A stretch of 60,890 bases of DNA, the filler included, from Theionarchaea archaeon (GTDB lineage: Archaea; Methanobacteriota_B; Thermococci; Methanofastidiosales; SZ-28-30), in assembly GCA_018992565.1 (NCBI GenBank). It is 6 parts of 6 records of this genome, joined end to end, with 100 filler letters (N's around TTAATTAATTAA, not from the genome) between each part and the next. Parts side by side here need not be neighbours in the genome. Positions count along the whole stretch, not along the records: positions 54,778 to 60,890 come from JACVGW010000120.1; 5 more parts are not named here. The stretch is one strand, 5' to 3'. The notes beneath the pieces were generated by a model that was not told the origin of the DNA, searched no databases, and saw nothing but the letters and a program-made list of their open reading frames with translations. The translations under genes and the position numbers were made by a program. This document shows, piece after piece, positions 1-60,890 of the stretch (within the stretch, counting starts at the first letter, position 1; each line of letters starts with the position of its first letter).

Positions 1-144
1 GTCACGGTTGTCTGTAAAGTCTTGGAATTCGTCCCCCTTCATACAACAGGAAAACACCCAATTGTTCTGCAGGATTGGTAAAGATTAAATACATGGTATT
101 CAAGATATACTACTCAAGGATTATGGTCGCAAAATTAAGAACAG

Positions 145-1551
145 GTGAATGTCATGCGACATGATGACAGTATGCACGGATCCTCAGAAGGGATGAGTCG
201 AGTTGGATACTTCATGGTGGCCTGGATTCTCTACTTTCTGATAGTAGCCTTCATGACGGTCATCCTCATGGGGCTGTTGGGATACCCGTCAGTGGTGAGG
301 AACCTTCTTCGGGTGTGTTTGATTTTTGCGTGCGCCACACCTGTGTTCTGGCTCGCTAAAAGGCTCATGGTACAGAGAGTGGGTCACTCGACTGAACACC
401 TTATGCTCGGTAGGGATGCCATCCCCTGGTCCAGAATCGATGGAATTGCATTGAAGAGGAGCGAGATGGGAAATACGTACCTTGTCATCCGTTATAAGGA
501 CGGAACTCTTCCAAAGAGTTATGACACATTTTTTTTCGAGGGCCAGAGGAATTCAGTGAGCCTGTTGAGGGAAAAGGCACGTCAAGAGGGGATTCTCTTC
601 ACCGTTGAGGAAGGTATTGATATTGAAGAAGTAGTTCCTTCACCGACACCATTTCCCACGTCAACATCTTTCCTGCAAGAGATGAAGGTGGAATATGAAC
701 GACAGAAGAAGATACGGGAAGAGAACCTCACGAAAGGGGAGAAAAAAATACGGGAACCCCACATAAAGATACCATCCTGGATGAAACACCCCTGGATGAA
801 ACCGCTCATCATGGTGGCACTGGCAGGGACTTTCTTCCTGGGATTCTCTCTCGTTTTCGACTTTCGAATCTCAGCTGCTCTCTTTATGGTGGTACTTGTG
901 CACGAGACTGGGCATCTCATAGCAATGAAGCTGTTTCACCTGAAAACGCATGGGATATTCTTCATACCTTTCCTGGGGGCAGGAACTGCACCTGAGGAAC
1001 CATTTCCTTCCCCAGAAATTGAGGCTGTAGTGGCAATGGCAGGACCTGCCATGGGGCTCTCATGGAATATCGGTGCGTACTGGCTGGGCGAGCCTTTTGT
1101 CATCACATACGCGGTCCAGGATGCATCCCTGGTATTCTCTTTGATCCTCGTTCTGCATATTGCCGTATACCTCAATTTGGCACTGAACCTGGTAAACCTC
1201 TTACCTCTTCTTCCTTTAGATGGTGGCAGGATTGTAAGAGTTGCTCTGCTGAGAGGGAAAAAGAGCCTGGTCCTGGTGGGTATCGTCACAGTTGGAGGCG
1301 GCATGGCGCTGAGTATTCTTGCCAGAGATGTAATTCTCTTCATCGTGGTTCTCCTGGGAGGAGCTTCTTTGTGGCTGAACTACAAGAGGATCATGAAAAA
1401 AGAGGTCAGCCCTCCAGCAAAATGGACGTGTGTTATGATCCTGGGAGCCTGGATAGGTCTCATATTCCTGTGCTGGTATACCCTCCCTGGCCCATTTAAG
1501 AGGTTGCTGATGGAGCTGTTGGAGATGATAGGGGAAGGGCCCTTCTCATAG
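145..1551 (+). CDS. Site-2 protease (M50 zinc metalloprotease) with extra N-terminal membrane/soluble region
   Basis: HETGH zinc motif, AGP motif, NLLPLLPLDGG motif and multiple hydrophobic segments; exact start uncertain. Confidence 0.88.
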   Translation: MNVMRHDDSMHGSSEGMSRVGYFMVAWILYFLIVAFMTVILMGLLGYPSVVRNLLRVCLIFACATPVFWLAKRLMVQRVGHSTEHLMLGRDAIPWSRIDGIALKRSEMGNTYLVIRYKDGTLPKSYDTFFFEGQRNSVSLLREKARQEGILFTVEEGIDIEEVVPSPTPFPTSTSFLQEMKVEYERQKKIREENLTKGEKKIREPHIKIPSWMKHPWMKPLIMVALAGTFFLGFSLVFDFRISAALFMVVLVHETGHLIAMKLFHLKTHGIFFIPFLGAGTAPEEPFPSPEIEAVVAMAGPAMGLSWNIGAYWLGEPFVITYAVQDASLVFSLILVLHIAVYLNLALNLVNLLPLLPLDGGRIVRVALLRGKKSLVLVGIVTVGGGMALSILARDVILFIVVLLGGASLWLNYKRIMKKEVSPPAKWTCVMILGAWIGLIFLCWYTLPGPFKRLLMELLEMIGEGPFS

Positions 1552-2035
1552 GCTACGTAGTGTCTTCTTCTGAACAACAGATCGTGCTGACAGCAGAGAC
1601 CCCCCTGATGGAGTGAACCTTATACGAGAAGAGGTCCTGAGTACTAACGCGGGTGCTACAGCCAATGGTTGCAGGAGAAAACTTCAGAGATTATTAGAAA
1701 TACACCACAAGGGCTGATAGAGCTAGTGAACCTTTTCTCCTTTACAGGTGCAGTATCCTGAATTCTCTTCTAGGTAGCATTGACACGCAAAGGATTCAGG
1801 TTTGCTCAAAACCCGCAAACCCAAAATATAAGAAGATGTGATCACCTGCTTCTACTAGGGAAAGTAGTTCAAGAGAATGTTGAATCAATCTGGAAGGGAT
1901 ATTGCAGGTCGCAGCGCACGTTAGAGGTATTGCTGTCAATGTGAACGTGAAATACAACTTCTCACAGATCAGAAGAGAAGACTCCAGAGAATTTCAACAT
2001 CAAAAGAGATTTAAATCTAAAAGGAGGTGTATATA

Positions 2036-3220
2036 ATGAGCTGGATAAAACATACAGGCTGCACATATCACAACCAGGACACTGGATACTACTGCGGTGC
2101 TGCAGCTGACATGATGGTTCTGGCAGAAATCGGTGTACCCTACTCCCAGCTTGATCAGAATGATCTGTACAGCTCAAACCATAACCATAACCAACAGCCA
2201 AACTGGTACAGTGACCCCTACGGCATTAGATGGACAATGAACAATCGAAAGCCTCCAGGTGCACTGGGTTTTGTTGTATACAAACCCACAACTTATGAAG
2301 AAGGAACACGAAAGATTATTGATACGATATATGAGTATAATGTCGCTCCCATAGCACTGGTGTATGGCTGCATGCACTGGATCGTTGTTGCAGGTGTACA
2401 GACAAACGTAGAGCCTATCACGGACAACTACATATTGGAAGGATTCTGGATTCACAATCCAGTTTACCATTCGCCTGCTCCACCCCCGCCCCACAGCGCT
2501 TCAGATGGGTGTGGATCTGGAGGGATTACGGGAACTGCGAATGAGTTCGTGAGTCAATCCTACTGGGAGGGGAACCTCTTCACGGGATGCAACTACGACG
2601 ATCCCAATGGAAACCTCCAGTACGTCAGTATCTGTGACCCAAAACCCCCAAGAGTTCCTCCACCCCTGCCTGAAGGAATAAGATTCAAGGGGTTACCGGA
2701 TAGGCTTCTTGATCCAGAGCAGGTGATCAGTCTCAGTACAGCAAGCATGGAGAGGTACAGACTTGACAAAGACGAACGTGTTGCCCCAATACTCCAGAAG
2801 GACAGGGTAGGTGAGCCCCAACTTGTCCTCCGTCTCGATCAGCCGAATACGTACTACTACATTCTTCCCTGGACAACCAAGGAAGGTGCAACCTCTCTTA
2901 CAGCGCAGATAGATGCCCGTTCAGGGGCATTCAACAGCCTTCAGCTGCGAGAGAAATCAAAGAGCAGGGAGTTCTTGTCCAAGAAACAGGCTATTGCACG
3001 GGTTGAAAAGCAGCGATTCACCATGCTTAAGAGACGGAGAACCATTGTCTTCTACCCGGGAGTGACTCAGCCTGTGCCCACGCTGGTCTGGCGTCCCTGC
3101 TGGGAATCGTGGTCTCCACATCTGCCCTTCTACCAGTTCACCCTGGGGAATGACACGGTCTACGTTCGGGTGGATGGCCAGGTATTTACAGAGCTCACCA
3201 CAAAGGGACGTGGAGCCTAG
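2036..3220 (+). CDS. Papain-fold C39-like cysteine peptidase with C-terminal PepSY-like region
   Basis: NQDTGYYCGAAA (Gln...Cys), MHWIVVAG (His), IHNP; RBS GGAGGTG before ATG 2036; no signal peptide. Confidence 0.65.
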   Translation: MSWIKHTGCTYHNQDTGYYCGAAADMMVLAEIGVPYSQLDQNDLYSSNHNHNQQPNWYSDPYGIRWTMNNRKPPGALGFVVYKPTTYEEGTRKIIDTIYEYNVAPIALVYGCMHWIVVAGVQTNVEPITDNYILEGFWIHNPVYHSPAPPPPHSASDGCGSGGITGTANEFVSQSYWEGNLFTGCNYDDPNGNLQYVSICDPKPPRVPPPLPEGIRFKGLPDRLLDPEQVISLSTASMERYRLDKDERVAPILQKDRVGEPQLVLRLDQPNTYYYILPWTTKEGATSLTAQIDARSGAFNSLQLREKSKSREFLSKKQAIARVEKQRFTMLKRRRTIVFYPGVTQPVPTLVWRPCWESWSPHLPFYQFTLGNDTVYVRVDGQVFTELTTKGRGA

Positions 3221-3238
3221 CTCTATGAGGAACTGAGA

Positions 3239-3748
3239 ATGAATACTGCAAATAATACCCACGGACCACGTATTGACACATCTGAAGCAGTGGATGCTGC
3301 CAGGCGTGGTATCCTGGATTACAGCCTGGATAAGGACCCTGCTGTTGCATCTGCTGTGAAAGGCGGACATCCTGGGACTCCACTGCTGGTGGAACGGCTC
3401 GACAGGCCAGGAGACGCCTACTACCTGGTCCCCTGGAGAACAAAGGAGGGCGTTGTCTTCATTGTGGAAGTTGATGCAGCCACTGGTGCTATGCTGGCTT
3501 CATCAACCTTCCCGAATCCAATACCCTCACCTTTTCTTTTGCCAGAGGATGCAGCACACTGTGCTGCCCGGGAGTTTCCCCAGTACACACTGGGGGAGCC
3601 CAGACTTGTCTGGAAACCCTGTCGCGAAAGCACCAGCTCCATGCGTCCATTCTACCAGGTCCCCTTTGACCATGGGTTCCTCTATGTAGACATGGAGGGT
3701 TCAACACTGCTGGAGCTCACTCCACTTGGATTGGGAGGAACACACTGA
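3239..3748 (+). CDS. Stand-alone paralog of the C-terminal domain of the upstream peptidase
   Basis: Shares LDKD, RLDxP..YYxxPW, xDAxxGA, LVWxPCxES, PFYQ and ELT motifs with the last ~175 aa of 2036-3220. Confidence 0.75.
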   Translation: MNTANNTHGPRIDTSEAVDAARRGILDYSLDKDPAVASAVKGGHPGTPLLVERLDRPGDAYYLVPWRTKEGVVFIVEVDAATGAMLASSTFPNPIPSPFLLPEDAAHCAAREFPQYTLGEPRLVWKPCRESTSSMRPFYQVPFDHGFLYVDMEGSTLLELTPLGLGGTH

Positions 3749-3765
3749 CGTGGTCTACTGCCAGC

Positions 3766-4245
3766 TCAATCTGCGGCTGTATCCTGTGATGCGTGCAGTT
3801 GTTCCTTCTTGGGTAGCGTGATCTCCAGAACGCCATTCTTGTAGGTTGTCCTTGCCGCATCTGACTGCACCAGAGCAGGAAGCGGAATCACCCTGTAGAA
3901 CCCCAGGTATCTCCTTCCATATGCCATGAATCCTTCTTTTTCCTCTCTCACTTCGTCCTTCACCTGTGCCTTCATCTCCACTCTGTCGTCTCTTACCCTT
4001 ACATCAATATCGTCTCTCTCTATCCCTGGGAACTCTGCTGTCACGATGACATTCGTCTCAGTCTCCTGTACATCTACAAGAGGATCTCTCGTTCCCACTT
4101 CCTGATTCTTTCCCTGTTCCTGTCCCTGTTCTTGCAGTGCTGTACCTGGTCCTAATTGATACGGTGACTGTGAAAAGAATGTGTTGAACAACCTATCCAT
4201 TTCTTCTTCCATTCTTCGCATTTCATCTATAATGTTCCAGTCCAT
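3766..4245 (-). CDS. hsp20: Small heat shock protein (Hsp20/alpha-crystallin)
   Basis: DVQET..VIVTAEFPG, YKNGVLEITLPK; RBS GAGGTGA. Confidence 0.95.
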   Translation of the reverse strand: MDWNIIDEMRRMEEEMDRLFNTFFSQSPYQLGPGTALQEQGQEQGKNQEVGTRDPLVDVQETETNVIVTAEFPGIERDDIDVRVRDDRVEMKAQVKDEVREEKEGFMAYGRRYLGFYRVIPLPALVQSDAARTTYKNGVLEITLPKKEQLHASQDTAAD

Positions 4246-4262
4246 AATATCACCTCAATTAA

Positions 4263-4307
4263 CTTTACTTAATGTTAAGTTAACTTTAAGTATATAAATC
4301 TTTCGGT
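4263..4307 (-). promoter_or_regulatory. BRE/TATA promoter plus palindromic operator of hsp20 (copy 1)
   Basis: Minus strand reads ACCGAAAGATTTATATACTTAAAGTTAACTTAACATTAAGTAAAG, 44/45 identical to 8802-8846. Confidence 0.85.
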
Positions 4308-4464
4308 GGCATTGAGAAGCATTCTACGGGATTTGATTTCGTGATTTGTGCAATCAGTACATCTCCTTCACTTTGAAAAATCAGAAAGGTAGATGAGGAG
4401 ATCACATGGAGAACCGTTATATACTCTGAATACAAAGCGAGCTCATGGATTCTGGAGGAGTGTA

Positions 4465-5579
4465 ATGGTGTCAATATACTCTGGAATAGTGATGGTTCTC
4501 ATGCTGGTGATACTGCCTTCCCAGGATTCTCCCGAGATTCCCATAGTGGTGGAACAACACAACCAGGTGGCCCCTGCACTTTACGGGACTGTTGTAGTGT
4601 GGGAAGATAATAGAAATGGCAATTCGGATATCTACGGATATGATCTTTCAACAGGGGAGGAATTTCAGGTTACCATAGATGAAAGCCACCAGGAGAATCC
4701 AGCCATCTATGACCGAATAATAGTGTGGGAAGATAATAGAAATGGCAATTCAGATATCTATGGGTACGACCTTACAACAGGGGAGAAATTTCAGGTTACC
4801 ACCAACGACAGAGATCAGACTGCTCCTGAAATTTATGAGAACATTATAGTCTGGCAGGATGATAGAAATGGCAATTCAGATATCTATGGATATGATCTTT
4901 CAACAGGGGAGGAATTCCAGATTACGTCAGATGATGGTAATCAGCACTTTCCTGCAATCTATGGGGAAATAGTGGTATGGGAAGACTGCAGGAATGGAAA
5001 CAAGGATATCTATGGGTACAACATGACGACGCACGAGGAATTCCAGATGACTGATGAATTTAGAGACGAGCGGTTTCCTGTCATTTATCAAGATGTGGTA
5101 ATCTGGAACAGCTATCCCGAGGTTCATCCTGGAGGTGAATGTATGAAACCGGACATGGTTTTTGGAAAGGATATTCTTGTTTTTTCAACTGATCCTTCAA
5201 ATCACGGTATTAATGGGTACAACCTGTCCACAGGGAGCACCTTCAGGGTTATCAAGAATGGGGTGAGTAGTGCTCCTGCGCTTTCTGTGAGGTTGGTGGT
5301 GTGGACAGATACGAGGGATATTGATGACGTGTATTCGCCCACTGTTGACAGTGATATTTATGGGTATGATCTTTCTTCTCGGAGAGAGATTCAAGTAACA
5401 ACGGATCCAGACAGGCAGGCATACCCTGCAGTGTACGATACGACTGTGGTATGGGTTGATTACCGGAATGGTAATCCAGATATTTACGGGCGCATTCTGA
5501 CGGATCTACCGGAATCATACGCTTTTTCTTTTCTGGGTGTTCTTGCTGTGATCTTGGTTGTTATGGGCATCCTGGTCAT
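4465..5579 (+). CDS. Cell-surface beta-propeller repeat protein with N-terminal signal and C-terminal TM helix; 3' end lost in N gap
   Basis: Repeated ~42-aa unit PAIYxxIVVWEDNRNGNSDIYGYDLxTGEEFQVT (126-bp DNA repeats from ~4595); ORF track falsely fuses it across the gap. Confidence 0.85.
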
Positions 5580-5679
5580 NNNNNNNNNNNNNNNNNNNNN
5601 NNNNNNNNNNNNNNNNNNNNNNNNNNNNNNNNNNNNNNNNNNNNNNNNNNNNNNNNNNNNNNNNNNNNNNNNNNNNNNN

Positions 5680-6520
5680 TGCTGGCATCTGTTGGGGCAC
5701 TATCCCCATAGCTGTCAAGCAGACGTATGCTGCAGGATCTGCCACAGCCCTGGAGATGAGTGTATTCAGGTTTGTGATAGCTGGAATAATCCTGGGAGGG
5801 GTAACTGCAGCAAGGCGGGAACCTCTTCTCATGAGGAACAAGTGGTCAGTACTCATGGGGTTCTGTGGTGTCTTCTGGATGTCATTCGTCAGCTTCTTCG
5901 GGATTCAGTACACTTCTGCTGTCAATGCAAGTATCTTGTCAAATTCAAACCCCTTGATGGTGGCTGCTCTTGTTTCTGTATTGGGGCTGGAACCTGTAAC
6001 CTGGAAAACAGTGGGAGGGATAGTACTGGGAATTACAGGAGTGGTCCTGGTCTCTGGAATAGAAGCAAATGTACACATTCTTGGAGATGCATTGGTCCTG
6101 GTGGCTGCTCTTGGATGGGCCCTGTACACGGTACTTGGGAGCAGCCTGAAAGGATATTCCAGTTTTACTGTGACTTCCAGCAGTCTTCTGTGGGGTCTTC
6201 CGTTTTATGTAGTGGCAATAATGGTGACGGGAGATGTGCCGCAGGTTTCTGGTGCAGCCTGGATGTGGATTCTCTATATTGGGGTCGTCCCGACAGCTCT
6301 TGCCTTTGTATGCTATGTGAAGGCTGTGGATTTGATGGGATCGACTCGAGCTGCTGTTTTCCAGTATCTGGCTCCCGCAGTAGCTGTCCTTATATCTGCT
6401 GCCTGTGGATTGGAAGAGATATCTGGTTTTCAGATTGGAGGAGTTGCACTGATAATCGGAGGGATAGAATTGACTCGGAGACATAATGAGAACCTGGTTG
6501 ATCGTGATCTAGAAAAATGA
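5680..6520 (+). CDS. EamA/DMT family transporter (5' end in gap)
   Basis: WG..P, RF.IA, TSAVNASIL, GDALVL.AAL.WALYTV, AAVFQYLAP; about 10 TM helices. Confidence 0.9.
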
Positions 6521-6729
6521 ATTCATGTGCATTGGGTTCATGGTCTCCACTAGTGATATTCATTTAATCCTTCATATGGTGGAAAGCTTATGCCCCATAG
6601 AGCAGCTGCTGCTCTGAATTTGGGGATGATTGGTTTCTGATTGTGGTTTGAGGATAGAGTCGTGATTGTGCGAAGGTGTGCAATGATGTGGGATAGATTT
6701 AAATAGGAAGAAAGTGCATAAAATGTGAA

Positions 6730-6816
6730 GCCGAGGTGGCCCAGTCTGGTACGGCGCAGGCCTGCTAAGTCTGTGGGCGCAAGCCCTCCAGGGTTCAAAT
6801 CCCTGCCTCGGCGCCA
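6730..6816 (+). tRNA. tRNA-Ser(GCT) with long variable arm and encoded CCA
   Basis: Acceptor stem GCCGAGG/CCTCGGC, anticodon arm CAGGC-CTGCTAA-GTCTG, T arm CAGGG-TTCAAAT-CCCTG, discriminator G; TTTAAATA box at 6698-6705. Confidence 0.95.
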
Positions 6817-6818
6817 GA

Positions 6819-6918
6819 NNNNNNNNNNNNNNNNNNNNNNNNNNNNNNNNNNNNNNNNNNNNTTAATTAATTAANNNNNNNNNNNNNNNNNNNNNNNNNN
6901 NNNNNNNNNNNNNNNNNN
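6819..6918. other. Artificial scaffold linker (N44-TTAATTAATTAA-N44); same linker at 13699-13798, 20562-20661, 27422-27521 and 54678-54777
   Basis: Identical 100-nt spacer with stops in all six frames; flanking genes are truncated. Confidence 0.97.
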
Positions 6919-7373
6919 TTTTCATGGTGCGTCACTTTCCACATCAGGTTGTTGACACACAGACTATCAAAGAAAAGAAATGGTTCCGCTTCCCTAAGCT
7001 CCAGGTTGGTTCATGAATTTCACCATCATCCTGACTACAGGTTTTCAATTATTATCCCTTTTTATGCTGCAAGAACTCAGGAAATTAGCTTAATCCACAG
7101 TTTTATTCTTTGTGCCAGGATTGGAATCCCAATTTTCGCAAAAATGACGTGATTCATTGCGAAATTCGTTGAGGATTTCGCAATACACTAAGCTCCTAAG
7201 AGGGCAACATTGGAGATTCTTGAGAGATTATGAAAGGATTCTAGAGTGGAACCCGAAAAACTTATATCCTCAACATACTATAATAGGGTAGTCAGGAGAA
7301 CTGAGCATATCAATCAAGACGGAACGAAAGATTTATAAGTGCTCAGTGGGAAGTCCAGAGAAAAGGTGTAGAA

Positions 7374-8510
7374 ATGGATAAGCGAGATCTCAAAATCCTG
7401 GAAAAGCTGTACGAACATGGTCCGAAGAATCTGCCCCAGTTGGTTCGCTCTCTAGAGATTCCTGAAAAAACTACCTATAGACGAATCCGAAATATGGAGC
7501 AACGGGGATATCTTATTGCCACAGTAAAACCCAACTACAAAGCTCTGCGAATGCGTTACATCGTGGTTTTCTCTGAGGCTCTTTCTCACAAAGCAAAGGA
7601 CATGTTATGCTCTCCTGACATTAAAGGTGTATCCAATTGTATCGGATATATGAATGGTTACTGCACAACCCATGCGGTAGCAGAAAAGAATGTCGATGAC
7701 TTCAAGCGGTATGTAGAATACCTGCGAGGTGAAGACATAGTTAGCAAGTATCGTATGTACGAGACTGTGCGGTTCCATCAGATTCCGGTAAAGTCGGATG
7801 CATATTTGGAAAGAAGACCCTTTGATTGGGATGCCTGGATTGATTCTGTCCAAGAAGGAAAACCAGAGGAAGAGAAAAAGAGGAAGAGAAAAACGAAGTT
7901 CGACAAACTGGACCTCTTCATGCTCAAGGAGCTGGAGCTTAATCCACGACAGGAATGGGTGGAGATCGCTGAAAAGTGGAAGAAGGTTACTGATGATGAG
8001 CTTTCCATTGACTCGCTTTCCAAAAAGATTGGATGGCGATTCTCAAATCGTCATCAGAACCTTATTGAAACGTTCTTCGTGGCTGCTTCCAAAATGCGCG
8101 GAGAAAGGCTATTTGACTTGACGAATCTTTTCTACGTTGCGTTGCATGCTAAGAATGAAAACTACGCATATGGAATCGGACGGGCACTCAATGGTCTCTC
8201 CGGTCTTCCCGCTTTTGCATACTGGTCAAAAGTGCAGGGAATCCCATCTGTGATCTGCAAGTTTCAGATGTATAAAGAAGACTGCTTCGACTTCTTTGAG
8301 GCTCTGTTACGCCTGCAGGACTCAGGCGTGCTGACGGGTGTGGAAACCTACATGCTTTCACGGCAAAAGGCACTATCCCGGACAATCCCACTGGAATTGT
8401 TCGAGAGTGGAGACTGGAAGAAGATCAACTTCGAAGACTACAAGGGGGGTGAAAATTGTGAAGAAGTCTTCAGCACGACTACTAGCACTGGGAGGTCTGG
8501 TCAGCCCTGA
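7374..8510 (+). CDS. Lrp/AsnC-like transcription regulator with two winged-HTH modules
   Basis: N-terminal MDKRDLKILEKL...TTYRRIRNME; second FDKLDLFMLKELELNPRQEWVEIAEK; CGAAAGATTTATA promoter at 7325-7337. Confidence 0.75.
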   Translation: MDKRDLKILEKLYEHGPKNLPQLVRSLEIPEKTTYRRIRNMEQRGYLIATVKPNYKALRMRYIVVFSEALSHKAKDMLCSPDIKGVSNCIGYMNGYCTTHAVAEKNVDDFKRYVEYLRGEDIVSKYRMYETVRFHQIPVKSDAYLERRPFDWDAWIDSVQEGKPEEEKKRKRKTKFDKLDLFMLKELELNPRQEWVEIAEKWKKVTDDELSIDSLSKKIGWRFSNRHQNLIETFFVAASKMRGERLFDLTNLFYVALHAKNENYAYGIGRALNGLSGLPAFAYWSKVQGIPSVICKFQMYKEDCFDFFEALLRLQDSGVLTGVETYMLSRQKALSRTIPLELFESGDWKKINFEDYKGGENCEEVFSTTTSTGRSGQP

Positions 8511-8592
8511 GCAAGCAGATCTCTCCGGCGACTGCAATCCGAGAGTGAAATGCAGGTCTTCGTGGAAGCCCGCAGGGAATCACCCGGATTGA
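8458..8592 (+). CDS. Putative 44-aa peptide MKKSSARLLALGGLVSPEQADLSGDCNPRVKCRSSWKPAGNHPD
   Basis: GGGGGTGA RBS then GTG 8458; T-rich terminator-like tract follows; overlaps the 3' end of the regulator. Confidence 0.45.
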   Translation: MKKSSARLLALGGLVSPEQADLSGDCNPRVKCRSSWKPAGNHPD

Positions 8593-8801
8593 AACGTTCT
8601 TCTCTTTTCCATTTTTTCGCTTTATTTTTTCCCTTTGTCCTCTTTCCTGTAGAGGGCTGTACTCTCTAGATGTTTTCGACTGGTTTTCACATACTTGTGG
8701 CTATCTGAATCTAGAAAGAGCATTTTATAACATCAAAGCCTCTGAGACCATCCTGTCCTGGCCAGAGTATTCGTACACTATCGCATTTGTGCAGCCACTA
8801 G

Positions 8802-8846
8802 ACCGAAAGATTTATATACTTGAAGTTAACTTAACATTAAGTAAAG
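8802..8846 (+). promoter_or_regulatory. BRE/TATA promoter plus palindromic operator of hsp20-cdc48 operon (copy 2)
   Basis: ACCGAAAGATTTATATACTTGAAGTTAACTTAACATTAAGTAAAG; palindromes AAGTTAACTT and ACTTAA-CA-TTAAGT. Confidence 0.85.
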
Positions 8847-8866
8847 GTAAGAAAGAGGTGATACCA

Positions 8867-9334
8867 ATGTCTTGGGACATCTTTGATGAGATACAGAAGA
8901 TGCAGGAAGAGATGGACAGAATGTTCAATGACTTCTTTCGACGTCCGTATTACCAATCACAGGGACCCGGAAAATCATTACAGGAATCAGGAGAAAGGGC
9001 AGCCCCCAGGTTGAGAGAAGCCTTCACCGATGTGCAGGAGACTGATAGCGAGGTCATCATAACTGTAGAGCTTCCTGGAATGAGCAAGGAAGATATCCAA
9101 CTGAATATTACTTCTGACAGACTGGAAATAAGGGCAGAGACCAAAGAAGAACAAACGGAAACAAAAGGAGACTACAGATTATCTGGAAAGAGATACGCTG
9201 GCTTTTACCGCAGCATTCCATTTCCTGTGCCTGTTAAGGCTGAAAAAGCCAAGGCAACGTACAAGAATGGCGTCTTGGAAGTCATTTTGCCCAAGAAAGA
9301 AGTCACTGAATCACGAAATATCAAGATCGACTAA
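8867..9334 (+). CDS. hsp20: Small heat shock protein (Hsp20)
   Basis: DVQETDSEVIITVELPG, KAKATYKNGVLEVILPK; RBS GAGGTGA before ATG 8867. Confidence 0.95.
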   Translation: MSWDIFDEIQKMQEEMDRMFNDFFRRPYYQSQGPGKSLQESGERAAPRLREAFTDVQETDSEVIITVELPGMSKEDIQLNITSDRLEIRAETKEEQTETKGDYRLSGKRYAGFYRSIPFPVPVKAEKAKATYKNGVLEVILPKKEVTESRNIKID

Positions 9335-9366
9335 TACCATCAGAACGTTTCCTCTTTCTTTTTTGA

Positions 9367-11508
<2,142 letters not shown>

Positions 11509-11716
11509 ACTTCTTCCTCCTTCTGTTTTCTTTCTTTTCTTGTCAACTTTTTTTTCTCTTTGGAAAATTACCTTCTACCTAGATGACTATATCCTCCGTC
11601 ATTTCCACCCTGTAGGCACAATCTTGTGCAGTTACTGGGTTCTTTTCTTGATTGCACAGGTGTGAACAACTGCATGACCATGCAAAAATTTATATAGGTG
11701 TTACCAACAAGGAACG

Positions 11717-11872
11717 ATGGAGGAAAGGAAGATAGAACTGTGTGTCTATCTATATACTGGGTGTCTGCTGTAGCTCTGGTCATGTACCGACAGGCTGCAG
11801 CGTAGCTGTCCGCAGGGAGCGGACAGAGAACGCAGTAGTCCCTTTCTCCTCCTGATTTTAGGAGGTGGAAAG
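11717..11872 (+). promoter_or_regulatory. Structured 5' leader with 18-aa uORF (MEERKIELCVYLYTGCLL, 11717-11773) and RBS-sequestering hairpin
   Basis: TTTATATA ~25 nt upstream; stems 11766-74/11794-802 and 11806-13/11819-26; anti-SD CCTCCT 11848-53 pairs with AGGAGG 11860-65. Confidence 0.5.
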
Positions 11873-13381
11873 ATGAACACAAATCTACTGCAGAGAATAC
11901 GAAACCTTGCAGGAGATGAAAGTGCTTTAGAACATGCTGAAGAAGTGCAAGAACAAGTACTACGCAGTATTCTAAAGGGAAACGAAAATACTGTATTCGG
12001 CAGGAACCATTTATTCTGTGAGATTGATTCTGTGGAGTCCTACCAGAAGAGACTGCCCTTGGCTCGCTACGATGATTTCGAACCATATCTTGAACAAATG
12101 AAAGCAGGTATTCCTCATGTTCTTCTTGCAGAGGATTTTCCTCGATGGGCTGAAACCAGTGGGACGCTGTCTTCCCCAAAAATGTACCCGATTCCCAAGG
12201 TACTGGCAGAACATTTTGGCAGAACCCTGGCCAAAATCATAGTCAGCTGCATAGAGGAAGAACCATCCCGTCGGTCTCTCTTGGATGGCAAGATGCTCAT
12301 GGTGGTTGCTGATGTGGTAAGCAGATACGTGGCAGGCAAACCGGTGGGGTACATTTCAGGTGTTGTTTCTCATGATGTACAGGAGCTGCCAGGCATGGCA
12401 GATGTCTTCACCCCTTCTCCAGAGGTATTGGCCATGGAAAACTGGGAAGAACGGTGGCTGGAAATGGTGAGGCGTGTTTCTGGAGAGAACGTTACCATGA
12501 GCTGTTCCACGCCCCCCATTCTACTCTCATACTTCAAGAGAATGATATCGGAATACTGTCCCCTATTGAACTTACCTGACAACATACCAAAGATATGGCC
12601 CAACCTCACGCTCATCACGGGAGCAGGGGTGAGAATGTCCTTATACAAGAAACAGTATCAGAAGCTCCTGGGAGACCAGGTGTGCTGCAGGGAGTTCTAC
12701 TGTGCCACTGAAGGGTTCTTTGCTTACCAGAAGGACGAAACCCCGGGTCTCACACCCATCCTGAACCATGTATTCTACGAGTTCATTCCTCTCGAAGAAT
12801 GGAATGAGATGGAAAGTCCCCAGGATTACCGGACTCATCCTCTGACACGACTTCCCTATACTCAGGTCTCTATCAATACGGACTACGTGCTGGCGGTGAC
12901 TACTCCGGGAGGGCTTTATAGCTATATAATCGGGGACATTGTTCGATTCATCGGGCCTGACCGATTGTTCTGGATAGGGCGACTTGGATGGGAGAGCAGT
13001 GTGGCTGGAGAGAAATTCAATGAAATGCACATGTCAATGCTGAGGCAGTCAATGGAATCTACGTTGGGCGTTGAGATTACCAACCATATGGCAGCAGTAA
13101 AGGATGAGCCTCTGCGGTATGTTTTTGCTTTCGAATTCGAGGAGAATGTCGATATGAAAACGATCGTTGAGACGGTAGACAGATCATTGAGGGATGTAAA
13201 CGCAATATATGATGATTTGAGGAAAAAGAACGTACTCAAATGTCCAGATATTGTGACCCTACAGAAAGGAACATTCGATCGTTACATCAAGAAGAAACAG
13301 AAAGAGGAAAAGTCACTTGGTCAGATTAAGCCCCCGCTGTTTGCTGATTCCACCTTGATAGACGAGCTGGCTGAAGACTGA
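11873..13381 (+). CDS. GH3 family acyl-acid amido synthetase (adenylate-forming)
   Basis: NENTVFGR, TSGT..K P-loop, YCATEG, FYEFIP, TTPGGLYSYIIGD, GQIKPP. Confidence 0.9.
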   Translation: MNTNLLQRIRNLAGDESALEHAEEVQEQVLRSILKGNENTVFGRNHLFCEIDSVESYQKRLPLARYDDFEPYLEQMKAGIPHVLLAEDFPRWAETSGTLSSPKMYPIPKVLAEHFGRTLAKIIVSCIEEEPSRRSLLDGKMLMVVADVVSRYVAGKPVGYISGVVSHDVQELPGMADVFTPSPEVLAMENWEERWLEMVRRVSGENVTMSCSTPPILLSYFKRMISEYCPLLNLPDNIPKIWPNLTLITGAGVRMSLYKKQYQKLLGDQVCCREFYCATEGFFAYQKDETPGLTPILNHVFYEFIPLEEWNEMESPQDYRTHPLTRLPYTQVSINTDYVLAVTTPGGLYSYIIGDIVRFIGPDRLFWIGRLGWESSVAGEKFNEMHMSMLRQSMESTLGVEITNHMAAVKDEPLRYVFAFEFEENVDMKTIVETVDRSLRDVNAIYDDLRKKNVLKCPDIVTLQKGTFDRYIKKKQKEEKSLGQIKPPLFADSTLIDELAED

Positions 13382-13393
13382 GAAATCAAAGGG

Positions 13394-13698
13394 GTGAAAA
13401 ATCTCATGGTCCGATTCCTGCTGTTGAATAGTCACAAGTGGGAACCCCCATCCCCTCCTGCTGCCCTGGATTATGTTGCAGAGCAGCTGGAACATGAGGG
13501 TGTTACCACGGATCTGGTGGATGTGGCCTTCACGACGGAAGATGACTTGAAAGCACTGCTTCAAGCCACACACTACGACGGTGTGTGCATGACTATTCGT
13601 AACCTGGAACGTACTGCCTTTTCCGAGGTTCTTCATTTCTCACTGCCTGCCACGAAATCTCTTTTCAACCTGGTAAAGGCTTACTGCCAGGGGCCTGT
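13394..13698 (+). CDS. N-terminal cobalamin-binding domain of a probable class B radical SAM enzyme (truncated at scaffold end)
   Basis: LLLN...PPAALDYVAEQLE..G....VD and GVCMTIRNL pattern; radical SAM domain not visible. Confidence 0.7.
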
Positions 13699-13798
13699 NN
13701 NNNNNNNNNNNNNNNNNNNNNNNNNNNNNNNNNNNNNNNNNNTTAATTAATTAANNNNNNNNNNNNNNNNNNNNNNNNNNNNNNNNNNNNNNNNNNNN

Positions 13799-16018
13799 AA
13801 GAAAATAGAAAAAAGAACCAAAGACCATTACGTGCATTGACCTGTGAGTGACCAACTTCATTGCTGCCTCTATCACTGATTCCTCTGCCAGCATCACCTT
13901 CTGGAGATCTCCAGCATCCAGTGCAGCACCGAGGACATCAAGAGCTCTAAGGTAATCCTCCAGTTCTTCTTTTGGCACGTGCCCTTCCAGTTCGTGAGCA
14001 ACCTTCACTTCCAGTTCAAAGATTTCGCGCTTCAACTCCATCGTCGCCTCGGGATTGCTACAGATTTCCTCCCGCAGACCAGCATCGATCAATTTCACCA
14101 GACGTGCTGCTGCTTCCGATTCATACTCCTGAGCTATTTGGGCGAAAACCTCTGCAGTGCGCTTCAGTGCTGATTGACAATCACCTGGTGAAGTCACGCG
14201 AATCAGGAAGGTGACAGCGCCGATGATCTCATCTCCCACGACTTCTTGTACTCGTACCGTGAACTCCTGGCCGATCCTAGCTTCCTCAGGAATGGTGAAC
14301 TCAAGGGTCACTTCTTGTCTCTCCATGGGTTTCAGCTGTATCCCCCTGATTGCTACCTCTTTCTGTCGTGCGATCAGCAGCCCAAGCATTTCCTCCCCCC
14401 CACGCTCCACGAGTTCTGCGCCTTCCAGGAACGTGGACTGGCTCAAAAAAATCCCCACTGAATCTGCAGGAAATACAAGAACGAGCTCTCCCTCAGGAAA
14501 ACCTGACCTGTCAATTATGAGGTCAAAGGGAATTGTCTCCTTCATGTTATTTTCAATGAAGAACCGAGCCTCAGCAGTGTGACCGGCGCTACCCTCTACG
14601 ATGGTGACGTTTTTCTGCGCGATGTTGTTGTCAAATGGTGCGACATAGGTCCCGGGACCGCCAGTCATGGGGTCCTCACTACACTGGGCTGTGGCCACAA
14701 AGCAAAAGTGGTGTCCCATGCCAAAAGCCGGGTCTACATACCAGGACCAGGTATGCTCCGCACTCCCGCCTGCGGTGATGCTGGGGATGGTATAGGTGCC
14801 CCCTATCTGAGTGAAATCACCTGGCCACGCTGTTGCTGTGCTGGTGTCGGCCCAGTACAGGGCGACATCTACACTGGTGACAGGTGTACTCCCAAGGTTA
14901 TGTACTCTCACATGTACGTAGTTCGTCAAGCCGCTCACTGGGTTCTCGTGCGAGGTTCCACTGGGTGTCACCGATGACCAGATGTCTATACTACTGTAGT
15001 CGTAGGAGTTGTTGCCACTATCGTTTGGCCCATCTGAAATCCACACATCAGCTCCACGACAGGTATGGAAGACATCTGATGCATTGAGTGAGGTGGGATC
15101 TATCTGTGGACAACTGTCACCAGAGAGTCTGGCAGCATCATTGTCCCAGGCGTACTGGTACGCCTCGCCCACTGAAATGGCACCATCACCATCAAGGTCA
15201 GCATCAGGCGTGCTGAAGGCCTCAATGTAGCCCCCAGGAAATTCGCTCCCTGTGTCACCAGGGTTAGGATCTACAAGAGGATCTACGTCCCCGTAGGAAG
15301 AATGAAGCGTATCAGTTGCGGTCATGACGATACGATTGGTCTCTCCATCACCTGTCAGTTCGTTCTCTGCAGCAACAATCCTATCGCAGTAGGCGCCGAT
15401 GAAACTCCCGCTGTGACAGGCTTCAATCAGGATGATCATGTCACGGGAGGTGATTGTGTCCAGCCAATTGTCCACATTTGTAGAACTGATTGTGCCCCCA
15501 CCAGGTGCCCCTGGATTGCAGTCCAGAGAATCCACGCCCCCATGCGAGGTGTAGAAGAAGAATACTGTGTCCTCAGAGTCACTCCTGGCTGCCACCTGGT
15601 TGATAGCCCACTGCACGTTGCTGATGTTCGTCACGCGATCCACCCCCTGGTCACCTGTCCAGGGACTGACGTAGAAGATGTGGTCGTCTGCATACCCTAG
15701 CCCAGTGAGGACATTGTAGATGCCTTTAATGTCCTCGTCAAATGTGTCTGTCACATCATCGGACCCGCACACGATGATCGCCCACGCTTCGCAGCCAGGG
15801 AGCGCATGCGTTCTCAAAGGGGGCAATTCAGGCAGTCCAATGCTGACGAGCTCTGCCTCGATCTTTTCAGGTTCGGTTTCATAGACCAGGAACTCGTCAC
15901 TTGCTCGTTCAATGAATTTACCCCACATCTCTTTGCCATTGACCACGGGCCACCATTCGGCCTCTTTGATTGTCATCTCCCCTGTAGAAGCGCTAACGAG
16001 CACGTATAGCGTCTTGTG
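13799..16018 (-). CDS. Clan CD cysteine peptidase (legumain/caspase-like) with Ig-like/CARDB domains; both ends truncated
   Basis: WAIIVCG, FFFYTSHGG (His), ILIEACHSGSF (Cys), DLDGDGAIS Ca-binding motif, VRVHNLG...DNNIAQKN. Confidence 0.8.
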
Positions 16019-16571
16019 NNNNNNNNNNNNNNNNNNNNNNNNNNNNNNNNNNNNNNNNNNNNNNNNNNNNNNNNNNNNNNNNNNNNNNNNNNNNNNNNNN
16101 NNNNNNNNNNNNNNNNNNTTGGCATTCTATTCCCTCCTTTTTTTGCTAGATCAGATTATTTCTGTCTCTTTTCTCGAATCTTTGATCACATAAGAATTTT
16201 CTTGATGACGCTTAGCCGAATAATGGAGGATTTGAGAACACCAGTTTGCATATTCCCAGAAGAACACCGTAGAAAGAAGTATAAACGGCCCTACTTTATA
16301 ATACTTTAAAAGGATGTGACCATATATACTTCTAAATGTCTTAGTTGCGGGAAATATTTGTTTGAAATCATCTATCCCAAGATGGTCAGCATTCTCTTAC
16401 ACGAGATCCAATCATCACCATCCAGAGAATTCATCACACTGGATCTAAAAAGAAGTCACTGACAACAGCCATTCATGACCCTTTCGCATCTTTATCAACC
16501 TCGTGGCATCCTGTTGCCTTTACATATGTTAATACCTATAACCTTTTAAATGGAATGTGGAAGTGAACACT

Positions 16572-17741
16572 ATGACAGATGTTGTTATTGTATCAGGTGT
16601 GAGGACTCCTATTGGACGTTTTCAGGGTGGATTTAGCACCCTTTCTGCTTGTCAACTGGGTTCTATTGCTTTGAAAGAAGCTCTGAGAAGGGCTGGCTTG
16701 GACACAGTAGACGAAGTGATTATGGGAAATGTGGTATCTGCTGGGCTGGGGCAGAACCCTGCCAGGCAGGCAGCCATTGGAGCGGGAATTCCCGTGGATG
16801 TCAATTCCTTTACAGTGAACAAGGTCTGTGGATCAGGATTGAAAGCCATAATGCTTGCAGCCCAGGCCATCAAGGTGGGTGATGCTGAGGTCATTGCAGC
16901 AGGGGGAATGGAGAACATGACCAGGGCCCCCTACATGCTTTTCAAAGCACGAGATGGCTACCGCCTGGGAGATGGGCAACTCGTTGACGGAATGGTACAT
17001 GATGGTCTCTGGGATATTTATAATGACTTCCACATGGGAATAACAGGAGAGATTATTGCAGAGAAATTCGGTATATCCAGAGAAGAAGCTGATACCCTGG
17101 CTTTCGAAAGCCACCAGAAATCCATAAGAGCCCAGGAAGAGGGCAAATTCAAAGAAGAGATCATCCCCGTTACTTATGAGACAAGAAAAGGAGAAGTGAC
17201 TGTAGATACTGACGAAGGTCCCAGAAAAGACACCTCTCTTGAAGTCCTGGCCAAGTTGAAGCCTGTGTTTAAAAAGGATGGAGTAGTAACAGCCGGGAAT
17301 GCATCTCAGATCAGCGACGGAGCATCAGCTGTTGTGGTCATGTCAGAAAAGAAAGCAGAAACCCTGGGATTGGAACCCCTGGCTCGAATTGTGGACTATT
17401 GTGCTGCAGGACTGGCGCCAGAACTGGTGATGGAAGCTCCCATCCCATGTGTCCGGAAGTTGTTCCAGAAAACCGGGAAATCCATAAAAGATGTTGATCT
17501 CTTCGAACACAATGAAGCCTTTGCCACAGCGTCCTGTGCTGTGAAAAAGGAACTGCAGGTTCCTCCCGACATTTTCAATGTCCATGGAGGGGCTGTAGCT
17601 CTGGGCCACCCCATTGGTTGCAGCGGTGCCCGGGTCCTGGTAACGTTGATGTACGCCATGAAGCACAGAGGAGCACAGAGAGGAGTCGCCACACTCTGCC
17701 TGGGAGGAGGGAATGCAGTCGGCATGATGATCGAAGTCTAA
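16572..17741 (+). CDS. Acetyl-CoA C-acyltransferase (thiolase)
   Basis: RTPIG, NKVCGSG, NEAFA, GHPIGCSG, CLGGG. Confidence 0.96.
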   Translation: MTDVVIVSGVRTPIGRFQGGFSTLSACQLGSIALKEALRRAGLDTVDEVIMGNVVSAGLGQNPARQAAIGAGIPVDVNSFTVNKVCGSGLKAIMLAAQAIKVGDAEVIAAGGMENMTRAPYMLFKARDGYRLGDGQLVDGMVHDGLWDIYNDFHMGITGEIIAEKFGISREEADTLAFESHQKSIRAQEEGKFKEEIIPVTYETRKGEVTVDTDEGPRKDTSLEVLAKLKPVFKKDGVVTAGNASQISDGASAVVVMSEKKAETLGLEPLARIVDYCAAGLAPELVMEAPIPCVRKLFQKTGKSIKDVDLFEHNEAFATASCAVKKELQVPPDIFNVHGGAVALGHPIGCSGARVLVTLMYAMKHRGAQRGVATLCLGGGNAVGMMIEV

Positions 17742-17956
17742 TACTCCTCTTTCTTCTTTTCTGATGTTAGTTCTATACGTGCATTACAGAATGCTTTCCA
17801 GACTCTTCATGTTCTCGTTGATGAGTATCCTCAGAGTCAGTGAGTCTGATATCCTCTACAATCTCTTGACTATTAATACTCCACAGAATGGTCTCTGAAC
17901 TCCATGAAAAGTATTTAAGGAAGGAATGATCACTCTGATAATGGAAAGGGATCATA

Positions 17957-18679
17957 ATGACTGCTATTGAAGTAGTAGATTTGGTGAAGAATTACGGGAA
18001 TATTGAGGCACTGCGAGGAATATCATTCATGGTCAACAAAGGCGAGATATTTGGCCTTATCGGACCCAACGGAGCTGGAAAAACTACGACTCTTCGGATT
18101 GTAGCTACTCTTCTGGAAATCACATCTGGCGCTGTAAAGGTCTTCGAGACAGATGTGAAGAAGGAACCTGAGCAGGTGAGAGAGAAGATCAGCTACCTAC
18201 CAGAAGAAGCGGGAGCGTATAAGAACCTTTCTGGAATAGAATACTTGAATTTCATGGCTCAGTTTTATGCAGATGGCAGAGATATCAAAGAGATTGTGGA
18301 GACTGGGATTTCTATCTCCGGTCTCGGGGAGAGGATTACAGATAAGGTCAACACCTACAGCAAGGGGATGACTCGAAAATTGCTGGTAGCCAGGTCACTG
18401 ATGATGAACCCTCCTCTGGCAATTCTCGATGAACCCACCAGTGGGCTTGATGTTATCAACTCCCAGGATGTGCGGAACCTTATCAAGGAGTATGCCAGGA
18501 AAGGATGTACTGTCTTACTATCCTCTCACAACATGCTGGAAATAGAGTTTCTCTCCAACAGAGTGGCCCTCATCGGTGAAGGCAGAATACTGGATTCAGG
18601 AACGCCAGGTGAGCTCAAGAGCAGATACAGTGCTCAGAACCTGGAAGAAGTATTTCTGGAGGCGGTCTCACATGAGTAA
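17957..18679 (+). CDS. ABC transporter ATP-binding protein (NatA/ABC-2 type)
   Basis: GPNGAGKTT, YSKGM, ILDEPTSG, SSH. Confidence 0.95.
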   Translation: MTAIEVVDLVKNYGNIEALRGISFMVNKGEIFGLIGPNGAGKTTTLRIVATLLEITSGAVKVFETDVKKEPEQVREKISYLPEEAGAYKNLSGIEYLNFMAQFYADGRDIKEIVETGISISGLGERITDKVNTYSKGMTRKLLVARSLMMNPPLAILDEPTSGLDVINSQDVRNLIKEYARKGCTVLLSSHNMLEIEFLSNRVALIGEGRILDSGTPGELKSRYSAQNLEEVFLEAVSHE

Positions 18680-19961
18680 ATTCACTGCAATCATGGTTAA
18701 AGAAATGAAAGACCTGCTGAGAGATCCCAAAGTCGTCGTCGGAATGATCGTGGTACCCCTGGTGCTGTTTCCAGCTATGGGAGCCATGTTCCGCACGGGA
18801 ATGGAATCAGCAGAGAGTGAAATCCAGATCGGAGTCATGAACCAGGACACGGGTCAGGTTTCACAGGACCTGATCCAGATACTGGAAAACAATCCAGGAG
18901 TCAAGCTGTACCAGCCACAATCATCCTCACTGGAGGAAGCGATCCAGGAGGCCCAGACCAATGAGGTCAAGGTGCTTCTGGTGATACCATCAGGATTTTC
19001 TGATAAAATAGAGCACACGACAGGGGCAGAAATTGACATGTATGCGCTGGTTGAAGGGCTGGGGATAAATGAAGTCATCTCCTCGTCTCGAGTAGACGCA
19101 ATTATCCAGGGGGTCAACACACAGCTTTCAAAGAACCTTATTTCAGAGAAAGTCCCTGGAACAGACCCCGGCAATGTCCTTCAACCCATAACGACTAGAG
19201 GATACACAGTGGTGAGAGGAAAAACGGTGAATGTTCCACCTGCACTCATTGCGAGTCTCGTCTCTTCTCAATCCTTCATTGTACCCGTGGTGCTCATGGT
19301 GATGATCATGTTTGTGGCCCAGATGGCAGCAACCTCCATGGCCACAGAAAAAGAGAACAAGACCCTGGAGACCCTGCTGACCCTGCCGGTGAGCCGTCTC
19401 TCTATCCTGGCAGGAAAGATGGGAGGGACTGCAGTGGTTTCTCTGATATCGGCTGTAGCATATATTATTGGGTTCAGCTACTACATGTCCGCTTTCCAGT
19501 TTGGGGAAGTTGAAAGCGCCATAACGCTAAAAGACATTGGTCTCTCTATTACTCCTGTGGGATTCGTGATGCTGGGAATCAGCATATTCATGGCTGTTCT
19601 GGCAGCGCTATCACTGTCCATGGTTCTGGCTGTGTTCACGCAGGATGTCAGGAGTGCTCAGAGCCTGGTGTCTTTCACTATCATGCCGCTGGTGTTTCCT
19701 TCCATGATCTTCATATTCGCAGACATGAATTCCTTGCCTGTGGCATTGAAGTATGTGCTCTTGGCACTGCCCTTCTCTCATCCCACTATTGCTGCAAGTG
19801 CACTGGCTCTGAAAAACTATTCAATCGTTATTGGCGGGATTGTCTACCTGGGTATCTTCACCCTGGTGGTACTGCTCATTGCTGCCCGCATGTTCAACAC
19901 AGAAAGAGTCGTCACAGCAAAGATCACATTCGGGCGTAAAAAGAGCAAGAGCCAACCATAG
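18672..19961 (+). CDS. ABC-2 type permease (NatB-like)
   Basis: KEMKDLLRD, EKENKTLETLLTLPV, multiple TM helices; overlaps ATPase stop. Confidence 0.9.
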   Translation: MSKFTAIMVKEMKDLLRDPKVVVGMIVVPLVLFPAMGAMFRTGMESAESEIQIGVMNQDTGQVSQDLIQILENNPGVKLYQPQSSSLEEAIQEAQTNEVKVLLVIPSGFSDKIEHTTGAEIDMYALVEGLGINEVISSSRVDAIIQGVNTQLSKNLISEKVPGTDPGNVLQPITTRGYTVVRGKTVNVPPALIASLVSSQSFIVPVVLMVMIMFVAQMAATSMATEKENKTLETLLTLPVSRLSILAGKMGGTAVVSLISAVAYIIGFSYYMSAFQFGEVESAITLKDIGLSITPVGFVMLGISIFMAVLAALSLSMVLAVFTQDVRSAQSLVSFTIMPLVFPSMIFIFADMNSLPVALKYVLLALPFSHPTIAASALALKNYSIVIGGIVYLGIFTLVVLLIAARMFNTERVVTAKITFGRKKSKSQP

Positions 19962-20033
19962 GTATTCCTGGCTTGATTTTTCTTTTTATTTTGCCTTTTT
20001 TTCAAAAATTCTTACTGTATTAATGGATAATTC

Positions 20034-20561
20034 TCATTCAGAAGTCACGGCTTCTACTATCTTCTTGTGCAGCGCAGGAGGTGCACATACGATGCATTCC
20101 CCTCTGAAATGTCCGCTCTCATCAAAGTACCCTTCTCCAAAAAGAGGGTGCCCACATTCATCAGTGAGTACACACCCACCTGCTTCTGCAAGTATGGTTG
20201 CTGCTGCAATATCTACGATCCGTGCCTTTTTTCGCAAGTCCACCAGCGCCAGTAGCTTCCCCTCTGCCACATACGAGATTTCCAGAGCCAGCGAGCCAAG
20301 ACATCTCCATGCCTCCACCAGAGGAAGCACCTTCTCATACTTCTCGCCGATGTACAGTGAAGCAACAGATTCAGAACGGTACTGAGGCATGATTTTGCCA
20401 TTTTTCAAAGGGCGACTCCCTGTATAAGCATCATATATCTCGTGGGTGCACAGGTTCTTCACCAGACCGTAGTGCACCTCTCCGCAGAGAGCCACAGACA
20501 CTGAGTAGAAAGGAATTCCTGCGAGTGCATTGATGGTCCCATCCAGTGGGTCCAGGATGAT
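20034..20561 (-). CDS. Inositol monophosphatase/FBPase family (5' truncated)
   Basis: Reverse strand ILDPLDGTINA..GIPFYSVSVAL, RCLGS, DIAAA..I..EAGG. Confidence 0.88.
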   Translation of the reverse strand: MILDPLDGTINALAGIPFYSVSVALCGEVHYGLVKNLCTHEIYDAYTGSRPLKNGKIMPQYRSESVASLYIGEKYEKVLPLVEAWRCLGSLALEISYVAEGKLLALVDLRKKARIVDIAAATILAEAGGCVLTDECGHPLFGEGYFDESGHFRGECIVCAPPALHKKIVEAVTSE

Positions 20562-20661
20562 NNNNNNNNNNNNNNNNNNNNNNNNNNNNNNNNNNNNNNN
20601 NNNNNTTAATTAATTAANNNNNNNNNNNNNNNNNNNNNNNNNNNNNNNNNNNNNNNNNNNN

Positions 20662-20978
20662 CAGTTTCACTGGATCTATCTCCTGCATGTGCTCTGACCT
20701 TGTATCATGGAACAACAGAGAAGGCAGCTTCGAGCATCCTGAAAGAAGGACTGAAACCCAAGACCAGACAGAAAGTCCACCTCTCACCAAGCATTGAGAC
20801 AGCATTGGACGTGGGGAAACGACACTGCGAAACCCCTGTAGTCCTGGAAATAAATACCAGAAAAGCACTGGAAGATGGTATCTCCATTCAGAAGGCCAGC
20901 AATGTAGTCTACGTGGCAGACTACATACCTCCCCAGTACATTACAGTCCTCAGGAAGCGGCGATTTTCTACTGAATAG
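20662..20978 (+). CDS. kptA: RNA 2'-phosphotransferase (KptA/Tpt1), C-terminal part
   Basis: YHGT, GLKP..RQKVHLS, VGKRH, VY...IPPQY. Confidence 0.85.
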
Positions 20979-21124
20979 CACCCTTCAGAGTAAGATTTTA
21001 AGATACCTCTTGTTCTCAACAAAGACAGAAAATACATTTCTATCACTTGATTTGGACTAAACCCAAAAATTTATAAGCCATGCTATAAAGAGACGTTTAG
21101 AATCTCTATGACGGAGGTGACACC

Positions 21125-21289
21125 ATGTATGCAGCATTGATCTCAGATGGGATTGAAGGGAACCCAGCTCCTCTCGGGTCATGTATCAATGGAGACGGGC
21201 CAGAGTATGGATTCTACTGCTTCAACCTGGGCATAACGCCAACTGGCGGAGGAAAATGCAAATATGGCTTGCAGAGCATGAACGAATAG
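21125..21289 (+). CDS. Putative RiPP precursor P1, 54 aa: MYAALISDGIEGNPAPLGSCINGDGPEYGFYCFNLGITPTGGGKCKYGLQSMNE
   Basis: Absent from ORF track; TTTATAA box 21070-76, RBS GGAGGTGA 21113-20, T-tract after stop; 3 Cys spaced 12-13 aa; paralog at 58395. Confidence 0.8.
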   Translation: MYAALISDGIEGNPAPLGSCINGDGPEYGFYCFNLGITPTGGGKCKYGLQSMNE

Positions 21290-21406
21290 TACATGTAGGA
21301 GAAACGATTTTTCAGCTCCTTTTTTTCTCTTTCTCATTTGAGGTCAGAATACGGCATGGCTTAACGTCATGGAAACCCTCATATAGGTACATGTTCCCGG
21401 CTTCTC

Positions 21407-22132
21407 ATGATTATCACTGAGAGAGAGGGGATTTGTCCCGCATTGCGCAAGTACTATTCCCGGTTAGCCAGATTCATGATAGCACTTGTGGAAATCCCAG
21501 AGAATGCCATCATTCTGGAAGCAGGGTGTGGTGACGGTGCTTTAACCTGTCATCTTCTTTCGCTCTTGCCAGATCATGTAGTTGTAGGCTATGATTTGTT
21601 TTCGGGCGTCTATGAGGAAAGTCTCAGTGCTTTAACAGGAGCAGTGTCACAGATGAGAGTAATCAGAGGAGACGTGAGAACCATGAGTCTCCATACAGAA
21701 TCTGTGGACCTTGTTATCAGTAATGAATTACTCTGTGACCTCTCCAGGAATGATACCCAGGTGACACTCAATGAGTTCTACAGGATTCTGAGAAAAGGGG
21801 GGACTTTTATTCACGGATGCTTGAGTCCTTATCCAGAAACCAGGGCTCAGGAGCTGGTCTTATTGGCTGACAGTTATTCTGCTGATCCTTTATTTGATCA
21901 CGAATGGTTTTCCCCGCCTGCAGATGAACTGGCAGGAATGGTTCACTCTGCAGGGTTTCGCCAGATCTCTGTGACGTATTTTTCTGATAGCCTGAAGTTC
22001 ACCGGTGATGCAGCTTTCTGCCACTTAGAAGAGTGGGTTCTAAAACCTGAGTTCTTTGAGAAGTATTCCTCAGAGGTCAGGGCCCGCGGGATCGAATATC
22101 CCATGGAGCAGGTAATACACTGCTGTAAGTGA
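21407..22132 (+). CDS. Class I SAM-dependent methyltransferase
   Basis: ILEAGCGDG, GDV, VDLVIS, YRILRKGG. Confidence 0.9.
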   Translation: MIITEREGICPALRKYYSRLARFMIALVEIPENAIILEAGCGDGALTCHLLSLLPDHVVVGYDLFSGVYEESLSALTGAVSQMRVIRGDVRTMSLHTESVDLVISNELLCDLSRNDTQVTLNEFYRILRKGGTFIHGCLSPYPETRAQELVLLADSYSADPLFDHEWFSPPADELAGMVHSAGFRQISVTYFSDSLKFTGDAAFCHLEEWVLKPEFFEKYSSEVRARGIEYPMEQVIHCCK

Positions 22133-22351
22133 AGAGGTTCATGAGAATATTCGAAACTCGGTGGATAATTAAAGATGAGAGTTTCCAATTCATCAAGACA
22201 GCAATGGGTTGGATATCATAATAGACTGTGCCTCAAAATCAAGGGGTTGTGTATGTTCCCAGTGGTGTCCCAGGAGTGTCTTTCGTGAAGTGAATATTCA
22301 TTTTCCAGGTACAGTGACAGGGTTTTTAATTGAAGGGTTTAAAGAGGAGTC

Positions 22352-22717
22352 ATGACATGCAAAGAGATGATTGCTGTCTGTGGATTGGATTGTGAATCCT
22401 GCGACATCAGGAGGGTACCATTTGACTCAGACGCACGTGAACGCATGGTGAAATGGTTTAGAGCACAGGGATGGATTAAGGAGAGTGAGGGTGTTGAAGA
22501 AATAATCAGCCGCAAAATGTATTGCAAAGGATGTCGTGGCGATCGCTCTGTTCACTGGTCACCAGAGTGTCCAATTCTGGTGTGCTGTGTTGATGAGAAG
22601 GGGTTCAAGAGCTGTCATGAATGCAACGACTTCCCCTGTGAAAAGCTGGAAAAGCAGGCTGAACAGGGAGGAAAATATCGCGAAGCCCTTGACCGTCTCA
22701 GAACCATGAAAAAGTGA
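22352..22717 (+). CDS. Cys-rich DUF3795-like protein
   Basis: AVCGLDCESC, CKGC, C.I..CC..KG..SC.EC..FPC. Confidence 0.8.
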   Translation: MTCKEMIAVCGLDCESCDIRRVPFDSDARERMVKWFRAQGWIKESEGVEEIISRKMYCKGCRGDRSVHWSPECPILVCCVDEKGFKSCHECNDFPCEKLEKQAEQGGKYREALDRLRTMKK

Positions 22718-22864
22718 GAGCTTAAAAGGAAATATCATGTACCAGCAATTGCTGTGCTTCTTGTTAAGGATTTCCTGAAGATTGCAGCACGAAGAAGACA
22801 ATGATAATGACTGATCCGGGTTCTCAATCTATACATTTATATATTTGAAAGGGGCTGCCTCTGT

Positions 22865-23479
22865 ATGGAAGATCTGAAGGGAAGGTATGTTCGCTGGTCT
22901 GAAGCCTGTGTCTGGCAGCCCTTTGGCACTTCTCTGGCCATTCTCAGAGTTCTGGCACCTGATTCTTCGCCCTCGCAGGAAAGCGAAGGGATCAAACTGA
23001 ATGCAACAGGGAAAGATGTGTGGGATCTATGCGATGGTACAAGAACGGTTGACGACATTGTGGCCCAGTTACTGGAAGAATACCAGGGCGAACCAGAAAG
23101 AATCCAGGAAAGTGTGGAAACCATAGTATTGATGTTACAAGAACGGGGGTTCTTAACATGTGAAAGTACTCCTCACCTCTATTCGGTACGTGAGATCCCA
23201 CTCCAGGACTATGCCTGCTGGAATGACACAATCATCTGGAATGAGGTGGAAGGCCAGGTGGTGGCGATGAACAACTCTACAGGAGTCGCTCTTCCAATTC
23301 CCACTGAAGCAGCTGAAATGTGGAAGTTGTGTAATGGTAAAACCGCAGTGGAAGATATTTTTTCCATCCTCAAATCGAAGGGATTAATCACACAAAAGAT
23401 GCCTCTTGCCAAATTTAAATTACTTCTGAAACAGTGGATAAAGCTCAATTTCATTATCCTGAAGGATGAGCCTCTATGA
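22865..23479 (+). CDS. Tandem PqqD/RRE peptide-chaperone protein
   Basis: Two PqqD-like units: LNATGKDVWDLCDGTRTVDDIVAQLLEEY and AAEMWKLCNGKTAVEDIFSIL. Confidence 0.88.
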   Translation: MEDLKGRYVRWSEACVWQPFGTSLAILRVLAPDSSPSQESEGIKLNATGKDVWDLCDGTRTVDDIVAQLLEEYQGEPERIQESVETIVLMLQERGFLTCESTPHLYSVREIPLQDYACWNDTIIWNEVEGQVVAMNNSTGVALPIPTEAAEMWKLCNGKTAVEDIFSILKSKGLITQKMPLAKFKLLLKQWIKLNFIILKDEPL

Positions 23480-23488
23480 GGAGATTGC

Positions 23489-24835
23489 ATGCGTGCCTTG
23501 AAAAAAAGAATTACTGTTGAGTTACCTAGTGAAAAATACCTCCTTATTAACCCTTATTCCGGCCTGGCTGACATCATCGATTCAGAAACCAAGAATCTGC
23601 TGGACTCTGAATCAAGTGATGCAACCTATGAGGTCCTTCGTATTCTCAAATCAAGAGGACACCTGGTAGAAGAGGGAGAAGAAGATGATCTTTTTGAATA
23701 CTTGAAGCTCTATGCACAAGAACTGCACTCAGAGGCCTGCAAGAAGAACCACCACCTCATCATCCCCACCTACCACTGCAATCTGACGTGTCCCTACTGC
23801 TTTCAGAAGCACGTATATCGCAAGCGAGCAAACCTCCACATGGTAATGGATGAACAGACTGTAGATTCGCTCTTTAAGGCCATTCTTTTTCTGGATTCTG
23901 AAACTGAAGAAAAATGCATAGAACTATATGGTGGAGAACCTCTTCAAGTGAGGAATATCTCTATTATAGAGTACATCCTCAGAAAAGGTGATTATAACGG
24001 GTATTCATTTAGAGCAATAACTAATGGGGCTGATTTCTATCATTTTGTCCCTTTGCTATCTGAATTCGATGTCAAGGAGGTTCAAATAACTCTCGATGGT
24101 CCCAGGAACGTGCATGATCAAAGACGATTCAGAAAAGGGGGGACGTTTGATGATATTGTGAAAGGCATTGACCTGGCCCTGGAGCATGACATTCCAATAA
24201 GAATCAGAATCAACGTCGACTATGAAAATATCGATTCTATTCCAGAACTTGCACAGTTCTACATAGAAAAGGGATGGTCCTCAAAGGTGAAGGCCAGCAT
24301 AACCAGTGTCTATGCGTCTGAATGTGTGGAGTACCCTTCTGTCATCCCACTGGAGGACGTTCCCCGGAAGATTATTGACCTGTTCTTCAAAGATGAGAGA
24401 ATGACTGTGTTCTCTGATACCTTCAAGGGGCTCAATTTTCTCCTGGGTCACCTTCTACTTGGAGAAGAATTCCACCACCGCTTCTGGGCGTGTAATGCTC
24501 ATACCACACTCCTCTTCTATGATCCTCTTGGAGATATCTATGCATGTGGTGAAGCTGTCGGACATCCGGAGCATGTCATTGGTAAATACATACCTGCACT
24601 CCGCTTCAATGACACGTACTCTCACTGGCGCAACAGGACAGTATTTGCCATTCCTGAATGCACAGAATGCAACCTGGCATTTTTCTGTGGAGGCGGCTGC
24701 GCCTACAAAGCGTATACAGAAACACATTCTATCTACAGTCCGTACTGCGAAAATGTGAAATTCTCGTTGAACTGTGAAGTTCCCTACCTGTATCATGTAG
24801 CCAAACAGAAAGAAGAGAAGGAGGGTGATCTCTGA
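23489..24835 (+). CDS. Radical SAM/SPASM peptide maturase
   Basis: CNLTCPYC, YGGEP, TNG, QITLDG; SPASM C...GDIYAC...CTECNLAFFCGGGC...C; N-terminal RRE-like segment. Confidence 0.93.
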   Translation: MRALKKRITVELPSEKYLLINPYSGLADIIDSETKNLLDSESSDATYEVLRILKSRGHLVEEGEEDDLFEYLKLYAQELHSEACKKNHHLIIPTYHCNLTCPYCFQKHVYRKRANLHMVMDEQTVDSLFKAILFLDSETEEKCIELYGGEPLQVRNISIIEYILRKGDYNGYSFRAITNGADFYHFVPLLSEFDVKEVQITLDGPRNVHDQRRFRKGGTFDDIVKGIDLALEHDIPIRIRINVDYENIDSIPELAQFYIEKGWSSKVKASITSVYASECVEYPSVIPLEDVPRKIIDLFFKDERMTVFSDTFKGLNFLLGHLLLGEEFHHRFWACNAHTTLLFYDPLGDIYACGEAVGHPEHVIGKYIPALRFNDTYSHWRNRTVFAIPECTECNLAFFCGGGCAYKAYTETHSIYSPYCENVKFSLNCEVPYLYHVAKQKEEKEGDL

Positions 24836-24922
24836 GGCTGTATCAGAGCAGCGGGAATAGTCCTGGCATACTAATACCTGCATATCTTTGAATTTTGCCC
24901 GAATCTTTCTGCATATCTTTAT

Positions 24923-26743
24923 ATGTCAAGAATGAAGAGGATTTTTATGATGAAGCTCCATCTGCATGCCAATTTTCCCTATGATTACACCACACCAAAT
25001 GCAGCTCTCGGATATTTGAAATCGTATCTTGCACCATTCAACCATGAGGTAACGAATACATACTGGTATATCCCCCCACGAGAGATTTTTGAGGCCATGC
25101 GTGGGATCTTGGCACGGTTCCAGAAGAGCCGCATCAGCCTCTTTGATCCTTCAATTATCCTCACTGCGTACCTGTCACGGTTCTTTTACAGGGCCCCGGC
25201 ATGCCCCACCATGATCCAATCAATCGTGACCTCCTGTGCATCTCCAGAAGAATTGGAACAGGTTGGATTGTCCTACAAAGGGTTTGTAGATACTGCCCTT
25301 GAGGACATGGCTGATGTAGACATGGCAGGATTCACCCTCAAGTTCTACCAGTGGATTCTGAATTGCTACATCTGGCGCAGACTAAAGCAGCTGAACCCGA
25401 ATATCACTATTGTTATAGGTGGCCTCGATACACGTGAGGAGGCAGTAAAGGCCATGGAGACCTTCAGGGACGTGGACTGCGCCATCTGGGGAGAAGGTGA
25501 ATGTCCGCTGCGAGAGCTGATTACCAGGGATACGGACGGCATGGATGAAGTGCCCCGCCTCATCTACAGGAAGCGCGGTGACCTCTGTATAACTGATATC
25601 ACTACAGAGAGAGTGAGAGAATACCCCTTTGCAGACCATACAGACTACTTTAGACAGCTCAGACAGTTTGATCTGGATATTTCTCCACAGATCCCCATGT
25701 TCACCACCCGCTCCTGCAGGTGGGACAAATGTAAATTCTGCAACGAAAATAAGGGGATCTCCTACTTTGAACGATCAATAGATGAGACTATCAAGGAGAT
25801 AGAATATCAAACCAAGACTCATGGTGTTGACCGGATTGTGTTCCTGGACGCAGATATTGGACGGAAAACTGAGAGAGATTTCAAGAACCTTTTGGAAGGG
25901 CTTCTTCACAGTGTGGATACCAGAGGAGCCCCCTATGATATGGTGGCTGACATATCTCCACAGAGACTGACCAGAGAGACTGTCCAGATGATGAGCAAGA
26001 TCAGGATGGGTGTGCAGATAGGGTTTGAAGCCTTGACAGATTCTCTCTTGAGAAAGATGAATAAGAGGCATTCGTTTCTGGAGAATATCCAGGCTCTCAA
26101 GGTTGCATATGAGTATGGGCTGAAGATGTATGGGCTGAATGTGCTGCGTAACCTCCCGGGGGAGACAGAGCATGAGGTCATGGAGAGTATGGAACAGATA
26201 AAGGGTCTCCGGTTCTTCTTGAGGGAATATCCCCTTCATCTGTCTGAGCTGACACTGTATAAGAGGGCACCCTACTTCAAGGAGATTTCTCCAGAGGAAC
26301 GGGAAACGAGATGGGTTGTCAACTTCCTGTATGATGAGATGTGTCAGCAGGGCCTCCTCAATGAGGAGGGAAGGTGGGACTTTTTTGGGTTCAGGGCACG
26401 GGATTTGATACATCATAACCTGTGGGACCAGGTGGCGACACTGCTGGAACGGGTCCAGTCAGAGACCATTTCGTATACGTGGCAGGAACACGGGGATGGG
26501 AGTGTATTGATTGAGAATAACCAGGTGACTGGGGACAAGAAGTACGTCCTCACCAGGACTGAAACTGACGTTCTGAAGTTCTGTGACAGTGTCGTGTCTT
26601 TAGAACAGGTGGAGGAGAGATTTCCTGATGACGATATTAGTGATATACTCTCACAGCTGAGGAAGGAAGCTTTCCTGTATCTTGATGAAAGGAATCGAGT
26701 AATTTCTATTCTCTCTGCCCGGAAGATTGTCCCAGAAGACTGA
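24923..26743 (+). CDS. Cobalamin-type (class B) radical SAM enzyme, RiPP C-methyltransferase-like, with C-terminal RRE-like wHTH
   Basis: PNAALGYLKSYL, IVIGG, WGEGE, RSCRWDKCKFC (CX4CX2C), QIGFEAL..LL.KMNK; C-terminal LTRTETDVLKFCD. Confidence 0.85.
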   Translation: MSRMKRIFMMKLHLHANFPYDYTTPNAALGYLKSYLAPFNHEVTNTYWYIPPREIFEAMRGILARFQKSRISLFDPSIILTAYLSRFFYRAPACPTMIQSIVTSCASPEELEQVGLSYKGFVDTALEDMADVDMAGFTLKFYQWILNCYIWRRLKQLNPNITIVIGGLDTREEAVKAMETFRDVDCAIWGEGECPLRELITRDTDGMDEVPRLIYRKRGDLCITDITTERVREYPFADHTDYFRQLRQFDLDISPQIPMFTTRSCRWDKCKFCNENKGISYFERSIDETIKEIEYQTKTHGVDRIVFLDADIGRKTERDFKNLLEGLLHSVDTRGAPYDMVADISPQRLTRETVQMMSKIRMGVQIGFEALTDSLLRKMNKRHSFLENIQALKVAYEYGLKMYGLNVLRNLPGETEHEVMESMEQIKGLRFFLREYPLHLSELTLYKRAPYFKEISPEERETRWVVNFLYDEMCQQGLLNEEGRWDFFGFRARDLIHHNLWDQVATLLERVQSETISYTWQEHGDGSVLIENNQVTGDKKYVLTRTETDVLKFCDSVVSLEQVEERFPDDDISDILSQLRKEAFLYLDERNRVISILSARKIVPED

Positions 26744-26893
26744 GCATGTAGTTGCTACTGTTGTATCGGCTTACATCAGACTGTGAGATAGAGGCAGTTC
26801 GAATTATTTGTAGCAGGATGTTCAAAAATTCTGATTCTTACCTGACAAAAGATATATATAGGTGAAGCGTGAAGAGTCAGCAGAGGTGATACA

Positions 26894-27016
26894 ATGGAAG
26901 TCGTACGACTCAACAAGAAGATGTGGACTGATGCTACTGTGGAACCCTTGGATTTCAATCCAGGACCTGCTGTCATCTGCGGCTGCGGTGGCGGCTGCTG
27001 TTATGGCAGATGGTAG
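26894..27016 (+). CDS. Putative RiPP precursor P3, 40 aa: MEVVRLNKKMWTDATVEPLDFNPGPAVICGCGGGCCYGRW
   Basis: Absent from ORF track; own TATA (GATATATATA ~26851-60), RBS GAGGTGA, T-tract ~27050-66; Cys/Gly core. Confidence 0.85.
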   Translation: MEVVRLNKKMWTDATVEPLDFNPGPAVICGCGGGCCYGRW

Positions 27017-27521
27017 TCACTGTAGCGAATGAAGACCTCTGAAACACACCTCTTTCTCTTTTTTTTAATTACTCCGACTCTGACAGCTCTCAAGTCTGTC
27101 CAGGACTGGACCTGCTTCATACTGGAGGCGACATATTCATTCTGATAGAGATTCCATCATTTTCAGGAGCAGTGGGTAGTACACTTCTCTGGCCTGCTTG
27201 GAAAAGGTGCAGTCTGGCTGGAGCAACCTCCCTTTTTCTTGATATGTGTAGTGGCCACATCCTCCGCCACAGATCATGGCAAACTTGCAGTAATGACATG
27301 ATTTCATGTGAAAGATTGTTCTCTTTCTCCATTGGTGATACTTCTGGTTAAATGAAAGATCAGGGTAATATCTCCCAACTGCATGTTGGGGATCACCCAG
27401 AGAATCAGTGCAGAAATAGAGNNNNNNNNNNNNNNNNNNNNNNNNNNNNNNNNNNNNNNNNNNNNTTAATTAATTAANNNNNNNNNNNNNNNNNNNNNNN
27501 NNNNNNNNNNNNNNNNNNNNN

Positions 27522-28720
27522 GCCTTGAACAATTGCGAACCTTCCTCAGTCTCAGTGGATATCAATTCGACTTCAGCTCCCGTAGCCTCTGCCATTTCAG
27601 TGAAGTCTTCAATCAGTTCCTTTTCTTCTTTAATTACCAGTTTCACGTTGCCGCACTGGGGGCAATTAGAATCTGCAATTCCTTCCCGCAACTTCCTCAG
27701 CTTCTCACCTGAGAGGGTCACCTCTTCTGTATGGTTACAAACCTCGCATTTTATCTTAACCCGGTATAAATCTACATCTTCCGACAGCAACACTGTCTCC
27801 ACAGCACCTATCTGCAGGGCGTAGCGCACTTCCTTCTCCCCATATGTCACCGGCTCATCATTGACCAATTGCCTCAGGAACTGCTGCACCAGGTCTCGCT
27901 CATGGGTCATTTCCAGATTCTGCAGGATATCTTCTCCACGCTCCACCAGTTCCCTCAACCCGTACTCCCCATTGTAGCTGGTATCCACAATGCCAATGAC
28001 CTTTTTCTGCAGCTCGTGATGAAGGAACTCTCCCTCGATAAACTTGTTCTTGGTATGTCCAGGACCTCCTACCAGGATCCCTGACAGGTTCTTCTCATCC
28101 AGAAAGATGCGGTTTGCGTGTTCTGCGATCCTCTTCCTGAACTCATGGTCTGCAGCATCTCTCAGCCTCTCAAACCGGTGAGCTGACTGACCTCCTGCAC
28201 GGGTCTTCCCCGGCACTCCTGAGGTCATGTAATCCACCATACTGATACTCTTTCCCTTGAGTAACCCCACAGTAGCTTCATTTCTTTCTACAATCAATAA
28301 CCCGTAAACCTCTTTTGCCTCCAGCATATCATATAACGGTTCCAGCACAAATTCCTGGTCACATCGATAAATCCGGGTACTCAGTGGCTTTAACGGCTCA
28401 AAAGAAAACAACTGGATATCAGAAACACCTTCTCTCTCTGAAACATTACCACAAAAGATTACCAGCCCATTGGGAGGTGGTTCCCTGAACAGGGTGAGAT
28501 GCTGTGCTACTTTTTCAAGTGCACCCAACACATTCTTCCGGGTGGTGGTGGATTTAATATTCACTGCCGTCCCCTGTTCATCCCTTATCTGCTGAGCTAC
28601 TTTGGGGATTTCATACCCTGCAGGTACATACAAAGAGACAAGCTCAGTATGTCTCCCTTTATAAGATGAAAGATGATCGAGCATTTTCTTGAATTTATAC
28701 TGCTCCGTCTTTTTCTTCAT
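27522..28720 (-). CDS. prf1: Archaeal peptide chain release factor aRF1 (3' end truncated)
   Basis: NIKS, YRCD and GGQS motifs; CxxC..CxxC insert in domain 3. Confidence 0.97.
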
Positions 28721-28771
28721 GATTTAAGGGTAAGGCTTATGTTTATATAGTTTTTGTGGAAACACAGGAGT

Positions 28772-29425
28772 ATGAAAGTGGTGCTGCGTATTGGCGGTTC
28801 TGTTCTGGTACCTTCAGAAATTGATGAAGGAGTCCTTGCAGCCCTGGTGGCCCAGGTCGAAAAAGCCAGGTCAGTCCACTCCCTGTTCCTGGTAGTGGGG
28901 GGAGGCAGGACTGCGCGGAGGTACATTACCGCAGCCAGAACCTACAACACCACAGATGAAGTCCTGGACACCCTGGGAATACTCTCCTCGCAGTTGAACG
29001 CACTGCTGCTCGCCACCTGCATTGGAGGAGCAGAACTGGTGAGAGACATCCATGAAGCTATCCATGCACGGGGGCTCCCCATTCTAGGTGGGACTACGCC
29101 CGGTCAGACTACTGACACGGTGGCAGCTCTGCTGGCAGAGGTGGTCAATGCAGAAATCATGGTGAAGGTGACTCATGTAGGAGGTATTTTTACTGCTGAT
29201 CCTGCACGAGATCCAGGCGCAAAGAAGATTTCAAAGATGAGTTTCAGCCAGCTGGAATCCTTTTCTAGAGAAGAGTTCAAGGCGGGAATTTCATCTGTTA
29301 TTGATCCCGTTGCTGCAGCTATTATCTCGCAGAACAACCTCAAGACTGTCGTAATTGGTGTCGAAGACATGAAAGACCTGGAGAAGGTTCTCACAGGTGA
29401 CCATTCAGGGACTATCGTTGGATAG
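28772..29425 (+). CDS. pyrH: Archaeal UMP kinase
   Basis: RIGGSV, VVGGGRTARRYI, PGQTTD, GIFTADP; divergent from aRF1. Confidence 0.93.
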   Translation: MKVVLRIGGSVLVPSEIDEGVLAALVAQVEKARSVHSLFLVVGGGRTARRYITAARTYNTTDEVLDTLGILSSQLNALLLATCIGGAELVRDIHEAIHARGLPILGGTTPGQTTDTVAALLAEVVNAEIMVKVTHVGGIFTADPARDPGAKKISKMSFSQLESFSREEFKAGISSVIDPVAAAIISQNNLKTVVIGVEDMKDLEKVLTGDHSGTIVG

Positions 29426-31567
29426 ACGTCTTCCTGAAGCTGGTGGTGCACCCGTGTCCTGAGTGGAAATCTGAATTCTCTGGAATCGATACCCCGGGGC
29501 CCAGAAACAGACGATAATGTGGTCTCTGGCAGCAGAGACTGCTGCACTTCTTAAAGAAACGGTAACATATGTTGAAGAGGGTGTCAGTTTCTTGATTAAA
29601 TCACTGTCATTCCAGAGGGTGAGGACAGTACCTGCAGGGCAACACTCCATGTTAATTCTCAGGTACCCCTGATGGTAGTCAGTACGTATGGCATTGGTCC
29701 GGGGACATTCTTTCCAGATCTCAAGAGATGGATCTCCAATGACATGGTAGATTTCCAAGTGATCCTTGACGTAGCGCAGACCTCCACTTAACGTCAGGGG
29801 CAAATATGTCTTGGCATAATTGAGAATATCACCTATTCTGTTGTTTTTCACTGTATAGTTTGCTGTGAATCCTGGAATCCGGGGGATAATCCCCGACCAT
29901 ACAGCATCGAAGAGTGCTTTCATCAAGTCATCATTGAGCCAGGTGTGGGAAGGCCTGGTTGCTGCAATAAGAGATGGGGCACCTCCGTCCATGGAGAGCA
30001 GCTTCTCAGCAAAACACTCCCTGGGCCTCCTGAGGTCAAACTGGCCCGTCAGGCAATTGATGCTGTAGAAGATGGAAGGCGTGTCACTGCTAATCGATTC
30101 AAGGTGAGATATCTTAAATGCGGGGTGAACCCATCCTGCGGGGGATCCGTGATCTCTGTGCCCAACCAGGAGGCACCCTTCAGAGACTGCTTCAATGAGT
30201 TTTTGACTGGCTTCCTCCTCATTGAAAATGTGTGATCTCACCGTCTCGGGTACTGGGCTTCCGTCAACATACTCTCTCATGTCAGGATTGCTACTGACAT
30301 ACACCCGTTCCACTTCAACCCCCAGATCTTCAATGTGAGAAGCTATAGTCTCCATAGTCTTAACGTATGCCCTGTCTTCTCTGCCATCTCGTTTGCCTTT
30401 GTCCTGGAAGTAGGCCGCAAATACCATCTTTCTATAGTAGTGAAGGTCGTCCGGGGGATCTCTCTCATATGAGATTATCCTGTCCACTACAGCCAGTCCC
30501 TGCTCTTCAGTTTGGACAGGAATGCGTCCCACTGAAAGCCAGGGCAGTACATACTGGTCGCTGCGGACTGGATCTTCTTCTGTGCTGTAGTAGTAATCAG
30601 TGATATTGTGGCCTGAAGGGCTCCCTGTAATTTTCTCTGCAGGGATGACCTCAATATCCCCAAATAACAGGACATACTGAAGACGACCTCCTGCAGCTCT
30701 CTTTCTTCTGCGGATATATTCTTTTACAGCGTCCACAGTAGCCCCCACTCGATCTAATGATACCGCCTCTGTGGAAAGTCCCCGCATAGTCTTCCAGTAG
30801 GCCAGCTTACCTGCAGGGTCCCTGAATTGATCGTGGTAGATAATGAGGAGTTCTGGACCCTTTCCCGCCAGGGGGGCTCTTGTCACAGGAGAAGGTACCT
30901 CTCCTCTGCCTGCAATTCTCCGCAGGGGATTTAGAAAGAGATTTTCATAGGCTTTCCTGTTTGTTGCAGTCTCTATAGATTCCCCTTCCCCAGGAGATGG
31001 ACTGAGATGGATGGTTACCGTAATGGAACTGAACCCCACCAGTCTTCTACGAGCGGGATTGTACTGGAGAGGTCTCACATGGATGAGCAAAGCGTGATAG
31101 CCATCAATAGAGAGGGGACCTGTCACCTCCACAATGGTGTCAGGATACAGCCTGTCGATCTTGTAGAAGTCTTTGTCATACTCGAATTGGTTCTTCTTCT
31201 TGCTGTCCACCAGCAGCTCCTGAGCAGGTAGAATCAAGACATGGTCAAAATAGACTGGATTTTCTGGTTCCACAGTTACGCTGTAGCGGCAGCCACGAGG
31301 AATCTGCACATACCGTCCAAGAGAGGGCAGGAGTGGTTTGCCGCTCTCTGCCAGAAACTGGGTGTGAGGAATATTCACCTGGTTGAAAGGGATGACGACG
31401 CCCTCGACGGTGCGTGAATCGTCTGACAGGAAAAACCCTGAAAATGTATAGGCAACTACAATTTTCTGTTCCCGTTCTTCTACGGTTACCAGAGGCTCCT
31501 CCCCGTGAAGACTCATAACATATTCAAAAGGGAGACCTTCCGGCTTCAATGATTTAAACTCCCTCAT
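29405..31567 (-). CDS. Gingipain-like C25 cysteine peptidase with propeptide
   Basis: GKPLLP propeptide, PLQYNP, YVLLFGD, TDYYY, VGRIP, HRDHG (His), SINCLTG (Cys), YHVIGDP. Confidence 0.9.
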   Translation of the reverse strand: MREFKSLKPEGLPFEYVMSLHGEEPLVTVEEREQKIVVAYTFSGFFLSDDSRTVEGVVIPFNQVNIPHTQFLAESGKPLLPSLGRYVQIPRGCRYSVTVEPENPVYFDHVLILPAQELLVDSKKKNQFEYDKDFYKIDRLYPDTIVEVTGPLSIDGYHALLIHVRPLQYNPARRRLVGFSSITVTIHLSPSPGEGESIETATNRKAYENLFLNPLRRIAGRGEVPSPVTRAPLAGKGPELLIIYHDQFRDPAGKLAYWKTMRGLSTEAVSLDRVGATVDAVKEYIRRRKRAAGGRLQYVLLFGDIEVIPAEKITGSPSGHNITDYYYSTEEDPVRSDQYVLPWLSVGRIPVQTEEQGLAVVDRIISYERDPPDDLHYYRKMVFAAYFQDKGKRDGREDRAYVKTMETIASHIEDLGVEVERVYVSSNPDMREYVDGSPVPETVRSHIFNEEEASQKLIEAVSEGCLLVGHRDHGSPAGWVHPAFKISHLESISSDTPSIFYSINCLTGQFDLRRPRECFAEKLLSMDGGAPSLIAATRPSHTWLNDDLMKALFDAVWSGIIPRIPGFTANYTVKNNRIGDILNYAKTYLPLTLSGGLRYVKDHLEIYHVIGDPSLEIWKECPRTNAIRTDYHQGYLRINMECCPAGTVLTLWNDSDLIKKLTPSSTYVTVSLRSAAVSAARDHIIVCFWAPGYRFQRIQISTQDTGAPPASGRRLSNDSP

Positions 31568-31761
31568 ATAAGTTCCCCATGTTGTAGTATATTTTCACCA
31601 TAAAAAGGTTACGGCTCACATTAAAAGGAAAGATTATGGAAGAAATTTCTGACTTCGGACTAGATTGGCAATTATCCAGTTCTTATTTCTGGAAAGGATA
31701 AGCAATGTGACACGTTCTAACGAACAAATCGCCTGCAGGATAAATTACAAGAATCGATGAG

Positions 31762-32721
31762 TCACGCCCACTGTGATCTCGCTCTTCTTCGTTGGTTAAT
31801 GTATTTTTCGGCAGAAAGGGCAGCTGTACACCCCTCAGATGCAGAGAGGACCACCTGCCTGAACCTCTTACAGGTCACGTCACCTGCTGCAAACACGCCA
31901 CTCACTGAGGTTGACATGTCCTCTCGATTGACAGTAATACATCCCTCAGGAGTTATGTCTACTGCATCGTACAAGAAATCCACAATGGGCTGACTTCCAT
32001 GCAGGAATATGAATATACCGGAAACAGGTAACGTCTTCTGTACCCCAGTTTCATCAGTAATCACAAGATGGGTCACTGTGGTATCTCCCAGAATTTCAGT
32101 GACAGCAGTCTTATTCAGGACGCGAACATTCTCCATGGCTTCCAGGAGTTCAGATCGTGCTTCTTTTCGCAGAATAACATAGACTGTATCTGCAAGAGCA
32201 GCGACAGGGTCTATCTCCTCCACAATCTCATCAAGTTCACCCACTACAGCCACTGTCTTTCCCTTGAAGAAAGGGGCATCGCATGCTGCGCAGTAGCTCA
32301 CTCCTCTTCCGGCGAGACCAGCTTCTCCTTTTATGGTTGGTGTTCTCCCCATGGCACCTGTTGCAATAATGACTGCCTTCCCCTTGTATGAACCGTCAGC
32401 TGTTATCACTTCTTTTTCATCTCCATCAAAATTCACTCCCACAACGGTAGTCTGCACGATGGAGGCTCCGAAATGCTTTGCCTGCTCTGTAAACAAAGAC
32501 AGGAGCGCCTGACCTGATGTCTTCTCTGATATCCCAGGGTAGTTCTCAATCCACTCTGCATGTCCCAGAGCACCTGAGGCAGAGTTCTTGTCCAATACAA
32601 TAGTCTTTAAGTTGAAACGAGCTGCATACAGAGCAGCGCTGAGCCCTGCGGGACCCCCGCCCACAATTACAACATCGTACAGCTCTTTTTCAGGAAGATT
32701 CAGAGAAATACGTGGTGACAT
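31762..32721 (-). CDS. trxB: Thioredoxin reductase
   Basis: GGGPAG, ENYPG, GVSYCAACD, GVFAAGD. Confidence 0.92.
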   Translation of the reverse strand: MSPRISLNLPEKELYDVVIVGGGPAGLSAALYAARFNLKTIVLDKNSASGALGHAEWIENYPGISEKTSGQALLSLFTEQAKHFGASIVQTTVVGVNFDGDEKEVITADGSYKGKAVIIATGAMGRTPTIKGEAGLAGRGVSYCAACDAPFFKGKTVAVVGELDEIVEEIDPVAALADTVYVILRKEARSELLEAMENVRVLNKTAVTEILGDTTVTHLVITDETGVQKTLPVSGIFIFLHGSQPIVDFLYDAVDITPEGCITVNREDMSTSVSGVFAAGDVTCKRFRQVVLSASEGCTAALSAEKYINQRRRARSQWA

Positions 32722-32998
32722 GGGGTGACCTCATACCATCTATTCTATCTGCCCTTATATAGATAGCGGGTTGCAGAGTCTTCAGTCATGAGCTTTCAAT
32801 CGAGGGAAGCCACCTGAAGAGCTCTTGTCAACAGCAACACTGGAGATTCTCCGCTGATTGTTCTGGAAAGAAAGAAAAAAATGATCAAAAGGGAGTTTTG
32901 TCCCGACCGGGAAAGAAGCGAGAAGAACATCCAGATTCCGCGCAGTCTGAACCACAACATTTTTATGGTGCCCGTTATTGATATTATAAGGTGAAAAT

Positions 32999-33190
32999 AT
33001 GAAAAAGGTGTTAATCGTATTCCTGATTGTCAGTTGTCTTATGGTCGGCTCCTTCTGTGCTGTCCAGGAATCAGACCAGGAGTCACCAATCCCTGAATTC
33101 TTGCGTCTTTCAGGATTCATTCCCCCATCTGCAGGTCCCTGTGCGACGCTTGGTGGTCCAGGGGGCGGTGCAGGTCCCATTCCAGGCTAG
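32999..33190 (+). CDS. Small secreted peptide (63 aa) with Gly/Pro-rich C-terminus
   Basis: AAGGTGA RBS; MKK plus hydrophobic signal; ends GPCATLGGPGGGAGPIPG. Confidence 0.7.
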   Translation: MKKVLIVFLIVSCLMVGSFCAVQESDQESPIPEFLRLSGFIPPSAGPCATLGGPGGGAGPIPG

Positions 33191-33209
33191 ATCTATCAAG
33201 TGAATATTG

Positions 33210-34133
33210 ATGTCCATGAACGAGAAACCGCTGTATAATGCCCAGAGGGCTGCAGGACTTACTATTCTCGTCTTAATGGGATTTGGAATTACACAAGTTG
33301 TCATGGGTGAGACAGTGGCCAGAAGTGTGGCCCTTACTGCCAATGGGATTGACTGTATAGGTGACGGGTTTGTTTCATTGATTGTTTGGGTGGGCCTCAG
33401 ATTCTTCAAGAGATCGCCAGACAGCAGGTTCCACTATGGGTACTACAAGATTGAAAACCTTGCCTCAATTGGGGCAGCAATGGTCATGATGGGGCTGGCG
33501 TCGTACATTGTGTACCGGGCATATCAGCAGTTGGTGAATCCTCATCCTGTGAGTATTCCACTCGTGGGAGCTGTTGTTGCTTTACTGGCAGCCCTGGTAG
33601 CATGGGGTATAGGCATACAGAAGTATATACGGGGAAGGAGAATGGGGCTCAGTTCCCTCAAACTAGACGCGATAAACACAGTAAAGGATGGCACTGCCTC
33701 ATTTCTGGCTGTGATAGCCTTGATATTGTCTGCAAGAGGGTATCCGGTAGCAGATGCAGTGGTGGGATTCATTATAGCGGCCATCATTGTGAGTATCGGG
33801 TTTGCCACAGTGAAGGAAGCGAGCTTCGTCCTTGTAGATGCGTGTGATGCTGATTGTTTCTTGAAGAGACAGGAAATCCAGGCCATAGCTGAAGGGGTTT
33901 CAGGAGTCAAGAAAGCGCGTGTCGCCCGGCTGAGGAGGACAGGGCCTGTGATTCAAGGAGAAATCGAAATCGAAGTCCCAGAGGTCATGACAGTCAAGCA
34001 CATGCATGAAATCAGTACTGAAATCAAGACTCTGGTGAGGAATCGATATTCTGACCTGGAACATCTGACAGTAGTGGCAGTTCCTCACCTTACTGACGCT
34101 GAATCAGGTTCCACGTGCCCAGAACCTGGTTAA
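33210..34133 (+). CDS. Cation diffusion facilitator (CDF) transporter
   Basis: SVALTANGID, PD.RFHYGYYKIE, 6 TM helices, C-terminal dimerization domain. Confidence 0.92.
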   Translation: MSMNEKPLYNAQRAAGLTILVLMGFGITQVVMGETVARSVALTANGIDCIGDGFVSLIVWVGLRFFKRSPDSRFHYGYYKIENLASIGAAMVMMGLASYIVYRAYQQLVNPHPVSIPLVGAVVALLAALVAWGIGIQKYIRGRRMGLSSLKLDAINTVKDGTASFLAVIALILSARGYPVADAVVGFIIAAIIVSIGFATVKEASFVLVDACDADCFLKRQEIQAIAEGVSGVKKARVARLRRTGPVIQGEIEIEVPEVMTVKHMHEISTEIKTLVRNRYSDLEHLTVVAVPHLTDAESGSTCPEPG

Positions 34134-34172
34134 GAGTGAAAAGATTATAAAGATAGCCTCACATGGTGTACA

Positions 34173-34961
34173 ATGAAAGAGAATTCAAGGGCTAGTTCAG
34201 AAAAGCAGTTTCAGAACCTCAGGAGATTCAATGCTTTCATGGGTGTCCTCCATCTAGTTCAGGGCATACTCATGGTGGTCATCAGCAGCGACTTCTCTTT
34301 GCCTGTGACTACTACCTATCTGCAGTTCAATTCGGAAACCAGCAGTCTCATACCGGTTACAGAGACGCTGTATCACCTGCCGCTGGGTCCTGCAGTTGCC
34401 CTCTTCCTGTTCATGTCAGCTACTGCACATTTTGTCGTGGCCTCCCCCCAAGGGTTCCCTATGTACGTCAGGAATCTGACGTCGCACATGAATAGCTTCC
34501 GCTGGATCGAGTACGCTTTCAGTGCCTCATTGATGATCGTGTTGATTGCCATGCTTGTAGGGATCTATGACGTTGGAACACTCCTGGCTCTGTTTACGCT
34601 GACAGGGGTTATGAATCTCATGGGATACATGATGGAACTCCATAATCAGAGCACTGAAAAGACGAGCTGGACGTCTTATATCATCGGATGCATTGCAGGA
34701 GTTGTACCCTGGATTGTGATTTTTATATCACTGCTGGGCGCTTCATCCACAGAGGGGACGTCAGTTCCCACCTTTGTCATAGCAATATTCATCTCGATTG
34801 CTGTGTTCTTCAACCTCTTTGCTGTGAATATGGTCCTTCAGTACAAGAAAGTGGGCAGATGGAGGGACTACCTCTACGGAGAAAAGATGTACATCGTTTT
34901 GAGCCTTGTTGCTAAGTCACTGCTAGCGTGGCAAGTATTCGCAGGGACACTGCGTCCGTAG
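34173..34961 (+). CDS. Heliorhodopsin
   Basis: LRRFN..MGVLHLVQG, NSFRWIEYAFSASLM (counterion Glu), YIVLSLVAKSLLAWQVF (retinal Lys). Confidence 0.93.
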   Translation: MKENSRASSEKQFQNLRRFNAFMGVLHLVQGILMVVISSDFSLPVTTTYLQFNSETSSLIPVTETLYHLPLGPAVALFLFMSATAHFVVASPQGFPMYVRNLTSHMNSFRWIEYAFSASLMIVLIAMLVGIYDVGTLLALFTLTGVMNLMGYMMELHNQSTEKTSWTSYIIGCIAGVVPWIVIFISLLGASSTEGTSVPTFVIAIFISIAVFFNLFAVNMVLQYKKVGRWRDYLYGEKMYIVLSLVAKSLLAWQVFAGTLRP

Positions 34962-35081
34962 AATCATTTTTTTTTTCTTTCTTTTTGCAACTTCTCCCCT
35001 GCTCCAGTATCCCCACTTCTTCTCAGTTCAACAGAACAGCCAATGGCAGACCTTAAATAAGTCGACGACACTGGCAACCTG

Positions 35082-35924
35082 ATGGTCACATACGTTACAA
35101 AAGCAGATGGTAGTGAAGCACCTTTTGACAGAAAAAAGATTATGAGAACCTGCTTACGAATGGGTGCTTCTCAGACTCTGGCAGAAACTATAGCACGTGA
35201 CATTGAGAGCAGAGCAGAAGATGGGATCAGGACCCGAAAAATCATGGACATGATTTTTGCACTCATGGCAAAAGATCGACCTGCAGCAAAGCATGTGATA
35301 AGTCTCAGAAAAGCCTTGGCTCTTCTTAAATCAAAACCAGATTTTGAACAGTACGTCAGGGCTCTCCTGGAGAGAAAAGGATATACTGTATCTCCCAACC
35401 AGATAGTCACGGGAAAGTGCGTGGAACACGAGGTTGATGGTATCATTGAAAAGGATGGAAGAACCTTCCTCCTGGAGGTGAAGCATCACCGCAACTACCG
35501 CACTACTACTGGACTGGATGAGGTGCGCATCGCCCGGGCTGTTCTTGAAGATGTTTCAGAGGGGGTTGGACCTGATGCCAGCGCCACCAGAGTTGACGGG
35601 ATTTTCCTGGTGTGTAATACTAAGTTCTCAGATCATGCCAGAAGGTACGCTGACTGCAGGGGGATTCATTACCTGGGATGGAGCTCTTCTCCCGATTTCG
35701 ACATGGCTACATTCATTGGAGAAACTCGATTATATCCTGTAACGTACCTGAAGGGGTTAGACATTGCAACTCTCAAGACCTTGTCCTCTGCCAATATAAT
35801 ACTGCTAAAGCAGGTGGTGGAAATGGATTTCAGTGAATTGAAGAAGAAGACCCACCTGCCGCAAAGGAACCTGAGTTCTCTGGTGAAAAAGGCGGCAGCT
35901 GTCCTCAGTGAGACGAAGAGCTGA
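35082..35924 (+). CDS. ATP-cone plus Mrr-like restriction endonuclease domain protein
   Basis: VTKADGSEAPFDRKKI cone; FEQYV...HEVDG...LEVKHH PD-(D/E)xK motif; C-terminal YPVT.L. Confidence 0.82.
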   Translation: MVTYVTKADGSEAPFDRKKIMRTCLRMGASQTLAETIARDIESRAEDGIRTRKIMDMIFALMAKDRPAAKHVISLRKALALLKSKPDFEQYVRALLERKGYTVSPNQIVTGKCVEHEVDGIIEKDGRTFLLEVKHHRNYRTTTGLDEVRIARAVLEDVSEGVGPDASATRVDGIFLVCNTKFSDHARRYADCRGIHYLGWSSSPDFDMATFIGETRLYPVTYLKGLDIATLKTLSSANIILLKQVVEMDFSELKKKTHLPQRNLSSLVKKAAAVLSETKS

Positions 35925-36074
35925 CACAGTGTTGTGAAGGGTAGCCATTAGGACAGAGGTATCGTAGCTACTTGCCGTTGGGAAACAATCACATTGAATT
36001 TCCAGGCAAAGGGTTATAATTCCTGACACGGATTATCCTGTTATATAGAAAATCAGTAAAAAAGGAGGAATAGT

Positions 36075-37961
36075 ATGAAAACCCTACGTGCAACTCTCGC
36101 AGGTGGAATTATCCTGTTGAGCCTTCTACTTCCAAGTGTCAACTCCCTGGACATTCCTGCAGAGTTTTTTGTTCATGAGGAAACTGGCACAACTGCAGTC
36201 ACCATTGTGGTGGGCAAGCAGGCTGCTGCTATGGACGTTGTATCAGCGACTCTTCTGGCTGCAGCAATTGGAACAATGAGCTTCGCTGAATCTGATGATC
36301 TCATAATAATAGGAGCTTATTCAGCATCTCATGATGATATTCGTCTCCTTGATGAAGAAAATGGAGGGATGCCTGCAGTTGATGTACCGGACAGCGCCCC
36401 CTATGCAGAGTGGGATAATACTACATCTCCTCTCACCTATACTCTTGGGGGGCTGTGGTACTTTGATGACGAGGAACATGCCTTCTGGGGGAATGGAGAC
36501 GGTACATTCCAGCCTTGGGAGACACATGAAGAATTTCAGCTTCAATTCGATCTGGAACGCGCGAGCACGTCTTCTGGATGCAGGACGTGTTTGTATGGGT
36601 GGGAAAAAGAGATCCATGAACAAGCACATTCTGAATGGAGCCGGATCTCTGGAATCATATACAGAGCAGATAATATCTTTGTCCCTCCTACAATCCTGGT
36701 GGATCTGCAGAAAGAAGAACCTCCGAACTTTCCCTACGCCGAGGACTTCGATCCATACACGCTGCTCTTTGTCCCTGAACCCTGGATGGTCATACATGAC
36801 CACCTTCCTTGCTTTACACTCTTTGGAGACATGTACACTGTGATAGATGCGGGCCCTGTGCTGGATGTCAACTTCATCACAGGAAAAGCTGGTTCTCTTC
36901 ACGGCATGCCGTATATCATAACAGGCCAACCCCATTTTGAAGAAGTACTACTGAAGAAAGGAGATCCTTATACTGTCGCTGATTATTCAGTAGAACTTCT
37001 GGACGTTGATATTGACAACAATAGAGCCTATTTTTCGGCTTCCATGTACGGAGAGGTTCTGGAATATTTCTGGGTGGTACTTGATCCTCTCACTGGATTC
37101 TCCTCAGAAGTCTACAGTGAGAATTTCCCCTTTGCCGCGTACCAGTGTTGCACTGATGTGAATAGAAACAGAAGACTGGACCCGGGAGAGCTGACTGCTC
37201 TTGCTACCTACGACTACGATAGCGATGGTGTTCGTGATTATGAAAAACCAATTATCCATCGCATTGAAGAAGGTGCTTGGGCAGATTACACATGGTTCTA
37301 TTACACGAATGACAGGGGACAAGGGAGTCTCCTGTTCAGCGCAGTTGATATCGTCATTGATGGCATCCAAATAGTCACAGGTGAAGGTGGTGCTCTGGCT
37401 GTAAGATCCAATGTATACTGGCTGGAAAACAAGAAGTTCTGGTACGGTAGATCGTGTGCCTCTCCCTGGACATCTGATCCTCATGATTACAGGCTTGTCC
37501 TGGATGTATGCCAGGCAGGATGGGATGACAGAGACGAGGGATTGCTTATCCACCAGCCTCCAGGTACTGGATTGTGGCCACCTGTTACTTCCTTGGACGA
37601 AGACGACGTACTGGGTAATGGGTTTCTGGACAGCAACGACGGCCACAGCGGATACGAGGTGATGCAGTGGCATGGGGTTCTACCTGAGTGTGACGATCTG
37701 GACAGGGATGGCAGCTTNNNNNNNNNNNNNNNNNNNNNNNNNNNNNNNNNNNNNNNNNNNNNNNNNNNNNNNNNNNNNNNNNNNNNNNNNNNNNNNNNNN
37801 NNNNNNNNNNNNNNNNNTCTATGGTAAACTGGGAAATATCTGCTGGCGAATGGGAATACATTAGAGCACCGTACGGAACCTGTGACATTCTCATTGTAGC
37901 AGGAAAAGATCGAGATGCTACTCGGGAAGCCGTCTTGGCCCTAGTTGAAGGACTGAGGTAA
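36075..37961 (+). CDS. S-layer protein (Thermococcales/Methanococcales-type termini), internal N gap at 37718-37817
   Basis: Signal peptide; IVVGKQAAAMDVVSA at N-terminus; ILIVAGKDRDATREA at C-terminus; acidic, with DxDxDG motifs. Confidence 0.85.
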   Translation: MKTLRATLAGGIILLSLLLPSVNSLDIPAEFFVHEETGTTAVTIVVGKQAAAMDVVSATLLAAAIGTMSFAESDDLIIIGAYSASHDDIRLLDEENGGMPAVDVPDSAPYAEWDNTTSPLTYTLGGLWYFDDEEHAFWGNGDGTFQPWETHEEFQLQFDLERASTSSGCRTCLYGWEKEIHEQAHSEWSRISGIIYRADNIFVPPTILVDLQKEEPPNFPYAEDFDPYTLLFVPEPWMVIHDHLPCFTLFGDMYTVIDAGPVLDVNFITGKAGSLHGMPYIITGQPHFEEVLLKKGDPYTVADYSVELLDVDIDNNRAYFSASMYGEVLEYFWVVLDPLTGFSSEVYSENFPFAAYQCCTDVNRNRRLDPGELTALATYDYDSDGVRDYEKPIIHRIEEGAWADYTWFYYTNDRGQGSLLFSAVDIVIDGIQIVTGEGGALAVRSNVYWLENKKFWYGRSCASPWTSDPHDYRLVLDVCQAGWDDRDEGLLIHQPPGTGLWPPVTSLDEDDVLGNGFLDSNDGHSGYEVMQWHGVLPECDDLDRDGSXXXXXXXXXXXXXXXXXXXXXXXXXXXXXXXXXXSMVNWEISAGEWEYIRAPYGTCDILIVAGKDRDATREAVLALVEGLR

Positions 37962-38120
37962 CCACAGAGTGACAATTTCCTTTTTTTTTCTTTTACATGC
38001 CAACCGGGCATGCCTGCCTGCACAGTCCGCAGTTCACTTTGGAATCAATAATAATTAACATTATTGATTATCAATAATGATTTACAATATTATTAAATAA
38101 CAGCTTCTCTGTTCATCGGC

Positions 38121-39038
38121 TCATACATTCATAGCGTAGAACGTGAAGATAACGACATCTGGCAGGAAGTGAATCAACCATGCCCAGAAGAATCCTCTTG
38201 TCTCCAGGAGGCTCTTCCCCAAGAACCATCCAAGGAATCCCGAGAGGAGAACACCCAGCACTCCATTGGGAACACCGTAGTAGTGTCCAAGCCCGAAATA
38301 GACCGTTGTTATTACGAGAGCCTGTTGACTGCCCAGAGCGGATACCAGTACAGAGAGGGGGGCAGCACGCAAGGTGAACTCTTCATTGAAAGCATTTATT
38401 GCTGCTATGAATACAGCAACAGGGATCAGGGGCAATACAGTCATGAAGGCATTTGCTGTTGGGCGCGTTGAAAGAACCAGGAAGATAAAAGTCACCACAG
38501 TAAATACCACAGCAAAGATACTCCCCGTTCTTGTCCAGGGCTCCGGCTTCTTCATCCCCAAAAGCCTTGAGGGTTCAACAGGGGCATCTAGTGTACCCTT
38601 CACCAGGAAAAGGTCGGGAAGTCTCCTTCCTGTGAGCAGTAGCCCTGCAAGAATGACGAGAGCAGGGGACAGCCTTACAAGGTGGGTCACAACTGCTGAA
38701 ACTGCCCACGGTGCCTGAGTCTCCCATGTAGTCCAGGCAGAAGTACCTCGAATAAAGGGGATTATTCCCCACTTCCAGCCGCCTCCAAACCCGAGAACGA
38801 ATATCGTCAGTAGGACTCCTACAAATGCTCTCAACGGCTTCAAGTCCTTGTCAATGAAAGTGAAAGCACAGAGCACTAGTAATCCAACAGCATGAATCCA
38901 GGGCCACCAAGAAGGCTCACCTGATGACACTTCTCGCCAGATAATAACTGCGAGGTTGCTGGTGACTAACATGGAAATCCATGCAATCAGTATCCTCTTC
39001 CGACGCAACCATTCTCCAGGAGATTCCTTGTCATTCAT
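38121..39038 (-). CDS. CPBP/Abi (CAAX-like) intramembrane glutamic protease
   Basis: NEEFTLR, FGLGHY, WLIHFLPD. Confidence 0.9.
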   Translation of the reverse strand: MNDKESPGEWLRRKRILIAWISMLVTSNLAVIIWREVSSGEPSWWPWIHAVGLLVLCAFTFIDKDLKPLRAFVGVLLTIFVLGFGGGWKWGIIPFIRGTSAWTTWETQAPWAVSAVVTHLVRLSPALVILAGLLLTGRRLPDLFLVKGTLDAPVEPSRLLGMKKPEPWTRTGSIFAVVFTVVTFIFLVLSTRPTANAFMTVLPLIPVAVFIAAINAFNEEFTLRAAPLSVLVSALGSQQALVITTVYFGLGHYYGVPNGVLGVLLSGFLGWFLGKSLLETRGFFWAWLIHFLPDVVIFTFYAMNV

Positions 39039-39072
39039 GCCGCTGGGTGATTCTGCGAGTATTTAAGCATTA

Positions 39073-40401
39073 CTATGCCTTTCTGGCCACAGGACTCACA
39101 GGCTTGTACAACAAGAGGGAACGATCCTTTTCAGTTCGATATATCCACCGTATAGCCGGTGAGATCACGTTCGAACCCTTGTGAATAACAAAACCAAGGA
39201 CTGCTGCTGATATCAGGAGTTTCATGTCCAGAAACTGCTCGAAATGTAACGTACCTGAGAAATCCTTTTTCTGAGTACCAAGATCAATGAGAATGATCCT
39301 TGAGCGGAAGTTCTGGGTATCCCTCCCATCCTCATATGCTATGCACGCAGCCATCTTCTCCCCGTCTGGTGACCAAGTACTATCGCTGACGATTACATGC
39401 CCCATGTATTCGTCGTTCCCGGGCTCATTGAACCACGTCAACCGCTGCTTGTGAGAACCATTTGCATCCATTATCCACAATTCGGTCTTCAATTTGAGGC
39501 CCCACACATGGTTTCTCATGTCATCAAAGGTAATCCCTAAATCACCAAGGTCGGTACTGGACATCCAGGCAATCTTTTCCCCATTAGGGCTATAGTGAGC
39601 ATGTTCGTCCCAATCGTCGAAGGTATCAGTCAACCTTGTGAGGTCCTCTGTCTTGAGGTCGAGCTCGTAGATATCCAGTCCACTCTCCAGTTGGGTTGAG
39701 AGAAGGTTTCCTGAAAAGAGGATCTTTGTGTCATCTCCAGAGAAAGCATGGCTCTCATAGAATCTCAGTGATGCACCTGGCTGGTAGGCCCGGATATTCT
39801 CCAGGTGGCACAGATCATCATCAACTATAAAGTCCGCCACCTTCAACGCCCACTCCCCCCAGGGAGTCCCATCCTTCCTCTCAATCCTTTCTGCCCACAA
39901 GAGCATACTGCCATCATGGGAGAACTGGGGGTGAATCACACCTTTGGGATTGGCAAAGCTTGTGGGATACTCTGTTAATTGCCAGAAGGTTTCACCATCT
40001 GATGTCACTGCCCATAGGTTGCAGTTAATGCCTCTTCCAGGGATAGAGACTCTGTCATACTCATGACCTTCAACATCCTCATTTTCAGAAGTGAATACGA
40101 TGTACTCCCCTGAAGGATGCCACACGGGGTTTCCGTTGTGCTTTTGGGGACATTCCTTGCCGGTGAGACATTTCTCCTGAGAACCGTCAGGATTCATTAT
40201 ATGCACATCGTAGTATGAATCATCCCCCATTTTACCGAAGACAATGCGGTTGTTCGCAGGACACCAGTCCAGGCTTTTTCCATACTCTACAATGGTAGTA
40301 ACGTTCGCTGCAGTAGAACTGGAATCGTTCCTCTTCTGACTCTGGCCTGCACATCCAGAACAGAAAATTACCACAATAACGACAATCATAACCTTTTTCA
40401 T
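39073..40401 (-). CDS. TolB/PD40-type beta-propeller lipoprotein
   Basis: Lipobox-like FCSGC; repeats NPVWHPSG, PQFSHDG, HYSPNG, TWSPDG. Confidence 0.82.
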   Translation of the reverse strand: MKKVMIVVIVVIFCSGCAGQSQKRNDSSSTAANVTTIVEYGKSLDWCPANNRIVFGKMGDDSYYDVHIMNPDGSQEKCLTGKECPQKHNGNPVWHPSGEYIVFTSENEDVEGHEYDRVSIPGRGINCNLWAVTSDGETFWQLTEYPTSFANPKGVIHPQFSHDGSMLLWAERIERKDGTPWGEWALKVADFIVDDDLCHLENIRAYQPGASLRFYESHAFSGDDTKILFSGNLLSTQLESGLDIYELDLKTEDLTRLTDTFDDWDEHAHYSPNGEKIAWMSSTDLGDLGITFDDMRNHVWGLKLKTELWIMDANGSHKQRLTWFNEPGNDEYMGHVIVSDSTWSPDGEKMAACIAYEDGRDTQNFRSRIILIDLGTQKKDFSGTLHFEQFLDMKLLISAAVLGFVIHKGSNVISPAIRWIYRTEKDRSLLLYKPVSPVARKA

Positions 40402-40531
40402 GAAAAGACTGCTCAGACATGGTATTTATACGTTCCGTTGTAGTTTAGAGTGCTGGATTCACTATGTTGTATTCTGGAGCCAACCTCCTAAACCTCGAGG
40501 CGGCTTCGGGAAGGGAACCATGGGCGTCATT

Positions 40532-40774
40532 TCAGATGGATTCTCTACTTTTGACCATAAAAACGATTGCTACAGCGAATATCAGCACTGAAAGTCCATC
40601 AAAGAATCCCATGACAAGATTTGCCGACGATCCAAGAATTCCAAAGTCCTCTATCACAGAAGATATGCTTGAGGTGAAAAGACCCACCACAAGGAGAAGC
40701 ATACCATTCTTGAATTTCTTGTCATCCATGGAAGGCATTCCGTAACCACTCTTATAAGGATTGTTGATGTCCAC
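40532..40774 (-). CDS. Small two-TM membrane protein
   Basis: Two hydrophobic helices, GFFDGLS motif. Confidence 0.55.
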   Translation of the reverse strand: MDINNPYKSGYGMPSMDDKKFKNGMLLLVVGLFTSSISSVIEDFGILGSSANLVMGFFDGLSVLIFAVAIVFMVKSRESI

Positions 40775-40849
40775 TCTCTCAAGTCTATCTGGCTACGAAT
40801 TCGTGAAAGACTTGCCTACACTCCAGGTCAGAGTTCATGAAGAGAGAGT

Positions 40850-41356
40850 ATGTCTTTCGTCCAGGGCATAAAATTCTTGACTATGCGCTTCCACATACGT
40901 ACAATGAGCCTATCCAGAAGCCAGTGCTTACGACTGCTTATTACAGTCATTTTCTTAATATATTTAGGGTCACCTTCACTGAGAACCTTTACTTCTCCAG
41001 AATCAGTACTACACGCCTCAGAAACTGAGGAATACGCTGTGTATAGTGCAATAATCAACGAAAGGGAGCCCGGGGGACTTGTTGTCATATGTGACCATAC
41101 CTCACCAGGCTTTAGTGGCAAGCTATGCATGAGCGGGACCTTCTTTTCACGTCGTTTTCCTTTGGTAGAAGAAACAACTATTGAGGATTTCCTGTCAAAG
41201 AATGAACAATCGGATCCTGTAGAGAACTGCTTTTATGTCAAATGTTTACATTGGAAGCGGCAGGGGGCCCTTGCTGGTGCGGGGTAGTATGTAGTACAAA
41301 TCAAGGAGGATGACAGGTGGATCGTCCAGGATACAGCCCCGGCATGGATTTCCTAG
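40850..41356 (+). pseudogene. Probable degraded secreted protein gene with in-frame TAG at 41285-41287
   Basis: Frame continues past TAG as YVVQIKEDDRWIVQDTAPAWIS*, a natural-looking C-terminus after GALAGAG. Confidence 0.5.
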
Positions 41357-41365
41357 AGGGGGATC

Positions 41366-43237
41366 TCATATCCTTGAAATCTCTACAGTACATTCGCCAG
41401 GAGCATCTGCGTAAACCAGTAGGCTGTCATCTCTTCTCTCAAACTGCCCACTGGTTATCGTCACTGCAACTCCCCGGGGATACTGAATACCAGGGACAAA
41501 AATCTCTGTAGGGCTGCTCGCTTCTAAATCAGCTTCAAAAATAAAGGTGAATCGCCCGCTTTTCAAATTGAAGGACATGCTACGTGGAGTTCCTGCAGTT
41601 TTTCTAGCATATGGACGGCAAAATCCCTTAATAGCTCTTCCCCCACTGCCGATGTCATTATCTCTCTGCTGGTCCCTGCTGAAAATAGATAGGTCCTCCA
41701 GGTTCCACTGATCACCCCATTGGTTTGTATTATCTGCCGTGTAGTTCCATAGAGTGCTGTGAAGCAAGAGGGAATCCAGGGTATCATAGTTCATGGCTAA
41801 TGCTGTGACCTGGCTTGAGAAGTCACCAGTTCTGTACGCTTCTTTGTTATTCATGTCGAAAGGAATGCCAAATTCACCAATGACCGTTGGAATATTCTGC
41901 ATTCTGGCTGAAGCCTCTTTCATTCTTCTTAGTTGACGTTCAAACATTTTCCTGATGCCCCTTTGTGTTAAGACAAGACTTCCTGTCGTAATGTCATAGT
42001 TGTACAGCGTGGAGAATCTCCTGGTAATGAGGGTGACACCATCATACCAGTGGCTTGCGTTCACGACATTCTGGGCATCCTTCACCCCCCATTTCATAGG
42101 TTCTGTGTGGTAGGGTTCTCCTTCAATAAAGATGAAAGTATCTGGGTGGTTGTTTCTGATTTGGACGGCATATCGATTGATAAATGGAGTGAGATAGTCA
42201 GCGAAGAAGTGTACAGGATTACCATTGAGTATTCCAAAGTGATGGGGATGCAGTAACAGTGGGCCTTCATGACCTGGTTCCCAGATGCTTTCTTTCTGCC
42301 AGATGTCATCCCTGTCATGAAGCCAGCATGATACCTTCCCGGGATTGATGATAGTCTCCCCTGTTATCTTTACCCCGAGCCTCTTGAGCTCTGCCACTTT
42401 AACAGCCCGAGAAATCCCTGATGATGAAACCATTCCATCAAAGGGCGAGATCTGCAGCCCGGGCATGATCTGACCTGCAACTCGTATAGGTACAGTGAGA
42501 TCGTCAACGCCAATAAACCCAGGGTGCGGTTCATTCAGACATTCATATCCTATGACATGGGGGAGGTCTTTCAGTTGTTCAGCAACCTGGGTTACAGCAT
42601 TGATATAGTGTGTCTGCATATACTCCTGAACTGGCTCCCCCTCAATGAGACAATGTGGTGCAAAATCAGTCCCCCCAAAGAATAACGTGAACATAGTTGC
42701 TGCTGCAAATCGGCTATAATTCTGTGACCAGCACATGGGTTCATACTCTGGGTAGCGATACTGCATAACAAGAGCTGCCTCTGTTGCGTCAAATGCTGTG
42801 ACGTTCAGTCCCACCTTCTCAAAAAGCCATCCAGGTGCGCCGTCTCCTCCTGTCATCCTGCTCCATACATCCTGGTGAGGATCTATGAAAACATAAAAGC
42901 CGTATTCTCCCGCCTTCTCTATTATCGCTCTCAGGTAGTCCAGGTATGCTGTATCATAAACGCCTGGTCCCCCATGTTCGATAGCTTCCCAGGTGATGAG
43001 AACCCTGAGACAGTTGAATCCCCATTTCTGAAGGCGCGAAAAATGTTCATCAGCTTCTTCCAGGGGGAAGGGACGTCCAACGAAGGAGACATCTTTACTA
43101 TCTGAGAAATCTGTTCTCATGTGGGTTGCCCCATCAGGAGCAGGGACTTTGGAACTTCCTCCGAGATTCACTCCCCGGAGTAAGACTGATCGTCCTTCAG
43201 CATCCTTGAACCATTCTTTTTCTGCAGTTAGCAACAT
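41366..43237 (-). CDS. GH5 endoglycoceramidase/steryl-glucosidase-like glycoside hydrolase
   Basis: LRGVNLGG, WEAIEH.GPG.YD, DPHQDVWSR, LNEP (acid/base), IGEFGIP (nucleophile), RPY C-terminal domain. Confidence 0.92.
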   Translation of the reverse strand: MLLTAEKEWFKDAEGRSVLLRGVNLGGSSKVPAPDGATHMRTDFSDSKDVSFVGRPFPLEEADEHFSRLQKWGFNCLRVLITWEAIEHGGPGVYDTAYLDYLRAIIEKAGEYGFYVFIDPHQDVWSRMTGGDGAPGWLFEKVGLNVTAFDATEAALVMQYRYPEYEPMCWSQNYSRFAAATMFTLFFGGTDFAPHCLIEGEPVQEYMQTHYINAVTQVAEQLKDLPHVIGYECLNEPHPGFIGVDDLTVPIRVAGQIMPGLQISPFDGMVSSSGISRAVKVAELKRLGVKITGETIINPGKVSCWLHDRDDIWQKESIWEPGHEGPLLLHPHHFGILNGNPVHFFADYLTPFINRYAVQIRNNHPDTFIFIEGEPYHTEPMKWGVKDAQNVVNASHWYDGVTLITRRFSTLYNYDITTGSLVLTQRGIRKMFERQLRRMKEASARMQNIPTVIGEFGIPFDMNNKEAYRTGDFSSQVTALAMNYDTLDSLLLHSTLWNYTADNTNQWGDQWNLEDLSIFSRDQQRDNDIGSGGRAIKGFCRPYARKTAGTPRSMSFNLKSGRFTFIFEADLEASSPTEIFVPGIQYPRGVAVTITSGQFERRDDSLLVYADAPGECTVEISRI

Positions 43238-43287
43238 TAAATCACTCCCGGGTGAACACAGCGGGAATTCAAATCCTTTGGTCTCAG

Positions 43288-43803
43288 CTATGTTCCACTC
43301 TTGATAACATTCTCGGCCCAGCTGGCAGCACGCTCCAGTTCTCCCTCCTTTAATGGGCCTTCTTTGCCCTTGACGAAGAACCCTTCAGGGGGCACTCTCG
43401 GGTTCCCACCTTTTTTTCTGAGTTCATCAGCAATACGGGGAGCAGCATAGCCGCCCACCTTCATAATGAACCGTAGCCCCTTCCCTGCATCATCTGCAGG
43501 CATCCGTGTGTCAAAAGCGGCCACAGAAATTCCTTCAAGAGCACCTTCGGGGATGCTCTTGACAAATTTCTGTATGGGCTTTGTAGCTCTGAATCCCTGG
43601 GTGGGAGAACCCACTATGAGGACATCAATGGACCCCACATCAGAGGCGTGCGCTTCACTGGCGCGGAGCACCTTGACGTCACCAGGTATTACACTGCTCA
43701 TGGACGTGGCAATTTTCTCTGTGTTCCCATACCATGAGTCATACACTATCAGGGCTTTCACTGCAGGAAGTGCCTCGTGGTTATGAATATCAGTCTTTCC
43801 CAT
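43288..43803 (-). CDS. Flavodoxin-like protein
   Basis: YDSWYGNTEKIA, VGSPT, AAFDTR, GPLKEGELERA. Confidence 0.9.
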   Translation of the reverse strand: MGKTDIHNHEALPAVKALIVYDSWYGNTEKIATSMSSVIPGDVKVLRASEAHASDVGSIDVLIVGSPTQGFRATKPIQKFVKSIPEGALEGISVAAFDTRMPADDAGKGLRFIMKVGGYAAPRIADELRKKGGNPRVPPEGFFVKGKEGPLKEGELERAASWAENVIKSGT

Positions 43804-44052
43804 AAATAAATTATTCACTTTCAGTTTTAAAACCTTTCCACTTCTTCCTCTTAGCCTTTCCCTGATACAGGATCCGGATAGCCCAGGCAAAGGTACCAGG
43901 ACAACTGAATAGACATGAATTCTGGTATCCTAGAAGTAAAGACAATGCCTCAACAGCGTGAGAACATGTCCTGGCCCTTGCATGTAGTGAGACATTTAAA
44001 TATCCTCAAGACAGAAGTAGCTGGTGGTAGCGTGAATTACAGGAGACATCTT

Positions 44053-44922
44053 GTGACAGCTCACCTTGTCTGCTTTGGAGAGCTCCTATGGGACATATAT
44101 GAAGATGGAGAGGAAAACATAGGGGGAGCTCCTTTCAATGTGGCAGCACTGGCTTCACTCACAGGAGTGCAGACACTCATGATAACGGCCGTGGGAACTG
44201 ATGAACGGGGGAAGAAAATTCAGGCAGCTGCCAGCAAGAAGGTTCCACTGATCTGTCAAGTAAATGAGCACAAGACGGGCACGGTGAAGGTTACACGAGA
44301 TCAACATAAAAATCCTGCGTTTCTCATAGCTGAGGATGCAGCCTTCGACTATATTGCCGTTGATAGTGCCATGACACATGTCTGCTCTTCTGCGAAATTC
44401 TTTTGTTTTGGTACACTGGCACAGAGACACGTTGTTTCGAGGAATACCCTAAGGAATCTTCTGAAATCAACAAAAGCAGTAAAGATCTACGATTTTAACT
44501 ACAGAGAGGGGATTGAAAGCTGGGAATCACTCTTTGCTGAATCAGTAGAGATGGCAGACATCCTGAAAATAAATGAGCAGGAATTGGAACTGATCAAGAT
44601 ATTGTACAAGAGCAACGAGTCTGATGACATGGCTGTGACCAGGTTGATGCAACACCATAATTTGCAGTACGTTTTCGTGACAAGAGGTGAGGAAGGAGCT
44701 TCTCTCTATTCTGAGACAGCAGTACTCCACAGAGCTGCTTCTGAAATTCATGTTGTAGATACAACTGGCTGCGGAGATGCCTTCACGGCAGGTATTGTGT
44801 GTTCTCTTTTGAAGAGATTTGATGAAGAGCGGATGCTTGATTATGCTGTTGAACTGGCAGGAAAGGTGGCGGGGATAAAAGGTGCTGTGCCGGAAGAGGA
44901 TGATATTCTGCAAAGATTGTGA
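44053..44922 (+). CDS. PfkB family carbohydrate kinase (fructokinase-like)
   Basis: CFGELLWD, GGAPFNVA, DFNYR, VDTTGCGDAF. Confidence 0.93.
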   Translation: MTAHLVCFGELLWDIYEDGEENIGGAPFNVAALASLTGVQTLMITAVGTDERGKKIQAAASKKVPLICQVNEHKTGTVKVTRDQHKNPAFLIAEDAAFDYIAVDSAMTHVCSSAKFFCFGTLAQRHVVSRNTLRNLLKSTKAVKIYDFNYREGIESWESLFAESVEMADILKINEQELELIKILYKSNESDDMAVTRLMQHHNLQYVFVTRGEEGASLYSETAVLHRAASEIHVVDTTGCGDAFTAGIVCSLLKRFDEERMLDYAVELAGKVAGIKGAVPEEDDILQRL

Positions 44923-45042
44923 AACCGTGCATTGGTGAGAAGTGAACATATTCATCAAAAAATGCATAAGATTCTTTTCCTCATTGAGATGCATTGCATT
45001 CTTTTATACCTTTTGGTTCTTACGTGAAGTAATAGGTAAATA

Positions 45043-45879
45043 ATGCAAGAGATTAGAAACAGTTTTAACAGGTACAATGATTGGACTGTCAATGGTGAAG
45101 CCATCAGTGAAGAAAAGGTGTTGAAAGTCCGCAATGGACAGGCATACTGTGTGATTGATGGCTGTGGAGGGGTAGATATCATGACAGGAAACCCACGCTG
45201 TGATCCAACCAGAAAGCAGGGGTGCGAATCCCAGAATGAATGGAGTGCTGAGGAAATCTCTGATATAGAAGGAAGAATTCACACTGCAGTGACAGTCCCC
45301 GTAGAGACGCAGATAAGAGGTAATCACAGAGTCCTCAACCTTGAAGAAGTCAGGAAATACCTGGAAGATGCCTGGTTGATTGTGTTGATGGATTGCACCT
45401 GTAGAGTGCAAATGAGGAACTGTGACTTCCCCGTTCACACCTGCCTCAGGCTCAATGAACGAGGAGAACAGGCTTTGACAAATGATAGATTAGGAGCGCT
45501 GAATCCCGGGAAAGCCACAGTTGAAGAAGCCCTGGCAATCCTGGACCAATCTCACAAGGCAGGCCTCGTACATTTAGCACTGGCTGTTGATCAGGAAGGA
45601 ATCAATGAGATTTGTAGTTGCTGTTCCTGTTGCTGTCTTGTCCTGTCCGCGGCAGTCCGATCTGGAGCTCTGCGTCAAGTTCTAACCTTCAGTGCTGTGG
45701 CTGTGACTGACAGTTCTAGGTGCATTGGTTGTGGAGTTTGTGTGGAAAGATGTCAGTTTGGTGCAAGAGACATGGGGAATGGTGGAGTGATTTTTGATCC
45801 AAATCAGTGTTCAGGATGTGGATTGTGTGTGTCCACCTGCCCAGCAGAAGCCATAACTCTAGAGAAAAAGGGTATCTGA
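45043..45879 (+). CDS. 4Fe-4S dicluster domain protein (start may be ATG 45181)
   Basis: CTCR...C...C, GLVH, ICSCCSCCC, two CxxCxxCxxxC motifs. Confidence 0.88.
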   Translation: MQEIRNSFNRYNDWTVNGEAISEEKVLKVRNGQAYCVIDGCGGVDIMTGNPRCDPTRKQGCESQNEWSAEEISDIEGRIHTAVTVPVETQIRGNHRVLNLEEVRKYLEDAWLIVLMDCTCRVQMRNCDFPVHTCLRLNERGEQALTNDRLGALNPGKATVEEALAILDQSHKAGLVHLALAVDQEGINEICSCCSCCCLVLSAAVRSGALRQVLTFSAVAVTDSSRCIGCGVCVERCQFGARDMGNGGVIFDPNQCSGCGLCVSTCPAEAITLEKKGI

Positions 45880-45901
45880 TGCTTCTCATGTATATTTCCA
45901 C

Positions 45902-47317
45902 TCATACAGATCTATGAGGCTCATACTGGTAAATGTCCCAGCCTAGATACGTGGAAGCAGCCTCCTGTATGACAGGGGCCACATGATCTCTTACCAGAGC
46001 AACATGATGGGCAAATCCATTTCTGGTGACATGATCCAGCAGTGATTGCAGTCCTTCAACCTTCAAAATGCCATATGAGCCGAACGTATCTATGTCATCA
46101 TCTGTGATGACGCCTTCGGCGACATACCCTTTGATCTTCCCGTTTACATCATCAGTTTCCAGCCTGAATAGCGTCACTGGTCCTGCCTTCATCTTCCCGC
46201 TTAGTGATCCGTAGAATCCCTGCATCTCGTGGCAGGTCAGTCTAGGGCATTTTTCGAAGAAATGGGGTGCAAATGCACTGCAGTGGAAGAGTACACACTT
46301 TTCAGGGTCGTCTCCATAGTTGTTGTTGAAGTCTGCAAGAGCTGCAGGTAGGCTTGAGGCAAGCTGGAGTGCATACATGGAGAGGGATCCCATGACATCT
46401 GTTTCGCACGCAGCGGGGACAAGAGAGTCTGAACATAAGGCCATGGCAGCACAGGGGACTATTTCATAGTATTTCTCTATCGCTGGCCAACAATTGAAAG
46501 AGACTGCATTGAGTTCATTTTCCTGAACCCATTTCAGGATAACGGCAGTTAGCTTGGCAGTTTTGGCTAGAGATTCTGGAGGGACATTCTCTAACATGAA
46601 TAACTGGTCCATCTGGGTTCGTATTCTTCTGACTTCAGGTGAAGTGTTCTCTAATTCTCGTGCTCGACCCACGATTTCCATGAGATTGATGACTTCGAGT
46701 GCTATCCCAGTTCTCTCCAAGAGCTTCTCGCTGTATCGAACAGTCTGGAAAGCATTTGGTCTTACCCCGATAGCGCCCAATCGGGCATTTCTCAGTCCTT
46801 TCACAGTGCGACAGACTCTTGCGAATTGAAGCACATCATCTCGAAATTGCTGGGAACTTGGAGCCTCTACATGGGATGTCGTATTGGTGAAGGGTATCCC
46901 ATATTGACACAGGTTATTGCTTACAGAGATTTTGCCACAAAAGGAATCCCTGCGGTGTGGTCCATCCATTTTTCCCAGTTCATCAGGGAACCCATGAATC
47001 AGGATGGGGACATCCAGGCTAAGAAGTCTCAAGGTTTCAGCTATCCCTTTTTCATCACCAAAATTGGGAAGGGTAACTACTACACCGTCAATCTTATCTG
47101 CATTTTTCCTGAGGACTTGCGCACATGCTTTTGAGTCATCTCGAGTCTGGACGCTTCCTTTGCCCGTCTCTTCTGAGGAACTGGTCACTATAGTGAATCC
47201 CATATCCTTCAGGATTCTGATGACTTCTTTTCCCCCTTCTTCTGCTAGTTCATCTGGAAAGCAGTCTCTATTACCAACGATAACTGCAAGAGTTTCAGCG
47301 TTGTGAGTGGTCTTCAT
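45902..47317 (-). CDS. L-fucose/L-arabinose isomerase family protein
   Basis: NFGDE, RRDSFCGK, CW, ACETD, FHCS, GFAHH. Confidence 0.88.
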   Translation of the reverse strand: MKTTHNAETLAVIVGNRDCFPDELAEEGGKEVIRILKDMGFTIVTSSSEETGKGSVQTRDDSKACAQVLRKNADKIDGVVVTLPNFGDEKGIAETLRLLSLDVPILIHGFPDELGKMDGPHRRDSFCGKISVSNNLCQYGIPFTNTTSHVEAPSSQQFRDDVLQFARVCRTVKGLRNARLGAIGVRPNAFQTVRYSEKLLERTGIALEVINLMEIVGRARELENTSPEVRRIRTQMDQLFMLENVPPESLAKTAKLTAVILKWVQENELNAVSFNCWPAIEKYYEIVPCAAMALCSDSLVPAACETDVMGSLSMYALQLASSLPAALADFNNNYGDDPEKCVLFHCSAFAPHFFEKCPRLTCHEMQGFYGSLSGKMKAGPVTLFRLETDDVNGKIKGYVAEGVITDDDIDTFGSYGILKVEGLQSLLDHVTRNGFAHHVALVRDHVAPVIQEAASTYLGWDIYQYEPHRSV

Positions 47318-47461
47318 GTAGATCTACCCTAAATGAGTTCTCCAGGCCTTTACTTATATGGTTTTCTCAATATGTTGCTGAAGCATGGAGAATAAATCAT
47401 CATTGTTATTCTTGGAATACGAAAAAGATGCAGAAGTCAATAATCTCTTTTCACCGAAAAT

Positions 47462-48289
47462 TCACTGAGAATCTTCCCACAACATTCTGATTTCCTCTGT
47501 CGGCAAGACAGTCTCTGCTGCTCGGGCGTTAGCTTTGACGTGATCGATAGTAACCGTCTTTGGTATGGTAATGACTCCCTCCATAGAAACGAGCCAGGAA
47601 AGTGCAACTTGTTGTATGGTGACATTGTACTTCTCAGCAACAAGGGTAAGCTTCTTCTGCTGCTCATCTGCAATAGTGGCCAGCCCTCTGTGACCCAAGG
47701 GACTGTATGCTGTCAATGTAATTTTCTCTTTCCGATAGAATGGCAAGTCCTTGAGATGCTTCTGGGCTGTTACACTGGCCTTCACCTGATTCGTTACCAG
47801 CTCCGTCTTCTTCAAAGCATGCATCGCTATCTCTACCTGATTCACAGAGTAATTACTCACTCCTATGAACCGTGTCTTCCCCTCTTCAACCAATGCTTCA
47901 AGGGCTCTCATGTGCTTCTCAATAGACACAACAGGATTTGGCCAGTGCACCAGGTATAAATCAAGGTAATCCAGGTGCAGCCTCTCGAGACTCTTGTAAG
48001 CAGCCTTTTTTATGCTGTTATGAAAAAACCGAAAGGGGAATAGCTTGCTGGCAATAAAAAGTTCATCACGGGGGTATTCTTTCACCACTTCACCCACAAT
48101 TCGTTCTGCCATTCCCATCCCATACACTTCAGCTGTATCAATATGAGTCATCCCCAGAGATATGCCCTGATGGAGTACCCGTTTCCACTGTTGATAGTAC
48201 TCTGCTGATTTCCAGCGAGAGAGGCCCCAGGTACCCTGCCCGATGACAGGAATTTTCTCACCCGTCTTTCCCAGTTCTACTGCTCTCAT
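47462..48289 (-). CDS. Aldo/keto reductase
   Basis: IGQGTW, IDTAEVY, DLYLVHWP, IGVSN, AYSPL, IPK. Confidence 0.95.
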   Translation of the reverse strand: MRAVELGKTGEKIPVIGQGTWGLSRWKSAEYYQQWKRVLHQGISLGMTHIDTAEVYGMGMAERIVGEVVKEYPRDELFIASKLFPFRFFHNSIKKAAYKSLERLHLDYLDLYLVHWPNPVVSIEKHMRALEALVEEGKTRFIGVSNYSVNQVEIAMHALKKTELVTNQVKASVTAQKHLKDLPFYRKEKITLTAYSPLGHRGLATIADEQQKKLTLVAEKYNVTIQQVALSWLVSMEGVITIPKTVTIDHVKANARAAETVLPTEEIRMLWEDSQ

Positions 48290-48378
48290 GAGAGTATTTC
48301 TTCTGCGATATACTTATACATTTCTCTTTCACAAACGACAGACCACAAAATGTACCAGCATGATGATAATCGATTGGC

Positions 48379-49146
48379 TTAGAATTTCTTCATCTGTTCT
48401 TCCAGCATAATTCGTGCTTCACGAGAGAACCAGCACTCCAGAAATATCTTCTCTTTTTCTTCAAGATGCTGCAGAATCTGTCTTTCAACTGGCTCTGTGC
48501 GATCTCTTTTAATCGCAACACGTGCTTTCTCAGGCAGAGCACCCAGCACCGTGGCTTTTTCCTCACAGAGAGGCACAACCTCTTCAAGCTGTGTTACACA
48601 GTCCACAATGCCCATCTTGAGTGACTCCTCAGGCAAGTAAAACTCACCAAAATCAGTAATCGTACGGGCAAGGCGCGTCCCTACAATGCTTCGCAGGATA
48701 CAGTCAACAGGATAAGGAATAGGAACACCAAGCTTCACCTCATTCAACCCCATGAGCTTTTTTCCGTCAGCAATGTACCGATAATCACAGCAAAGAGCCA
48801 GGATACACCCTCCTGCAACTGCATGTCCTGTTACCGCTGCTATCGTGGGCATTGGCAGCGTGTACAAATCTACCTGTAATCCGGTGAATGCACGATAGAA
48901 TTCAGCAAAACCCTCCCTATCAAGATAATAGAGCTCAGGTATATCCCACCCAATGGAGAAAAACTTGTCATTGGAACTGCAGAGTATGAGGCTCTTGCTG
49001 GTTTTCTGCACCTCTTTCAGAGTCTCCCGTAATTTCTGGGTGAGTCCCAGGTTGATGGCATTCGTTTTTCCGCGATTGAGTCTTACCAGAGCTACATCGC
49101 CATGGTACTCGATACTCACAAGTTCTATATCACCTTCTCTTCCCAT
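48379..49146 (-). CDS. Enoyl-CoA hydratase/isomerase (crotonase)
   Basis: NAIN, FFSIGWD, GHAVAGGCILALCCDYR, GLNEVKLG. Confidence 0.93.
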   Translation of the reverse strand: MGREGDIELVSIEYHGDVALVRLNRGKTNAINLGLTQKLRETLKEVQKTSKSLILCSSNDKFFSIGWDIPELYYLDREGFAEFYRAFTGLQVDLYTLPMPTIAAVTGHAVAGGCILALCCDYRYIADGKKLMGLNEVKLGVPIPYPVDCILRSIVGTRLARTITDFGEFYLPEESLKMGIVDCVTQLEEVVPLCEEKATVLGALPEKARVAIKRDRTEPVERQILQHLEEKEKIFLECWFSREARIMLEEQMKKF

Positions 49147-49457
49147 AGTCTTTCCACCTGCCAGCACCTTAGTGGCAGTTGCTTTTATCATTTTCTGTTG
49201 GACAAGAAGAGTATTCACAATGGCTAGAAACCAAGAGTCAATCTTCCCGTGGCCAACCTCTGGAAGAGGACGTGTGGTATGAAGGTTGCCCCACAAGGGT
49301 GTGGGTATGCTTATATGGATGAATGGAAAATGTAGATCAGTATTCATGCTCGTGATGAAGATACACACGGACGACACAGACCTTCTCGGTAGAAATGAGA
49401 AAAAGGAGGCCTGTGAAAACAATTGAAGAGTGTTCTAGAAGATGAGAAGGTGTAACA

Positions 49458-50456
49458 ATGGATGAGAAGAAATTCAGAGTATTCATGGAAAAAAACAACG
49501 CAGACGAGAAAACAATCGAAAGGTCTATTGCACTGATAAAGGAATTTGATGGCTTTCTCAAGGAGAGAGGGACTACGGTTGATAGAGCCTCTGCAAAGGA
49601 TTTCTATCGCTATTCTGCACATCTGGTAGAGCAGGGGAAGAATACCCTTGAAACCTACCTGAGCATCCTTCGCTACGGCATCTTTGCAAATTCTGCCCTC
49701 TATGTTGCAGCAATGGAGGTTCTCGATGGAAGAGAAGTGATGGAAAACCTATCCAGACGATTGACTGATGAATTTGGTGAAGATATGAGGACCCGTATCT
49801 TTGAGGAGATATCCCTCCCCCAATTAGGAATATCTCCAGATGAAAAGCCCGAATACACCAAGAAGATCTTGCCCAGGCTTGAAAGAGCCCTTGGTGTTGA
49901 GCGCTGTCGTCAATTCCTCAACAAAGGATTGAGAGATCGCTATGAACAATGGCGTAAACCTGACAGAGAAAAATTCCTCAAATCAAAGAATATTGATGAA
50001 TTTCTCAAAAATAAGCGTTCTGAATATATTCAGGAGCTTGAGAAGCATTTTGAGGAGGGAAGCCTCTATTTCACACAGGAAATCACTGGTCCAGTGCTTG
50101 AATTCATAAAGAATGATCCATATATCGAAGGTGGTGTCCGCAAAGGAGATGTACTCATTGTGAGGAAGGTGCCGCATATGGCAAAGGAGTACTTGAGAGA
50201 GACTGATGAACAGAAGAAGCGTTACTACTACTGTCACTGTCCATGGGTGAAGGACGCCCTGTTGAAGTCATCGCAACCGGTTTCTCCCGTTTTCTGTAAC
50301 TGCAGTGCAGGATACTACAGAGCGTACTGGGAAATCGTCCTTGACCAACCAATAGAAGTTGACGTTACAAAGTCCATTCTGAGTGGAGACCTCATATGTG
50401 AGTTCGCTGTTCATTTACCGAGAGAGGTCGTGGAGGCCGCAGAAAAATCTGAATGA
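49458..50456 (+). CDS. DUF6144-like Cys-motif protein (V4R-like C-terminus)
   Basis: YCHCPW, FCNCSAGY, V.VTKSILSGD..CEF. Confidence 0.7.
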   Translation: MDEKKFRVFMEKNNADEKTIERSIALIKEFDGFLKERGTTVDRASAKDFYRYSAHLVEQGKNTLETYLSILRYGIFANSALYVAAMEVLDGREVMENLSRRLTDEFGEDMRTRIFEEISLPQLGISPDEKPEYTKKILPRLERALGVERCRQFLNKGLRDRYEQWRKPDREKFLKSKNIDEFLKNKRSEYIQELEKHFEEGSLYFTQEITGPVLEFIKNDPYIEGGVRKGDVLIVRKVPHMAKEYLRETDEQKKRYYYCHCPWVKDALLKSSQPVSPVFCNCSAGYYRAYWEIVLDQPIEVDVTKSILSGDLICEFAVHLPREVVEAAEKSE

Positions 50457-50491
50457 ACCCTGAATTCGTCTCCAGATACTCCTCATTATAG

Positions 50492-50851
50492 TCACGATGG
50501 AGTCTGACGTACTGCGCAGTCTGAGAATGAATCCGCACTAGAAATCTCCCACCTATGGCAATCTCTATCAGCACAAAAAGTATATCGAATCTGTCTATAT
50601 TCTGCTGCTTTCAATTCATCAAGACGTGCCTCAAGTATGTGGATATGCTTTTCTGCTCCGCTGCCCCGCAGGAGGGCTTTTACCTTCTCAAGTTCGCTTT
50701 CTGCAGTCAATACGCATTCTTGTTCCAGACATGCCTGAGCCATAACTGGAGAGATGTACCCTGTAGCATACTTACTTGAGAGTACTATCATATCCTCATC
50801 GACCAGCGCTTCCATTTCCTCCTGCAGTACTCTGAATAGTGGAATTCTCAT
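50492..50851 (-). CDS. Hypothetical protein
   Basis: 119-aa ORF filling the gap between convergent genes; no motif recognised. Confidence 0.4.
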   Translation of the reverse strand: MRIPLFRVLQEEMEALVDEDMIVLSSKYATGYISPVMAQACLEQECVLTAESELEKVKALLRGSGAEKHIHILEARLDELKAAEYRQIRYTFCADRDCHRWEISSADSFSDCAVRQTPS

Positions 50852-50929
50852 TTCAATAGTACGAAAGTCTGAGGCAGGTATCCTGCAAAAGTATTTATGG
50901 ATCAGATAGCATGATGGGTGGGATGTAAC

Positions 50930-51181
50930 ATGAATTCCTCGGAATCTAAAAGCACAGAGAGAAAACTCACGCCGCTGGGTTATTTCATTTCCATAAGTGG
51001 AATGCTGCTGGCCCTCATTGCCTACTTTCTTCTTGGAATAGACAGTCTATTCCTCCGACTGAGGGGTGTTATGGGATTGAATGACGTTGCGTGGATGTCC
51101 ATTGGCGGCATGATCTGGATTTTTATAGTCATGGCAATCCTGACGCCAGTAGTACTGAAATGGGGCAGGCGTCCCTCGTAG
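50930..51181 (+). CDS. Small two-TM membrane protein
   Basis: Two hydrophobic helices; TATA-like TATTTATG upstream. Confidence 0.6.
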   Translation: MNSSESKSTERKLTPLGYFISISGMLLALIAYFLLGIDSLFLRLRGVMGLNDVAWMSIGGMIWIFIVMAILTPVVLKWGRRPS

Positions 51182-51624
51182 TCCATCCATTTGAAAAGAA
51201 AAAAGTGTTCAGATCACGTAGCCGACTCAGCACCGTAGAGTCGTCCTCTTCTGTGCGAGGAAACCCTTCGAGGGGAGATATCAAGATGAAAAGGAAAAGA
51301 GTCATGAAAGTATGTCTATTTACAGGTATGTTGCTTATTCTGAGTTCTGGTTCTATACGTGCATGCAACCTGAGATTGAATTTGAACCTGAGACTGCCCC
51401 CGAATCTGCAGGTTTATTACGCTCCATCGTACTCGGTCTGGTTCTCATAGGTGCCATCCTACGTATTGGCTACACGGTTAAACACGCACATAGATAGAAG
51501 CTCCTGGAATGGAGAGAATTNNNNNNNNNNNNNNNNNNNNNNNNNNNNNNNNNNNNNNNNNNNNNNNNNNNNNNNNNNNNNNNNNNNNNNNNNNNNNNNN
51601 NNNNNNNNNNNNNNNNNNNNTTTT

Positions 51625-52296
51625 CTATTTCTTTCTCATGATGAAATACGCTGATCCATATTGAACCGGATTTGCCTTAACCATATCTATCTCCCGTTGT
51701 TCACTATCACACAGCGAGAGAATTTCGGGATCAATACTGCATTTTTCCTGGATCTTGATAACATATCTCTCTAATGGCCCATAGTACTCTCTCCACCACG
51801 TATCACCAGACACAATGAAGCTGCCAATAAGGTGGTACCCAGAACGAGATATCTGGTTGCATTTTTCTGCAAAATCCTTTTCTTCATCGTGAACGACCAA
51901 GAACCCTTCTGGTCGGAGAATCCGACTCCACTCCCGGAGTGCTCTTGCGAAGCCAATGGCGAAAATAGAGCCCTCAGACCATATCACATCGAAGTCTTCA
52001 TCTGGAAAATCCAGGTGAAACAGTGAGCAATTGAGAGTATGAACCCGATCTGAAAGCCCTGCTTCACTGATCTTTTCTTCAAGACTATTGAGGTGTGACT
52101 GGTCAATATCCACAGCAAGTATCTGCCCGTTGCATAAGTGAGCAAGTTCAATTGTGGGGATTCCCGAACCACACCCAATATCAAGAATGCGAGGGTCTTC
52201 TAACCTGGGAAGCATCCTGAAGGCCTTTCTTGTGTATGTGATCAAGTTCTTTCTAAGCATATCTTTTTCTCGCCTGAATGCATGTACACTTTCCAT
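51625..52296 (-). CDS. Class I SAM-dependent methyltransferase
   Basis: ILDIGCGSG, FDVIWSEGS, LRPEG, WWREYY.PL. Confidence 0.92.
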   Translation of the reverse strand: MESVHAFRREKDMLRKNLITYTRKAFRMLPRLEDPRILDIGCGSGIPTIELAHLCNGQILAVDIDQSHLNSLEEKISEAGLSDRVHTLNCSLFHLDFPDEDFDVIWSEGSIFAIGFARALREWSRILRPEGFLVVHDEEKDFAEKCNQISRSGYHLIGSFIVSGDTWWREYYGPLERYVIKIQEKCSIDPEILSLCDSEQREIDMVKANPVQYGSAYFIMRKK

Positions 52297-52741
52297 TATG
52301 CCTTCCAATATTCCTGAGCACATAAATATTCCCATCTTGCGGCGACAGCACCTTCATGACAAAATCTCCATGGGGAGTTGGAGCAGGAGAAGAAGAGTGC
52401 TGAAGGCATACTCAGGAGGGGAGAAGTGAGTTCTATGTGCCTGCAGTATCATCTCTCCCTTTTTCACCAGCCTTTGGGAGGTTATATATGTGTTAGATTT
52501 CAGTGTTCTTTGAGGTAAGTTGTCAATACACTGTGAAGTGAATAACGAAACACCCCATGACCTGGAGCATACTCGTTCGATTCCACAGAATATCATGCAG
52601 GTGTATTCAAGCTCTCCCGAGGAAGAAAGTCTTAAGGGACGTGCTGTCAGGCTCTGAATCGAAGACTCCCTCTGGGATACCGCAGTCCAGTTCATATGGG
52701 GGGTTATGCTGGTGAACCTGAACATGTTGGAGGAATAAAAA

Positions 52742-53101
52742 GTGAACAGGATAACGCTACAGGGCAAATTGGATCTCATCCACGAATTCTGGACTCCCAA
52801 GATTATTGCAGAACTCAATGGACAATATGTGAAGCTGGCAAAAGCAAAGGGAGAGATGGTCTGGCACAGCCACCAAGACGAAGATGAGCTGTTCCTCGTC
52901 ATAAGAGGTAAGCTGACAATCGAACTGCGAGACAGAGAAATCAACCTTACAGAAGGAGACATCTTCATTGTGCCAAAAGGAATTGAGCACAGACCGATTG
53001 CACGGGAAGAAGCCCACATATTGTTGTTCGAACCTATAGAAACAAAGCACACAGGCAACATCAGGAGCACAATGACAGTAGAAAATCTGGAATGGATCTG
53101 A
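52742..53101 (+). CDS. Cupin domain protein
   Basis: WHSHQDEDELF, VPKGIEHRP. Confidence 0.92.
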   Translation: MNRITLQGKLDLIHEFWTPKIIAELNGQYVKLAKAKGEMVWHSHQDEDELFLVIRGKLTIELRDREINLTEGDIFIVPKGIEHRPIAREEAHILLFEPIETKHTGNIRSTMTVENLEWI

Positions 53102-53184
53102 GATTTGGTGGCGATTCCACTAGTAGAACATGAATCTCAATGTGTTCTCATGCCATGTAGAAGTGCTTTGAAGAGAGGCTGGAC

Positions 53185-54090
53185 ATGAGAAAAGGCTTTA
53201 TGGCAAGAAATCTTGAGGACCCTGTGAAAGAAGAGCGCTTCTTACAAAGAATCAAAGAAGAGTTTCCAGACATCACATGGAAGACCTATCGCTACATCAC
53301 TCAAGGGTGGGACCATGTGGTCCTCATCCTTGATGAGACTATCGTTTTTCGTGCACCTAAGGACATGCTCTACAGGAACGAATTCAAGAATGAAATACGA
53401 TTACTTCAGTATCTAAAGAAGAAAGTCAATCTAGGTATTCCTGACTATATATATGTATCCAGAGATGGATCATTTGCAGGATATAATCTGGTGAAGGGGC
53501 AGGAACTCACGACTTCTCAGTTTCAGAACTTAACTGCCTCTGAGAAGGAGACTGCTGCCAACCAACTTGCTGAATTCATCACTACCCTTCACGCAACACC
53601 ACAGTCCGTTCTCAAGAGGTGCCAGGTCAGGACAGAAAACCTAGAAGAAATGTATGAAGAACTCGTTCGAGACACAAGAGCCCTTCTCTATCCTCGACTC
53701 CCAGAAAAGTATATTCAATCAATCGAACAATACTTTGATGAACTAGAGACTGCTCTTGGTGGCAATCACCCGAAGGCACTGGTTCACAATGATCTGGGAT
53801 GGGAACACATTCTATGGGACAGTCAGAAAAAACAGATCAACATCATTGACTTCAGCGATCGCTCTCTGGGTGATCCAGCAATCGATTTTACGGGGTTACA
53901 GGAGTATGGCATGGCATTTACAACCCAGGTTTTCGAGCTATACAGGGGGAAAAAGGATGAAGACATGCTCTATCGATCTGAACTGTATTTCAAGAGGGTT
54001 CCGCTCTATTTCATGAAAGATGCATTGCAGGGATATCCCTGCACGTTTGAGGAGGGATATGAGGCTCTAAAAAACCAATTCAAAGCATGA
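53185..54090 (+). CDS. Aminoglycoside phosphotransferase/kinase-like protein
   Basis: GWDH, VFR.P, LVHNDL..HIL, IIDF.D...GDPAIDF. Confidence 0.88.
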   Translation: MRKGFMARNLEDPVKEERFLQRIKEEFPDITWKTYRYITQGWDHVVLILDETIVFRAPKDMLYRNEFKNEIRLLQYLKKKVNLGIPDYIYVSRDGSFAGYNLVKGQELTTSQFQNLTASEKETAANQLAEFITTLHATPQSVLKRCQVRTENLEEMYEELVRDTRALLYPRLPEKYIQSIEQYFDELETALGGNHPKALVHNDLGWEHILWDSQKKQINIIDFSDRSLGDPAIDFTGLQEYGMAFTTQVFELYRGKKDEDMLYRSELYFKRVPLYFMKDALQGYPCTFEEGYEALKNQFKA

Positions 54091-54218
54091 AATACCATGA
54101 TATCATGAATCTGTGCCAATTTCCTTCATCTCTGAAAGCAGTATTCTGTCAGTTCCGGGGAAATTGCCACGTGTCCATTGTCTTCCTCACTATGGAATTT
54201 CTCTCACATACTTGTGAA

Positions 54219-54677
54219 TCATCCGCCTTCAACAAAGTGAGCAGGAATCTCGACAGTGTGGACACAGCAGTCGTCCCCTTTGAGTATGGACTTTGTAAGC
54301 CCTACACGAAGAGGTTCTCCCAGAATGCCTTCCCACAGTTGCCTATCCCATCCTCCGGAGCAGCAACATATGGTGGGTGATATTTCCAAGTTGGCTTTCC
54401 GCACCACGGGACAGTGACAGTAGGCATTCCTTTTTTCCTGTTCAGTTTGAGCCACCCTGTGGGCCTTGGGGTTGAAAGGAACCTTGGTGATGTGGATGAA
54501 GGTTCCCACCCGTTCTGGATAATCATAATAGGGGACGCCTCCCCAGGATGTATCCTTCAGCATTTCTTCAATGAGCTTATCAATGCTGCCCAGTTGCTGA
54601 AACAGGGTTTTCATCTCACGTATGCGCTTCTTTGGGTATGTATGGGGACAGGTGGCCACCAGTATGTCATTTCTCTT
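54219..54677 (-). CDS. DUF6144-like paralog (5' truncated)
   Basis: YCHCPVVR, ICCCSGGW, TKSILKGDDCC align with 49458-50456. Confidence 0.7.
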   Translation of the reverse strand, partial: KRNDILVATCPHTYPKKRIREMKTLFQQLGSIDKLIEEMLKDTSWGGVPYYDYPERVGTFIHITKVPFNPKAHRVAQTEQEKRNAYCHCPVVRKANLEISPTICCCSGGWDRQLWEGILGEPLRVGLTKSILKGDDCCVHTVEIPAHFVEGG

Positions 54678-54777
54678 NNNNNNNNNNNNNNNNNNNNNNN
54701 NNNNNNNNNNNNNNNNNNNNNTTAATTAATTAANNNNNNNNNNNNNNNNNNNNNNNNNNNNNNNNNNNNNNNNNNNN

Positions 54778-57424
54778 CAACTCGCTTGATAATCTCAGAA
54801 CGCATTTGAGGGGAAATAGTATAGGTTCGAGCAGATTTTGCCGGGCGAATTTCCCTGTTTACAGATTCAAGAGACATCTGATAGCTGGTTTCACTGCGTC
54901 TCTCCAGGGATAAAACCATGAGAACAGGCTTGGATTTCCTGGCTGCAAAATACAGGAATCCAGGAATGTGAAGCCTTCCCATACGTCTGCCTATGGCAAG
55001 AAACGAAATGAGACCCATAATGGAGACTATAACAGCTAAGGTCAAATAATTGCGACCAAAAGCACTGGATCCAATGTTTTCAGCTCCTGGTGCAGAATCT
55101 GGAGCATCTGTCAGAGAAAAAAGCCCACTGCACACATCATCATTTTCTCTCTCAAAGGAATACAACTCCACAGCCTTTTCCATCAAGATGATGAGATCAT
55201 TTCCACAGCCAGATACATTGGTCACCAGAGTCCTGGGCACAACTGAATCACTGGACTTCCGATTCCATTTTTCCTCAAAATCGCTGCTCAATATCCTGAC
55301 ACTCTTGTCCCATATCTTCACCACGATTTCTTTATTTCCATCCCCATCCATGTCTGATATCCCTTCAATTTCAGAAGGTTGATACAGTACCATGGAGTTC
55401 GTTTTCAGCAATTCTAGCTCGTGATTATACATGTTGATATTTCCATTGGAGTCTGTGACTACAATCTCCTTCATCCCATCTCTATCAAAGTCACAAATCC
55501 CGGCTGGTGACAGAGAGCAGTCATACATCCTGTCATGAAGGATTTCCCCCGTCTCATCCATCACAAAAAGACGCCCATGCAGGTGACTCGCATGATACAC
55601 TGTACCTACAATCTCACTCCTTCCGTCCCCATCAATGTCATCTACACCTGCTCTGACAATTTGAAGCTCTGAAGCCATCTCCTTGCACCACACTTCTCTC
55701 CCGTTAAGGTCGAGTACAGCCAAGTATGCGTGACAATCATCTCGATCCCCCAGAGCACAGCCATTGCAGCACGAATGAGAACCCACAATAATGTCTGGTG
55801 TCTGATCTCCATCAATATCACAGAAAGCATCGATGACAAGGCTTGCTGCAGACATATAGAACCATTCCACATTTCCAGAAGGATATTCAAAGGCAAGGAT
55901 CCCTCTGGGGTGCAGGGTGTACCCTGAATTGACCACTGCGATAATCTCAGAGATTCCATCTTCATCAATGTCATAGGAGATAACAGGGGCAAGTGCAGCT
56001 TCCATCTTCTCTTTGGTGGAAACACCAAAATATGCTGTGAAGTCGAATTCGGTCAGATTTCCATCTGCAAAATCCAGGGCGTACACAGTGTATCTCCCAT
56101 CATTCACCGTATAGAAGATGTCCGGGACAGTATCACCATCTGCATCCATGAGGGCTATGTGGAGGATGTCTTCCTGAGCATCCTCTTCACCAAGGACTCT
56201 CCTCCCGGAATCAAGTATCAGCAATGTATTACCATCTGCCACCACGATTTCATTGTTCCCATCTCCATTCACATCTCCCACAGCACACCCCATTTGCTGC
56301 TGCTTCAGATATGGAGTCAGAACCAGAGGAACTTGATATGACCAGACCCTCTTTAGGTCTTCAAAGGAATAGAGCTCTCTTGAAGGATACGGATACGAAC
56401 GAGTTCCCCTGAATGTGTCTTCCCGGGTCTTCAAGAAAATGATACTCTCATCTGTTGCCAGCGTCATGTATTTTCCATCTGAAGACACCTCAACTGACCT
56501 CGCGTTATTAACAACCTTTCGCCACAGAAGCTCGCCTCTCCCATTGAATACTTGTACGTTCTGAGAACTCAAAGCTGCGATATAGTGCCCATCGGAGGAG
56601 ATGTCGCAATCTACTATGTTATCTAGGGTAAGTCGAACGTGTTCCATCCCAGAGCTATCATAAACGTAGAGTGTTGTTGGAGTGCTTACGAGAATCACTT
56701 CTTCGCCTGTCTCCAGCCCAATGATAGAGCCAAGATCTTCCCTGATCCGGCGGACTGCCTCTCTGATAATATAGAGAGACCCAGTTTCTGTTCCCGCCAC
56801 CAGAGAACCATCTCTCAAGAAGGCCATAGATGTGACAGATGGAATCTCATAATCTTGAGACATCACGTCATCATCAACAGTAAACAGATAGATGCTGCCT
56901 GAGGTAGCTGCTGCAGCCTTTTGGCCATCGGGGGACGCACATACACATGAGATAGGAGTCCCTACATACAACTCTACCGCTGATCCTGCCAGGGGAAATA
57001 GATAGATATTCTTGTCTGTTCCAGAAATTGCACATGCATCGTTATCTGAAATTGCCACTGAAAGCACAGGTTCGCTGGTAAAGTGTACTACTTTATCTCC
57101 AGTAGATCTCAAAATGAGAGTTCCTGACTTCGTGCCCAGCATCATATTCTTGTCACCAAGGTCCACACCTGTAATCTCAGTATCCAATTCCTCCTGTGTA
57201 GTGATCTCACCAAATTCATTAAAAGAGAAGTAATCCCCAGAGGTGCATCCGGCTAAAACATTCCCTCCATCTGCTGTCATTGCAATACCCGAAATCCCAT
57301 CAATCCCATAACTCCAGGATTCAGGTACAGCCAGAAACAGGGGTGCACGCAGGATGAAACAGGTCACGAGGCACGCCATCAACTTCCCTCTAATAGACAT
57401 CACCACACATGAGTGCTGCATCAT
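54778..57424 (-). CDS. Large surface/transmembrane protein: WD40-like propeller, FG-GAP/VCBS repeats, TM helix and truncated cytoplasmic domain
   Basis: Signal-like N-terminus; ASPDG/ISSDG repeats; GDVNGDG, DIDEDG, DIDGDG, DFDRDG repeats; TM followed by RRMGR. Confidence 0.8.
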
Positions 57425-57687
57425 TGTTTATAAATTTTGGTCTCATAATGGAGTCTCCATACATTGGCAGTGTGTGGGAAGTGACTGCAAGAGTACCTTG
57501 CGAGTGAGCTTCAGCTCTTGATGTTGAACCTATGATGGCATCAGCACGTTCTCCCAAAGCCTCCTCTTAAAAATCTCCTGTAAGGGGGGACCCCTCTGCT
57601 GACATGAAGCTGCCAGATACCACGGTAGGAAGGTCCAGTATCTGGGAAAAAGTCTATTACACCAGCTGCTCAACAGCAATTACAGAC

Positions 57688-58224
57688 TCACTGCTTGTAG
57701 GCGTCATACCACCGTGGAAGTTCATGTATGGGGGTATCGGGAGAACAGGAACCTTTCATCACGACGTACGTGTCTGCAACCATATCATGTATAGCCTGCT
57801 TCTTGTCAGAGAATGACACCAAATACCAGTAACTCGCCTGAAACACGAGGGTCAGTATTCTGGCAAAATACCTGACAGAGGCTGTCTTGAAGGAGATTCT
57901 CTTCCCATATGAATCCACCACTCGTATTCCAGCAACCATCTTACCAAGAGTGCCCTGCAGAGACGAGCTCTCCAGTGCAGCGCAATACACCCAACCCACC
58001 AGAAAAAGAACAAGCACAATCATGAAAAAAGACAAATCTGTGGTAATCCACAGGACAAGGGCAAGTGGAACTGCAACCACCAGAACATCAACAAAGAAAG
58101 CACATGAACGTACTGCAGCCCCTACATAATCTGTATATTCCCCGAGATGCTGGAGATTTGACCCGCATTTCCTGCAAAATCTCACCCCAATCTCGTTCCG
58201 GGCTCCACAGTGTGGACAGATCAT
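57688..58224 (-). CDS. RDD family membrane protein with N-terminal zinc ribbon
   Basis: CPHCG...FCRKCG; R..AFFVD; QGTLGK..GIRVV; KQAIHD.VADTYV. Confidence 0.92.
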   Translation of the reverse strand: MICPHCGARNEIGVRFCRKCGSNLQHLGEYTDYVGAAVRSCAFFVDVLVVAVPLALVLWITTDLSFFMIVLVLFLVGWVYCAALESSSLQGTLGKMVAGIRVVDSYGKRISFKTASVRYFARILTLVFQASYWYLVSFSDKKQAIHDMVADTYVVMKGSCSPDTPIHELPRWYDAYKQ

Positions 58225-58394
58225 ACTTTCACCTGACAACTATACATCGGTAGTTATCCCTGTAATACGATATTCTTAAAGGTTTGCAGAAAAAGACACA
58301 TGACAACGCTGCAGGTAGGGCCTTGATGTGTGCGTGCGAAACCCTTATGTACAGCGGCACATTAGTAGTACAAAATAAGACAGGAGGTGAATAC

Positions 58395-58556
58395 GTGTTT
58401 GCAAGGCTGGTAACACCTGGATTGGATATAGAAATAACAGAACAAGCATGTGGTGGTGGGAATACGCCCAGTGGTGGTGGGAAGTGTGCTCGTGGCTTTT
58501 CCCCATACTGGCCCGGTGCTTGTCGCTCAGGGAGTTTCCCCACTGTGCCTCCCTGA
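58395..58556 (+). CDS. Putative orphan RiPP precursor P2, 53 aa: MFARLVTPGLDIEITEQACGGGNTPSGGGKCARGFSPYWPGACRSGSFPTVPP
   Basis: RBS GGAGGTGA then GTG; three CxxGxxP units at exact 12-aa spacing; homologous to 21125-21289. Confidence 0.8.
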   Translation: MFARLVTPGLDIEITEQACGGGNTPSGGGKCARGFSPYWPGACRSGSFPTVPP

Positions 58557-58757
58557 AACCAGAGCTCATATCATGTTCTTTGAGCACCTTTCTTTCCTTT
58601 TTCAACTCTTCCATGGTCTTACCTGATAGCATCATGGGATCAGTATCCAGGATGTGAGGGTGCCTTGATTCACTATTTCTAGGATACAGTGAAGTTCTTT
58701 TTCCTAGCATGGCCAAACATTCTTAAGCTCACTGCCCCATGAGGATGTGGTGATTTT

Positions 58758-59069
58758 GTGCCCATACATGAAGTGAGAATAACAGTCCTGAAACGAATGC
58801 ATCCGTCAGAAGTCTTCGAGAACCCCCCTGTCACACCAGCAGAACCCATGGGGGCATGTGGAGTACTGAAAGATGGCCAACAATTCGTAAGCAAAGGCGG
58901 GTCAATGCCTGAAGGATTTCCCTGCACAAGTGCCTGGATTGACCTGTTTCCCAGCGTTCGAGTACTATCCTTCGGTGGAGACATGCCCTGGTTCAAAGAG
59001 AAAGGCGTTTCCGTCGACTGCTGTCATGATGGATTGAGGCCTGTCATATTCAGATTAGAAAGACTCTGA
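58758..59069 (+). CDS. TIGR04076-like conserved Cys protein
   Basis: C....DGQ.F, PEGFPC..AW, CCHDGLRPVIFRLER. Confidence 0.85.
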   Translation: MPIHEVRITVLKRMHPSEVFENPPVTPAEPMGACGVLKDGQQFVSKGGSMPEGFPCTSAWIDLFPSVRVLSFGGDMPWFKEKGVSVDCCHDGLRPVIFRLERL

Positions 59070-59362
59070 CCAACAATCCTGTATATCACGAGATCAATCC
59101 CTTTTTCAGTAGCAGTGGAGAGGTAGAAAGGAAGAGACACTCTATTCTTCAAGGAGCAGAACGAACCCAGGGAGGGCAGAAGACAATCTGCACGTATCAG
59201 ATGTGAAAGAAAGTCTCTTGTGCAGCTCAGAATAGAACCTCACAAAGAGAAAACAAAGGAAAATGATACATCTGAGTCCTTGCAAGAGATATTCTTCTTC
59301 TCACAAAATGATATGCGCATGGGGTTCCGGAGCTCCCACGCCTGGAATTTCTCGGACCTCCA

Positions 59363-59650
59363 TCATTTCCTTTTCCTTGTTCCTACTTTTCTGGACGATT
59401 TTTTCCCCGTCGCTCTTCTCAACATTGTTCCCTTCATCCTGATTGTCTTCATGTTCATGAGCCCTCGCTGCCTGACTGCTGCAGTTCTTGTTCTCCGGGT
59501 TCGAGGATTAACCAAGGATACCAGTGACCTATCAGCTCTCCTGGTCTTTCTTGATCTCCTGGCTTGAGAGGGTTTCCTGGTCCCTCTACCTGATTTGGCC
59601 TTCATTCTTACCTGTGACATTTTCCTCGTCTTCAAAAAGGATTTTCTCAT
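59363..59650 (-). CDS. Possible very basic 95-aa protein (37 Arg/Lys, 1 Asp)
   Basis: GAGGTGA RBS 6 nt before ATG; could be an artefact of purine-rich sequence. Confidence 0.35.
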   Translation of the reverse strand: MRKSFLKTRKMSQVRMKAKSGRGTRKPSQARRSRKTRRADRSLVSLVNPRTRRTRTAAVRQRGLMNMKTIRMKGTMLRRATGKKSSRKVGTRKRK

Positions 59651-60193
59651 TTCGGTTCACCTCACTACTCTTTTCTCTTCCTCTTCCCATGTATACACAG
59701 AGTCATCTTTTGCCCTCTCTAAGACTATTCCTCTGATGGCTTTTTTTTGCTCTGCACTCTCAATAAGTCACTTCCCACGTTTTCTGGTTCCCTTCGCTAT
59801 CCAGCATCAATTTCCACCGGAATATGCCCATTTGCTGTCTCTGCAATCTTTCACCCTTCACAAAAAGAGGCTACTGAGTAAAGACTGCCCACAATAGCTA
59901 CCAACACCAGGTTGGCAGTGAGCTTCTCCCTCTACCTTACTTGACAATTTAAATCTTTCTATCTCAGTCAGATTCCCCTATGTCTTCAGTGCTGTGGCAG
60001 AGCCACAACGATGCTGTTGAAACCTCGCAGGAGTGGCCAGCAGTGACAGCGCAACTGTTCGTGGCCTCCTAGCGCTATACCATCAACTTGACTGGGGAGC
60101 CTCCAATGTTCACCTTCTTACAGAACGTATCTATACTATGAAAGCACGTACTTAGAAAAGCACCTCACCATTCCTGAGAAGACTGCTTCCTCC

Positions 60194-60890
60194 TTATTCC
60201 TTCCAGAATTGCCACCATTTGGGCTCTTCTTCCCACACATTTCGTTTCTTGGTACATTCTTTCCTTTGCAGCTCATCCACCAGGACAGGTATCGTGGAAA
60301 TCATGAAGATAAGGATCATCCATCCAGGGACTATGATATTGCGAACTCGGAAGAAATCTTTCCATTGCGCTGCTTCATCAAGGAAAGACTCCCAAATATC
60401 CATGGTGATCATGCCAGACACAAAAACGGTGTTATCCTCTCCAACAGCAACTGCCCGGGGATACATTTCATGTGAATAGTACCAGAGTGTTGTTTCTCCA
60501 GTCTCAATATCGACATGGAAGATCTTCCTGGAGGAGCACCCGCTGATAATGAGCTCACCCTCCTTAACCGCAATATCTCCGGAGAGTGGGGCAGGTGAAT
60601 GAATGGTTCTCAGTATCTCTTCACTCTCCACGTCGTACTGGTAGAGAAGTGAGTTATCACGAATCCACAAATACTTCCCATCCCAGGCGAGCCCCCAGGG
60701 AGTACTGTACGGTGTCTCATAGGAATTGAGGACGTCACCTTCTGGAGAAATCTTGTAAACGGTCCTCTTGCTGTAATCAGCCACCCAGAAGTCCTTTCCG
60801 TCATATGTCAGTCCTGCAGCTTCAACACAGGGCAGTGGCAGGTTCCTGACAACCGTTTCTGTTTCCAGATCATACTGCAGCAAAGCATGG
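60194..60890 (-). CDS. Beta-propeller protein (glutaminyl cyclase/YncE-like repeats) with C-terminal TM; 5' end outside window
   Basis: GLTYDGKDFWVAD, GLAWDGKYLW repeats; hydrophobic helix near C-terminus. Confidence 0.72.
   Translation of the reverse strand, partial: HALLQYDLETETVVRNLPLPCVEAAGLTYDGKDFWVADYSKRTVYKISPEGDVLNSYETPYSTPWGLAWDGKYLWIRDNSLLYQYDVESEEILRTIHSPAPLSGDIAVKEGELIISGCSSRKIFHVDIETGETTLWYYSHEMYPRAVAVGEDNTVFVSGMITMDIWESFLDEAAQWKDFFRVRNIIVPGWMILIFMISTIPVLVDELQRKECTKKRNVWEEEPKWWQFWKE

Follow-up and report, generated by a model that had tools for sequence, protein, structure and literature searches.

What does a short archaeal contig make when it brings together two radical SAM enzymes, a PqqD-like protein and two small Cys-containing ORFs, and which of the ORFs are substrates? 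The contig belongs to the MAG of an uncultured sediment archaeon and occupies 6.76 kb (20662-27421) of the window, the whole stretch of 60,890 nucleotides that was analysed. On both sides it is bounded by 44N-linker-44N joints; the window is thus a chain of MAG contigs, and gene neighbourhood can be read only within the 6.76-kb piece. The entire segment is tiled by Logan contigs from four runs in four studies, with small strain bubbles, so that the gene order is not an artefact of a single assembly. The initial annotation had described an ungapped scaffold with seven features on the + strand; the segment is indeed free of N, and all seven are found at their positions (Table 1). As the contig ends inside a third radical SAM/SPASM gene, the cluster is incomplete. 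Neither a protease nor an exporter is encoded on this truncated contig, and the earlier remark to that effect therefore stands for the truncated cluster only.

We think it probable that a Theionarchaea-like archaeon carries a RiPP-type cluster whose core, truncated, lies on this contig, with P3 as the precursor and with thioether formation and methylation as the presumed modifications. Judging from its genes, the cluster most likely cross-links a small Cys-rich peptide and perhaps methylates it.

Table 1. Genes and signals on the contig, in window coordinates.
Feature	Position	Strand	Basis
Signals 5' of P1: two A/T-rich, TATA-like boxes (21070-21076, 21084-21089); Shine-Dalgarno match GGAGGTGA 21113-21120	21070..21120	+	Consensus matches
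P1, 54-aa small protein, 3 Cys	21125..21289	+	ORF
T5 and T7 runs 3' of P1, terminator-like for archaea	21308..21326	+	Read from sequence
Class I SAM-dependent methyltransferase, 241 aa	21407..22132	+	PF08241 56.3 bits (cut-off 21.2), PF13649 55.4 bits
DUF3795 protein, 121 aa, 12 Cys	22352..22717	+	PF12675 59.3 bits (cut-off 22.6)
Stand-alone tandem PqqD/RRE protein, 204 aa	22865..23479	+	PqqD 76.3 bits
Radical SAM/SPASM peptide maturase, 448 aa, 'a' clade	23489..24835	+	Pfam, NCBIfam and motifs
Class-B-like (cobalamin-type) radical SAM enzyme, 606 aa, C-terminal winged-helix domain; putative C-methyltransferase	24923..26743	+	TIGR03975 alignment
Upstream signals of P3: TATA-like alternating A/T box 26851-26860; Shine-Dalgarno match GAGGTGAT 26883-26890	26851..26890	+	Consensus matches
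P3, 40-aa precursor peptide, 4 Cys	26894..27016	+	Family membership
T8 run 3' of P3	27059..27066	+	Read from sequence
Partial gene of a further radical SAM/SPASM enzyme, convergent with P3; only its C-terminal 94 residues are encoded before the contig ends	27137..27421	-	Translation, SPASM TIGR04085

The P3 family and the tandem RRE protein

P3 consists of a leader with an invariant N-K-K-x-W motif and a short, Cys/Gly-rich core that holds the four Cys residues. At E <= 1.6e-6, 23 of the 25 listed protein clusters belong to its family, with lengths of 50-76 aa; the members that carry a name are called 'hypothetical protein [Theionarchaea archaeon]', and the family itself has none. N7, K8, K9 and W11 are invariant in 24/24 aligned sequences. 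P0145, a relative 90 % identical to P3, differs from it at four leader positions only, the last 18 residues being the same. Within the family P3 is short and atypical, with four Cys residues versus about 7-11 in other members and without their hydrophobic Cys-containing tail.

Alignment of the tandem RRE protein retrieved four JGI loci (L103-L106), three of which (L104, L105 and L106) encode an identical peptide and were counted as one. In all four, a P3-family ORF occurs with the RRE gene, a SPASM 'a' gene (55-58 %) and additional SPASM genes, and at another locus (L099, in G001) a family member lies directly 5' of two SPASM genes. Overall, three of the four distinct assessable loci with RRE and SPASM 'a' genes contain a peptide of the P3 family. 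At G001:C1 (L098), the RRE, SPASM a and b and methyltransferase genes are present, and no P3-like ORF was found within 20 kb (tblastn, E <= 0.1). The related loci also hold a nitroreductase-fold protein and TehB/TPMT-like methyltransferases. The synteny that the initial annotation proposed to test was thus recovered for P3, whereas none of the fetched loci contained a relative of P1. That P3 is a genuine RiPP precursor is well supported by this conserved leader/core family, whose members in related archaeal loci accompany the tandem-RRE gene and the gene of an orthologous SPASM enzyme. A RiPP-type locus is likewise supported.

Alternatively, the enzymes might mature a protein such as the Cys-rich DUF3795 protein, in the manner of CrpC with CrpA, the small ORFs being incidental. 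CrpC, which belongs to TIGR04463, is described in PMC13692751 as modifying a Cys-rich protein of 28.8 kDa, and the DUF3795 protein, encoded just 5' of the RRE gene, is itself dense in Cys (12 in 121 residues, with CX3CX2C at residues 10-17). However, the related RRE/SPASM loci yielded no DUF3795 protein, unlike P3-family peptides, and the P3 family is strongly conserved, with a leader-like N-terminus. We consider a protein substrate very improbable.

The RRE protein may bind the P3 leader. PqqD matches residues 40-97 of this protein (76.3 bits versus a cut-off of 23.4) and its second half with 15.8 bits, and by BLASTP one half aligns to the other (E 2e-4). In the structural model, residues 1-102 superpose on lasso B1, which has the RRE fold, in complex with its leader (6jx3_B; Z 10.3, rmsd 2.0, 85 aligned), as well as on the TbiB1-leader complex and PqqD, the two RRE-leader complexes scoring Z 10.3 and 9.9. 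The proposed tandem RRE is thus supported, with domain 1 predicted to adopt the fold of solved RRE-leader complexes and domain 2 being a weak repeat of domain 1. As for the idea that the two units serve P1 and P3 separately, it is unsupported, because the tandem form persists in related loci that yielded no P1-like ORF. Orthologues are 73, 50 and 48 % identical, and in a paralogous cluster of G001 a homologous region of ~190 residues (28 % identity; one PqqD by Pfam) is fused to a single radical SAM/SPASM enzyme. In the Atlas, the closest clusters consist of proteins with a single domain (93-126 aa), which we regard as a lead only. Our literature search found no mention of a tandem or double RRE.

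Radical SAM enzymes and predicted chemistry

The SPASM enzyme scores well above the cut-offs of Radical_SAM (60.6 versus 29.5 bits) and SPASM TIGR04085 (46.9 versus 27), and it harbours CX3CX2C (residues 97-104), CX9-15GX4C (335-353) and CX2CX5CX3C (391-404) motifs plus Cys420, a candidate seventh SPASM Cys. Its top NCBIfam matches are peptide maturases throughout (CefB, 141 bits; TIGR04463, 136; Clo7bot, 106; PapB, 101; SCIFF, 91), and the closest solved relative is CteB (5wgg/5why; E 2.9e-21, residues 70-430). The 'a' clade has four rows including the window enzyme, with support of 100/99, and every member is encoded directly 3' of a tandem-RRE gene. The gene cut by the contig end matches TIGR04085 (E 1.4e-4), retains CX2CX5CX3C and shares 67 % identity with the C-terminal end of L105 759-2105. 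Grouping with anaerobic sulfatase maturases, which had been named as evidence against a RiPP role, was not observed: that identity was rejected (TIGR03942, 56.4 bits versus a cut-off of 349), and by sequence comparison the enzyme lies nearest to maturases that form thioethers on peptides or proteins (the CteB structure and the CrpC family).

The cobalamin-type enzyme matches Radical_SAM (52.2 versus 29.5 bits), with its B12-binding domain below the cut-off (19.4 versus 32.1). It aligns over residues 102-595 with the full length of the 606-position TIGR03975 model, C-terminal domain included, at a sub-threshold 147.6 bits (cut-off 281.85); its genomic setting is RiPP-like, as for the TIGR03975 enzymes. 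Its cluster motif, CX4CX2C at 265-273, departs from the canonical CX3CX2C and is conserved in 6/6 archaeal paralogues. TokK, a class B enzyme, is the closest solved relative (E 1.3e-4). G001 encodes five strong paralogues, some in clusters that also hold SPASM or RRE genes. The C-terminal domain, initially called RRE-like, is modelled as a winged-helix domain, and fold searches did not bear out an RRE identity. PoyB and PoyC are class B radical SAM C-methyltransferases of RiPPs. The nearest relatives of the window enzyme are likewise RiPP C-methyltransferases (TIGR03975), and a role in C-methylation is putative.

The cluster enzymes remain below every curated specific-family cut-off (136-148 bits versus 282-600). 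All specific families being missed by a wide margin, the reaction type is extrapolated, and we infer both thioether cross-links and C-methylation from distant, sub-threshold family likeness. In the mechanism that we propose, leader binding would fall to the RRE protein, perhaps aided by the N-terminal region of the SPASM enzyme (a candidate RRE), and the core would thereby be presented to the enzymes. Together with one or more paralogues, among them the product of the cut gene, the SPASM enzyme would then employ a 5'-deoxyadenosyl radical and auxiliary Fe-S clusters to join the sulfur of core Cys residues to a carbon of other core residues, yielding sactionine or ranthionine thioethers. In the cluster variant of the window, methyl groups would be added by the class-B-like enzyme, and perhaps by the class I methyltransferase too.

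The same precursor and enzymes might perform other chemistry, such as C-C or C-O cross-links or epimerization, or generate a peptide-derived cofactor or a metal-binding compound, following the logic of PQQ or mycofactocin with no secreted antimicrobial. In those systems also, a stand-alone PqqD-family chaperone gene lies directly 5' of the radical SAM/SPASM gene; the window protein differs in its two PqqD-like units, and it scores 44.2 bits against the PqqD equivalog TIGR03859 (cut-off 46), while the SPASM enzyme reaches 46 bits with the mycofactocin radical SAM model. The missed thioether families, a contig devoid of exporter and protease, the nitroreductase-fold protein and methyltransferases of related loci, and a core composed almost wholly of Cys and Gly, which would suit metal binding, all fit such a product. 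Nevertheless, Cys-directed thioether maturases provide both the top-scoring families and the best solved relative, Cys is the conserved feature of the substrate, and TIGR04463, the closest experimentally studied archaeal family, makes ranthionines on a Cys-rich substrate (PMC13692751). We therefore hold other chemistry to be unlikely.

Thioether formation on P3 would have a close parallel in the Crp system of Methanococcus voltae (CrpA/CrpB/CrpC), for which experiments published in 2026 showed that CrpC forms ranthionines on a Cys-rich protein (PMC13692751). Both systems are archaeal and have a Cys-rich substrate with a leader-like N-terminus, and CrpC combines a 7-Cys SPASM domain with an N-terminal RRE-like region; the Crp substrate is a repeat protein, in contrast to the 40-57-aa peptide of the window system. 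TIGR04463 is the second-best NCBIfam match of the SPASM enzyme (residues 8-409), which at 136 bits versus a cut-off of 525 is not a member. A stand-alone protein with tandem RREs, several paralogous SPASM enzymes and a B12-type enzyme are additional in the window system. With SCIFF/ranthipeptide maturases (CteB, PapB family) it shares the three-cluster architecture and a Cys-rich peptide substrate, but the scores are low (TIGR03974, 90.7 versus 425; PapB, 100.8 versus 340) and the precursor family is unrelated. SCIFF/ranthipeptide systems are known from bacteria and rely on one enzyme. The locus had been put forward as a candidate undescribed cluster. This novelty holds for its precursor families and architecture in the libraries and papers searched, but the pairing of radical SAM/SPASM enzymes and RREs on a Cys-rich substrate is already known, including in archaea.

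P1 and expression signals

P1 has no Pfam or NCBIfam family. Its homologues form one 90 % cluster of three members with 69-70 % identity; residues 28-48 are invariant in 4/4 sequences and the N-terminus is variable. Its association with the enzymes is seen in the window locus only. It is possibly another substrate, acted on by the products of accessory genes that were seen at this locus alone (B12-type enzyme, methyltransferase and DUF3795). For the methyltransferase, no NCBIfam family attains its cut-off.

The chances appear even that the cluster has a single precursor and that P1 is an unrelated conserved small protein at the cluster edge, beside a housekeeping gene fragment. P1 has nothing in common with the P3 leader, its pattern of conservation would also fit a small folded or binding protein, and P1-like ORFs were found neither in the fetched tandem-RRE or B12 loci (L001-L106) nor in G001 or 132 genomes of its class. 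Yet the P1 family is tiny, and its absence holds among the fetched loci, the contexts of the homologues lying outside them. Moreover, P1 bears Cys, is encoded directly 5' of the variant-only genes and, like P3, has its own strong Shine-Dalgarno site and T-runs.

For both peptides, the separate TATA box, RBS and T-tract described initially were recognized as consensus-like matches: A/T-rich boxes 35-55 nt 5', strong Shine-Dalgarno sites 4-5 nt before the ATG and T5-T8 runs 3'. The pattern GAGGTGA N3-8 ATG occurs seven times in the window versus 1.53 expected, a count reached in 1/100 shuffles; P1 and P3 account for two of these sites.

Organisation and completeness of the locus

The genes described here lie on a single 6.76-kb piece without N (positions 20662-27421), within a window that consists of MAG contigs chained by N linkers (see table below). 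Two kinds of gaps are found in the window, namely runs of 100 N (5580-5679, 16019-16118, 37718-37817 and 51521-51620) and joints in which a 12-base linker is flanked by 44 N on either side, and genes from different pieces can thus not be read as neighbours. Contigs of four public runs from four studies tile the stretch, some of them extending past both of its ends, which indicates that the gene order is reproduced outside this assembly; in run X8, public contigs reach about 4.9 kb past the right end and about 11.3 kb past the left one. The last gene codes for a protein that is 67 % identical to a fourth SPASM paralogue of L105, a locus from a JGI metagenome. As this gene is cut by the contig end, the cluster is incomplete. 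The initial annotation reported that no protease or exporter is present; this holds for the piece but does not extend to the whole cluster, since the piece is a fragment.

Features of the 6.76-kb piece, with positions in the window
Feature	Position	Strand	Remarks
RNA 2'-phosphotransferase gene, 3' end	20700-20978	+	housekeeping; left edge of the cluster
P1, 54 aa	21125-21289	+	
class I methyltransferase	21407-22132	+	
DUF3795 protein, 12 Cys	22352-22717	+	
tandem PqqD-family protein, 204 aa	22865-23479	+	
radical SAM/SPASM enzyme	23489-24835	+	
cobalamin-type radical SAM enzyme, 606 aa	24923-26743	+	
P3, 40 aa	26894-27016	+	
further SPASM enzyme, last 94 residues	27137-27421	-	convergent with P3, cut at the contig end

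The DUF3795 protein belongs to its family by its PF12675 score (59.3 for a cut-off of 22.6), and we found nothing related in the literature on DUF3795. Theionarchaea is the group suggested by the names of the homologues. The NCBI listing gives it as a class of Methanobacteriota that is represented by environmental genomes alone. Near-identical DNA was found in 20 public runs of seven studies, comprising estuary, marine-sediment, mangrove and soil metagenomes, and the organism is therefore not rare. Of the 20 runs, 16 are flagged as ones from which this DNA may itself derive, and not all of them are thus independent. None of the sequencing runs listed for this DNA is an RNA run.

The P3 peptide family and its genomic context

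Judging from its sequence and surroundings, P3 is a real RiPP precursor of an unnamed family: its gene is small, its leader and core are conserved, and its relatives recur beside genes for modifying enzymes. A profile of P3 and three relatives, searched against 5.8 billion proteins, identified 23 protein clusters at E <= 1.6e-6, with proteins of 50-76 residues, and those members that bear a name are called 'hypothetical protein [Theionarchaea archaeon]'. Two further matches at E about 7 were discarded as noise. In the alignment of 24 sequences, residues N7, K8, K9 and W11 of the leader are invariant, and the core is made of a Cys/Gly run, usually with a hydrophobic, Cys-containing tail at the end. 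P3 itself is a short variant of the family with four Cys residues. Its relative P0145 is 90 % identical to it, the four differences being all located in the leader and the last 18 residues being the same; it is encoded on a JGI contig of 35,955 nt. No model of Pfam or NCBIfam matches the P1 or the P3 family, even at E <= 10. The proposal of the initial annotation that P3 is a precursor is thus strengthened by the 23-cluster family, by the invariant leader motif and by the presence of members beside RRE and SPASM genes, both in the related Theionarchaea genome G001 (locus L099) and in JGI metagenomes (L103 and L105).

One metagenome scan with the tandem PqqD protein as a bait returned four loci, all of which encode a P3-family peptide and a tandem PqqD protein (50-58 % identity), with the gene of a SPASM enzyme 55-58 % identical to that of the window directly after the tandem PqqD gene. 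In all four, additional paralogues of the SPASM enzyme are present, as is a class I methyltransferase. As three of them share an identical peptide, they were counted as one locus. In the G001 genome, a member of the P3 family is found directly upstream of two SPASM genes in L099, while another locus, L098, has no P3-like ORF within 20 kb, though the RRE protein, SPASM enzymes of the two paralogue clades 'a' and 'b' and a methyltransferase are present. P3-family peptides are thus found in three of the four assessable distinct loci, L098 being the one without, and this genomic context is the main argument for the family. Downstream of the minimal peptide and two-SPASM cluster of L099 (G001:C18), and on its strand, lies a gene for an RHS-repeat protein of 1881 residues (1995-7640, -).

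The SPASM enzymes themselves also display a conserved arrangement. In a maximum-likelihood tree of 24 SPASM paralogues from these loci, the window enzyme belongs to a clade of four members, 'a' (support 100/99), and the genes of all four are immediately downstream of a tandem-RRE gene. In each of the other three loci, 'a' is followed by a member of the sister clade 'b', a place that is taken by the cobalamin-type enzyme in the window. The tandem-RRE protein was detected in G001 alone, whether among 100 sampled genomes of the class, among 33 of the order or among 132 of the class. A contig scan with the B12-type protein gave no confirmed match, and the matches listed in a scan with the SPASM alignment were mostly distant bacterial relatives, together with one Theionarchaea locus.

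The tandem RRE protein, the radical SAM enzymes and P1

The first half of the tandem RRE protein is unambiguously a PqqD domain, both by Pfam (PF05402, 76.3 for a cut-off of 23.4) and by fold. Although the overall pLDDT of the AlphaFold model is only 55.9, its residues 1-102 superpose on the lasso B1-leader complex 6jx3_B (Z 10.3, rmsd 2.0, 85 residues aligned), and this first domain also matches TbiB1 (5v1u_A, Z 9.9) and PqqD (5sxy, Z 8.4). The second half has a PF05402 score of 15.8, below the cut-off, and appears to be a diverged repeat of the first: the two halves align with each other (BLASTP, E 2e-4), and the model shows a beta3-alpha3 order there, though with a pLDDT below 60, which means low confidence. 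Across the orthologues, both units are retained, with 48-73 % identity. That one unit might serve P1 and the other P3, as the initial annotation had suggested, is at odds with the persistence of the tandem form in fetched loci that yielded no P1-like ORF. In a different cluster of G001 (L090, G001:C10), an RRE region is fused to a radical SAM/SPASM enzyme, which supports a functional link between the two. This protein of 616 residues (5302-7149, +) has PqqD, Radical_SAM and SPASM domains, and the tandem RRE protein of the window can be aligned to it at residues 30-219 (28 % identity over about 190 residues). In this N-terminal RRE region, Pfam calls one PqqD domain. The G001:C10 cluster also comprises three more SPASM genes and one B12-type paralogue.

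The enzyme of clade 'a' in the window is a radical SAM protein, with a CX3CX2C motif at residues 97-104 and a PF04055 score of 60.6 (cut-off 29.5). To assign it to the SPASM group, we considered the C-terminal seven-Cys motif for two auxiliary clusters and a TIGR04085 score above the cut-off. The latter amounts to 46.9 for a cut-off of 27, and the Cys residues are found in CX9-15GX4C (335-353) and CX2CX5CX3C (391-404) motifs, with Cys420 as a candidate for the seventh. Among the curated families, peptide maturases that act on Cys-rich substrates give the best matches, all with scores far below the respective cut-offs, which places the enzyme outside these families: CefB (NF038107, 141.1 vs 600) and the CrpC family (TIGR04463, 136 vs 525), both aligned over nearly the full length, as well as Clo7bot, the ranthipeptide maturase PapB (NF047865, 100.8 vs 340) and the SCIFF maturase (TIGR03974, 90.7 vs 425). 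CteB is the closest solved structure (E 2.9e-21). The initial annotation had raised the alternative that the enzyme is an anaerobic sulfatase maturase; however, the corresponding model, TIGR03942, comes 17th among the NCBIfam matches with a score of 56.4 for a cut-off of 349.45, which argues against this assignment. A comparison of the N-terminal region with the RRE alignment gave a weak match (hhalign E 0.064, probability 0.9 %).

The mature products of the sactipeptide/ranthipeptide class contain thioethers that link the S atom of Cys to C-alpha, or to C-beta or C-gamma. In the available text of a 2026 paper (PMC13692751), the TIGR04463 member CrpC from Methanococcus voltae is shown to introduce ranthionine thioethers into a Cys-rich protein. 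Because of this precedent, of the matches to peptide maturases and of the kinship with CteB, the formation of thioethers on P3 would be the best-supported activity for the SPASM enzyme.

The cobalamin-type enzyme resembles TIGR03975, 'RiPP maturation radical SAM C-methyltransferase', along its entire sequence. With a score of 147.6 for a cut-off of 281.85 in an end-to-end alignment, it is nevertheless not a member by the curated threshold. Its PF04055 score is above the cut-off (52.2 vs 29.5) and that of the B12-binding domain PF02310 below it (19.4 vs 32.1), and TokK is its best solved relative. The cluster motif is CX4CX2C rather than the canonical CX3CX2C in all six archaeal paralogues of its lineage that were examined. 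The available part of one paper states that manual inspection led to the exclusion of BGCs that the antiSMASH rule TIGR03975 had classified, since these were likely false positives. The RRE-like domain proposed at the C-terminus of the enzyme is conceivable from its predicted topology, as the model of the last 90 residues has three strands, three helices and a hairpin (pLDDT 82-90 at residues 51-120 of a 140-residue piece). Nevertheless, Foldseek returned no match to this model at E <= 0.001, and the best matches in VIA are to generic regulators of the winged-helix type, with Z of 7-8. The match of this domain to the RRE alignment is weak (hhalign E 0.009, probability 4.5 %).

As for P1, we found one homologous cluster of three members (69-70 % identity). 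Residues 28-48 are invariant in all four sequences and the N-terminus is variable, a pattern that marks P1 as a gene under selection. No P1-like ORF was found in the fetched loci or in G001, nor in any of the 132 genomes of the class, the latter search having had no positive control, which makes its empty result uninformative alone. The odds that P1 is a substrate of the enzymes are about even. An exhaustive HMMER search with P1 also yielded four long Cys-free repeat proteins (P0157-P0160), which we regard as compositional noise, and a weak match in the genome G054 (L107, E 0.025) was set aside, with no radical SAM neighbours in its 2.6 kb.

Position among known systems and related observations

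Systems in which a radical SAM/SPASM enzyme is guided by an RRE and modifies a Cys-rich ribosomal substrate, a class B methyltransferase being optional, are known as a kind. To our knowledge, no radical-SAM-modified archaeal RiPP has been characterised. The available part of a preprint (10.1101/2024.10.07.616454) gives counts of archaeal radical SAM RiPP clusters from genome mining and reports failed attempts to activate archaeal radical SAM clusters. The sole archaeal example of a SPASM thioether enzyme that we found acts on a protein, according to the accessible text (PMC13692751). In the portions of the literature available on Theionarchaea and radical SAM enzymes, we found nothing on RiPPs, and searches for 'tandem RRE' or 'double RRE' retrieved no publication. 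As far as our searches reach, four elements are new: the family of precursors, the stand-alone RRE protein with two units, the presence of several SPASM paralogues as a team, and the cluster variant that has a cobalamin-type enzyme with CX4CX2C.

A joint reading of these elements can be put forward, although as a whole we deem it rather unlikely. Peptides with the N-K-K-x-W leader would form a new, largely archaeal RiPP class, whose core, almost entirely Cys and Gly, would be modified by two to six SPASM paralogues that dock on a common scaffold, the stand-alone tandem RRE, to give a densely thioether-caged or metal-binding product. The window would then contain a hybrid, in which one SPASM paralogue has been swapped for the CX4CX2C cobalamin-type enzyme and P1 is a second, unrelated substrate. 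The locus is less of a surprise than a good lead that lends itself to testing. It offers a compact peptide system of a sediment lineage without cultured members, in which the precursor family is defined, the pairing of RRE and enzyme is conserved and accessory enzymes are gained or lost in natural variants, and it could show how several radical enzymes share one leader, and what the role of a stand-alone two-unit RRE is.

With the window SPASM enzyme as a query, the G001 genome of roughly 3 Mb gives 30 matches, of which 15 are near full length with E <= 1e-20. It also has five strong paralogues of the cobalamin-type enzyme (38-51 % identity), so that peptide-maturase-like radical SAM genes are unusually numerous for a small genome. 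In L100 of G001 (G001:C2), two SPASM genes and an MFS transporter gene are directly preceded by an ORF of 75 codons (9883-10110, -) that encodes six copies of a nine-residue Cys-containing unit, and Tandem Repeats Finder reports a 27-bp period with 5.5 copies and 100 % matches. The product is a candidate multi-core precursor, reminiscent of CrpA with its repeated Cys motifs. Other small Cys-containing ORFs of G001, unrelated in sequence to P1 and P3, head clusters with SPASM/radical SAM genes, B12-type paralogues and, in L088, a PqqD protein of 210 residues; they code for 38 residues in L087 (13109-13225, -) and 46 in L088 (5212-5352, +).

Other contigs of the window carry a full-length heliorhodopsin gene (34173-34958, +; PF18761, E 2e-102), in what is otherwise a sediment archaeon, and genes for large secreted-type cysteine peptidases (29408-31567, -, and 13799-16003, -), namely a gingipain-like C25 peptidase with a propeptide and a C13/C14-like protein.

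Follow-up and report, generated by a model that had tools for sequence, protein, structure and literature searches.

We identified the 54-residue peptide P1 as the product of a genuine small gene and as the representative of an undescribed peptide family that has so far been encountered in no sources other than Theionarchaea-like genomes and metagenome records. The best reading of this peptide is that of a RiPP-type precursor in which a radical SAM/SPASM enzyme, perhaps acting in trans, would cross-link the Cys residues, a reading that we put forward tentatively and at somewhat less than an even chance. A RiPP operon with such an enzyme lies 3′ of P1, and P1 more likely stands outside this operon than within it. 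P1 was located in a window (the whole stretch of DNA analyzed, 60,890 nucleotides with filler included, from Theionarchaea archaeon GCA_018992565.1) that also contained a second family member, P3, and a further small Cys-bearing peptide, P2 (Table 1).

Table 1. Features of the window, with positions counted from its first letter.
Feature	Position	Strand	Remarks
RNA 2′-phosphotransferase (Tpt1/KptA), C-terminal part	20700-20978	+	PF01885, 59 bits; 5′ part N-masked
TATA-like box TTTATAA	21070-21076	+	Putative, read directly; ~50 nt 5′ of P1 start
Shine-Dalgarno-like GGAGGTGA	21113-21120	+	Read directly; ends 4 nt 5′ of P1 ATG
P1, leader-like part, residues 1-19	21125-21181	+	N-terminal motif conserved, linker variable
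P1, core-like part, residues 20-54 and stop	21182-21289	+	Three units, each opening with Cys (12, 13, and 10 residues)
T-runs T5 and T7	21308-21312, 21320-21326	+	Read directly; 19-37 nt past P1 stop
Class I SAM methyltransferase	21407-22132	+	Methyltransf_11, 56 bits; 117 nt 3′ of P1
DUF3795 Cys-rich protein	22352-22717	+	PF12675, 59 bits; conserved backbone
Tandem double RRE (PqqD-like) protein, 204 residues	22865-23479	+	TATA-like box upstream
Radical SAM/SPASM maturase with N-terminal extension	23489-24835	+	2.2 kb 3′ of P1
B12-binding radical SAM protein, RiPP C-methyltransferase-like	24923-26743	+	TIGR03975, 147.6 bits (cut-off 281.85)
P2, 40 residues, Cys/Gly-rich C-terminus	26894-27016	+	GAGGTGA at 26883-26889, then 4 nt; T8 terminator
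ORF of 56 residues, SPASM C-terminal end only	27137-27307	-	TIGR04085, 22 bits, E 1.4e-4
P3, GTG start	58395-58556	+	Member of the commonest, best-conserved subfamily
TIGR04076-family protein	58758-59069	+	69 bits (cut-off 33); adjoins P3

The P1 gene and its peptide family

The P1 ORF (window 21125-21289, plus strand) translates as MYAALISDGIEGNPAPLGSCINGDGPEYGFYCFNLGITPTGGGKCKYGLQSMNE followed by a stop, exactly the 54 residues quoted by a preceding reading of the DNA (hereafter the sequence-only reading). The Cys period of 12-13 amino acids with Gly at +3 or +4, which that reading had described, was likewise recovered: Cys residues occupy positions 20, 32, and 45 (spacings of 12 and 13), Gly follows them at +3, +4, and +3, and Pro follows Cys 1 and Cys 2 at +6 and +7, respectively. 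An overlapping ORF of 79 amino acids is also present at 21181-21420, and no Shine-Dalgarno-like run was seen in the bases read upstream of its start at 21181, in agreement with the earlier remark that this frame has no ribosome-binding site. P1 itself is preceded by Shine-Dalgarno-like and TATA-like sequences and followed by two T-runs that likely form an archaeal terminator.

When P1's own residues were shuffled 200,000 times, Gly at +3/+4 after every Cys occurred in 4.2% of the shuffles and both Cys spacings fell within 11-14 in 1.9%. The two properties coincided in 0.08%, a share that dropped to 0.0035% with at least two Pro at +6/+7 as a further requirement. Conservation across the family is a stronger argument for the pattern than these shuffles. 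The exact sequence is already present in NCBI/nr and Logan as a nameless predicted protein, and it was identical in contigs of three runs from three studies, one of these runs possibly being the source sample. Additionally, near-identical DNA of a 6.2-kb stretch was found in 20 DNA runs from seven studies, none of the 23 runs listed being an RNA run; the strain therefore appears widespread, with some of the runs possibly representing the source sample. The 20-run samples came from estuary, marine sediment, mangrove, and soil.

P1 matched no family of Pfam or NCBIfam at E ≤ 0.01, and the ESM Atlas contains its exact sequence without a model or usable look-alike. AF2 gave a mean pLDDT of 41 and no autonomous fold, which fits an unstructured precursor, although as weak evidence because the alignment was shallow.

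The family comprised 22 distinct peptides sharing the N-terminus M-[FY]-A-x-L-[IV]-x-x-G, followed by a variable linker and then by a core of two to five copies of a unit of about 12 residues, C-x2-G-x2-P-x2-G-x2. In an eight-row alignment M1, A3, L5, and G9 were invariant, and the linker to the first Cys varied. Of the 70 Cys-started units in the 22 distinct members, 54 had Gly at +3. Pro occupied +6 in 43 of 68 cases, +9 was Gly or Pro in 45 of 65, and 27 of 48 spacings placed the following Cys at +12. Positions +3, +6, +9, and +12 after Cys were mostly G, P, G/P, and C, with diverse residues between them, and therefore every third position is small (Cys, Gly, or Pro). No position after Cys held a conserved side-chain acceptor, Asp being found at +4 in eight of 70 units. 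Judged from these sequences, the family appears to have the build of RiPP precursors, i.e., a short ORF, a conserved leader, and a Cys-bearing core. That P1 would be a RiPP precursor made of leader and core is the explanation that we favor, if with reserve and just short of even probability.

Several searches recovered the members. A word-indexed search with P1 returned one cluster, 69% identical and with three members; these close homologs (P0002-P0004, 69-70% identical) have a nearly constant core and drift over the first 19 residues, such that a hand count of P1 against P0002 gave 31 of 35 identical residues in the core and eight of 19 in the leader. Among 1.84 billion representatives, a search with a profile (E ≤ 0.001) yielded six matches: P1 itself, three new members, and the two sequences P0016 (2006 amino acids, 14 stretches) and P0017 (a 155-amino-acid tandem repeat), which proved on reading to be unrelated repeat proteins. 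In a set of 5.8 billion, 16 clusters among 89 candidates belonged to the family, all of them unnamed or "hypothetical" and one labeled Theionarchaea. The nearest named relative was a Theionarchaea MAG, and among the 132 genomes of its class the family was present in G033 only, in six scattered copies. This genome search gave 18 places, of which seven were read (the other 11 were at E 0.016-0.52): five were in G033 and all of these were family members, while the remaining two (G130, G124) fell within a 412-amino-acid ORF. A scan of JGI metagenomes with the P1 profile returned a sole locus, a chance match antisense to a UvrD-like helicase gene. Against NCBIfam and Pfam at E ≤ 10, only two of 13 family members touched a model, ScmA, at the chance level of E 0.29.

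P3 has the ribosome-binding geometry of P1, with GGAGGTGA at 58383-58390, 4 nt before its start, and on direct reading its period-3 pattern is unbroken over 36 residues. Between the P3 core and that of a copy in G033 (C215), pN was 0.17 and pS 0.65, indicating purifying selection on the core of this subfamily, and the P3-type core was strongly conserved across at least nine clusters. The TIGR04076-family protein that adjoins P3 is 68% identical to one at G033:C215 2592-2918, which also stands beside a P3-type gene. Moreover, the spacer between the RDD and TIGR04076 genes measures 518 nt in the window, with P3, versus 159 nt without a peptide gene in another genome, G001. All-vs-all BLASTP of ORFs of at least 70 amino acids from six G033 loci and the window returned only this TIGR04076 pair and unrelated housekeeping matches.

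The neighboring RRE-SPASM operon and its substrate

Residues 40-97 of the RRE protein matched PqqD (PF05402) with 76 bits (cut-off 23.4), its second half matched the same model at E 0.016, and the two halves matched each other (BLASTP E 2e-4). Its AF2 model (pLDDT 86) presents an identical secondary-structure pattern twice, and the best Foldseek match was the lasso leader-binder TbiB1 (TM 0.77-0.79, target length), along with ThcOx and also PqqD. By profile and model, the product of 22865-23479 thus has a PqqD-type winged-helix fold with a three-stranded sheet.

The SPASM enzyme contains CX3CX2C at 97, CX12GX4C at 335, and CX2CX5CX3C at 391 and scored 46.9 bits against TIGR04085 (cut-off 27). 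It stayed below the curated scores of the named thioether-synthase families in NCBIfam (CefB 141 bits against a cut-off of 600, TIGR04463 136 against 525, PapB 101 against 340, SCIFF maturase 91 against 425), and the QhpD model gave 60 bits (cut-off 453). Its best solved relative was CteB (5wgg; E 2.9e-21 over residues 70-430). By sequence comparison it is closest to the ranthipeptide synthases, which are Cys-directed maturases, and its nearest characterized relatives (CteB, the TIGR04463 family) are thioether formers. A search of genome contigs with the enzyme returned only a 1.6-kb Theionarchaea contig.

In Pfam, 24923-26743 matched Radical_SAM, with a weak B12-binding match, and a 38%-identical relative occurs together with P2-like precursors in G001. 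Downstream, 27137-27307 covers positions 59-88 of the 93 in the TIGR04085 profile and has a 56%-identical piece in G001:C1. This ORF probably represents a conserved gene remnant, and the bases adjoining it are N-masked. The RRE, SPASM, B12 radical SAM, and P2 genes together establish that a real RiPP operon is present.

The genes between P1 and this operon have a history of their own. G001 is the closer relative of the window genome (PyrH 84%), and there the orthologs of the methyltransferase and DUF3795 genes adjoin each other immediately downstream of an MTHFS-Tpt1 gene; G033 keeps Tpt1 followed by the methyltransferase. The window Tpt1 C-terminus is 71% and 61% identical to the MTHFS-Tpt1 C-termini of G001 and G033, the methyltransferase orthologs (66% in G001:C17, 56% in G033:C243) both directly follow Tpt1, and the DUF3795 ortholog (81%) adjoins the methyltransferase ortholog in G001:C17. 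On these gene orders, the class I methyltransferase is part of a conserved backbone rather than a demonstrated RiPP tailoring enzyme. The spacer between Tpt1 and the methyltransferase is 86 nt in G001, without P1, versus 428 nt in the window, with P1. Given the methyltransferase-DUF3795 backbone in G001 and the Tpt1-methyltransferase order in G033, P1 was therefore set into an older backbone. G001 yielded no P1-like gene by profile or pattern search, and since its backbones are intact and its spacers short, it is without P1 and P3 at the syntenic sites.

The G001 orthologs of the operon (RRE 73%, SPASM 78%) are on another contig than Tpt1-methyltransferase-DUF3795. DNA similarity between the window and the G001 operon begins exactly at the RRE ATG, 22865, and a TATA-like run precedes this ATG in both. 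The sequence-only reading had placed P1 at the head of the cluster, a position that was not supported, as the methyltransferase-DUF3795 backbone intervenes and operon homology starts only at the RRE ATG. That a 78% ortholog of the SPASM enzyme persists in G001 without any family member further argues that the conserved job of this enzyme is independent of the P1 family.

P2 is most likely the cognate substrate of the operon. P2 homologs were present in ENA and JGI records, and codon reading of a relative in run X20 revealed eight ORF differences, seven of them synonymous and one Met-to-Leu. One cluster that mixed P2 with unrelated proteins of ~1400 amino acids was treated as a clustering artefact. 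In G001, 12 matches to the SPASM enzyme were found, with Cys-periodic or Cys-rich peptides directly upstream, and a P2-like peptide lies directly 5′ of two SPASM paralogs in G001:C18. Of the three G001 clusters examined, two begin with P2-like Cys-rich peptides and the third with a Cys-periodic peptide that has a nine-residue repeat, such that peptides of the P2 type, not the P1 type, are found beside this enzyme family. One feature, of little weight as evidence, is common to P1 and P2: N-P-x-P-x3-C just before the first Cys, noted on direct reading.

The three G001 loci, L025 (C10), L026 (C18), and L027 (C2), carry tandem sets of two or three SPASM paralogs; one is headed by a P2-like peptide, one by six copies of a nine-residue Cys unit, and one by a peptide with a Cys-rich tail. 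L025 additionally encodes a tandem RRE fused to an AhbD/NirJ-like radical SAM/SPASM protein (616 residues).

Linkage was equally scarce across the family. No radical SAM gene was found within 5 kb of any of the seven further family loci whose surroundings could be read, some of which have flanks of 0.4-1.5 kb on a side, leaving P1 as the one locus in eight that lies within this distance of such a gene. In G033:C8, two radical SAM genes are situated ~7 kb from the family gene, behind housekeeping genes. We also scanned 72 records (379,718 bases) for peptides with at least two C-x2-G-x2-3-P units: none was encountered in SPASM-containing loci, the matches being confined to family members and one antisense artefact. 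The scan is conservative because the number of strict units in P1 is just one. When the RRE protein (four-row alignment) and the P1 family (13 rows) were modeled as a complex in a single uncontrolled prediction, the score was 0.01 against a mark of 0.32, a value that weighs neither for nor against binding.

Taken from gene order and conservation, membership of P1 in the operon is more likely not the case than the case, and we regard it as doubtful that the neighboring SPASM enzyme acts on P1. Of the earlier precursor-and-cluster reading, the precursor-like gene and a SPASM enzyme 2.2 kb 3′ with an RRE protein stood, while the link between them did not. The same reading had staked itself on homologs co-occurring with the SPASM enzyme, and the 0 of 7 loci within 5 kb count largely against it.

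Characterized analogs and competing explanations

The closest characterized analog of P1 is CrpA/CrpC from Methanococcus voltae, in which CrpC (TIGR04463) is reported to install ranthionine links on the repeat-bearing CrpA (PMC13692751). The two systems share an archaeal origin, a SPASM enzyme with an RRE, and a repeated Cys unit behind a leader-like N-terminus; they differ in that CrpA has at least 100 residues, with ten copies of a 17-residue unit and C-X-X-Q/D motifs, whereas P1 has 54 residues, three units of about 12 residues, and Gly at +3. CrpA is moreover described there as encoded beside its enzyme, while most P1 relatives adjoin none, and TIGR04463, though the second-best NCBIfam match of the enzyme in the window, remained far below its cut-off (136 bits versus 525).

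In the SCIFF/CteB system (ranthipeptide; PDB 5wgg/5why), the substrate is likewise a short Cys-containing precursor. P1, however, matches neither the SCIFF model nor any other precursor model, and the maturase reached 91 bits against 425. The Cys spacing and Gly/Pro scaffold of P1 also set it apart from SCIFF peptides. PapB/freyrasin and the CefB "Cys-every-fifth" peptides (NF047865, NF038107) resemble P1 in having one Cys per short repeated unit, but their repeat length is five versus 12 here and their enzyme models stayed below the cut-offs (600 for CefB, 340 for PapB). The freyrasin motif is C-x3-D, whereas the P1 family has no conserved Asp acceptor (Asp at +4 in eight of 70 units). The prochlorosins of marine cyanobacteria, which are class II lanthipeptide precursors with many scattered genes, a shared leader, and one enzyme acting in trans, resemble the P1 family in their dispersed copies and shared leader. 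They belong to another domain of life, their leader type and chemistry differ, and the trans enzyme of P1 is hypothetical; in addition, prochlorosin cores differ from one another, while one subfamily core of the P1 family is conserved rather than hypervariable. QhpC/QhpD, finally, combines three Cys thioethers in a small subunit with a SPASM enzyme and an RRE (PMC13692751). QhpC belongs to an enzyme complex as one of its subunits and has Asp and Glu as acceptors, unlike P1, and the QhpD model matched our enzyme at 60 bits against 453. By analogy with these systems, P1 would work like a ranthi- or sactipeptide precursor without being a member of a named family, a filing by likeness that we chose because no curated family model was reached.

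Under the favored explanation, maturation as a RiPP-type precursor, the N-terminal motif of P1 would serve as the handle for an RRE recognition domain, and a radical SAM/SPASM thioether synthase would act on one Cys per unit, in a loop shaped by the Gly and Pro residues. Up to three cross-links might form, and the leader would be cut near the junction of G-[SA] with C. Because the family genes are scattered, we propose that maturation would occur mostly in trans, the adjacent RRE-SPASM operon being one candidate source of the enzyme; support for Cys-directed maturation comes from the abundance of such maturases in these genomes. Extended to Theionarchaea as a whole, this would mean an archaeal counterpart of the prochlorosins, in which many dispersed precursors have the same N-terminal handle and a core of period-3 Cys/Gly/Pro dodecads and a single member of the expanded SPASM maturase family converts them in trans to small multi-thioether peptides, with the family gained and lost between lineages and the conserved P3 type performing a housekeeping and not an antibiotic role, a picture that we consider rather improbable in its entirety.

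Four other explanations were weighed. In a strict cis arrangement, the tandem RRE would bind the P1 leader and 23489-24835 would make three thioether rings. Although P1 is on the same strand as the RRE gene and 1.6 kb upstream, the intervening methyltransferase and DUF3795 genes form a conserved backbone unrelated to the operon, homology with G001 starts at the RRE ATG, and P1 ends in a terminator of its own, while a separate TATA-like box precedes the RRE gene. The two recognition domains of the RRE protein, in an operon flanked by two different peptides, would suit this arrangement, as would the N-P-x-P-x3-C stretch in both P1 and P2 and the action of relatives of the SPASM enzyme on Cys; G001, however, has the orthologous enzymes and no family member, and with two family genes per 60 kb a closeness within 2 kb is not rare. 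On balance, we judge the cis arrangement unlikely. Far less probable still is a different chemistry, in which either the B12 radical SAM enzyme (24923-26743) would C-methylate P1 or the class I methyltransferase would methylate it. The latter gene immediately adjoins P1, but it is conserved beside Tpt1 in G001 and G033 without P1; the operon does include a relative of RiPP-type C-methyltransferases, but this B12 enzyme scored below its family cut-off and its 38% relative in G001 goes with P2-like precursors. Furthermore, what the family conserves is Cys, Gly, and Pro, which are not typical methyl acceptors.

The peptides may alternatively act unmodified, either by binding thiophilic metals or Fe-S fragments via their two to five Cys or by forming a small polyproline II-like structure, in which case the neighbors would be irrelevant. 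This is the main rival, though a less probable one, and in its favor stands the period-3 Cys/Gly/Pro pattern with diverse positions in between, unbroken for 36 residues in P3; it would also suit family genes that lie among housekeeping genes with no conserved enzyme neighbor, and a P3-type core conserved across at least nine clusters, unlike in arms-race peptides. However, recognition or processing seems needed to account for a conserved N-terminal hexapeptide that a variable linker separates from the Cys part, AF2 finds no fold (pLDDT 41), and the Cys content of P1, 3 of 54 residues, is far below that of metallothionein-like peptides. Scarcely credible, finally, is that the ORF is not a gene and its periodicity is due to chance: its mere 54 codons and the overlapping 79-codon frame would allow this, but a ribosome-binding site and a terminator are present, 22 distinct relatives have the same layout, the sister subfamily is under purifying selection, and motif and spacing coincided in just 0.08% of shuffles.

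Implications and other features of the window

To our knowledge, few archaeal RiPPs have been characterized so far. The literature, as partly available, yielded no publication linking Theionarchaea to RiPPs, and the papers mentioning both Theionarchaea and radical SAM dealt, by their titles, with methanogenesis remnants and annotation pipelines. A 2025 survey of archaeal RiPPs, in its available part, made no mention of Theionarchaea, and the supplements of these papers may list such clusters. As the representative of an undescribed peptide family, P1 is relevant under either of the main outcomes. Should its members be matured, they would constitute a new Cys-periodic class of precursors with a compact and easily synthesized scaffold and would allow trans maturation to be tested in Archaea; should they not be, they would represent small period-3 Cys/Gly/Pro peptides of a new kind. 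For genome mining, the obvious assignment would make any small Cys peptide encoded close to a SPASM enzyme the substrate of that enzyme, an assumption not borne out here by synteny.

Several further features were observed. An ABC ATPase and an ABC-2 permease (17957-19961, plus strand), a possible exporter, are located 1.2 kb 5′ of P1, and an inositol-monophosphatase fragment and Tpt1 lie between them and P1. A gingipain-like peptidase C25 with a propeptide domain (29405-31567, minus strand) is encoded 2.4 kb past P2; it stands behind the aRF1 and uridylate kinase genes and is conceivable as a leader peptidase, unlinked to the operon. N runs near 20.6 kb, 27.42-27.5 kb, and 54.7 kb mask gene ends, namely the 5′ part of Tpt1, the 3′ end of aRF1, and the end of a 900-residue repeat protein. 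At two G033 loci, L092 (C91) and L081 (C243), many short intergenic ORFs have the same few residues in common, which points to a scattered repeated palindromic DNA element. The genome of this sediment archaeon also has a heliorhodopsin gene, located in the window at 34173-34961 (plus strand; PF18761, 342 bits).

Follow-up and report, generated by a model that had tools for sequence, protein, structure and literature searches.

Some 150 nt downstream of a B12-type radical SAM (rSAM) gene in a Theionarchaea MAG lies a short, unannotated ORF that encodes a Cys-rich peptide of 40 aa. The locus raises two questions: whether this ORF is a gene at all, and whether its product serves as a substrate of the rSAM enzymes encoded beside it. 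The window, i.e. the whole stretch of 60,890 nt that was analysed, strings together contigs of a MAG, with spacers of the form N...TTAATTAATTAA...N at the joints and 14 N runs in all. The ORF maps to contig C97 of a 154-contig MAG (88% complete, 2.8-Mb genome), which occupies window positions 20662-27421 only, is 6.8 kb long and ends 405 nt after the peptide ORF. The genes for aRF1, a C25 peptidase and thioredoxin reductase past position 27522 are not neighbours of the peptide gene because they lie on contig C98. Within C97 and around the ORF we recognise the following features:

21407-22132, plus strand: class I SAM methyltransferase, 241 aa (Pfam Methyltransf_11/25)
22352-22717, plus strand: DUF3795 protein, 121 aa (Pfam DUF3795, 59.3 bits)
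22865-23479, plus strand: predicted tandem RRE (double PqqD-like) protein, 204 aa (Pfam PqqD, structural model, Foldseek)
23489-24835, plus strand: radical SAM/SPASM maturase of clade A, 448 aa, beginning 9 nt after the RRE gene (NCBIfam and SPASM matches)
24923-26743, plus strand: B12-type (class B) radical SAM enzyme, 606 aa, presumed C-methyltransferase (TIGR03975)
26847-26860, plus strand: A/T-rich TATA-like box AAAAGATATATATA, putative archaeal promoter 34-47 nt 5' of the ATG (pattern only)
26883-26889, plus strand: Shine-Dalgarno-like GAGGTGA, 4 nt 5' of the ATG
26894-27016, plus strand: precursor peptide gene, 40 aa (ATG-start ORF, translation, paralogs, public relatives, variant allele)
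27050-27066, plus strand: T-rich tract CTCTTTCTCTTTTTTTT 3' of the stop codon, putative archaeal terminator (pattern only)
27137-27421, minus strand: convergent rSAM/SPASM gene of clade C, C-terminal 94 codons and stop, cut by the contig end (SPASM match)

The peptide gene and the selection acting on it

Translation from the ATG at 26894 yields MEVVRLNKKMWTDATVEPLDFNPGPAVICGCGGGCCYGRW followed by a stop codon, exactly as the original prediction had it. Residues 1-28 are free of Cys, four Cys fall within the last 12 residues, and the stretch CGCGGGCC counts four Cys and four Gly in eight residues, which bears out the division into a Cys-free front and a compact core. The leader comprises approximately residues 1-22 and bears the family motif RLNKKMWTD, while the Cys/Gly-rich core ends in ...AVICGCGGGCCYGRW. 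The position attributed to the ORF, directly after a B12-radical SAM gene, also holds: the upstream enzyme matches TIGR03975 and, weakly, a B12-binding domain.

Expression signals had likewise been proposed, and the A/T box, the GAGGTGA site and the T-rich tract can all be read in the sequence as pattern matches. Among 11 aligned family genes, a GGTGA box stands 5' of every one, an A/T box 5' of nine and a T-tract 3' of seven, these again being pattern matches as opposed to mapped transcript ends. A scan for sigma-70 promoters and hairpin terminators returned no terminators and, on the minus strand, a single promoter-like site that does not stand out from shuffled sequence; its models are bacterial and uninformative for an archaeon.

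Several lines of comparison bear on whether the reading frame is maintained. The nearest public relative, P0006 from a metagenome, is 90% identical to the window peptide; its four changes (M10L, D13E, E17K and N22T) are all in the leader, and its core GPAVICGCGGGCCYGRW is identical. Of 23 public runs listed, 20 contain the stretch (no RNA run is among them), and contigs of four public DNA runs were compared over window positions 26500-27400. In run X20, a 139-base contig over the ORF differs at 11 positions; of the eight differences listed, seven are synonymous and the remaining one is M10L (P=1.5e-4 for at least seven of eight, given 22% synonymous expected). A second strain in the same run shows no differences within the ORF and four in the following 123 nt. 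Further to that, the paralog on contig C29 and its orthologue in genome G001 share 76% DNA identity within the ORF and 57% and 59% in the 150-nt flanks, the upstream identity residing mostly in the conserved TTTTAACTAAAGA box and GGAGGTGA site.

Judged by these substitution patterns, purifying selection acts on the peptide ORF. A frame that is open by chance between genes would fit the shortness of this one, its lack of annotation and the presence of overlapping ORFs in other frames (26862-27032 on the plus strand and 26776-26976 on the minus strand); set against the paralogs, the orthologues, the synonymous-biased variant and the conserved ribosome-binding site, we give this explanation practically no weight. 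We conclude from the sequence comparisons that the ORF is a genuine gene, more than chance would provide.

A family of Cys-free leaders with variable Cys-rich tails

Relatives of the peptide, for which the original prediction had suggested searching, do exist. In addition to the P0006 orthologue, a tblastn-type search identified four paralogous small ORFs in the same MAG, on contigs C30, C13 (two) and C29 (E-values of 2.4e-10, 3.5e-8, 0.005 and 0.012). All five ORFs have a GGTGA box in front, start with M/V-x-x-x-x-(L/V)-N-K-K-x-W-(T/A/R)-(D/E) and differ in their Cys-rich tails. A search of all six frames of the 2.8-Mb genome for the pattern [LVI]NKK.W gave five matches, one in each of these ORFs; a rough estimate puts the matches expected by chance at ~2, and the weight of this result therefore lies in their location and not in their count. 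Weaker matches in the genome itself, on C105 (E 0.05), at C13:42746 within a SPASM ORF (E 0.34) and on C137 (E 0.41), were rejected as non-family, as were those in G021 (two internal stops) and on G001:C1 (within a 447-aa ORF).

A profile built from the five members matched 13 proteins in a collection of 5.8 billion clusters and, at E<=0.001, 19 representatives among 1.84 billion. Seventeen of the 19 are peptides, 46-76 aa long, that share the leader and have cores such as CGCGCGGCCC...LC..LIC; the two long representatives, P0025 (554 aa) and P0026 (1501 aa), were left out of the family count. A word-index search with the single 40-aa peptide gave no match, whereas the profile searches did. 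A match of a five-row alignment to genome contigs of a Verrucomicrobiota MAG is regarded as a chance match, since a stop codon follows the 17 matched residues, and the best matches in the ESM Atlas were unnamed clusters at 0.83-0.87, under the useful range.

The distribution of the family is narrow. Among species-representative genomes it was found in two of the 34 belonging to the order (G000 and G001, of the same genus), while the 27 that belong to the class but not to the order yielded none; two of the public relatives carry the source names 'Candidatus Methanofastidiosia archaeon' and 'Theionarchaea archaeon'. As far as these searches reach, the LNKKxW peptides are a rare and so far unnamed family in a few uncultured sediment archaea. 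No prior description of the family was found in the literature searched, and the available text of a survey of archaeal RiPPs mentions predicted archaeal ranthi- and sactipeptide clusters in general terms only (PMC12144867).

Pairwise identity among 21 aligned members is 67% over residues 1-13 and 25% over residues 14-22. None of them has a Cys in the first 22 residues, and their tails hold 4-11 Cys of freely varying number and spacing. As read from the alignment, the signature of the family is a Cys-free leader with (L/V)NKKxW(T/A)(D/E), and its combination with hypervariable Cys-rich tails is a RiPP pattern. The proposed end of the leader at 'EPL' falls in the least conserved segment of the family alignment. 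The window peptide is the shortest member, and its YGRW end is confined to itself and the close orthologue P0006, leaving Cys as the sole feature common to all cores.

Scanning 18,950 NCBIfam models with the window peptide returned no family at E<=10, and the same scan of the four paralogs gave only a spurious match to RlmD at E 0.27. Across the 21 members there was no peptide-family match in NCBIfam (E<=1) or Pfam, which places them outside the CefA, SCIFF and other named precursor families.

The predicted modification enzymes and their cassettes

The 204-aa protein carries a clear PqqD domain at residues 40-97 (Pfam, 76.3 bits, cut-off 23.4), and its second half matches PqqD by sequence at E 0.017 only. 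An alignment of 5 sequences yielded an AlphaFold2 model (mean pLDDT 82.9) in which the beta3-alpha3 topology appears twice, at residues 8-100 and 116-200. Compared with the PDB by Foldseek, this model comes closest to leader-binding RREs, namely TbiB1 (rmsd 2.3-2.4 Å), lasso-peptide B1 and PqqD, with TM-scores on target of 0.81-0.83 for the first two; ThcOx, a protein with tandem RREs, aligns over >220 columns. On the basis of the model we presume the protein to be a tandem RRE that acts as a leader-binding chaperone.

The 448-aa enzyme encoded next to it matches Pfam Radical_SAM (60.6 bits) and the SPASM domain model TIGR04085 (46.9 bits, above the cut-off of 27), and has the motifs CX3CX2C at residue 97 and CX2CX5CX3C at residue 391; its residues 1-94 gave no RRE-type Pfam match. 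Its best NCBIfam match is CefB (NF038107, 141.1 bits, cut-off 600), followed by the CrpC model TIGR04463 (136 bits, cut-off 525), the Clo7bot maturase (TIGR04334, 106.5 bits, far below cut-off), PapB (NF047865, 100.8 bits, cut-off 340) and the SCIFF maturase (TIGR03974, 90.7 bits, cut-off 425). These top five are all thioether-forming families; cyclophane-forming maturases appear in the same match list with 57.5 bits (YhhB) and 43.8 bits (GrrM/OscB). The nearest solved structure is likewise a thioether synthase, CteB (5WGG/5WHY, E 2.9e-21, residues 70-430 aligned). By these scores the window enzyme is related to CefB, TIGR04463 and PapB and is a member of none of them, and the reaction type is extrapolated, since all of its scores lie far below the family cut-offs.

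The rSAM/SPASM family is unusually expanded in the genome, where 41 matches to this enzyme reach E<=1e-10, and a tree of 31 SPASM paralogs resolves into well-supported subclades (SH-aLRT 100) that correspond to positions in the loci. Clade A enzymes (C97, C30, C13, C62 and L020) always adjoin a tandem-RRE gene; clade B enzymes (C13a, C29, G001 and L020) are encoded directly downstream of a peptide; those of clades C and D (C30 and C13b) are downstream of a peptide and convergent with it. The fragment at 27137-27421 corresponds to residues 350-435 of the SPASM enzyme and shares 69% and 60% identity with the enzymes encoded convergently after the C30 and C13 peptides. C97, C30 and C13b are syntenic, with a clade A enzyme and tandem RRE before the peptide and a convergent clade C enzyme after it. 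Given the identity of the fragment to the C30 and C13 enzymes, the three are paralogous cassettes, and the window cluster extends past the contig end. A public contig of 5070 bases, from run X16, reaches ~1.3 kb further than C97 does on this side. The closest paralog of the RRE/SPASM pair is found on the 8.8-kb contig C62, on which no family peptide was found.

Lack of conservation beside orthologous rSAM genes would have counted against the original prediction. An rSAM/SPASM gene is in fact found within ~2 kb of the peptide in all nine family loci (C97, C30, C13 twice, C29, G001, L020, L021 and L022). In L020 the order is peptide, rSAM, tandem PqqD, rSAM, rSAM and methyltransferase; L021 combines a 462-aa B12-rSAM and a SPASM enzyme with three tandem precursors; and on L022, a contig of 1.5 kb, the SPASM gene is convergent.

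Evidence for the 606-aa enzyme as a partner is of a different kind. TIGR03975 (RiPP maturation radical SAM C-methyltransferase) is its only strong family match, ahead of the rest by ~90 bits, and aligns over profile positions 97-603 with 147.6 bits (cut-off 281.85), which suggests a relative of this family below the cut-off for membership. Pfam Radical_SAM matches with 52.2 bits and the B12-binding domain partially, with 19.4 bits against a cut-off of 32.1; the cluster motif is CX4CX2C at residue 265, and there is a weak PDB match to TokK. A B12-rSAM of this type stands beside only one of the five peptides in the genome, that of C97. Its closest paralogs (52%, 38% and 37%) are all on other contigs, and the B12-rSAM of L021 is of a different type, 20% identical to it. 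The claim that the peptide is a substrate of the SPASM and/or the class B enzyme thus finds support in the architecture, the 9/9 context and the selection on the ORF, with a strong predicted link to the SPASM enzymes and a weaker one to the B12-rSAM.

The remaining genes of the contig are less easily tied to the peptide. Class I methyltransferases are also present in the C13 and L020 loci; those two are alike (32%, E 1e-27) and hardly resemble the window's, which is possibly part of the cluster. No evidence ties the DUF3795 protein to the cluster, as the scans of other family loci did not show it, and neither a protease nor an exporter is encoded on the 6.8-kb contig.

Probable chemistry, alternatives and known systems

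The locus brings together what is expected of an rSAM/SPASM thioether RiPP: a short leader-core precursor, an adjacent rSAM enzyme with CX3CX2C and SPASM motifs, and a protein of predicted RRE fold. On these sequence features the peptide is a previously unannotated precursor within the known kind of rSAM/SPASM-modified Cys-rich RiPPs. We suggest, with fair confidence as to its type and by extrapolation as to its chemistry, that the ORF encodes the precursor of a RiPP whose Cys residues are cross-linked as thioethers by SPASM enzymes and which is C-methylated by the B12-rSAM. The tandem RRE protein would bind the LNKKxW leader and present the core, and the enzymes' own N-terminal regions may contribute to leader handling. 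The two SPASM enzymes would abstract hydrogen atoms and link Cys sulfurs to carbons of acceptor residues. In this Gly-rich core the resulting thioethers would most plausibly be either of the sactionine type (Cys to alpha-carbon) or of the ranthionine type (non-alpha). The core is devoid of the Asp, Glu, Asn and Thr acceptors of classical ranthipeptides; alpha-carbon links are plausible because what it does offer as acceptors is mainly Gly alpha-carbons together with the side chains of Val, Ile, Tyr, Arg and Trp. The B12-rSAM could methylate unactivated carbons, e.g. of Val27 or Ile28, and leader removal and export would depend on genes outside the 6.8-kb contig.

It may be that the peptide is a genuine rSAM substrate and undergoes chemistry other than thioether formation, such as C-C cross-linking at YGRW (as a Tyr/Trp cyclophane or otherwise), oxidation or epimerisation of Cys, or conversion to azoles by a YcaO enzyme acting in trans. 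All family scores of the SPASM enzyme are sub-threshold, with YhhB and GrrM/OscB also in its match list. The Y-G-R sequence is similar to the aromatic-x-x units of three-residue cyclophanes, Cys-Gly runs are similar to azole-forming cores, and the genome does contain one YcaO gene. However, it is thioether families that hold the top five scores and a thioether synthase that is the nearest structure, and a cyclophane at YGRW would concern only the window peptide and P0006, whereas Cys is common to all cores. The YcaO route is unlikely because the sole gene of this type is on another contig, C46, with none on C97, C30, C13 or C29. Taken together, non-thioether chemistry seems to us unlikely, if the most serious of the alternatives.

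Considerably less probable is an unmodified metal- or iron-sulfur-binding peptide, similar to a metallothionein, whose adjacency to rSAM genes is coincidental or regulatory; a metal-binding role had been named as an alternative from the outset. Four Cys within eight core residues would suit such a role, and according to the accessible part of its description the Crp cluster of M. voltae is up-regulated on pyrite (PMC13692751). Hypervariable tails behind a conserved Cys-free leader are not the pattern of a metal site, though, and the Cys are free to vary both in spacing and in number (4-11); rSAM/SPASM genes adjoin the peptide in 9/9 loci, together with a predicted fold of the leader-binding RRE type, and nothing found calls for metal binding. 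The literal CGCGG string in the core would accord with membership of the 'CGCGG family rSAM-modified RiPP protein' set, which we take to be the name of the NCBIfam family and whose partner enzyme is presumably TIGR04083, a methanogen peptide-modifying rSAM. This affiliation, left open in the original prediction, is very improbable: the peptide does not belong to the 'CGCGG' family, as no NCBIfam model matches it or, relevantly, its relatives (E<=10 for the peptide and four paralogs, E<=1 for the 21 members), and the window SPASM enzyme scores 69.2 bits against the TIGR04083 cut-off of 300.

Returning to the preferred reading of a thioether-cross-linked RiPP, the features that stand out in the predicted cluster are the stand-alone tandem RRE, the several SPASM paralogs per peptide and the accessory B12-rSAM. 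A more far-reaching and decidedly tentative proposal, which we hold to be doubtful though worth stating, is that the LNKKxW peptides constitute a new archaeal RiPP class. SPASM enzymes of clades A, B, C and D (up to ~five per locus) would each install a different link into a nearly pure Cys/Gly core to give a densely caged poly-thioether, largely on Gly alpha-carbons, with B12-dependent methylation in some members and a stand-alone tandem-RRE chaperone passing one leader to several enzymes in turn. If so, the product could, in sulfidic sediments, play a part in antagonism or in handling sulfur or metals. The locus is in any event compact and testable, comprising one substrate of 40 aa, the tandem RRE as a protein of its own, a B12-rSAM and two SPASM enzymes. 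With it comes a family of unannotated genes that Pfam and NCBIfam miss; this family could reveal in what way a single leader serves several radical enzymes, and whether Cys cores rich in Gly receive alpha-carbon cross-links.

Comparison with known systems places the cluster near several of them. The B12-rSAM aligns over nearly the whole profile of the PoyB/PoyC-type C-methyltransferases (TIGR03975), although the window peptide is not proteusin- or NHLP-like, unlike the substrates of those enzymes. CefB, of the CefA/CefB 'Cys-every-fifth' system (NF038107), is the best model for the window SPASM enzyme and for most of its paralogs; the adjacent and alternating Cys of the window core are unlike the every-fifth Cys of CefA, and no peptide model matches. 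The enzyme has the CX3CX2C and SPASM Cys pattern in common with CteB, the maturase of SCIFF (thermocellin). At the six 'catalytic proximity' positions, as mapped by alignment, it has F, Y, I, T, G and E where CteB has F, F, T, S, H and Q, i.e. at least four of the six differ. The precursors of the CteB/SCIFF and PapB ranthipeptides are short and Cys-rich, as is the window peptide, whose core is without Thr, Asp and Glu acceptors. Precedent for thioethers to the alpha-carbon of Gly comes from StsA/StsB of Streptomyces sparsogenes (NF045574), in which the bacterial enzyme StsB, in the available account, links Cys to Gly by three sactionines within a CxCxC...GxGxG core (PMC10288494). MftC/StsB-like SPASM enzymes are encoded in the paralogous C30 and C13 loci (93.9 and 94.2 bits, far below the cut-off of 625) and not on contig C97.

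The closest parallel is the CrpA/CrpC system of Methanococcus voltae, the only experimentally characterised archaeal rSAM/SPASM system acting on a Cys-rich substrate that was found in the literature searched, as far as the accessible part of that report goes (PMC13692751). CrpC, the first characterised member of TIGR04463, forms ranthionines in a Cys-rich archaeal protein at motifs such as CAGM and CPLV (PMC13692751). The Crp survey of 2026, as its available text describes it, screened only proteins of 100 aa or more, and families like LNKKxW would have been invisible to it for this reason (PMC13692751). Both systems pair an archaeal three-cluster rSAM/SPASM enzyme with a Cys-rich substrate that has a leader-like N-terminus, ranthionines having been shown experimentally for Crp (PMC13692751). 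In CrpA, a large protein compared to the 40 aa of the window substrate, a motif of 17 residues is repeated 10 times (PMC13692751), and, unlike Crp as described in the portion available, the window system has a separate predicted tandem-domain RRE, several SPASM paralogs per peptide and a B12-rSAM.

Contig borders in the window

Fourteen runs of N are scattered across positions 5580-54777 of the window (for example 27422-27521), where the MAG's contigs are linked by N...TTAATTAATTAA...N spacers and plain 100-N gaps are also present. Genes flanking a spacer are not true neighbours. The contig bearing the 40-aa peptide gene spans window positions 20662-27421, and at its start lies a gene fragment which appears to have no relation to the peptide cluster:

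20700-20978, +, C-terminal part of an RNA 2'-phosphotransferase (Tpt1/KptA) gene

Further precursors in metagenomes and in the genus

In the public DNA run X20, contig depth is several-fold higher precisely across the ribosome-binding site and the first leader codons (window 26872-26933), and one contig matches the window only in this interval and diverges upstream. Because of this depth peak and the contig sharing only this short segment, we suggest that the X20 community contains additional members of the family whose leaders begin in the same way.

Tandem precursors are seen on a 5177-base metagenome contig (L021), downstream of a 462-aa B12-rSAM and a SPASM enzyme, the latter very divergent and long-branched in the tree; the third precursor gene lies almost at the contig's end.

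L021, 4248-5142, three tandem LNKKxW-family precursor genes

A different gene pair was found in the same-genus genome G001 (locus L027, C10:12525-15638):

1429-1632, +, 67-aa ORF with a Cys/Gly-rich tail
1679-3043, +, 454-aa rSAM/SPASM gene, immediately after the ORF

The leader of this ORF differs and is without LNKKxW, while its tail (...GKCGGCACGC...) resembles that of the LNKKxW peptides; it may represent a sister family in which the leader has been exchanged.

SPASM and RRE paralogs in the window's own MAG

The SPASM-enzyme expansion in this 2.8-Mb MAG (G000) is unusually large, with 41 matches genome-wide to the window's SPASM enzyme at E <= 1e-10. The nearest paralogs of the tandem-RRE (51%) and SPASM (58%) genes lie together on L024 (C62:1-8847), accompanied by a second SPASM gene, with a glycosyltransferase and a MatE exporter close by; an LNKKxW-family peptide is absent from this 8.8-kb contig. 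Inside two paralogous peptide loci, L009 (contig C30) and L010 (contig C13), are MftC/AhbD/StsB-like SPASM enzymes:

L009, 9908-11068, -, 386 aa
L010, 9087-10358, -, 423 aa

Both belong to a lineage other than clades A-D, the subclades in the tree of SPASM paralogs.

Follow-up and report, generated by a model that had tools for sequence, protein, structure and literature searches.

Introduction

A short open reading frame, P2, encodes a peptide of regularly spaced cysteines in a genome of the Theionarchaea, and raises the question whether it is a real gene, whether its product is the precursor of a modified peptide and, if so, which enzyme would act on it. The host is a sediment archaeon. We analysed the whole stretch of 60,890 nucleotides in which P2 was noticed (hereafter the window), whose pieces are joined by 44N-TTAATTAATTAA-44N linkers. 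P2 lies on the piece 54778-60890 and a related peptide, P1, on the piece 20662-27421.

P2 is a protein-coding gene

P2 is a genuine protein-coding gene forming its own transcription unit (Table 1). Its start codon in the window is GTG, not ATG, and the encoded N-terminus, MFARLVTPG, fits the start pattern of the peptide family described below. The three exact CxxGxxP units attributed to P2 were recovered in a scan of reading frames (CGGGNTP, CARGFSP and CRSGSFP), and throughout the window P2's is the only stop-to-stop frame with at least two such units. A AGGAGGTG-like ribosome site precedes nine of nine family genes aligned, and TTTTATG or TTTATAAG words lie upstream of P1 and of the genes at L001, L004 and L031, at a distance similar to that of the TATA-like box from P2. 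A scan for bacterial-type hairpin terminators after P2 found none, nor were repeats marking a mobile insertion found on its flanks. Orthologues of P2 were found at 96, 75 and 56% identity, and an exact copy lies in another assembly on a contig of 97,018 nt, which is not the contig of P1.

Among the P2 orthologues dN/dS amounts to 0.19-0.26, with pN of 0.11-0.17 vs pS of 0.52-0.78 in the core; leader residues 2-18 evolve nearly neutrally, the core being more conserved than the leader. The locus occurs in 19 DNA runs from six studies. At position 58395 a G>A exchange, by which other populations have ATG in place of GTG, was observed in all three of the DNA runs compared (X3, X13 and, for one half, X5). 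The RNA-library run X20 yielded only two contigs from the 6.1-kb P2 piece, one of which (58392-58549) spans P2 almost exactly, a hint of transcription rather than proof of it.

That P2 is no gene at all, but a chance reading frame or the reverse side of a real antisense gene (58229-58543 or 58345-58716, minus strand), is hardly credible in view of these data. Antisense frames are open opposite P2 both in the window and at L004, and since such a frame shares the wobble positions of P2, dN/dS alone cannot separate the strands. However, the extents of the antisense frames differ between loci, whereas on the plus strand start, stop, length and the AGGAGGTG site are conserved in nine of nine genes, 27 family sequences align from Met1, and the GTG/ATG polymorphism falls exactly on the start codon of P2. 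A search of the P2 piece against Rfam gave no match, and no stable RNA fold was found at the locus (z +1.2).

Table 1. Positions of the features discussed, counted along the window.
Feature	Position	Strand	Remarks
P1	21125..21289	+	54 aa; P2 paralogue located on a different contig
SAM-dependent methyltransferase	21407..22132	+	Pfam Methyltransf_11 5e-15; 117 nt downstream of P1
DUF3795 protein, Cys-rich	22352..22717	+	Pfam 5.1e-16
Tandem PqqD-like protein, 204 aa	22865..23479	+	Pfam PqqD 2.3e-21, residues 40-97; presumed RRE
Radical SAM/SPASM peptide-maturase-like enzyme	23489..24835	+	Pfam Radical_SAM 2.7e-16
B12-binding radical SAM, RiPP C-methyltransferase-like	24923..26743	+	TIGR03975 147.6 bits (cut-off 281.85); Pfam Radical_SAM 1e-13
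Second precursor-like ORF, 40 aa	26894..27016	+	C-terminus Cys/Gly-rich; between B12 radical SAM gene and convergent SPASM fragment
SPASM-type enzyme, C-terminal fragment	27137..27307	-	C..C......CGGGC word, by eye; cut by contig end
RDD membrane protein with zinc ribbon	57688..58239	-	Pfam RDD 6.8e-19, 69 bits (gathering cut-off 24.1); DUF7577, Zn ribbon
Candidate archaeal TATA-like box, TTATGTA	58345..58351	+	~45-50 nt upstream of P2 start; putative
Shine-Dalgarno-like AGGAGGTG	58382..58389	+	5 nt 5' of P2 start
P2 ORF	58395..58556	+	GTG start, 53 codons, TGA stop
P2 leader-like part	58395-58448	+	residues 1-18
P2 core		+	residues 19-53; three C-x2-G-x2-P units
T-rich run TTTCTTTCCTTTTT	58589..58602	+	~35 nt past P2 stop; possible archaeal terminator
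TIGR04076 family protein, 103 aa	58758..59069	+	NCBIfam 69.4 bits, cut-off 33
Very basic small protein, 95 aa	59363..59650	-	conserved neighbourhood, outside the peptide system

P1, P2 and a lineage-specific peptide family

The first-pass annotation had based the kinship of P2 with P1 on the leader pattern [YF]AxL[IV][ST]xG[IL][ED], the motif GxTP[ST]GGGKCxxG, and the agreement in length (53 vs 54 aa, P2 vs P1) and in the position of the first cysteine (residue 19 vs 20). All of this holds, and six-frame regular-expression scans of the whole window return either pattern from P1 and P2 only. Direct BLASTP comparison of P2 with P1 is weak (9/15 identities, E 1e-4), but an HMM of 17 distant members, built without P1- or P2-type sequences, picks out P1 at E 5e-16 and P2 at E 1e-15 from 1411 six-frame segments. 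This HMM, the ribosome sites, the selection on the sequences and the start polymorphism together show that P1 is a true paralogue of P2 and that either reading frame is a real gene. In P1, GGAGGTGA stands 5 nt before the ATG, the repeats comprise one exact CxxGxxP and one CxxxGxxP, and an orthologue has 69% identity. A third match of the HMM in the window, at 48968-49129 (minus strand, E 3e-4), was rejected; it lies out of frame within a 347-aa ORF (48379-49422, minus strand) and has neither start codon nor leader.

The shared GxTP motif occupies residues 22-34 in P2 and 36-48 in P1, one repeat unit out of register. This shift, which had been taken for repeat shuffling, is real, and we explain it by the gain or loss of repeat units, since the 64-aa orthologue P0003 carries four units, of which units 2-4 align with P2 and units 1-3 with P1. 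The pieces bearing P1 and P2 correlate at 0.93 in tetranucleotide composition, with GC contents of 45.7 vs 46.6%; contigs of the related genome G001 correlate equally well (0.90-0.94), and the profile is therefore not discriminating. The exact P1 and the exact PqqD-like protein were both found in other assemblies, the longest contig being 58,988 nt in either case.

Family peptides comprise 43-69 aa, typically about 50, with a conserved N-terminus of nine residues, M-[FYH]-A-x-[LM]-[IV]-x-x-G, to which P2 conforms, followed by three to four or more C-x2-G-x2-P units, each with a spacer of 2-5 residues and with Cys, Gly and Pro alone fixed. In an alignment of 27 family sequences, all aligned from Met1 (alignment A3), M1, C19, G22, P25, C31, G34 and P37 are invariant (27/27), as is I/V at position 6; A3 is kept in 26, F/Y/H at position 2 in 26, L/M at position 5 in 25 and G9 in 22 sequences, while the remaining core positions vary freely. 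All 27 contain at least two C-x(2,3)-G-x2-P units, P2 having three, and we define the family as having its first cysteine at about residue 18-21. Neither P1 nor P2 matches any family of Pfam or NCBIfam at E<=0.01, the curated radical SAM precursor models of both (SCIFF, CefA, Clo7bot and others) included.

Among 1.84 billion proteins, 19 small-peptide representatives were found at E<=1e-3. Four of the 23 representative matches (P0010, P0012, P0025, P0027) are long proteins and were set aside; the two inspected are low-complexity repeat proteins. Of 132 genomes searched, one, G001, contains the family, with seven copies at six loci, none of which adjoins a radical SAM gene, and the window has two members in 60 kb, on different contigs. 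The dispersed library of paralogues that the first-pass annotation had suggested is thus borne out. Weak matches of an earlier alignment, A2, in 11 other genomes of the 132 (E 0.007-0.1) are short, several with stop codons, and all of them were lost when the improved alignment A3 was used with a cut-off of E<=0.01. Two Bacillota sequences (L002, L003), with a 44% match to P2 residues 2-37, are not family members either; L003, judged by eye, begins like a lipoprotein signal peptide and continues as a Gly-rich stretch. The family is lineage-specific and multi-copy in Theionarchaea-type archaea, and was previously unnamed.

The neighbourhood of P2

The RDD and TIGR04076 proteins beside P2 had been judged not to be maturases, which agrees with our searches: genes for radical SAM, PqqD, YcaO, LanM or similar proteins were found neither on the 6.1-kb P2 piece nor in the 4.9 kb of L001 or the 5.6 kb of L004. 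Likewise, neither a radical SAM nor a PqqD gene was found around five of the six family loci of G001, and at the sixth (C8) a radical SAM pair lies about 7 kb off, past the PheRS genes.

Processing of P2 in cis, by the TIGR04076 protein (or the RDD protein) or by a maturase encoded just past the 6.1-kb piece, is in our judgement very unlikely. Only 3.6 kb before P2 and 2.3 kb after it are visible, and the gene of the TIGR04076 protein, which has four invariant cysteines, no known function and rare mention in the literature, lies within about 1 kb of P2 or its orthologue both in the window and at L001 of G001 (68% identity), although the two genomes have diverged and rearranged. Against this, at L004 the P2 orthologue is present and TIGR04076 absent from its 5.6 kb, while in the close relative G033 the RDD gene stands beside the TIGR04076 gene at the syntenic site and P2 is missing. 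G001 has three TIGR04076 matches, one within an unrelated operon, and none at its five other family loci. The RDD gene, in turn, is missing from a relative's contig in run X13, where 57410 is joined to 58242.

In G033, a 96-aa counterpart of the basic protein downstream of P2 adjoins the TIGR04076 gene (L042 924-1214; likeness by eye). A sequence search for PDB relatives of the TIGR04076 protein returned none, and its predicted model, from a four-row alignment, has a mean pLDDT of 51 and is too poor for use of the fold. Among the unknown neighbours of family genes a single BLAST cross-match was seen, a beta-propeller surface-type protein (L026 12750-14114 vs window 4393-); the window gene has no family peptide beside it.

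The enzymes near P1

P1 lies on the same strand as, and 1.6 kb upstream of, a set of genes for the PqqD-like protein, the radical SAM/SPASM enzyme and the B12-binding radical SAM protein, with the methyltransferase and DUF3795 genes between P1 and the PqqD gene. The PqqD-like protein has 17 homologues at 47-79% identity, in which the words W..LCDG and WK.C.G are invariant in both halves of the chain, suggesting two domains. The best NCBIfam matches of the radical SAM/SPASM enzyme are CefB (141 bits, cut-off 600), TIGR04463 (136, cut-off 525), PapB (101, cut-off 340) and the SPASM domain (46.9, cut-off 27), with the Clo7bot and SCIFF maturases also among them. A complex prediction of the PqqD-like protein (alignment A4) with P2 (A3) gave a score of 0.02, mark 0.32, which is not read for or against binding.

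The B12 radical SAM gene is followed directly by a second precursor-like frame of 40 codons, with GAGGTGA 4 nt before its ATG, a ATATATATA word farther upstream, at about 40 nt, and a T8 run past the stop. It has no match in NCBIfam and no homologue among the 132 genomes; in eight of them a single weak match was seen (E 0.001-0.09), five of these matches having internal stops. This peptide is a candidate competitor of P1 as the substrate of the adjacent enzymes.

The first-pass annotation had assigned to this cluster a single maturase acting in trans on several precursors. Read in this way, the PqqD/radical SAM/B12 set would be a promiscuous, ProcM-like maturase of P1, P2 and the scattered paralogues; we scored this model separately, as a sub-case of the explanation preferred below. 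The N-terminal motif is common to P1 and P2 and conserved throughout the family, the position and strand of P1 fit, and the remaining approximately 54 kb of the window contain no other radical SAM gene except the fragment 27137-27307. In addition, the PqqD-like protein, with its two apparent halves, might be used by more than a single enzyme or leader.

The comparative data speak against it. G033 retains the tandem PqqD (73% identity), the methyltransferase (66%), the B12 radical SAM protein (51%) and, at the P2 site, TIGR04076 (85%), with the PqqD gene followed by the radical SAM gene in the order seen here, whereas family peptides are missing (best E 0.29) and the P1 site is empty like that of P2. 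There the methyltransferase gene follows Tpt1 after 86 nt, without P1 in between, and is followed by a 121-aa DUF3795 counterpart; both stay with Tpt1, apart from the PqqD and radical SAM genes. G001 shows the reverse, with its seven peptides, no tandem PqqD (best match E 3.6e-8, a single domain) and at best 38% identity to the P1-adjacent radical SAM enzyme. Enzymes and peptides co-occur in the window, while G033 has the enzymes only and G001 the peptides only, all of these being draft assemblies. The reading frame at 26894-27016 lies closer to the enzymes than P1 does, and the view of the host genome is limited to 60 kb. Given the draft state of G033 and G001, the comparison weakens the model without refuting it. 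We therefore regard it as doubtful that the cluster beside P1 is the common maturase, and, as the maturase of P2 in particular, the enzyme set is a candidate to which we give the same low credence and which the comparative data do not favour.

P2 as a proposed stand-alone precursor-like peptide

The reading that we prefer, and to which we give about an even chance, is that P2 stands alone as a RiPP-precursor-like peptide and undergoes maturation in trans. A PqqD- or RRE-type peptide-binding domain would recognise the N-terminal motif common to the family, a radical SAM/SPASM enzyme whose gene lies at another place in the genome would cross-link the cysteines, probably by thioethers, one per repeat, and the leader would then be removed. 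Here we infer both that P2 is modified and by which chemistry and enzyme. Judged from the peptide sequences, the architecture of P2 fits that of a leader and a core, the N-terminus being conserved and the core conserved at scaffold positions only. Neither a modifying enzyme nor a recognition protein is encoded on the P2-type contigs seen; the paralogue P1 alone lies near such genes, one of the nine family loci seen. A link to radical SAM chemistry is suggested by this place of P1, by the equal longest contig reported for P1 and the PqqD-like protein, and by the many radical SAM/SPASM matches of G001.

Since radical SAM genes are so numerous in this lineage (37 radical SAM/SPASM matches in the 2.5 Mb of G001), even the location of P1 near a maturase could be due to chance. 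In P2 orthologues it is the core and not the leader that is conserved, and an unmodified functional peptide would therefore also fit. We consider it unlikely that P2 is such a peptide and no radical SAM substrate, i.e. an unmodified Cys/Gly/Pro-rich peptide binding a metal or a partner, or the substrate of another, unrecognised system, with the proximity of P1 to the enzymes being coincidental. Eight of nine family loci without a nearby maturase, the strong purifying selection on the core beside a nearly neutral leader, the lack of co-distribution of peptides and P1-cluster enzymes in G001 and G033, and the lack of a match to known precursor families would all be accommodated. On the other hand, a conserved N-terminal tag, a repeat core fixed at scaffold positions only and a variable number of units are typical of RiPP precursors, and radical SAM/SPASM maturases are unusually numerous in the host lineage. 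Protein-language-model neighbours of the peptide (best score 0.85) include putative sactipeptide bacteriocin clusters at 0.79-0.83, which we treat as a lead only.

Implications

Radical SAM RiPPs are predicted in many archaeal genomes and very few have been characterised, according to PMC12144867. A literature search, with subscription journals outside its scope, found no paper joining Theionarchaea and RiPPs, and the titles and abstract openings of the radical SAM literature on Theionarchaea named none on peptides. The family described here, absent from Pfam and NCBIfam, is newly defined by the signature given and consists of genuine, conserved genes that lie dispersed. It offers a concrete set of substrates for asking whether one archaeal radical SAM maturase serves many unlinked precursors, with the caution that the obvious candidate enzymes, those adjoining P1, may be the wrong ones. 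For genome mining, tools that rely on gene neighbourhood would miss eight of the nine family loci seen.

The most far-reaching form of the proposal is that Theionarchaea-type archaea maintain a combinatorial library of Cys-repeat peptides, each bearing a nine-residue N-terminal address tag, which one promiscuous radical SAM/SPASM enzyme, directed by the tandem PqqD protein, cross-links in trans. We consider this quite unlikely. If true, it would be a prochlorosin-like case of one enzyme with many scattered substrates, the first such case for Archaea as well as for radical SAM chemistry. Individual paralogues, P2 among them, would then be kept from genus to genus, which would point to specific functions.

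Comparison with known systems

In marine picocyanobacteria, many paralogous genes for prochlorosin precursors are scattered over one genome, mostly apart from the enzyme, the lanthipeptide synthetase ProcM, and the ProcA paralogues share a leader element while their cores are hypervariable. Precursors of the Nif11 family and a single promiscuous ProcM are described in PMC10783134. The analogy to this system, which the first-pass annotation had drawn, stands in part. Scattered precursor genes with a shared leader element occur in numbers here as well (seven at six loci in G001). However, the shared part comprises only about nine residues, neither a Nif11 or NHLP leader nor a LanM-type enzyme was found with Pfam and NCBIfam, the candidate chemistry is that of radical SAM enzymes instead of dehydration and cyclisation, and a single common maturase is unsupported by G033 and G001. 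The cores of P2 orthologues, moreover, are conserved across genomes, even more so than the leader, and not hypervariable.

With ranthipeptide and sactipeptide systems (SCIFF/ScfB, PapA/PapB, CefA/CefB 'Cys-every-fifth', TIGR04463), the present one shares small precursors with regular cysteine spacing, an enzyme by P1 with radical SAM and SPASM domains and a PqqD-type recognition protein. It differs in that this enzyme scores far under the cut-offs of their maturase models (141 vs 600, 136 vs 525, 101 vs 340), that the family peptides match no precursor model, that the cysteines are spaced by 11-12 residues within the C-x2-G-x2-P pattern, and that P2 has no adjacent enzyme and an archaeon as its host.

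An archaeal case is CrpA/CrpC of Methanococcus voltae, where a SPASM radical SAM enzyme installs ranthionine cross-links, as described in PMC13692751. There, the Cys-rich protein is encoded in one cluster with its enzyme, beside it, whereas here peptides of about 50 aa are mostly unlinked. What the two have in common is a Cys-rich substrate and, for P2 as a candidate, the thioether chemistry of an archaeal radical SAM/SPASM enzyme; the Methanococcus case shows that such chemistry exists in archaea.

Results

Inspection of both open reading frames confirmed what the first-pass annotation had described for the peptide gene P2 and its paralogue P1, which lies on another contig of the window: nearly equal lengths (53 and 54 aa), a first cysteine at residue 19 in P2 and 20 in P1, the common start M[YF]AxL[IV][ST]xG[IL][ED], three exact CxxGxxP units in P2 and the shared motif GxTP[ST]GGGKCxxG, located at residues 22–34 of P2 and 36–48 of P1. 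In a six-frame scan, neither the start pattern nor the motif was found elsewhere in the window, which is cut by 14 N runs, with six 44-N pairs bracketing TTAATTAATTAA, a linker with stops in all frames.

Positions of the features discussed; identities refer to the counterparts in the related draft genome G033
Feature	Position	Strand	Description
M50 peptidase	145–1551	+	on another window piece
P1	21125–21289	+	54 aa; piece 20662–27421
SAM methyltransferase			P1 piece; 66% identity
PqqD protein	22865–23479		204 aa, seemingly two PqqD-like halves (tandem PqqD); 73% identity
B12-binding radical SAM enzyme			P1 piece; 51% identity
40-aa ORF	26894–27016	+	Cys/Gly-rich C-terminus; directly after the B12 radical SAM gene
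SPASM gene fragment	27137–27307	−	contig end; convergent with the 40-aa ORF
C25 (gingipain-like) peptidase	29405–31567	−	on another window piece
Heliorhodopsin	34173–34961	+	Pfam E 2e-102; other piece of this sediment archaeon's assembly
Rce1/CAAX-type protease	38121–39038	−	on another window piece
FG-GAP/beta-propeller protein			large; upstream of P2
RDD/zinc-ribbon membrane protein	57688–58239	−	P2 neighbour
P2	58395–58556	+	GTG start, 53 codons, TGA stop; last piece, 54778–60890
TIGR04076 family protein	58758–59069	+	P2 neighbour; 85% identity
Basic protein	59363–59650	−	95 aa, Lys/Arg-rich, extremely basic; no family match

By BLASTP the similarity between P2 and P1 is weak (9/15 identities, E 1e-4). 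Public proteins include orthologues of P2 at 96, 75 and 56% identity and one of P1 at 69%, and a six-sequence profile run against 1.84 billion representative proteins returned 23 matches at E<=1e-3. All 19 inspected peptides of 48–90 aa among them carry the family start and Cys-Gly-Pro repeats; the other four are long proteins, two of which were inspected and proved to be unrelated repeat proteins. To prevent circularity, an HMM was built from 17 distant members only and searched against the 1411 six-frame segments of the window, where it recovered P1 (E 5e-16) and P2 (E 1e-15). A third match (E 3e-4), an out-of-frame stretch within a 347-aa ORF at 48379–49422 (−), was discarded. M1, C19, G22, P25, C31, G34 and P37 are invariant across the 27-sequence alignment, with A3, G41, C43 and G46 nearly so, and a AGGAGGTG-type ribosome site precedes the start by 5–8 nt in all nine aligned family genes. 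No Pfam or NCBIfam model matches P1 or P2; the sources of the cluster members are named as Theionarchaea and Methanofastidiosia MAGs, and the gene is annotated as hypothetical protein.

At 58395 the window and an RNA-library contig read GTG as start codon; ATG, with A in place of G, stands in all DNA contigs of the sequencing runs X3 and X13 and, at half of the depth, in run X5. The sole RNA-library run with part of the locus holds two contigs on the 6.1-kb piece, one of which (58392–58549) is nearly exactly the ORF, a hint of expression and not a proof, since DNA can occur in such libraries. Relative to the orthologues on L001 (contig C215 of the related genome G001) and L004 (a metagenome contig), dN/dS of P2 is 0.19–0.26, a value which alone cannot exclude the overlapping antisense ORFs that share its wobble positions. 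The conserved start, stop and ribosome site lie on the plus strand, as does the family alignment, so P2 is best read as a translated gene of that strand. It has no Rfam family match and no stable RNA fold, and that the ORF is no gene at all we consider extremely improbable. Orthologues, distant-member HMM, ribosome site, dN/dS and the GTG/ATG polymorphism agree that both small ORFs are real, as had been proposed.

In a MAFFT alignment P1 and P2 are colinear unit for unit, sharing the invariant series C, G, P, G, C, G, P, G, C, G. P0003, an orthologue of 64 aa, carries four units, of which units 2–4 match P2 and units 1–3 align with P1 by BLASTP (14/32 identities, E 7e-5), and other family members have three, four or more. 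Because P0003 matches the two peptides in different registers and unit number varies, we infer gain and loss of units, and the repeat shuffling suggested earlier is a fair description. Within P2, the exact 13-nt direct repeat GTGGTGGTGGGAA at 58450–58462 and 58471–58483 codes for both GGG stretches and is a possible substrate for slippage with gain or loss of units.

On its piece, P1 follows a Tpt1 fragment and is itself followed by genes for the methyltransferase, a DUF3795 protein, the PqqD protein, a radical SAM/SPASM enzyme and the B12-binding radical SAM enzyme. The words W..LCDG and WK.C.G are invariant in both putative halves of the PqqD protein; its 17 homologues are 47–79% identical, and those with a taxon name are Theionarchaea MAGs. 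The best NCBIfam matches of the radical SAM/SPASM enzyme are thioether-forming peptide maturases, all far under their cut-offs (CefB 141 bits against 600, TIGR04463 136 against 525, PapB 101 against 340), and the B12 enzyme is similar to RiPP C-methyltransferases (TIGR03975, 148 against a cut-off of 282). This is a RiPP-type gene set, with P1 placed like a precursor, a picture complicated by the 40-aa ORF and by a different gene order in G033. The 40-aa ORF behind the B12 enzyme shows a GAGGTGA ribosome site, an upstream AT-rich box and a T8 run past the stop; a search of 132 genomes yielded no homologue, and there was no NCBIfam match. It is a candidate substrate at least as good as P1, of a type different from P1 and P2.

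Among the 132 species genomes of the class (the same set as for the phylum), only G001, a 2.5-Mb draft, contains the family, with seven members at six loci on contigs C215, C201, C30, C8 (a tandem pair), C80 and C174. They adjoin mostly housekeeping genes (among them PheRS, CoA transferase, ThyX, CLC channel, KaiC-like ATPase, NUDIX, ABC and MFS transporter and PLP enzyme genes), and the only radical SAM genes on these contigs are one pair ~7 kb from the C8 peptides, past the PheRS genes. Adjoining the C174 peptide, an 80-aa Cys-rich ORF (L031, 1784–2026, −) shows weak similarity to the DUF3795 protein from the P1 cluster (11/19 identities, E 5e-6, pairwise). Neither a radical SAM nor a PqqD gene lies in the three P2-orthologue contexts (window piece, 6.1 kb; L001, 4.9 kb; L004, 5.6 kb). 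A dispersed paralogue family, as first suggested, is thus well supported by the G001 loci and the P2 contexts without maturase. In other assemblies exact P2 resides on a 97,018-nt contig, and for exact P1 as well as for the exact PqqD protein the longest contig is given as 58,988 nt, which fits a linkage of P1 and PqqD with P2 located elsewhere.

The genes beside P2 could be identified as RDD/zinc-ribbon and TIGR04076 proteins; the basic protein further downstream is probably a real gene, since G033 encodes a 96-aa counterpart in the corresponding position (L042, 924–1214). Processing of P2 in cis by TIGR04076 or an unseen neighbour would agree with two diverged genomes in which TIGR04076 lies close to the P2 orthologue, but L004 lacks it and G033 keeps it without P2, and we regard this route as improbable. 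In run X13, a contig of a relative (~91% alike) joins 57410 straight to 58242, the RDD gene being missing, so that the P2 locus is variable between populations.

G033, a draft of 3.0 Mb whose longest contigs reach 350 kb, is the nearest relative of both window pieces among the genomes compared, which is the best available sign that they derive from one kind of organism; their tetranucleotide correlation of 0.93 and agreeing GC do not separate this genome from G001. G033 retains an intact neighbourhood of the basic protein, TIGR04076 and RDD (L042 on C7, 900–2700), with an intergenic space without P2. It also retains Tpt1, with methyltransferase and DUF3795 starting 86 nt behind it and no P1 between (L046 on C17, 900–3563), followed by a convergent TIGR04084-type radical SAM gene. 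Since both peptides are missing at exactly those sites, peptide genes are gained and lost individually, as small units. The whole G033 assembly yields no family match better than E 0.29, and within 19 kb of a second PqqD/radical SAM cluster (48% identity), on a large contig, there is no family peptide. In G001, which carries seven peptides, a tandem PqqD is missing (best match E 3.6e-8, one domain); the best radical SAM match, 38% identical, belongs to a cluster that also comprises PqqD and methyltransferase genes and has a different small ORF upstream. Family and P1-adjacent enzymes therefore do not travel together in G001 and G033, the two other genomes examined. As both assemblies are drafts and the G033 enzymes lie on tiny contigs (PqqD with its radical SAM partner on one of 1.6 kb, the B12 enzyme on another of 3.4 kb), an adjoining precursor could be unassembled.

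Discussion

The P2 gene and its family are solid and useful for archaeal RiPP mining: the family is previously unrecognised, lineage-restricted and precursor-like, with mostly unlinked genes. As the role of P2 we favour that of a RiPP precursor, the likeliest of the readings, to which we give about an even chance, because a family-wide N-terminal tag precedes a core fixed only at Cys, Gly and Pro with a variable number of units, because the peptide is small with strong translation signals, and because the host lineage is rich in radical SAM/SPASM maturases, several of them near other Cys-rich small ORFs. Small ORFs of this kind, unrelated in sequence, occur at radical SAM loci L012 (3008–3154, −), L039 (3963–4157, +) and L009 (2822–2941, −), which suggests many distinct peptide systems per genome in these archaea. 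In such a pathway, a PqqD/RRE domain would recognise the leader, radical SAM/SPASM enzymes would cross-link the three cysteines, one per unit, methylation may come next, and the leader would be removed last.

That one maturase, the set beside P1, modifies scattered precursors in trans is an attractive idea but unproven, and the distribution in G033 and G001 weakens this specific form without refuting it. With one of nine family loci near a maturase and 37 radical SAM/SPASM matches in the 2.5 Mb of G001, the proximity of P1 to its maturase is not strong evidence alone. An unmodified functional peptide we consider rather unlikely next to a RiPP precursor. Among P2 orthologues strong purifying selection acts on the core (pN 0.11–0.17 against pS 0.52–0.78), and in leader residues 2–18 non-synonymous and synonymous change proceed at about the same rate. 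The constrained core suggests that P2 has a specific role as a conserved product and is not a member of a fast-diversifying library; its absence from G033 shows it to be dispensable nonetheless.

A literature search returned no paper tying these archaea to RiPPs; archaeal radical SAM RiPP clusters have been predicted, with few products known, according to PMC12144867. For scattered precursors served by one enzyme, the nearest concept is that of the prochlorosins (PMC10783134). Unlike in their picture, the P2 core is conserved between orthologues while the leader drifts. For Cys-repeat precursors combined with SPASM enzymes, the nearest concept is found in ranthipeptide and sactipeptide systems, and the archaeal CrpA/CrpC thioether system (PMC13692751) is likewise close.
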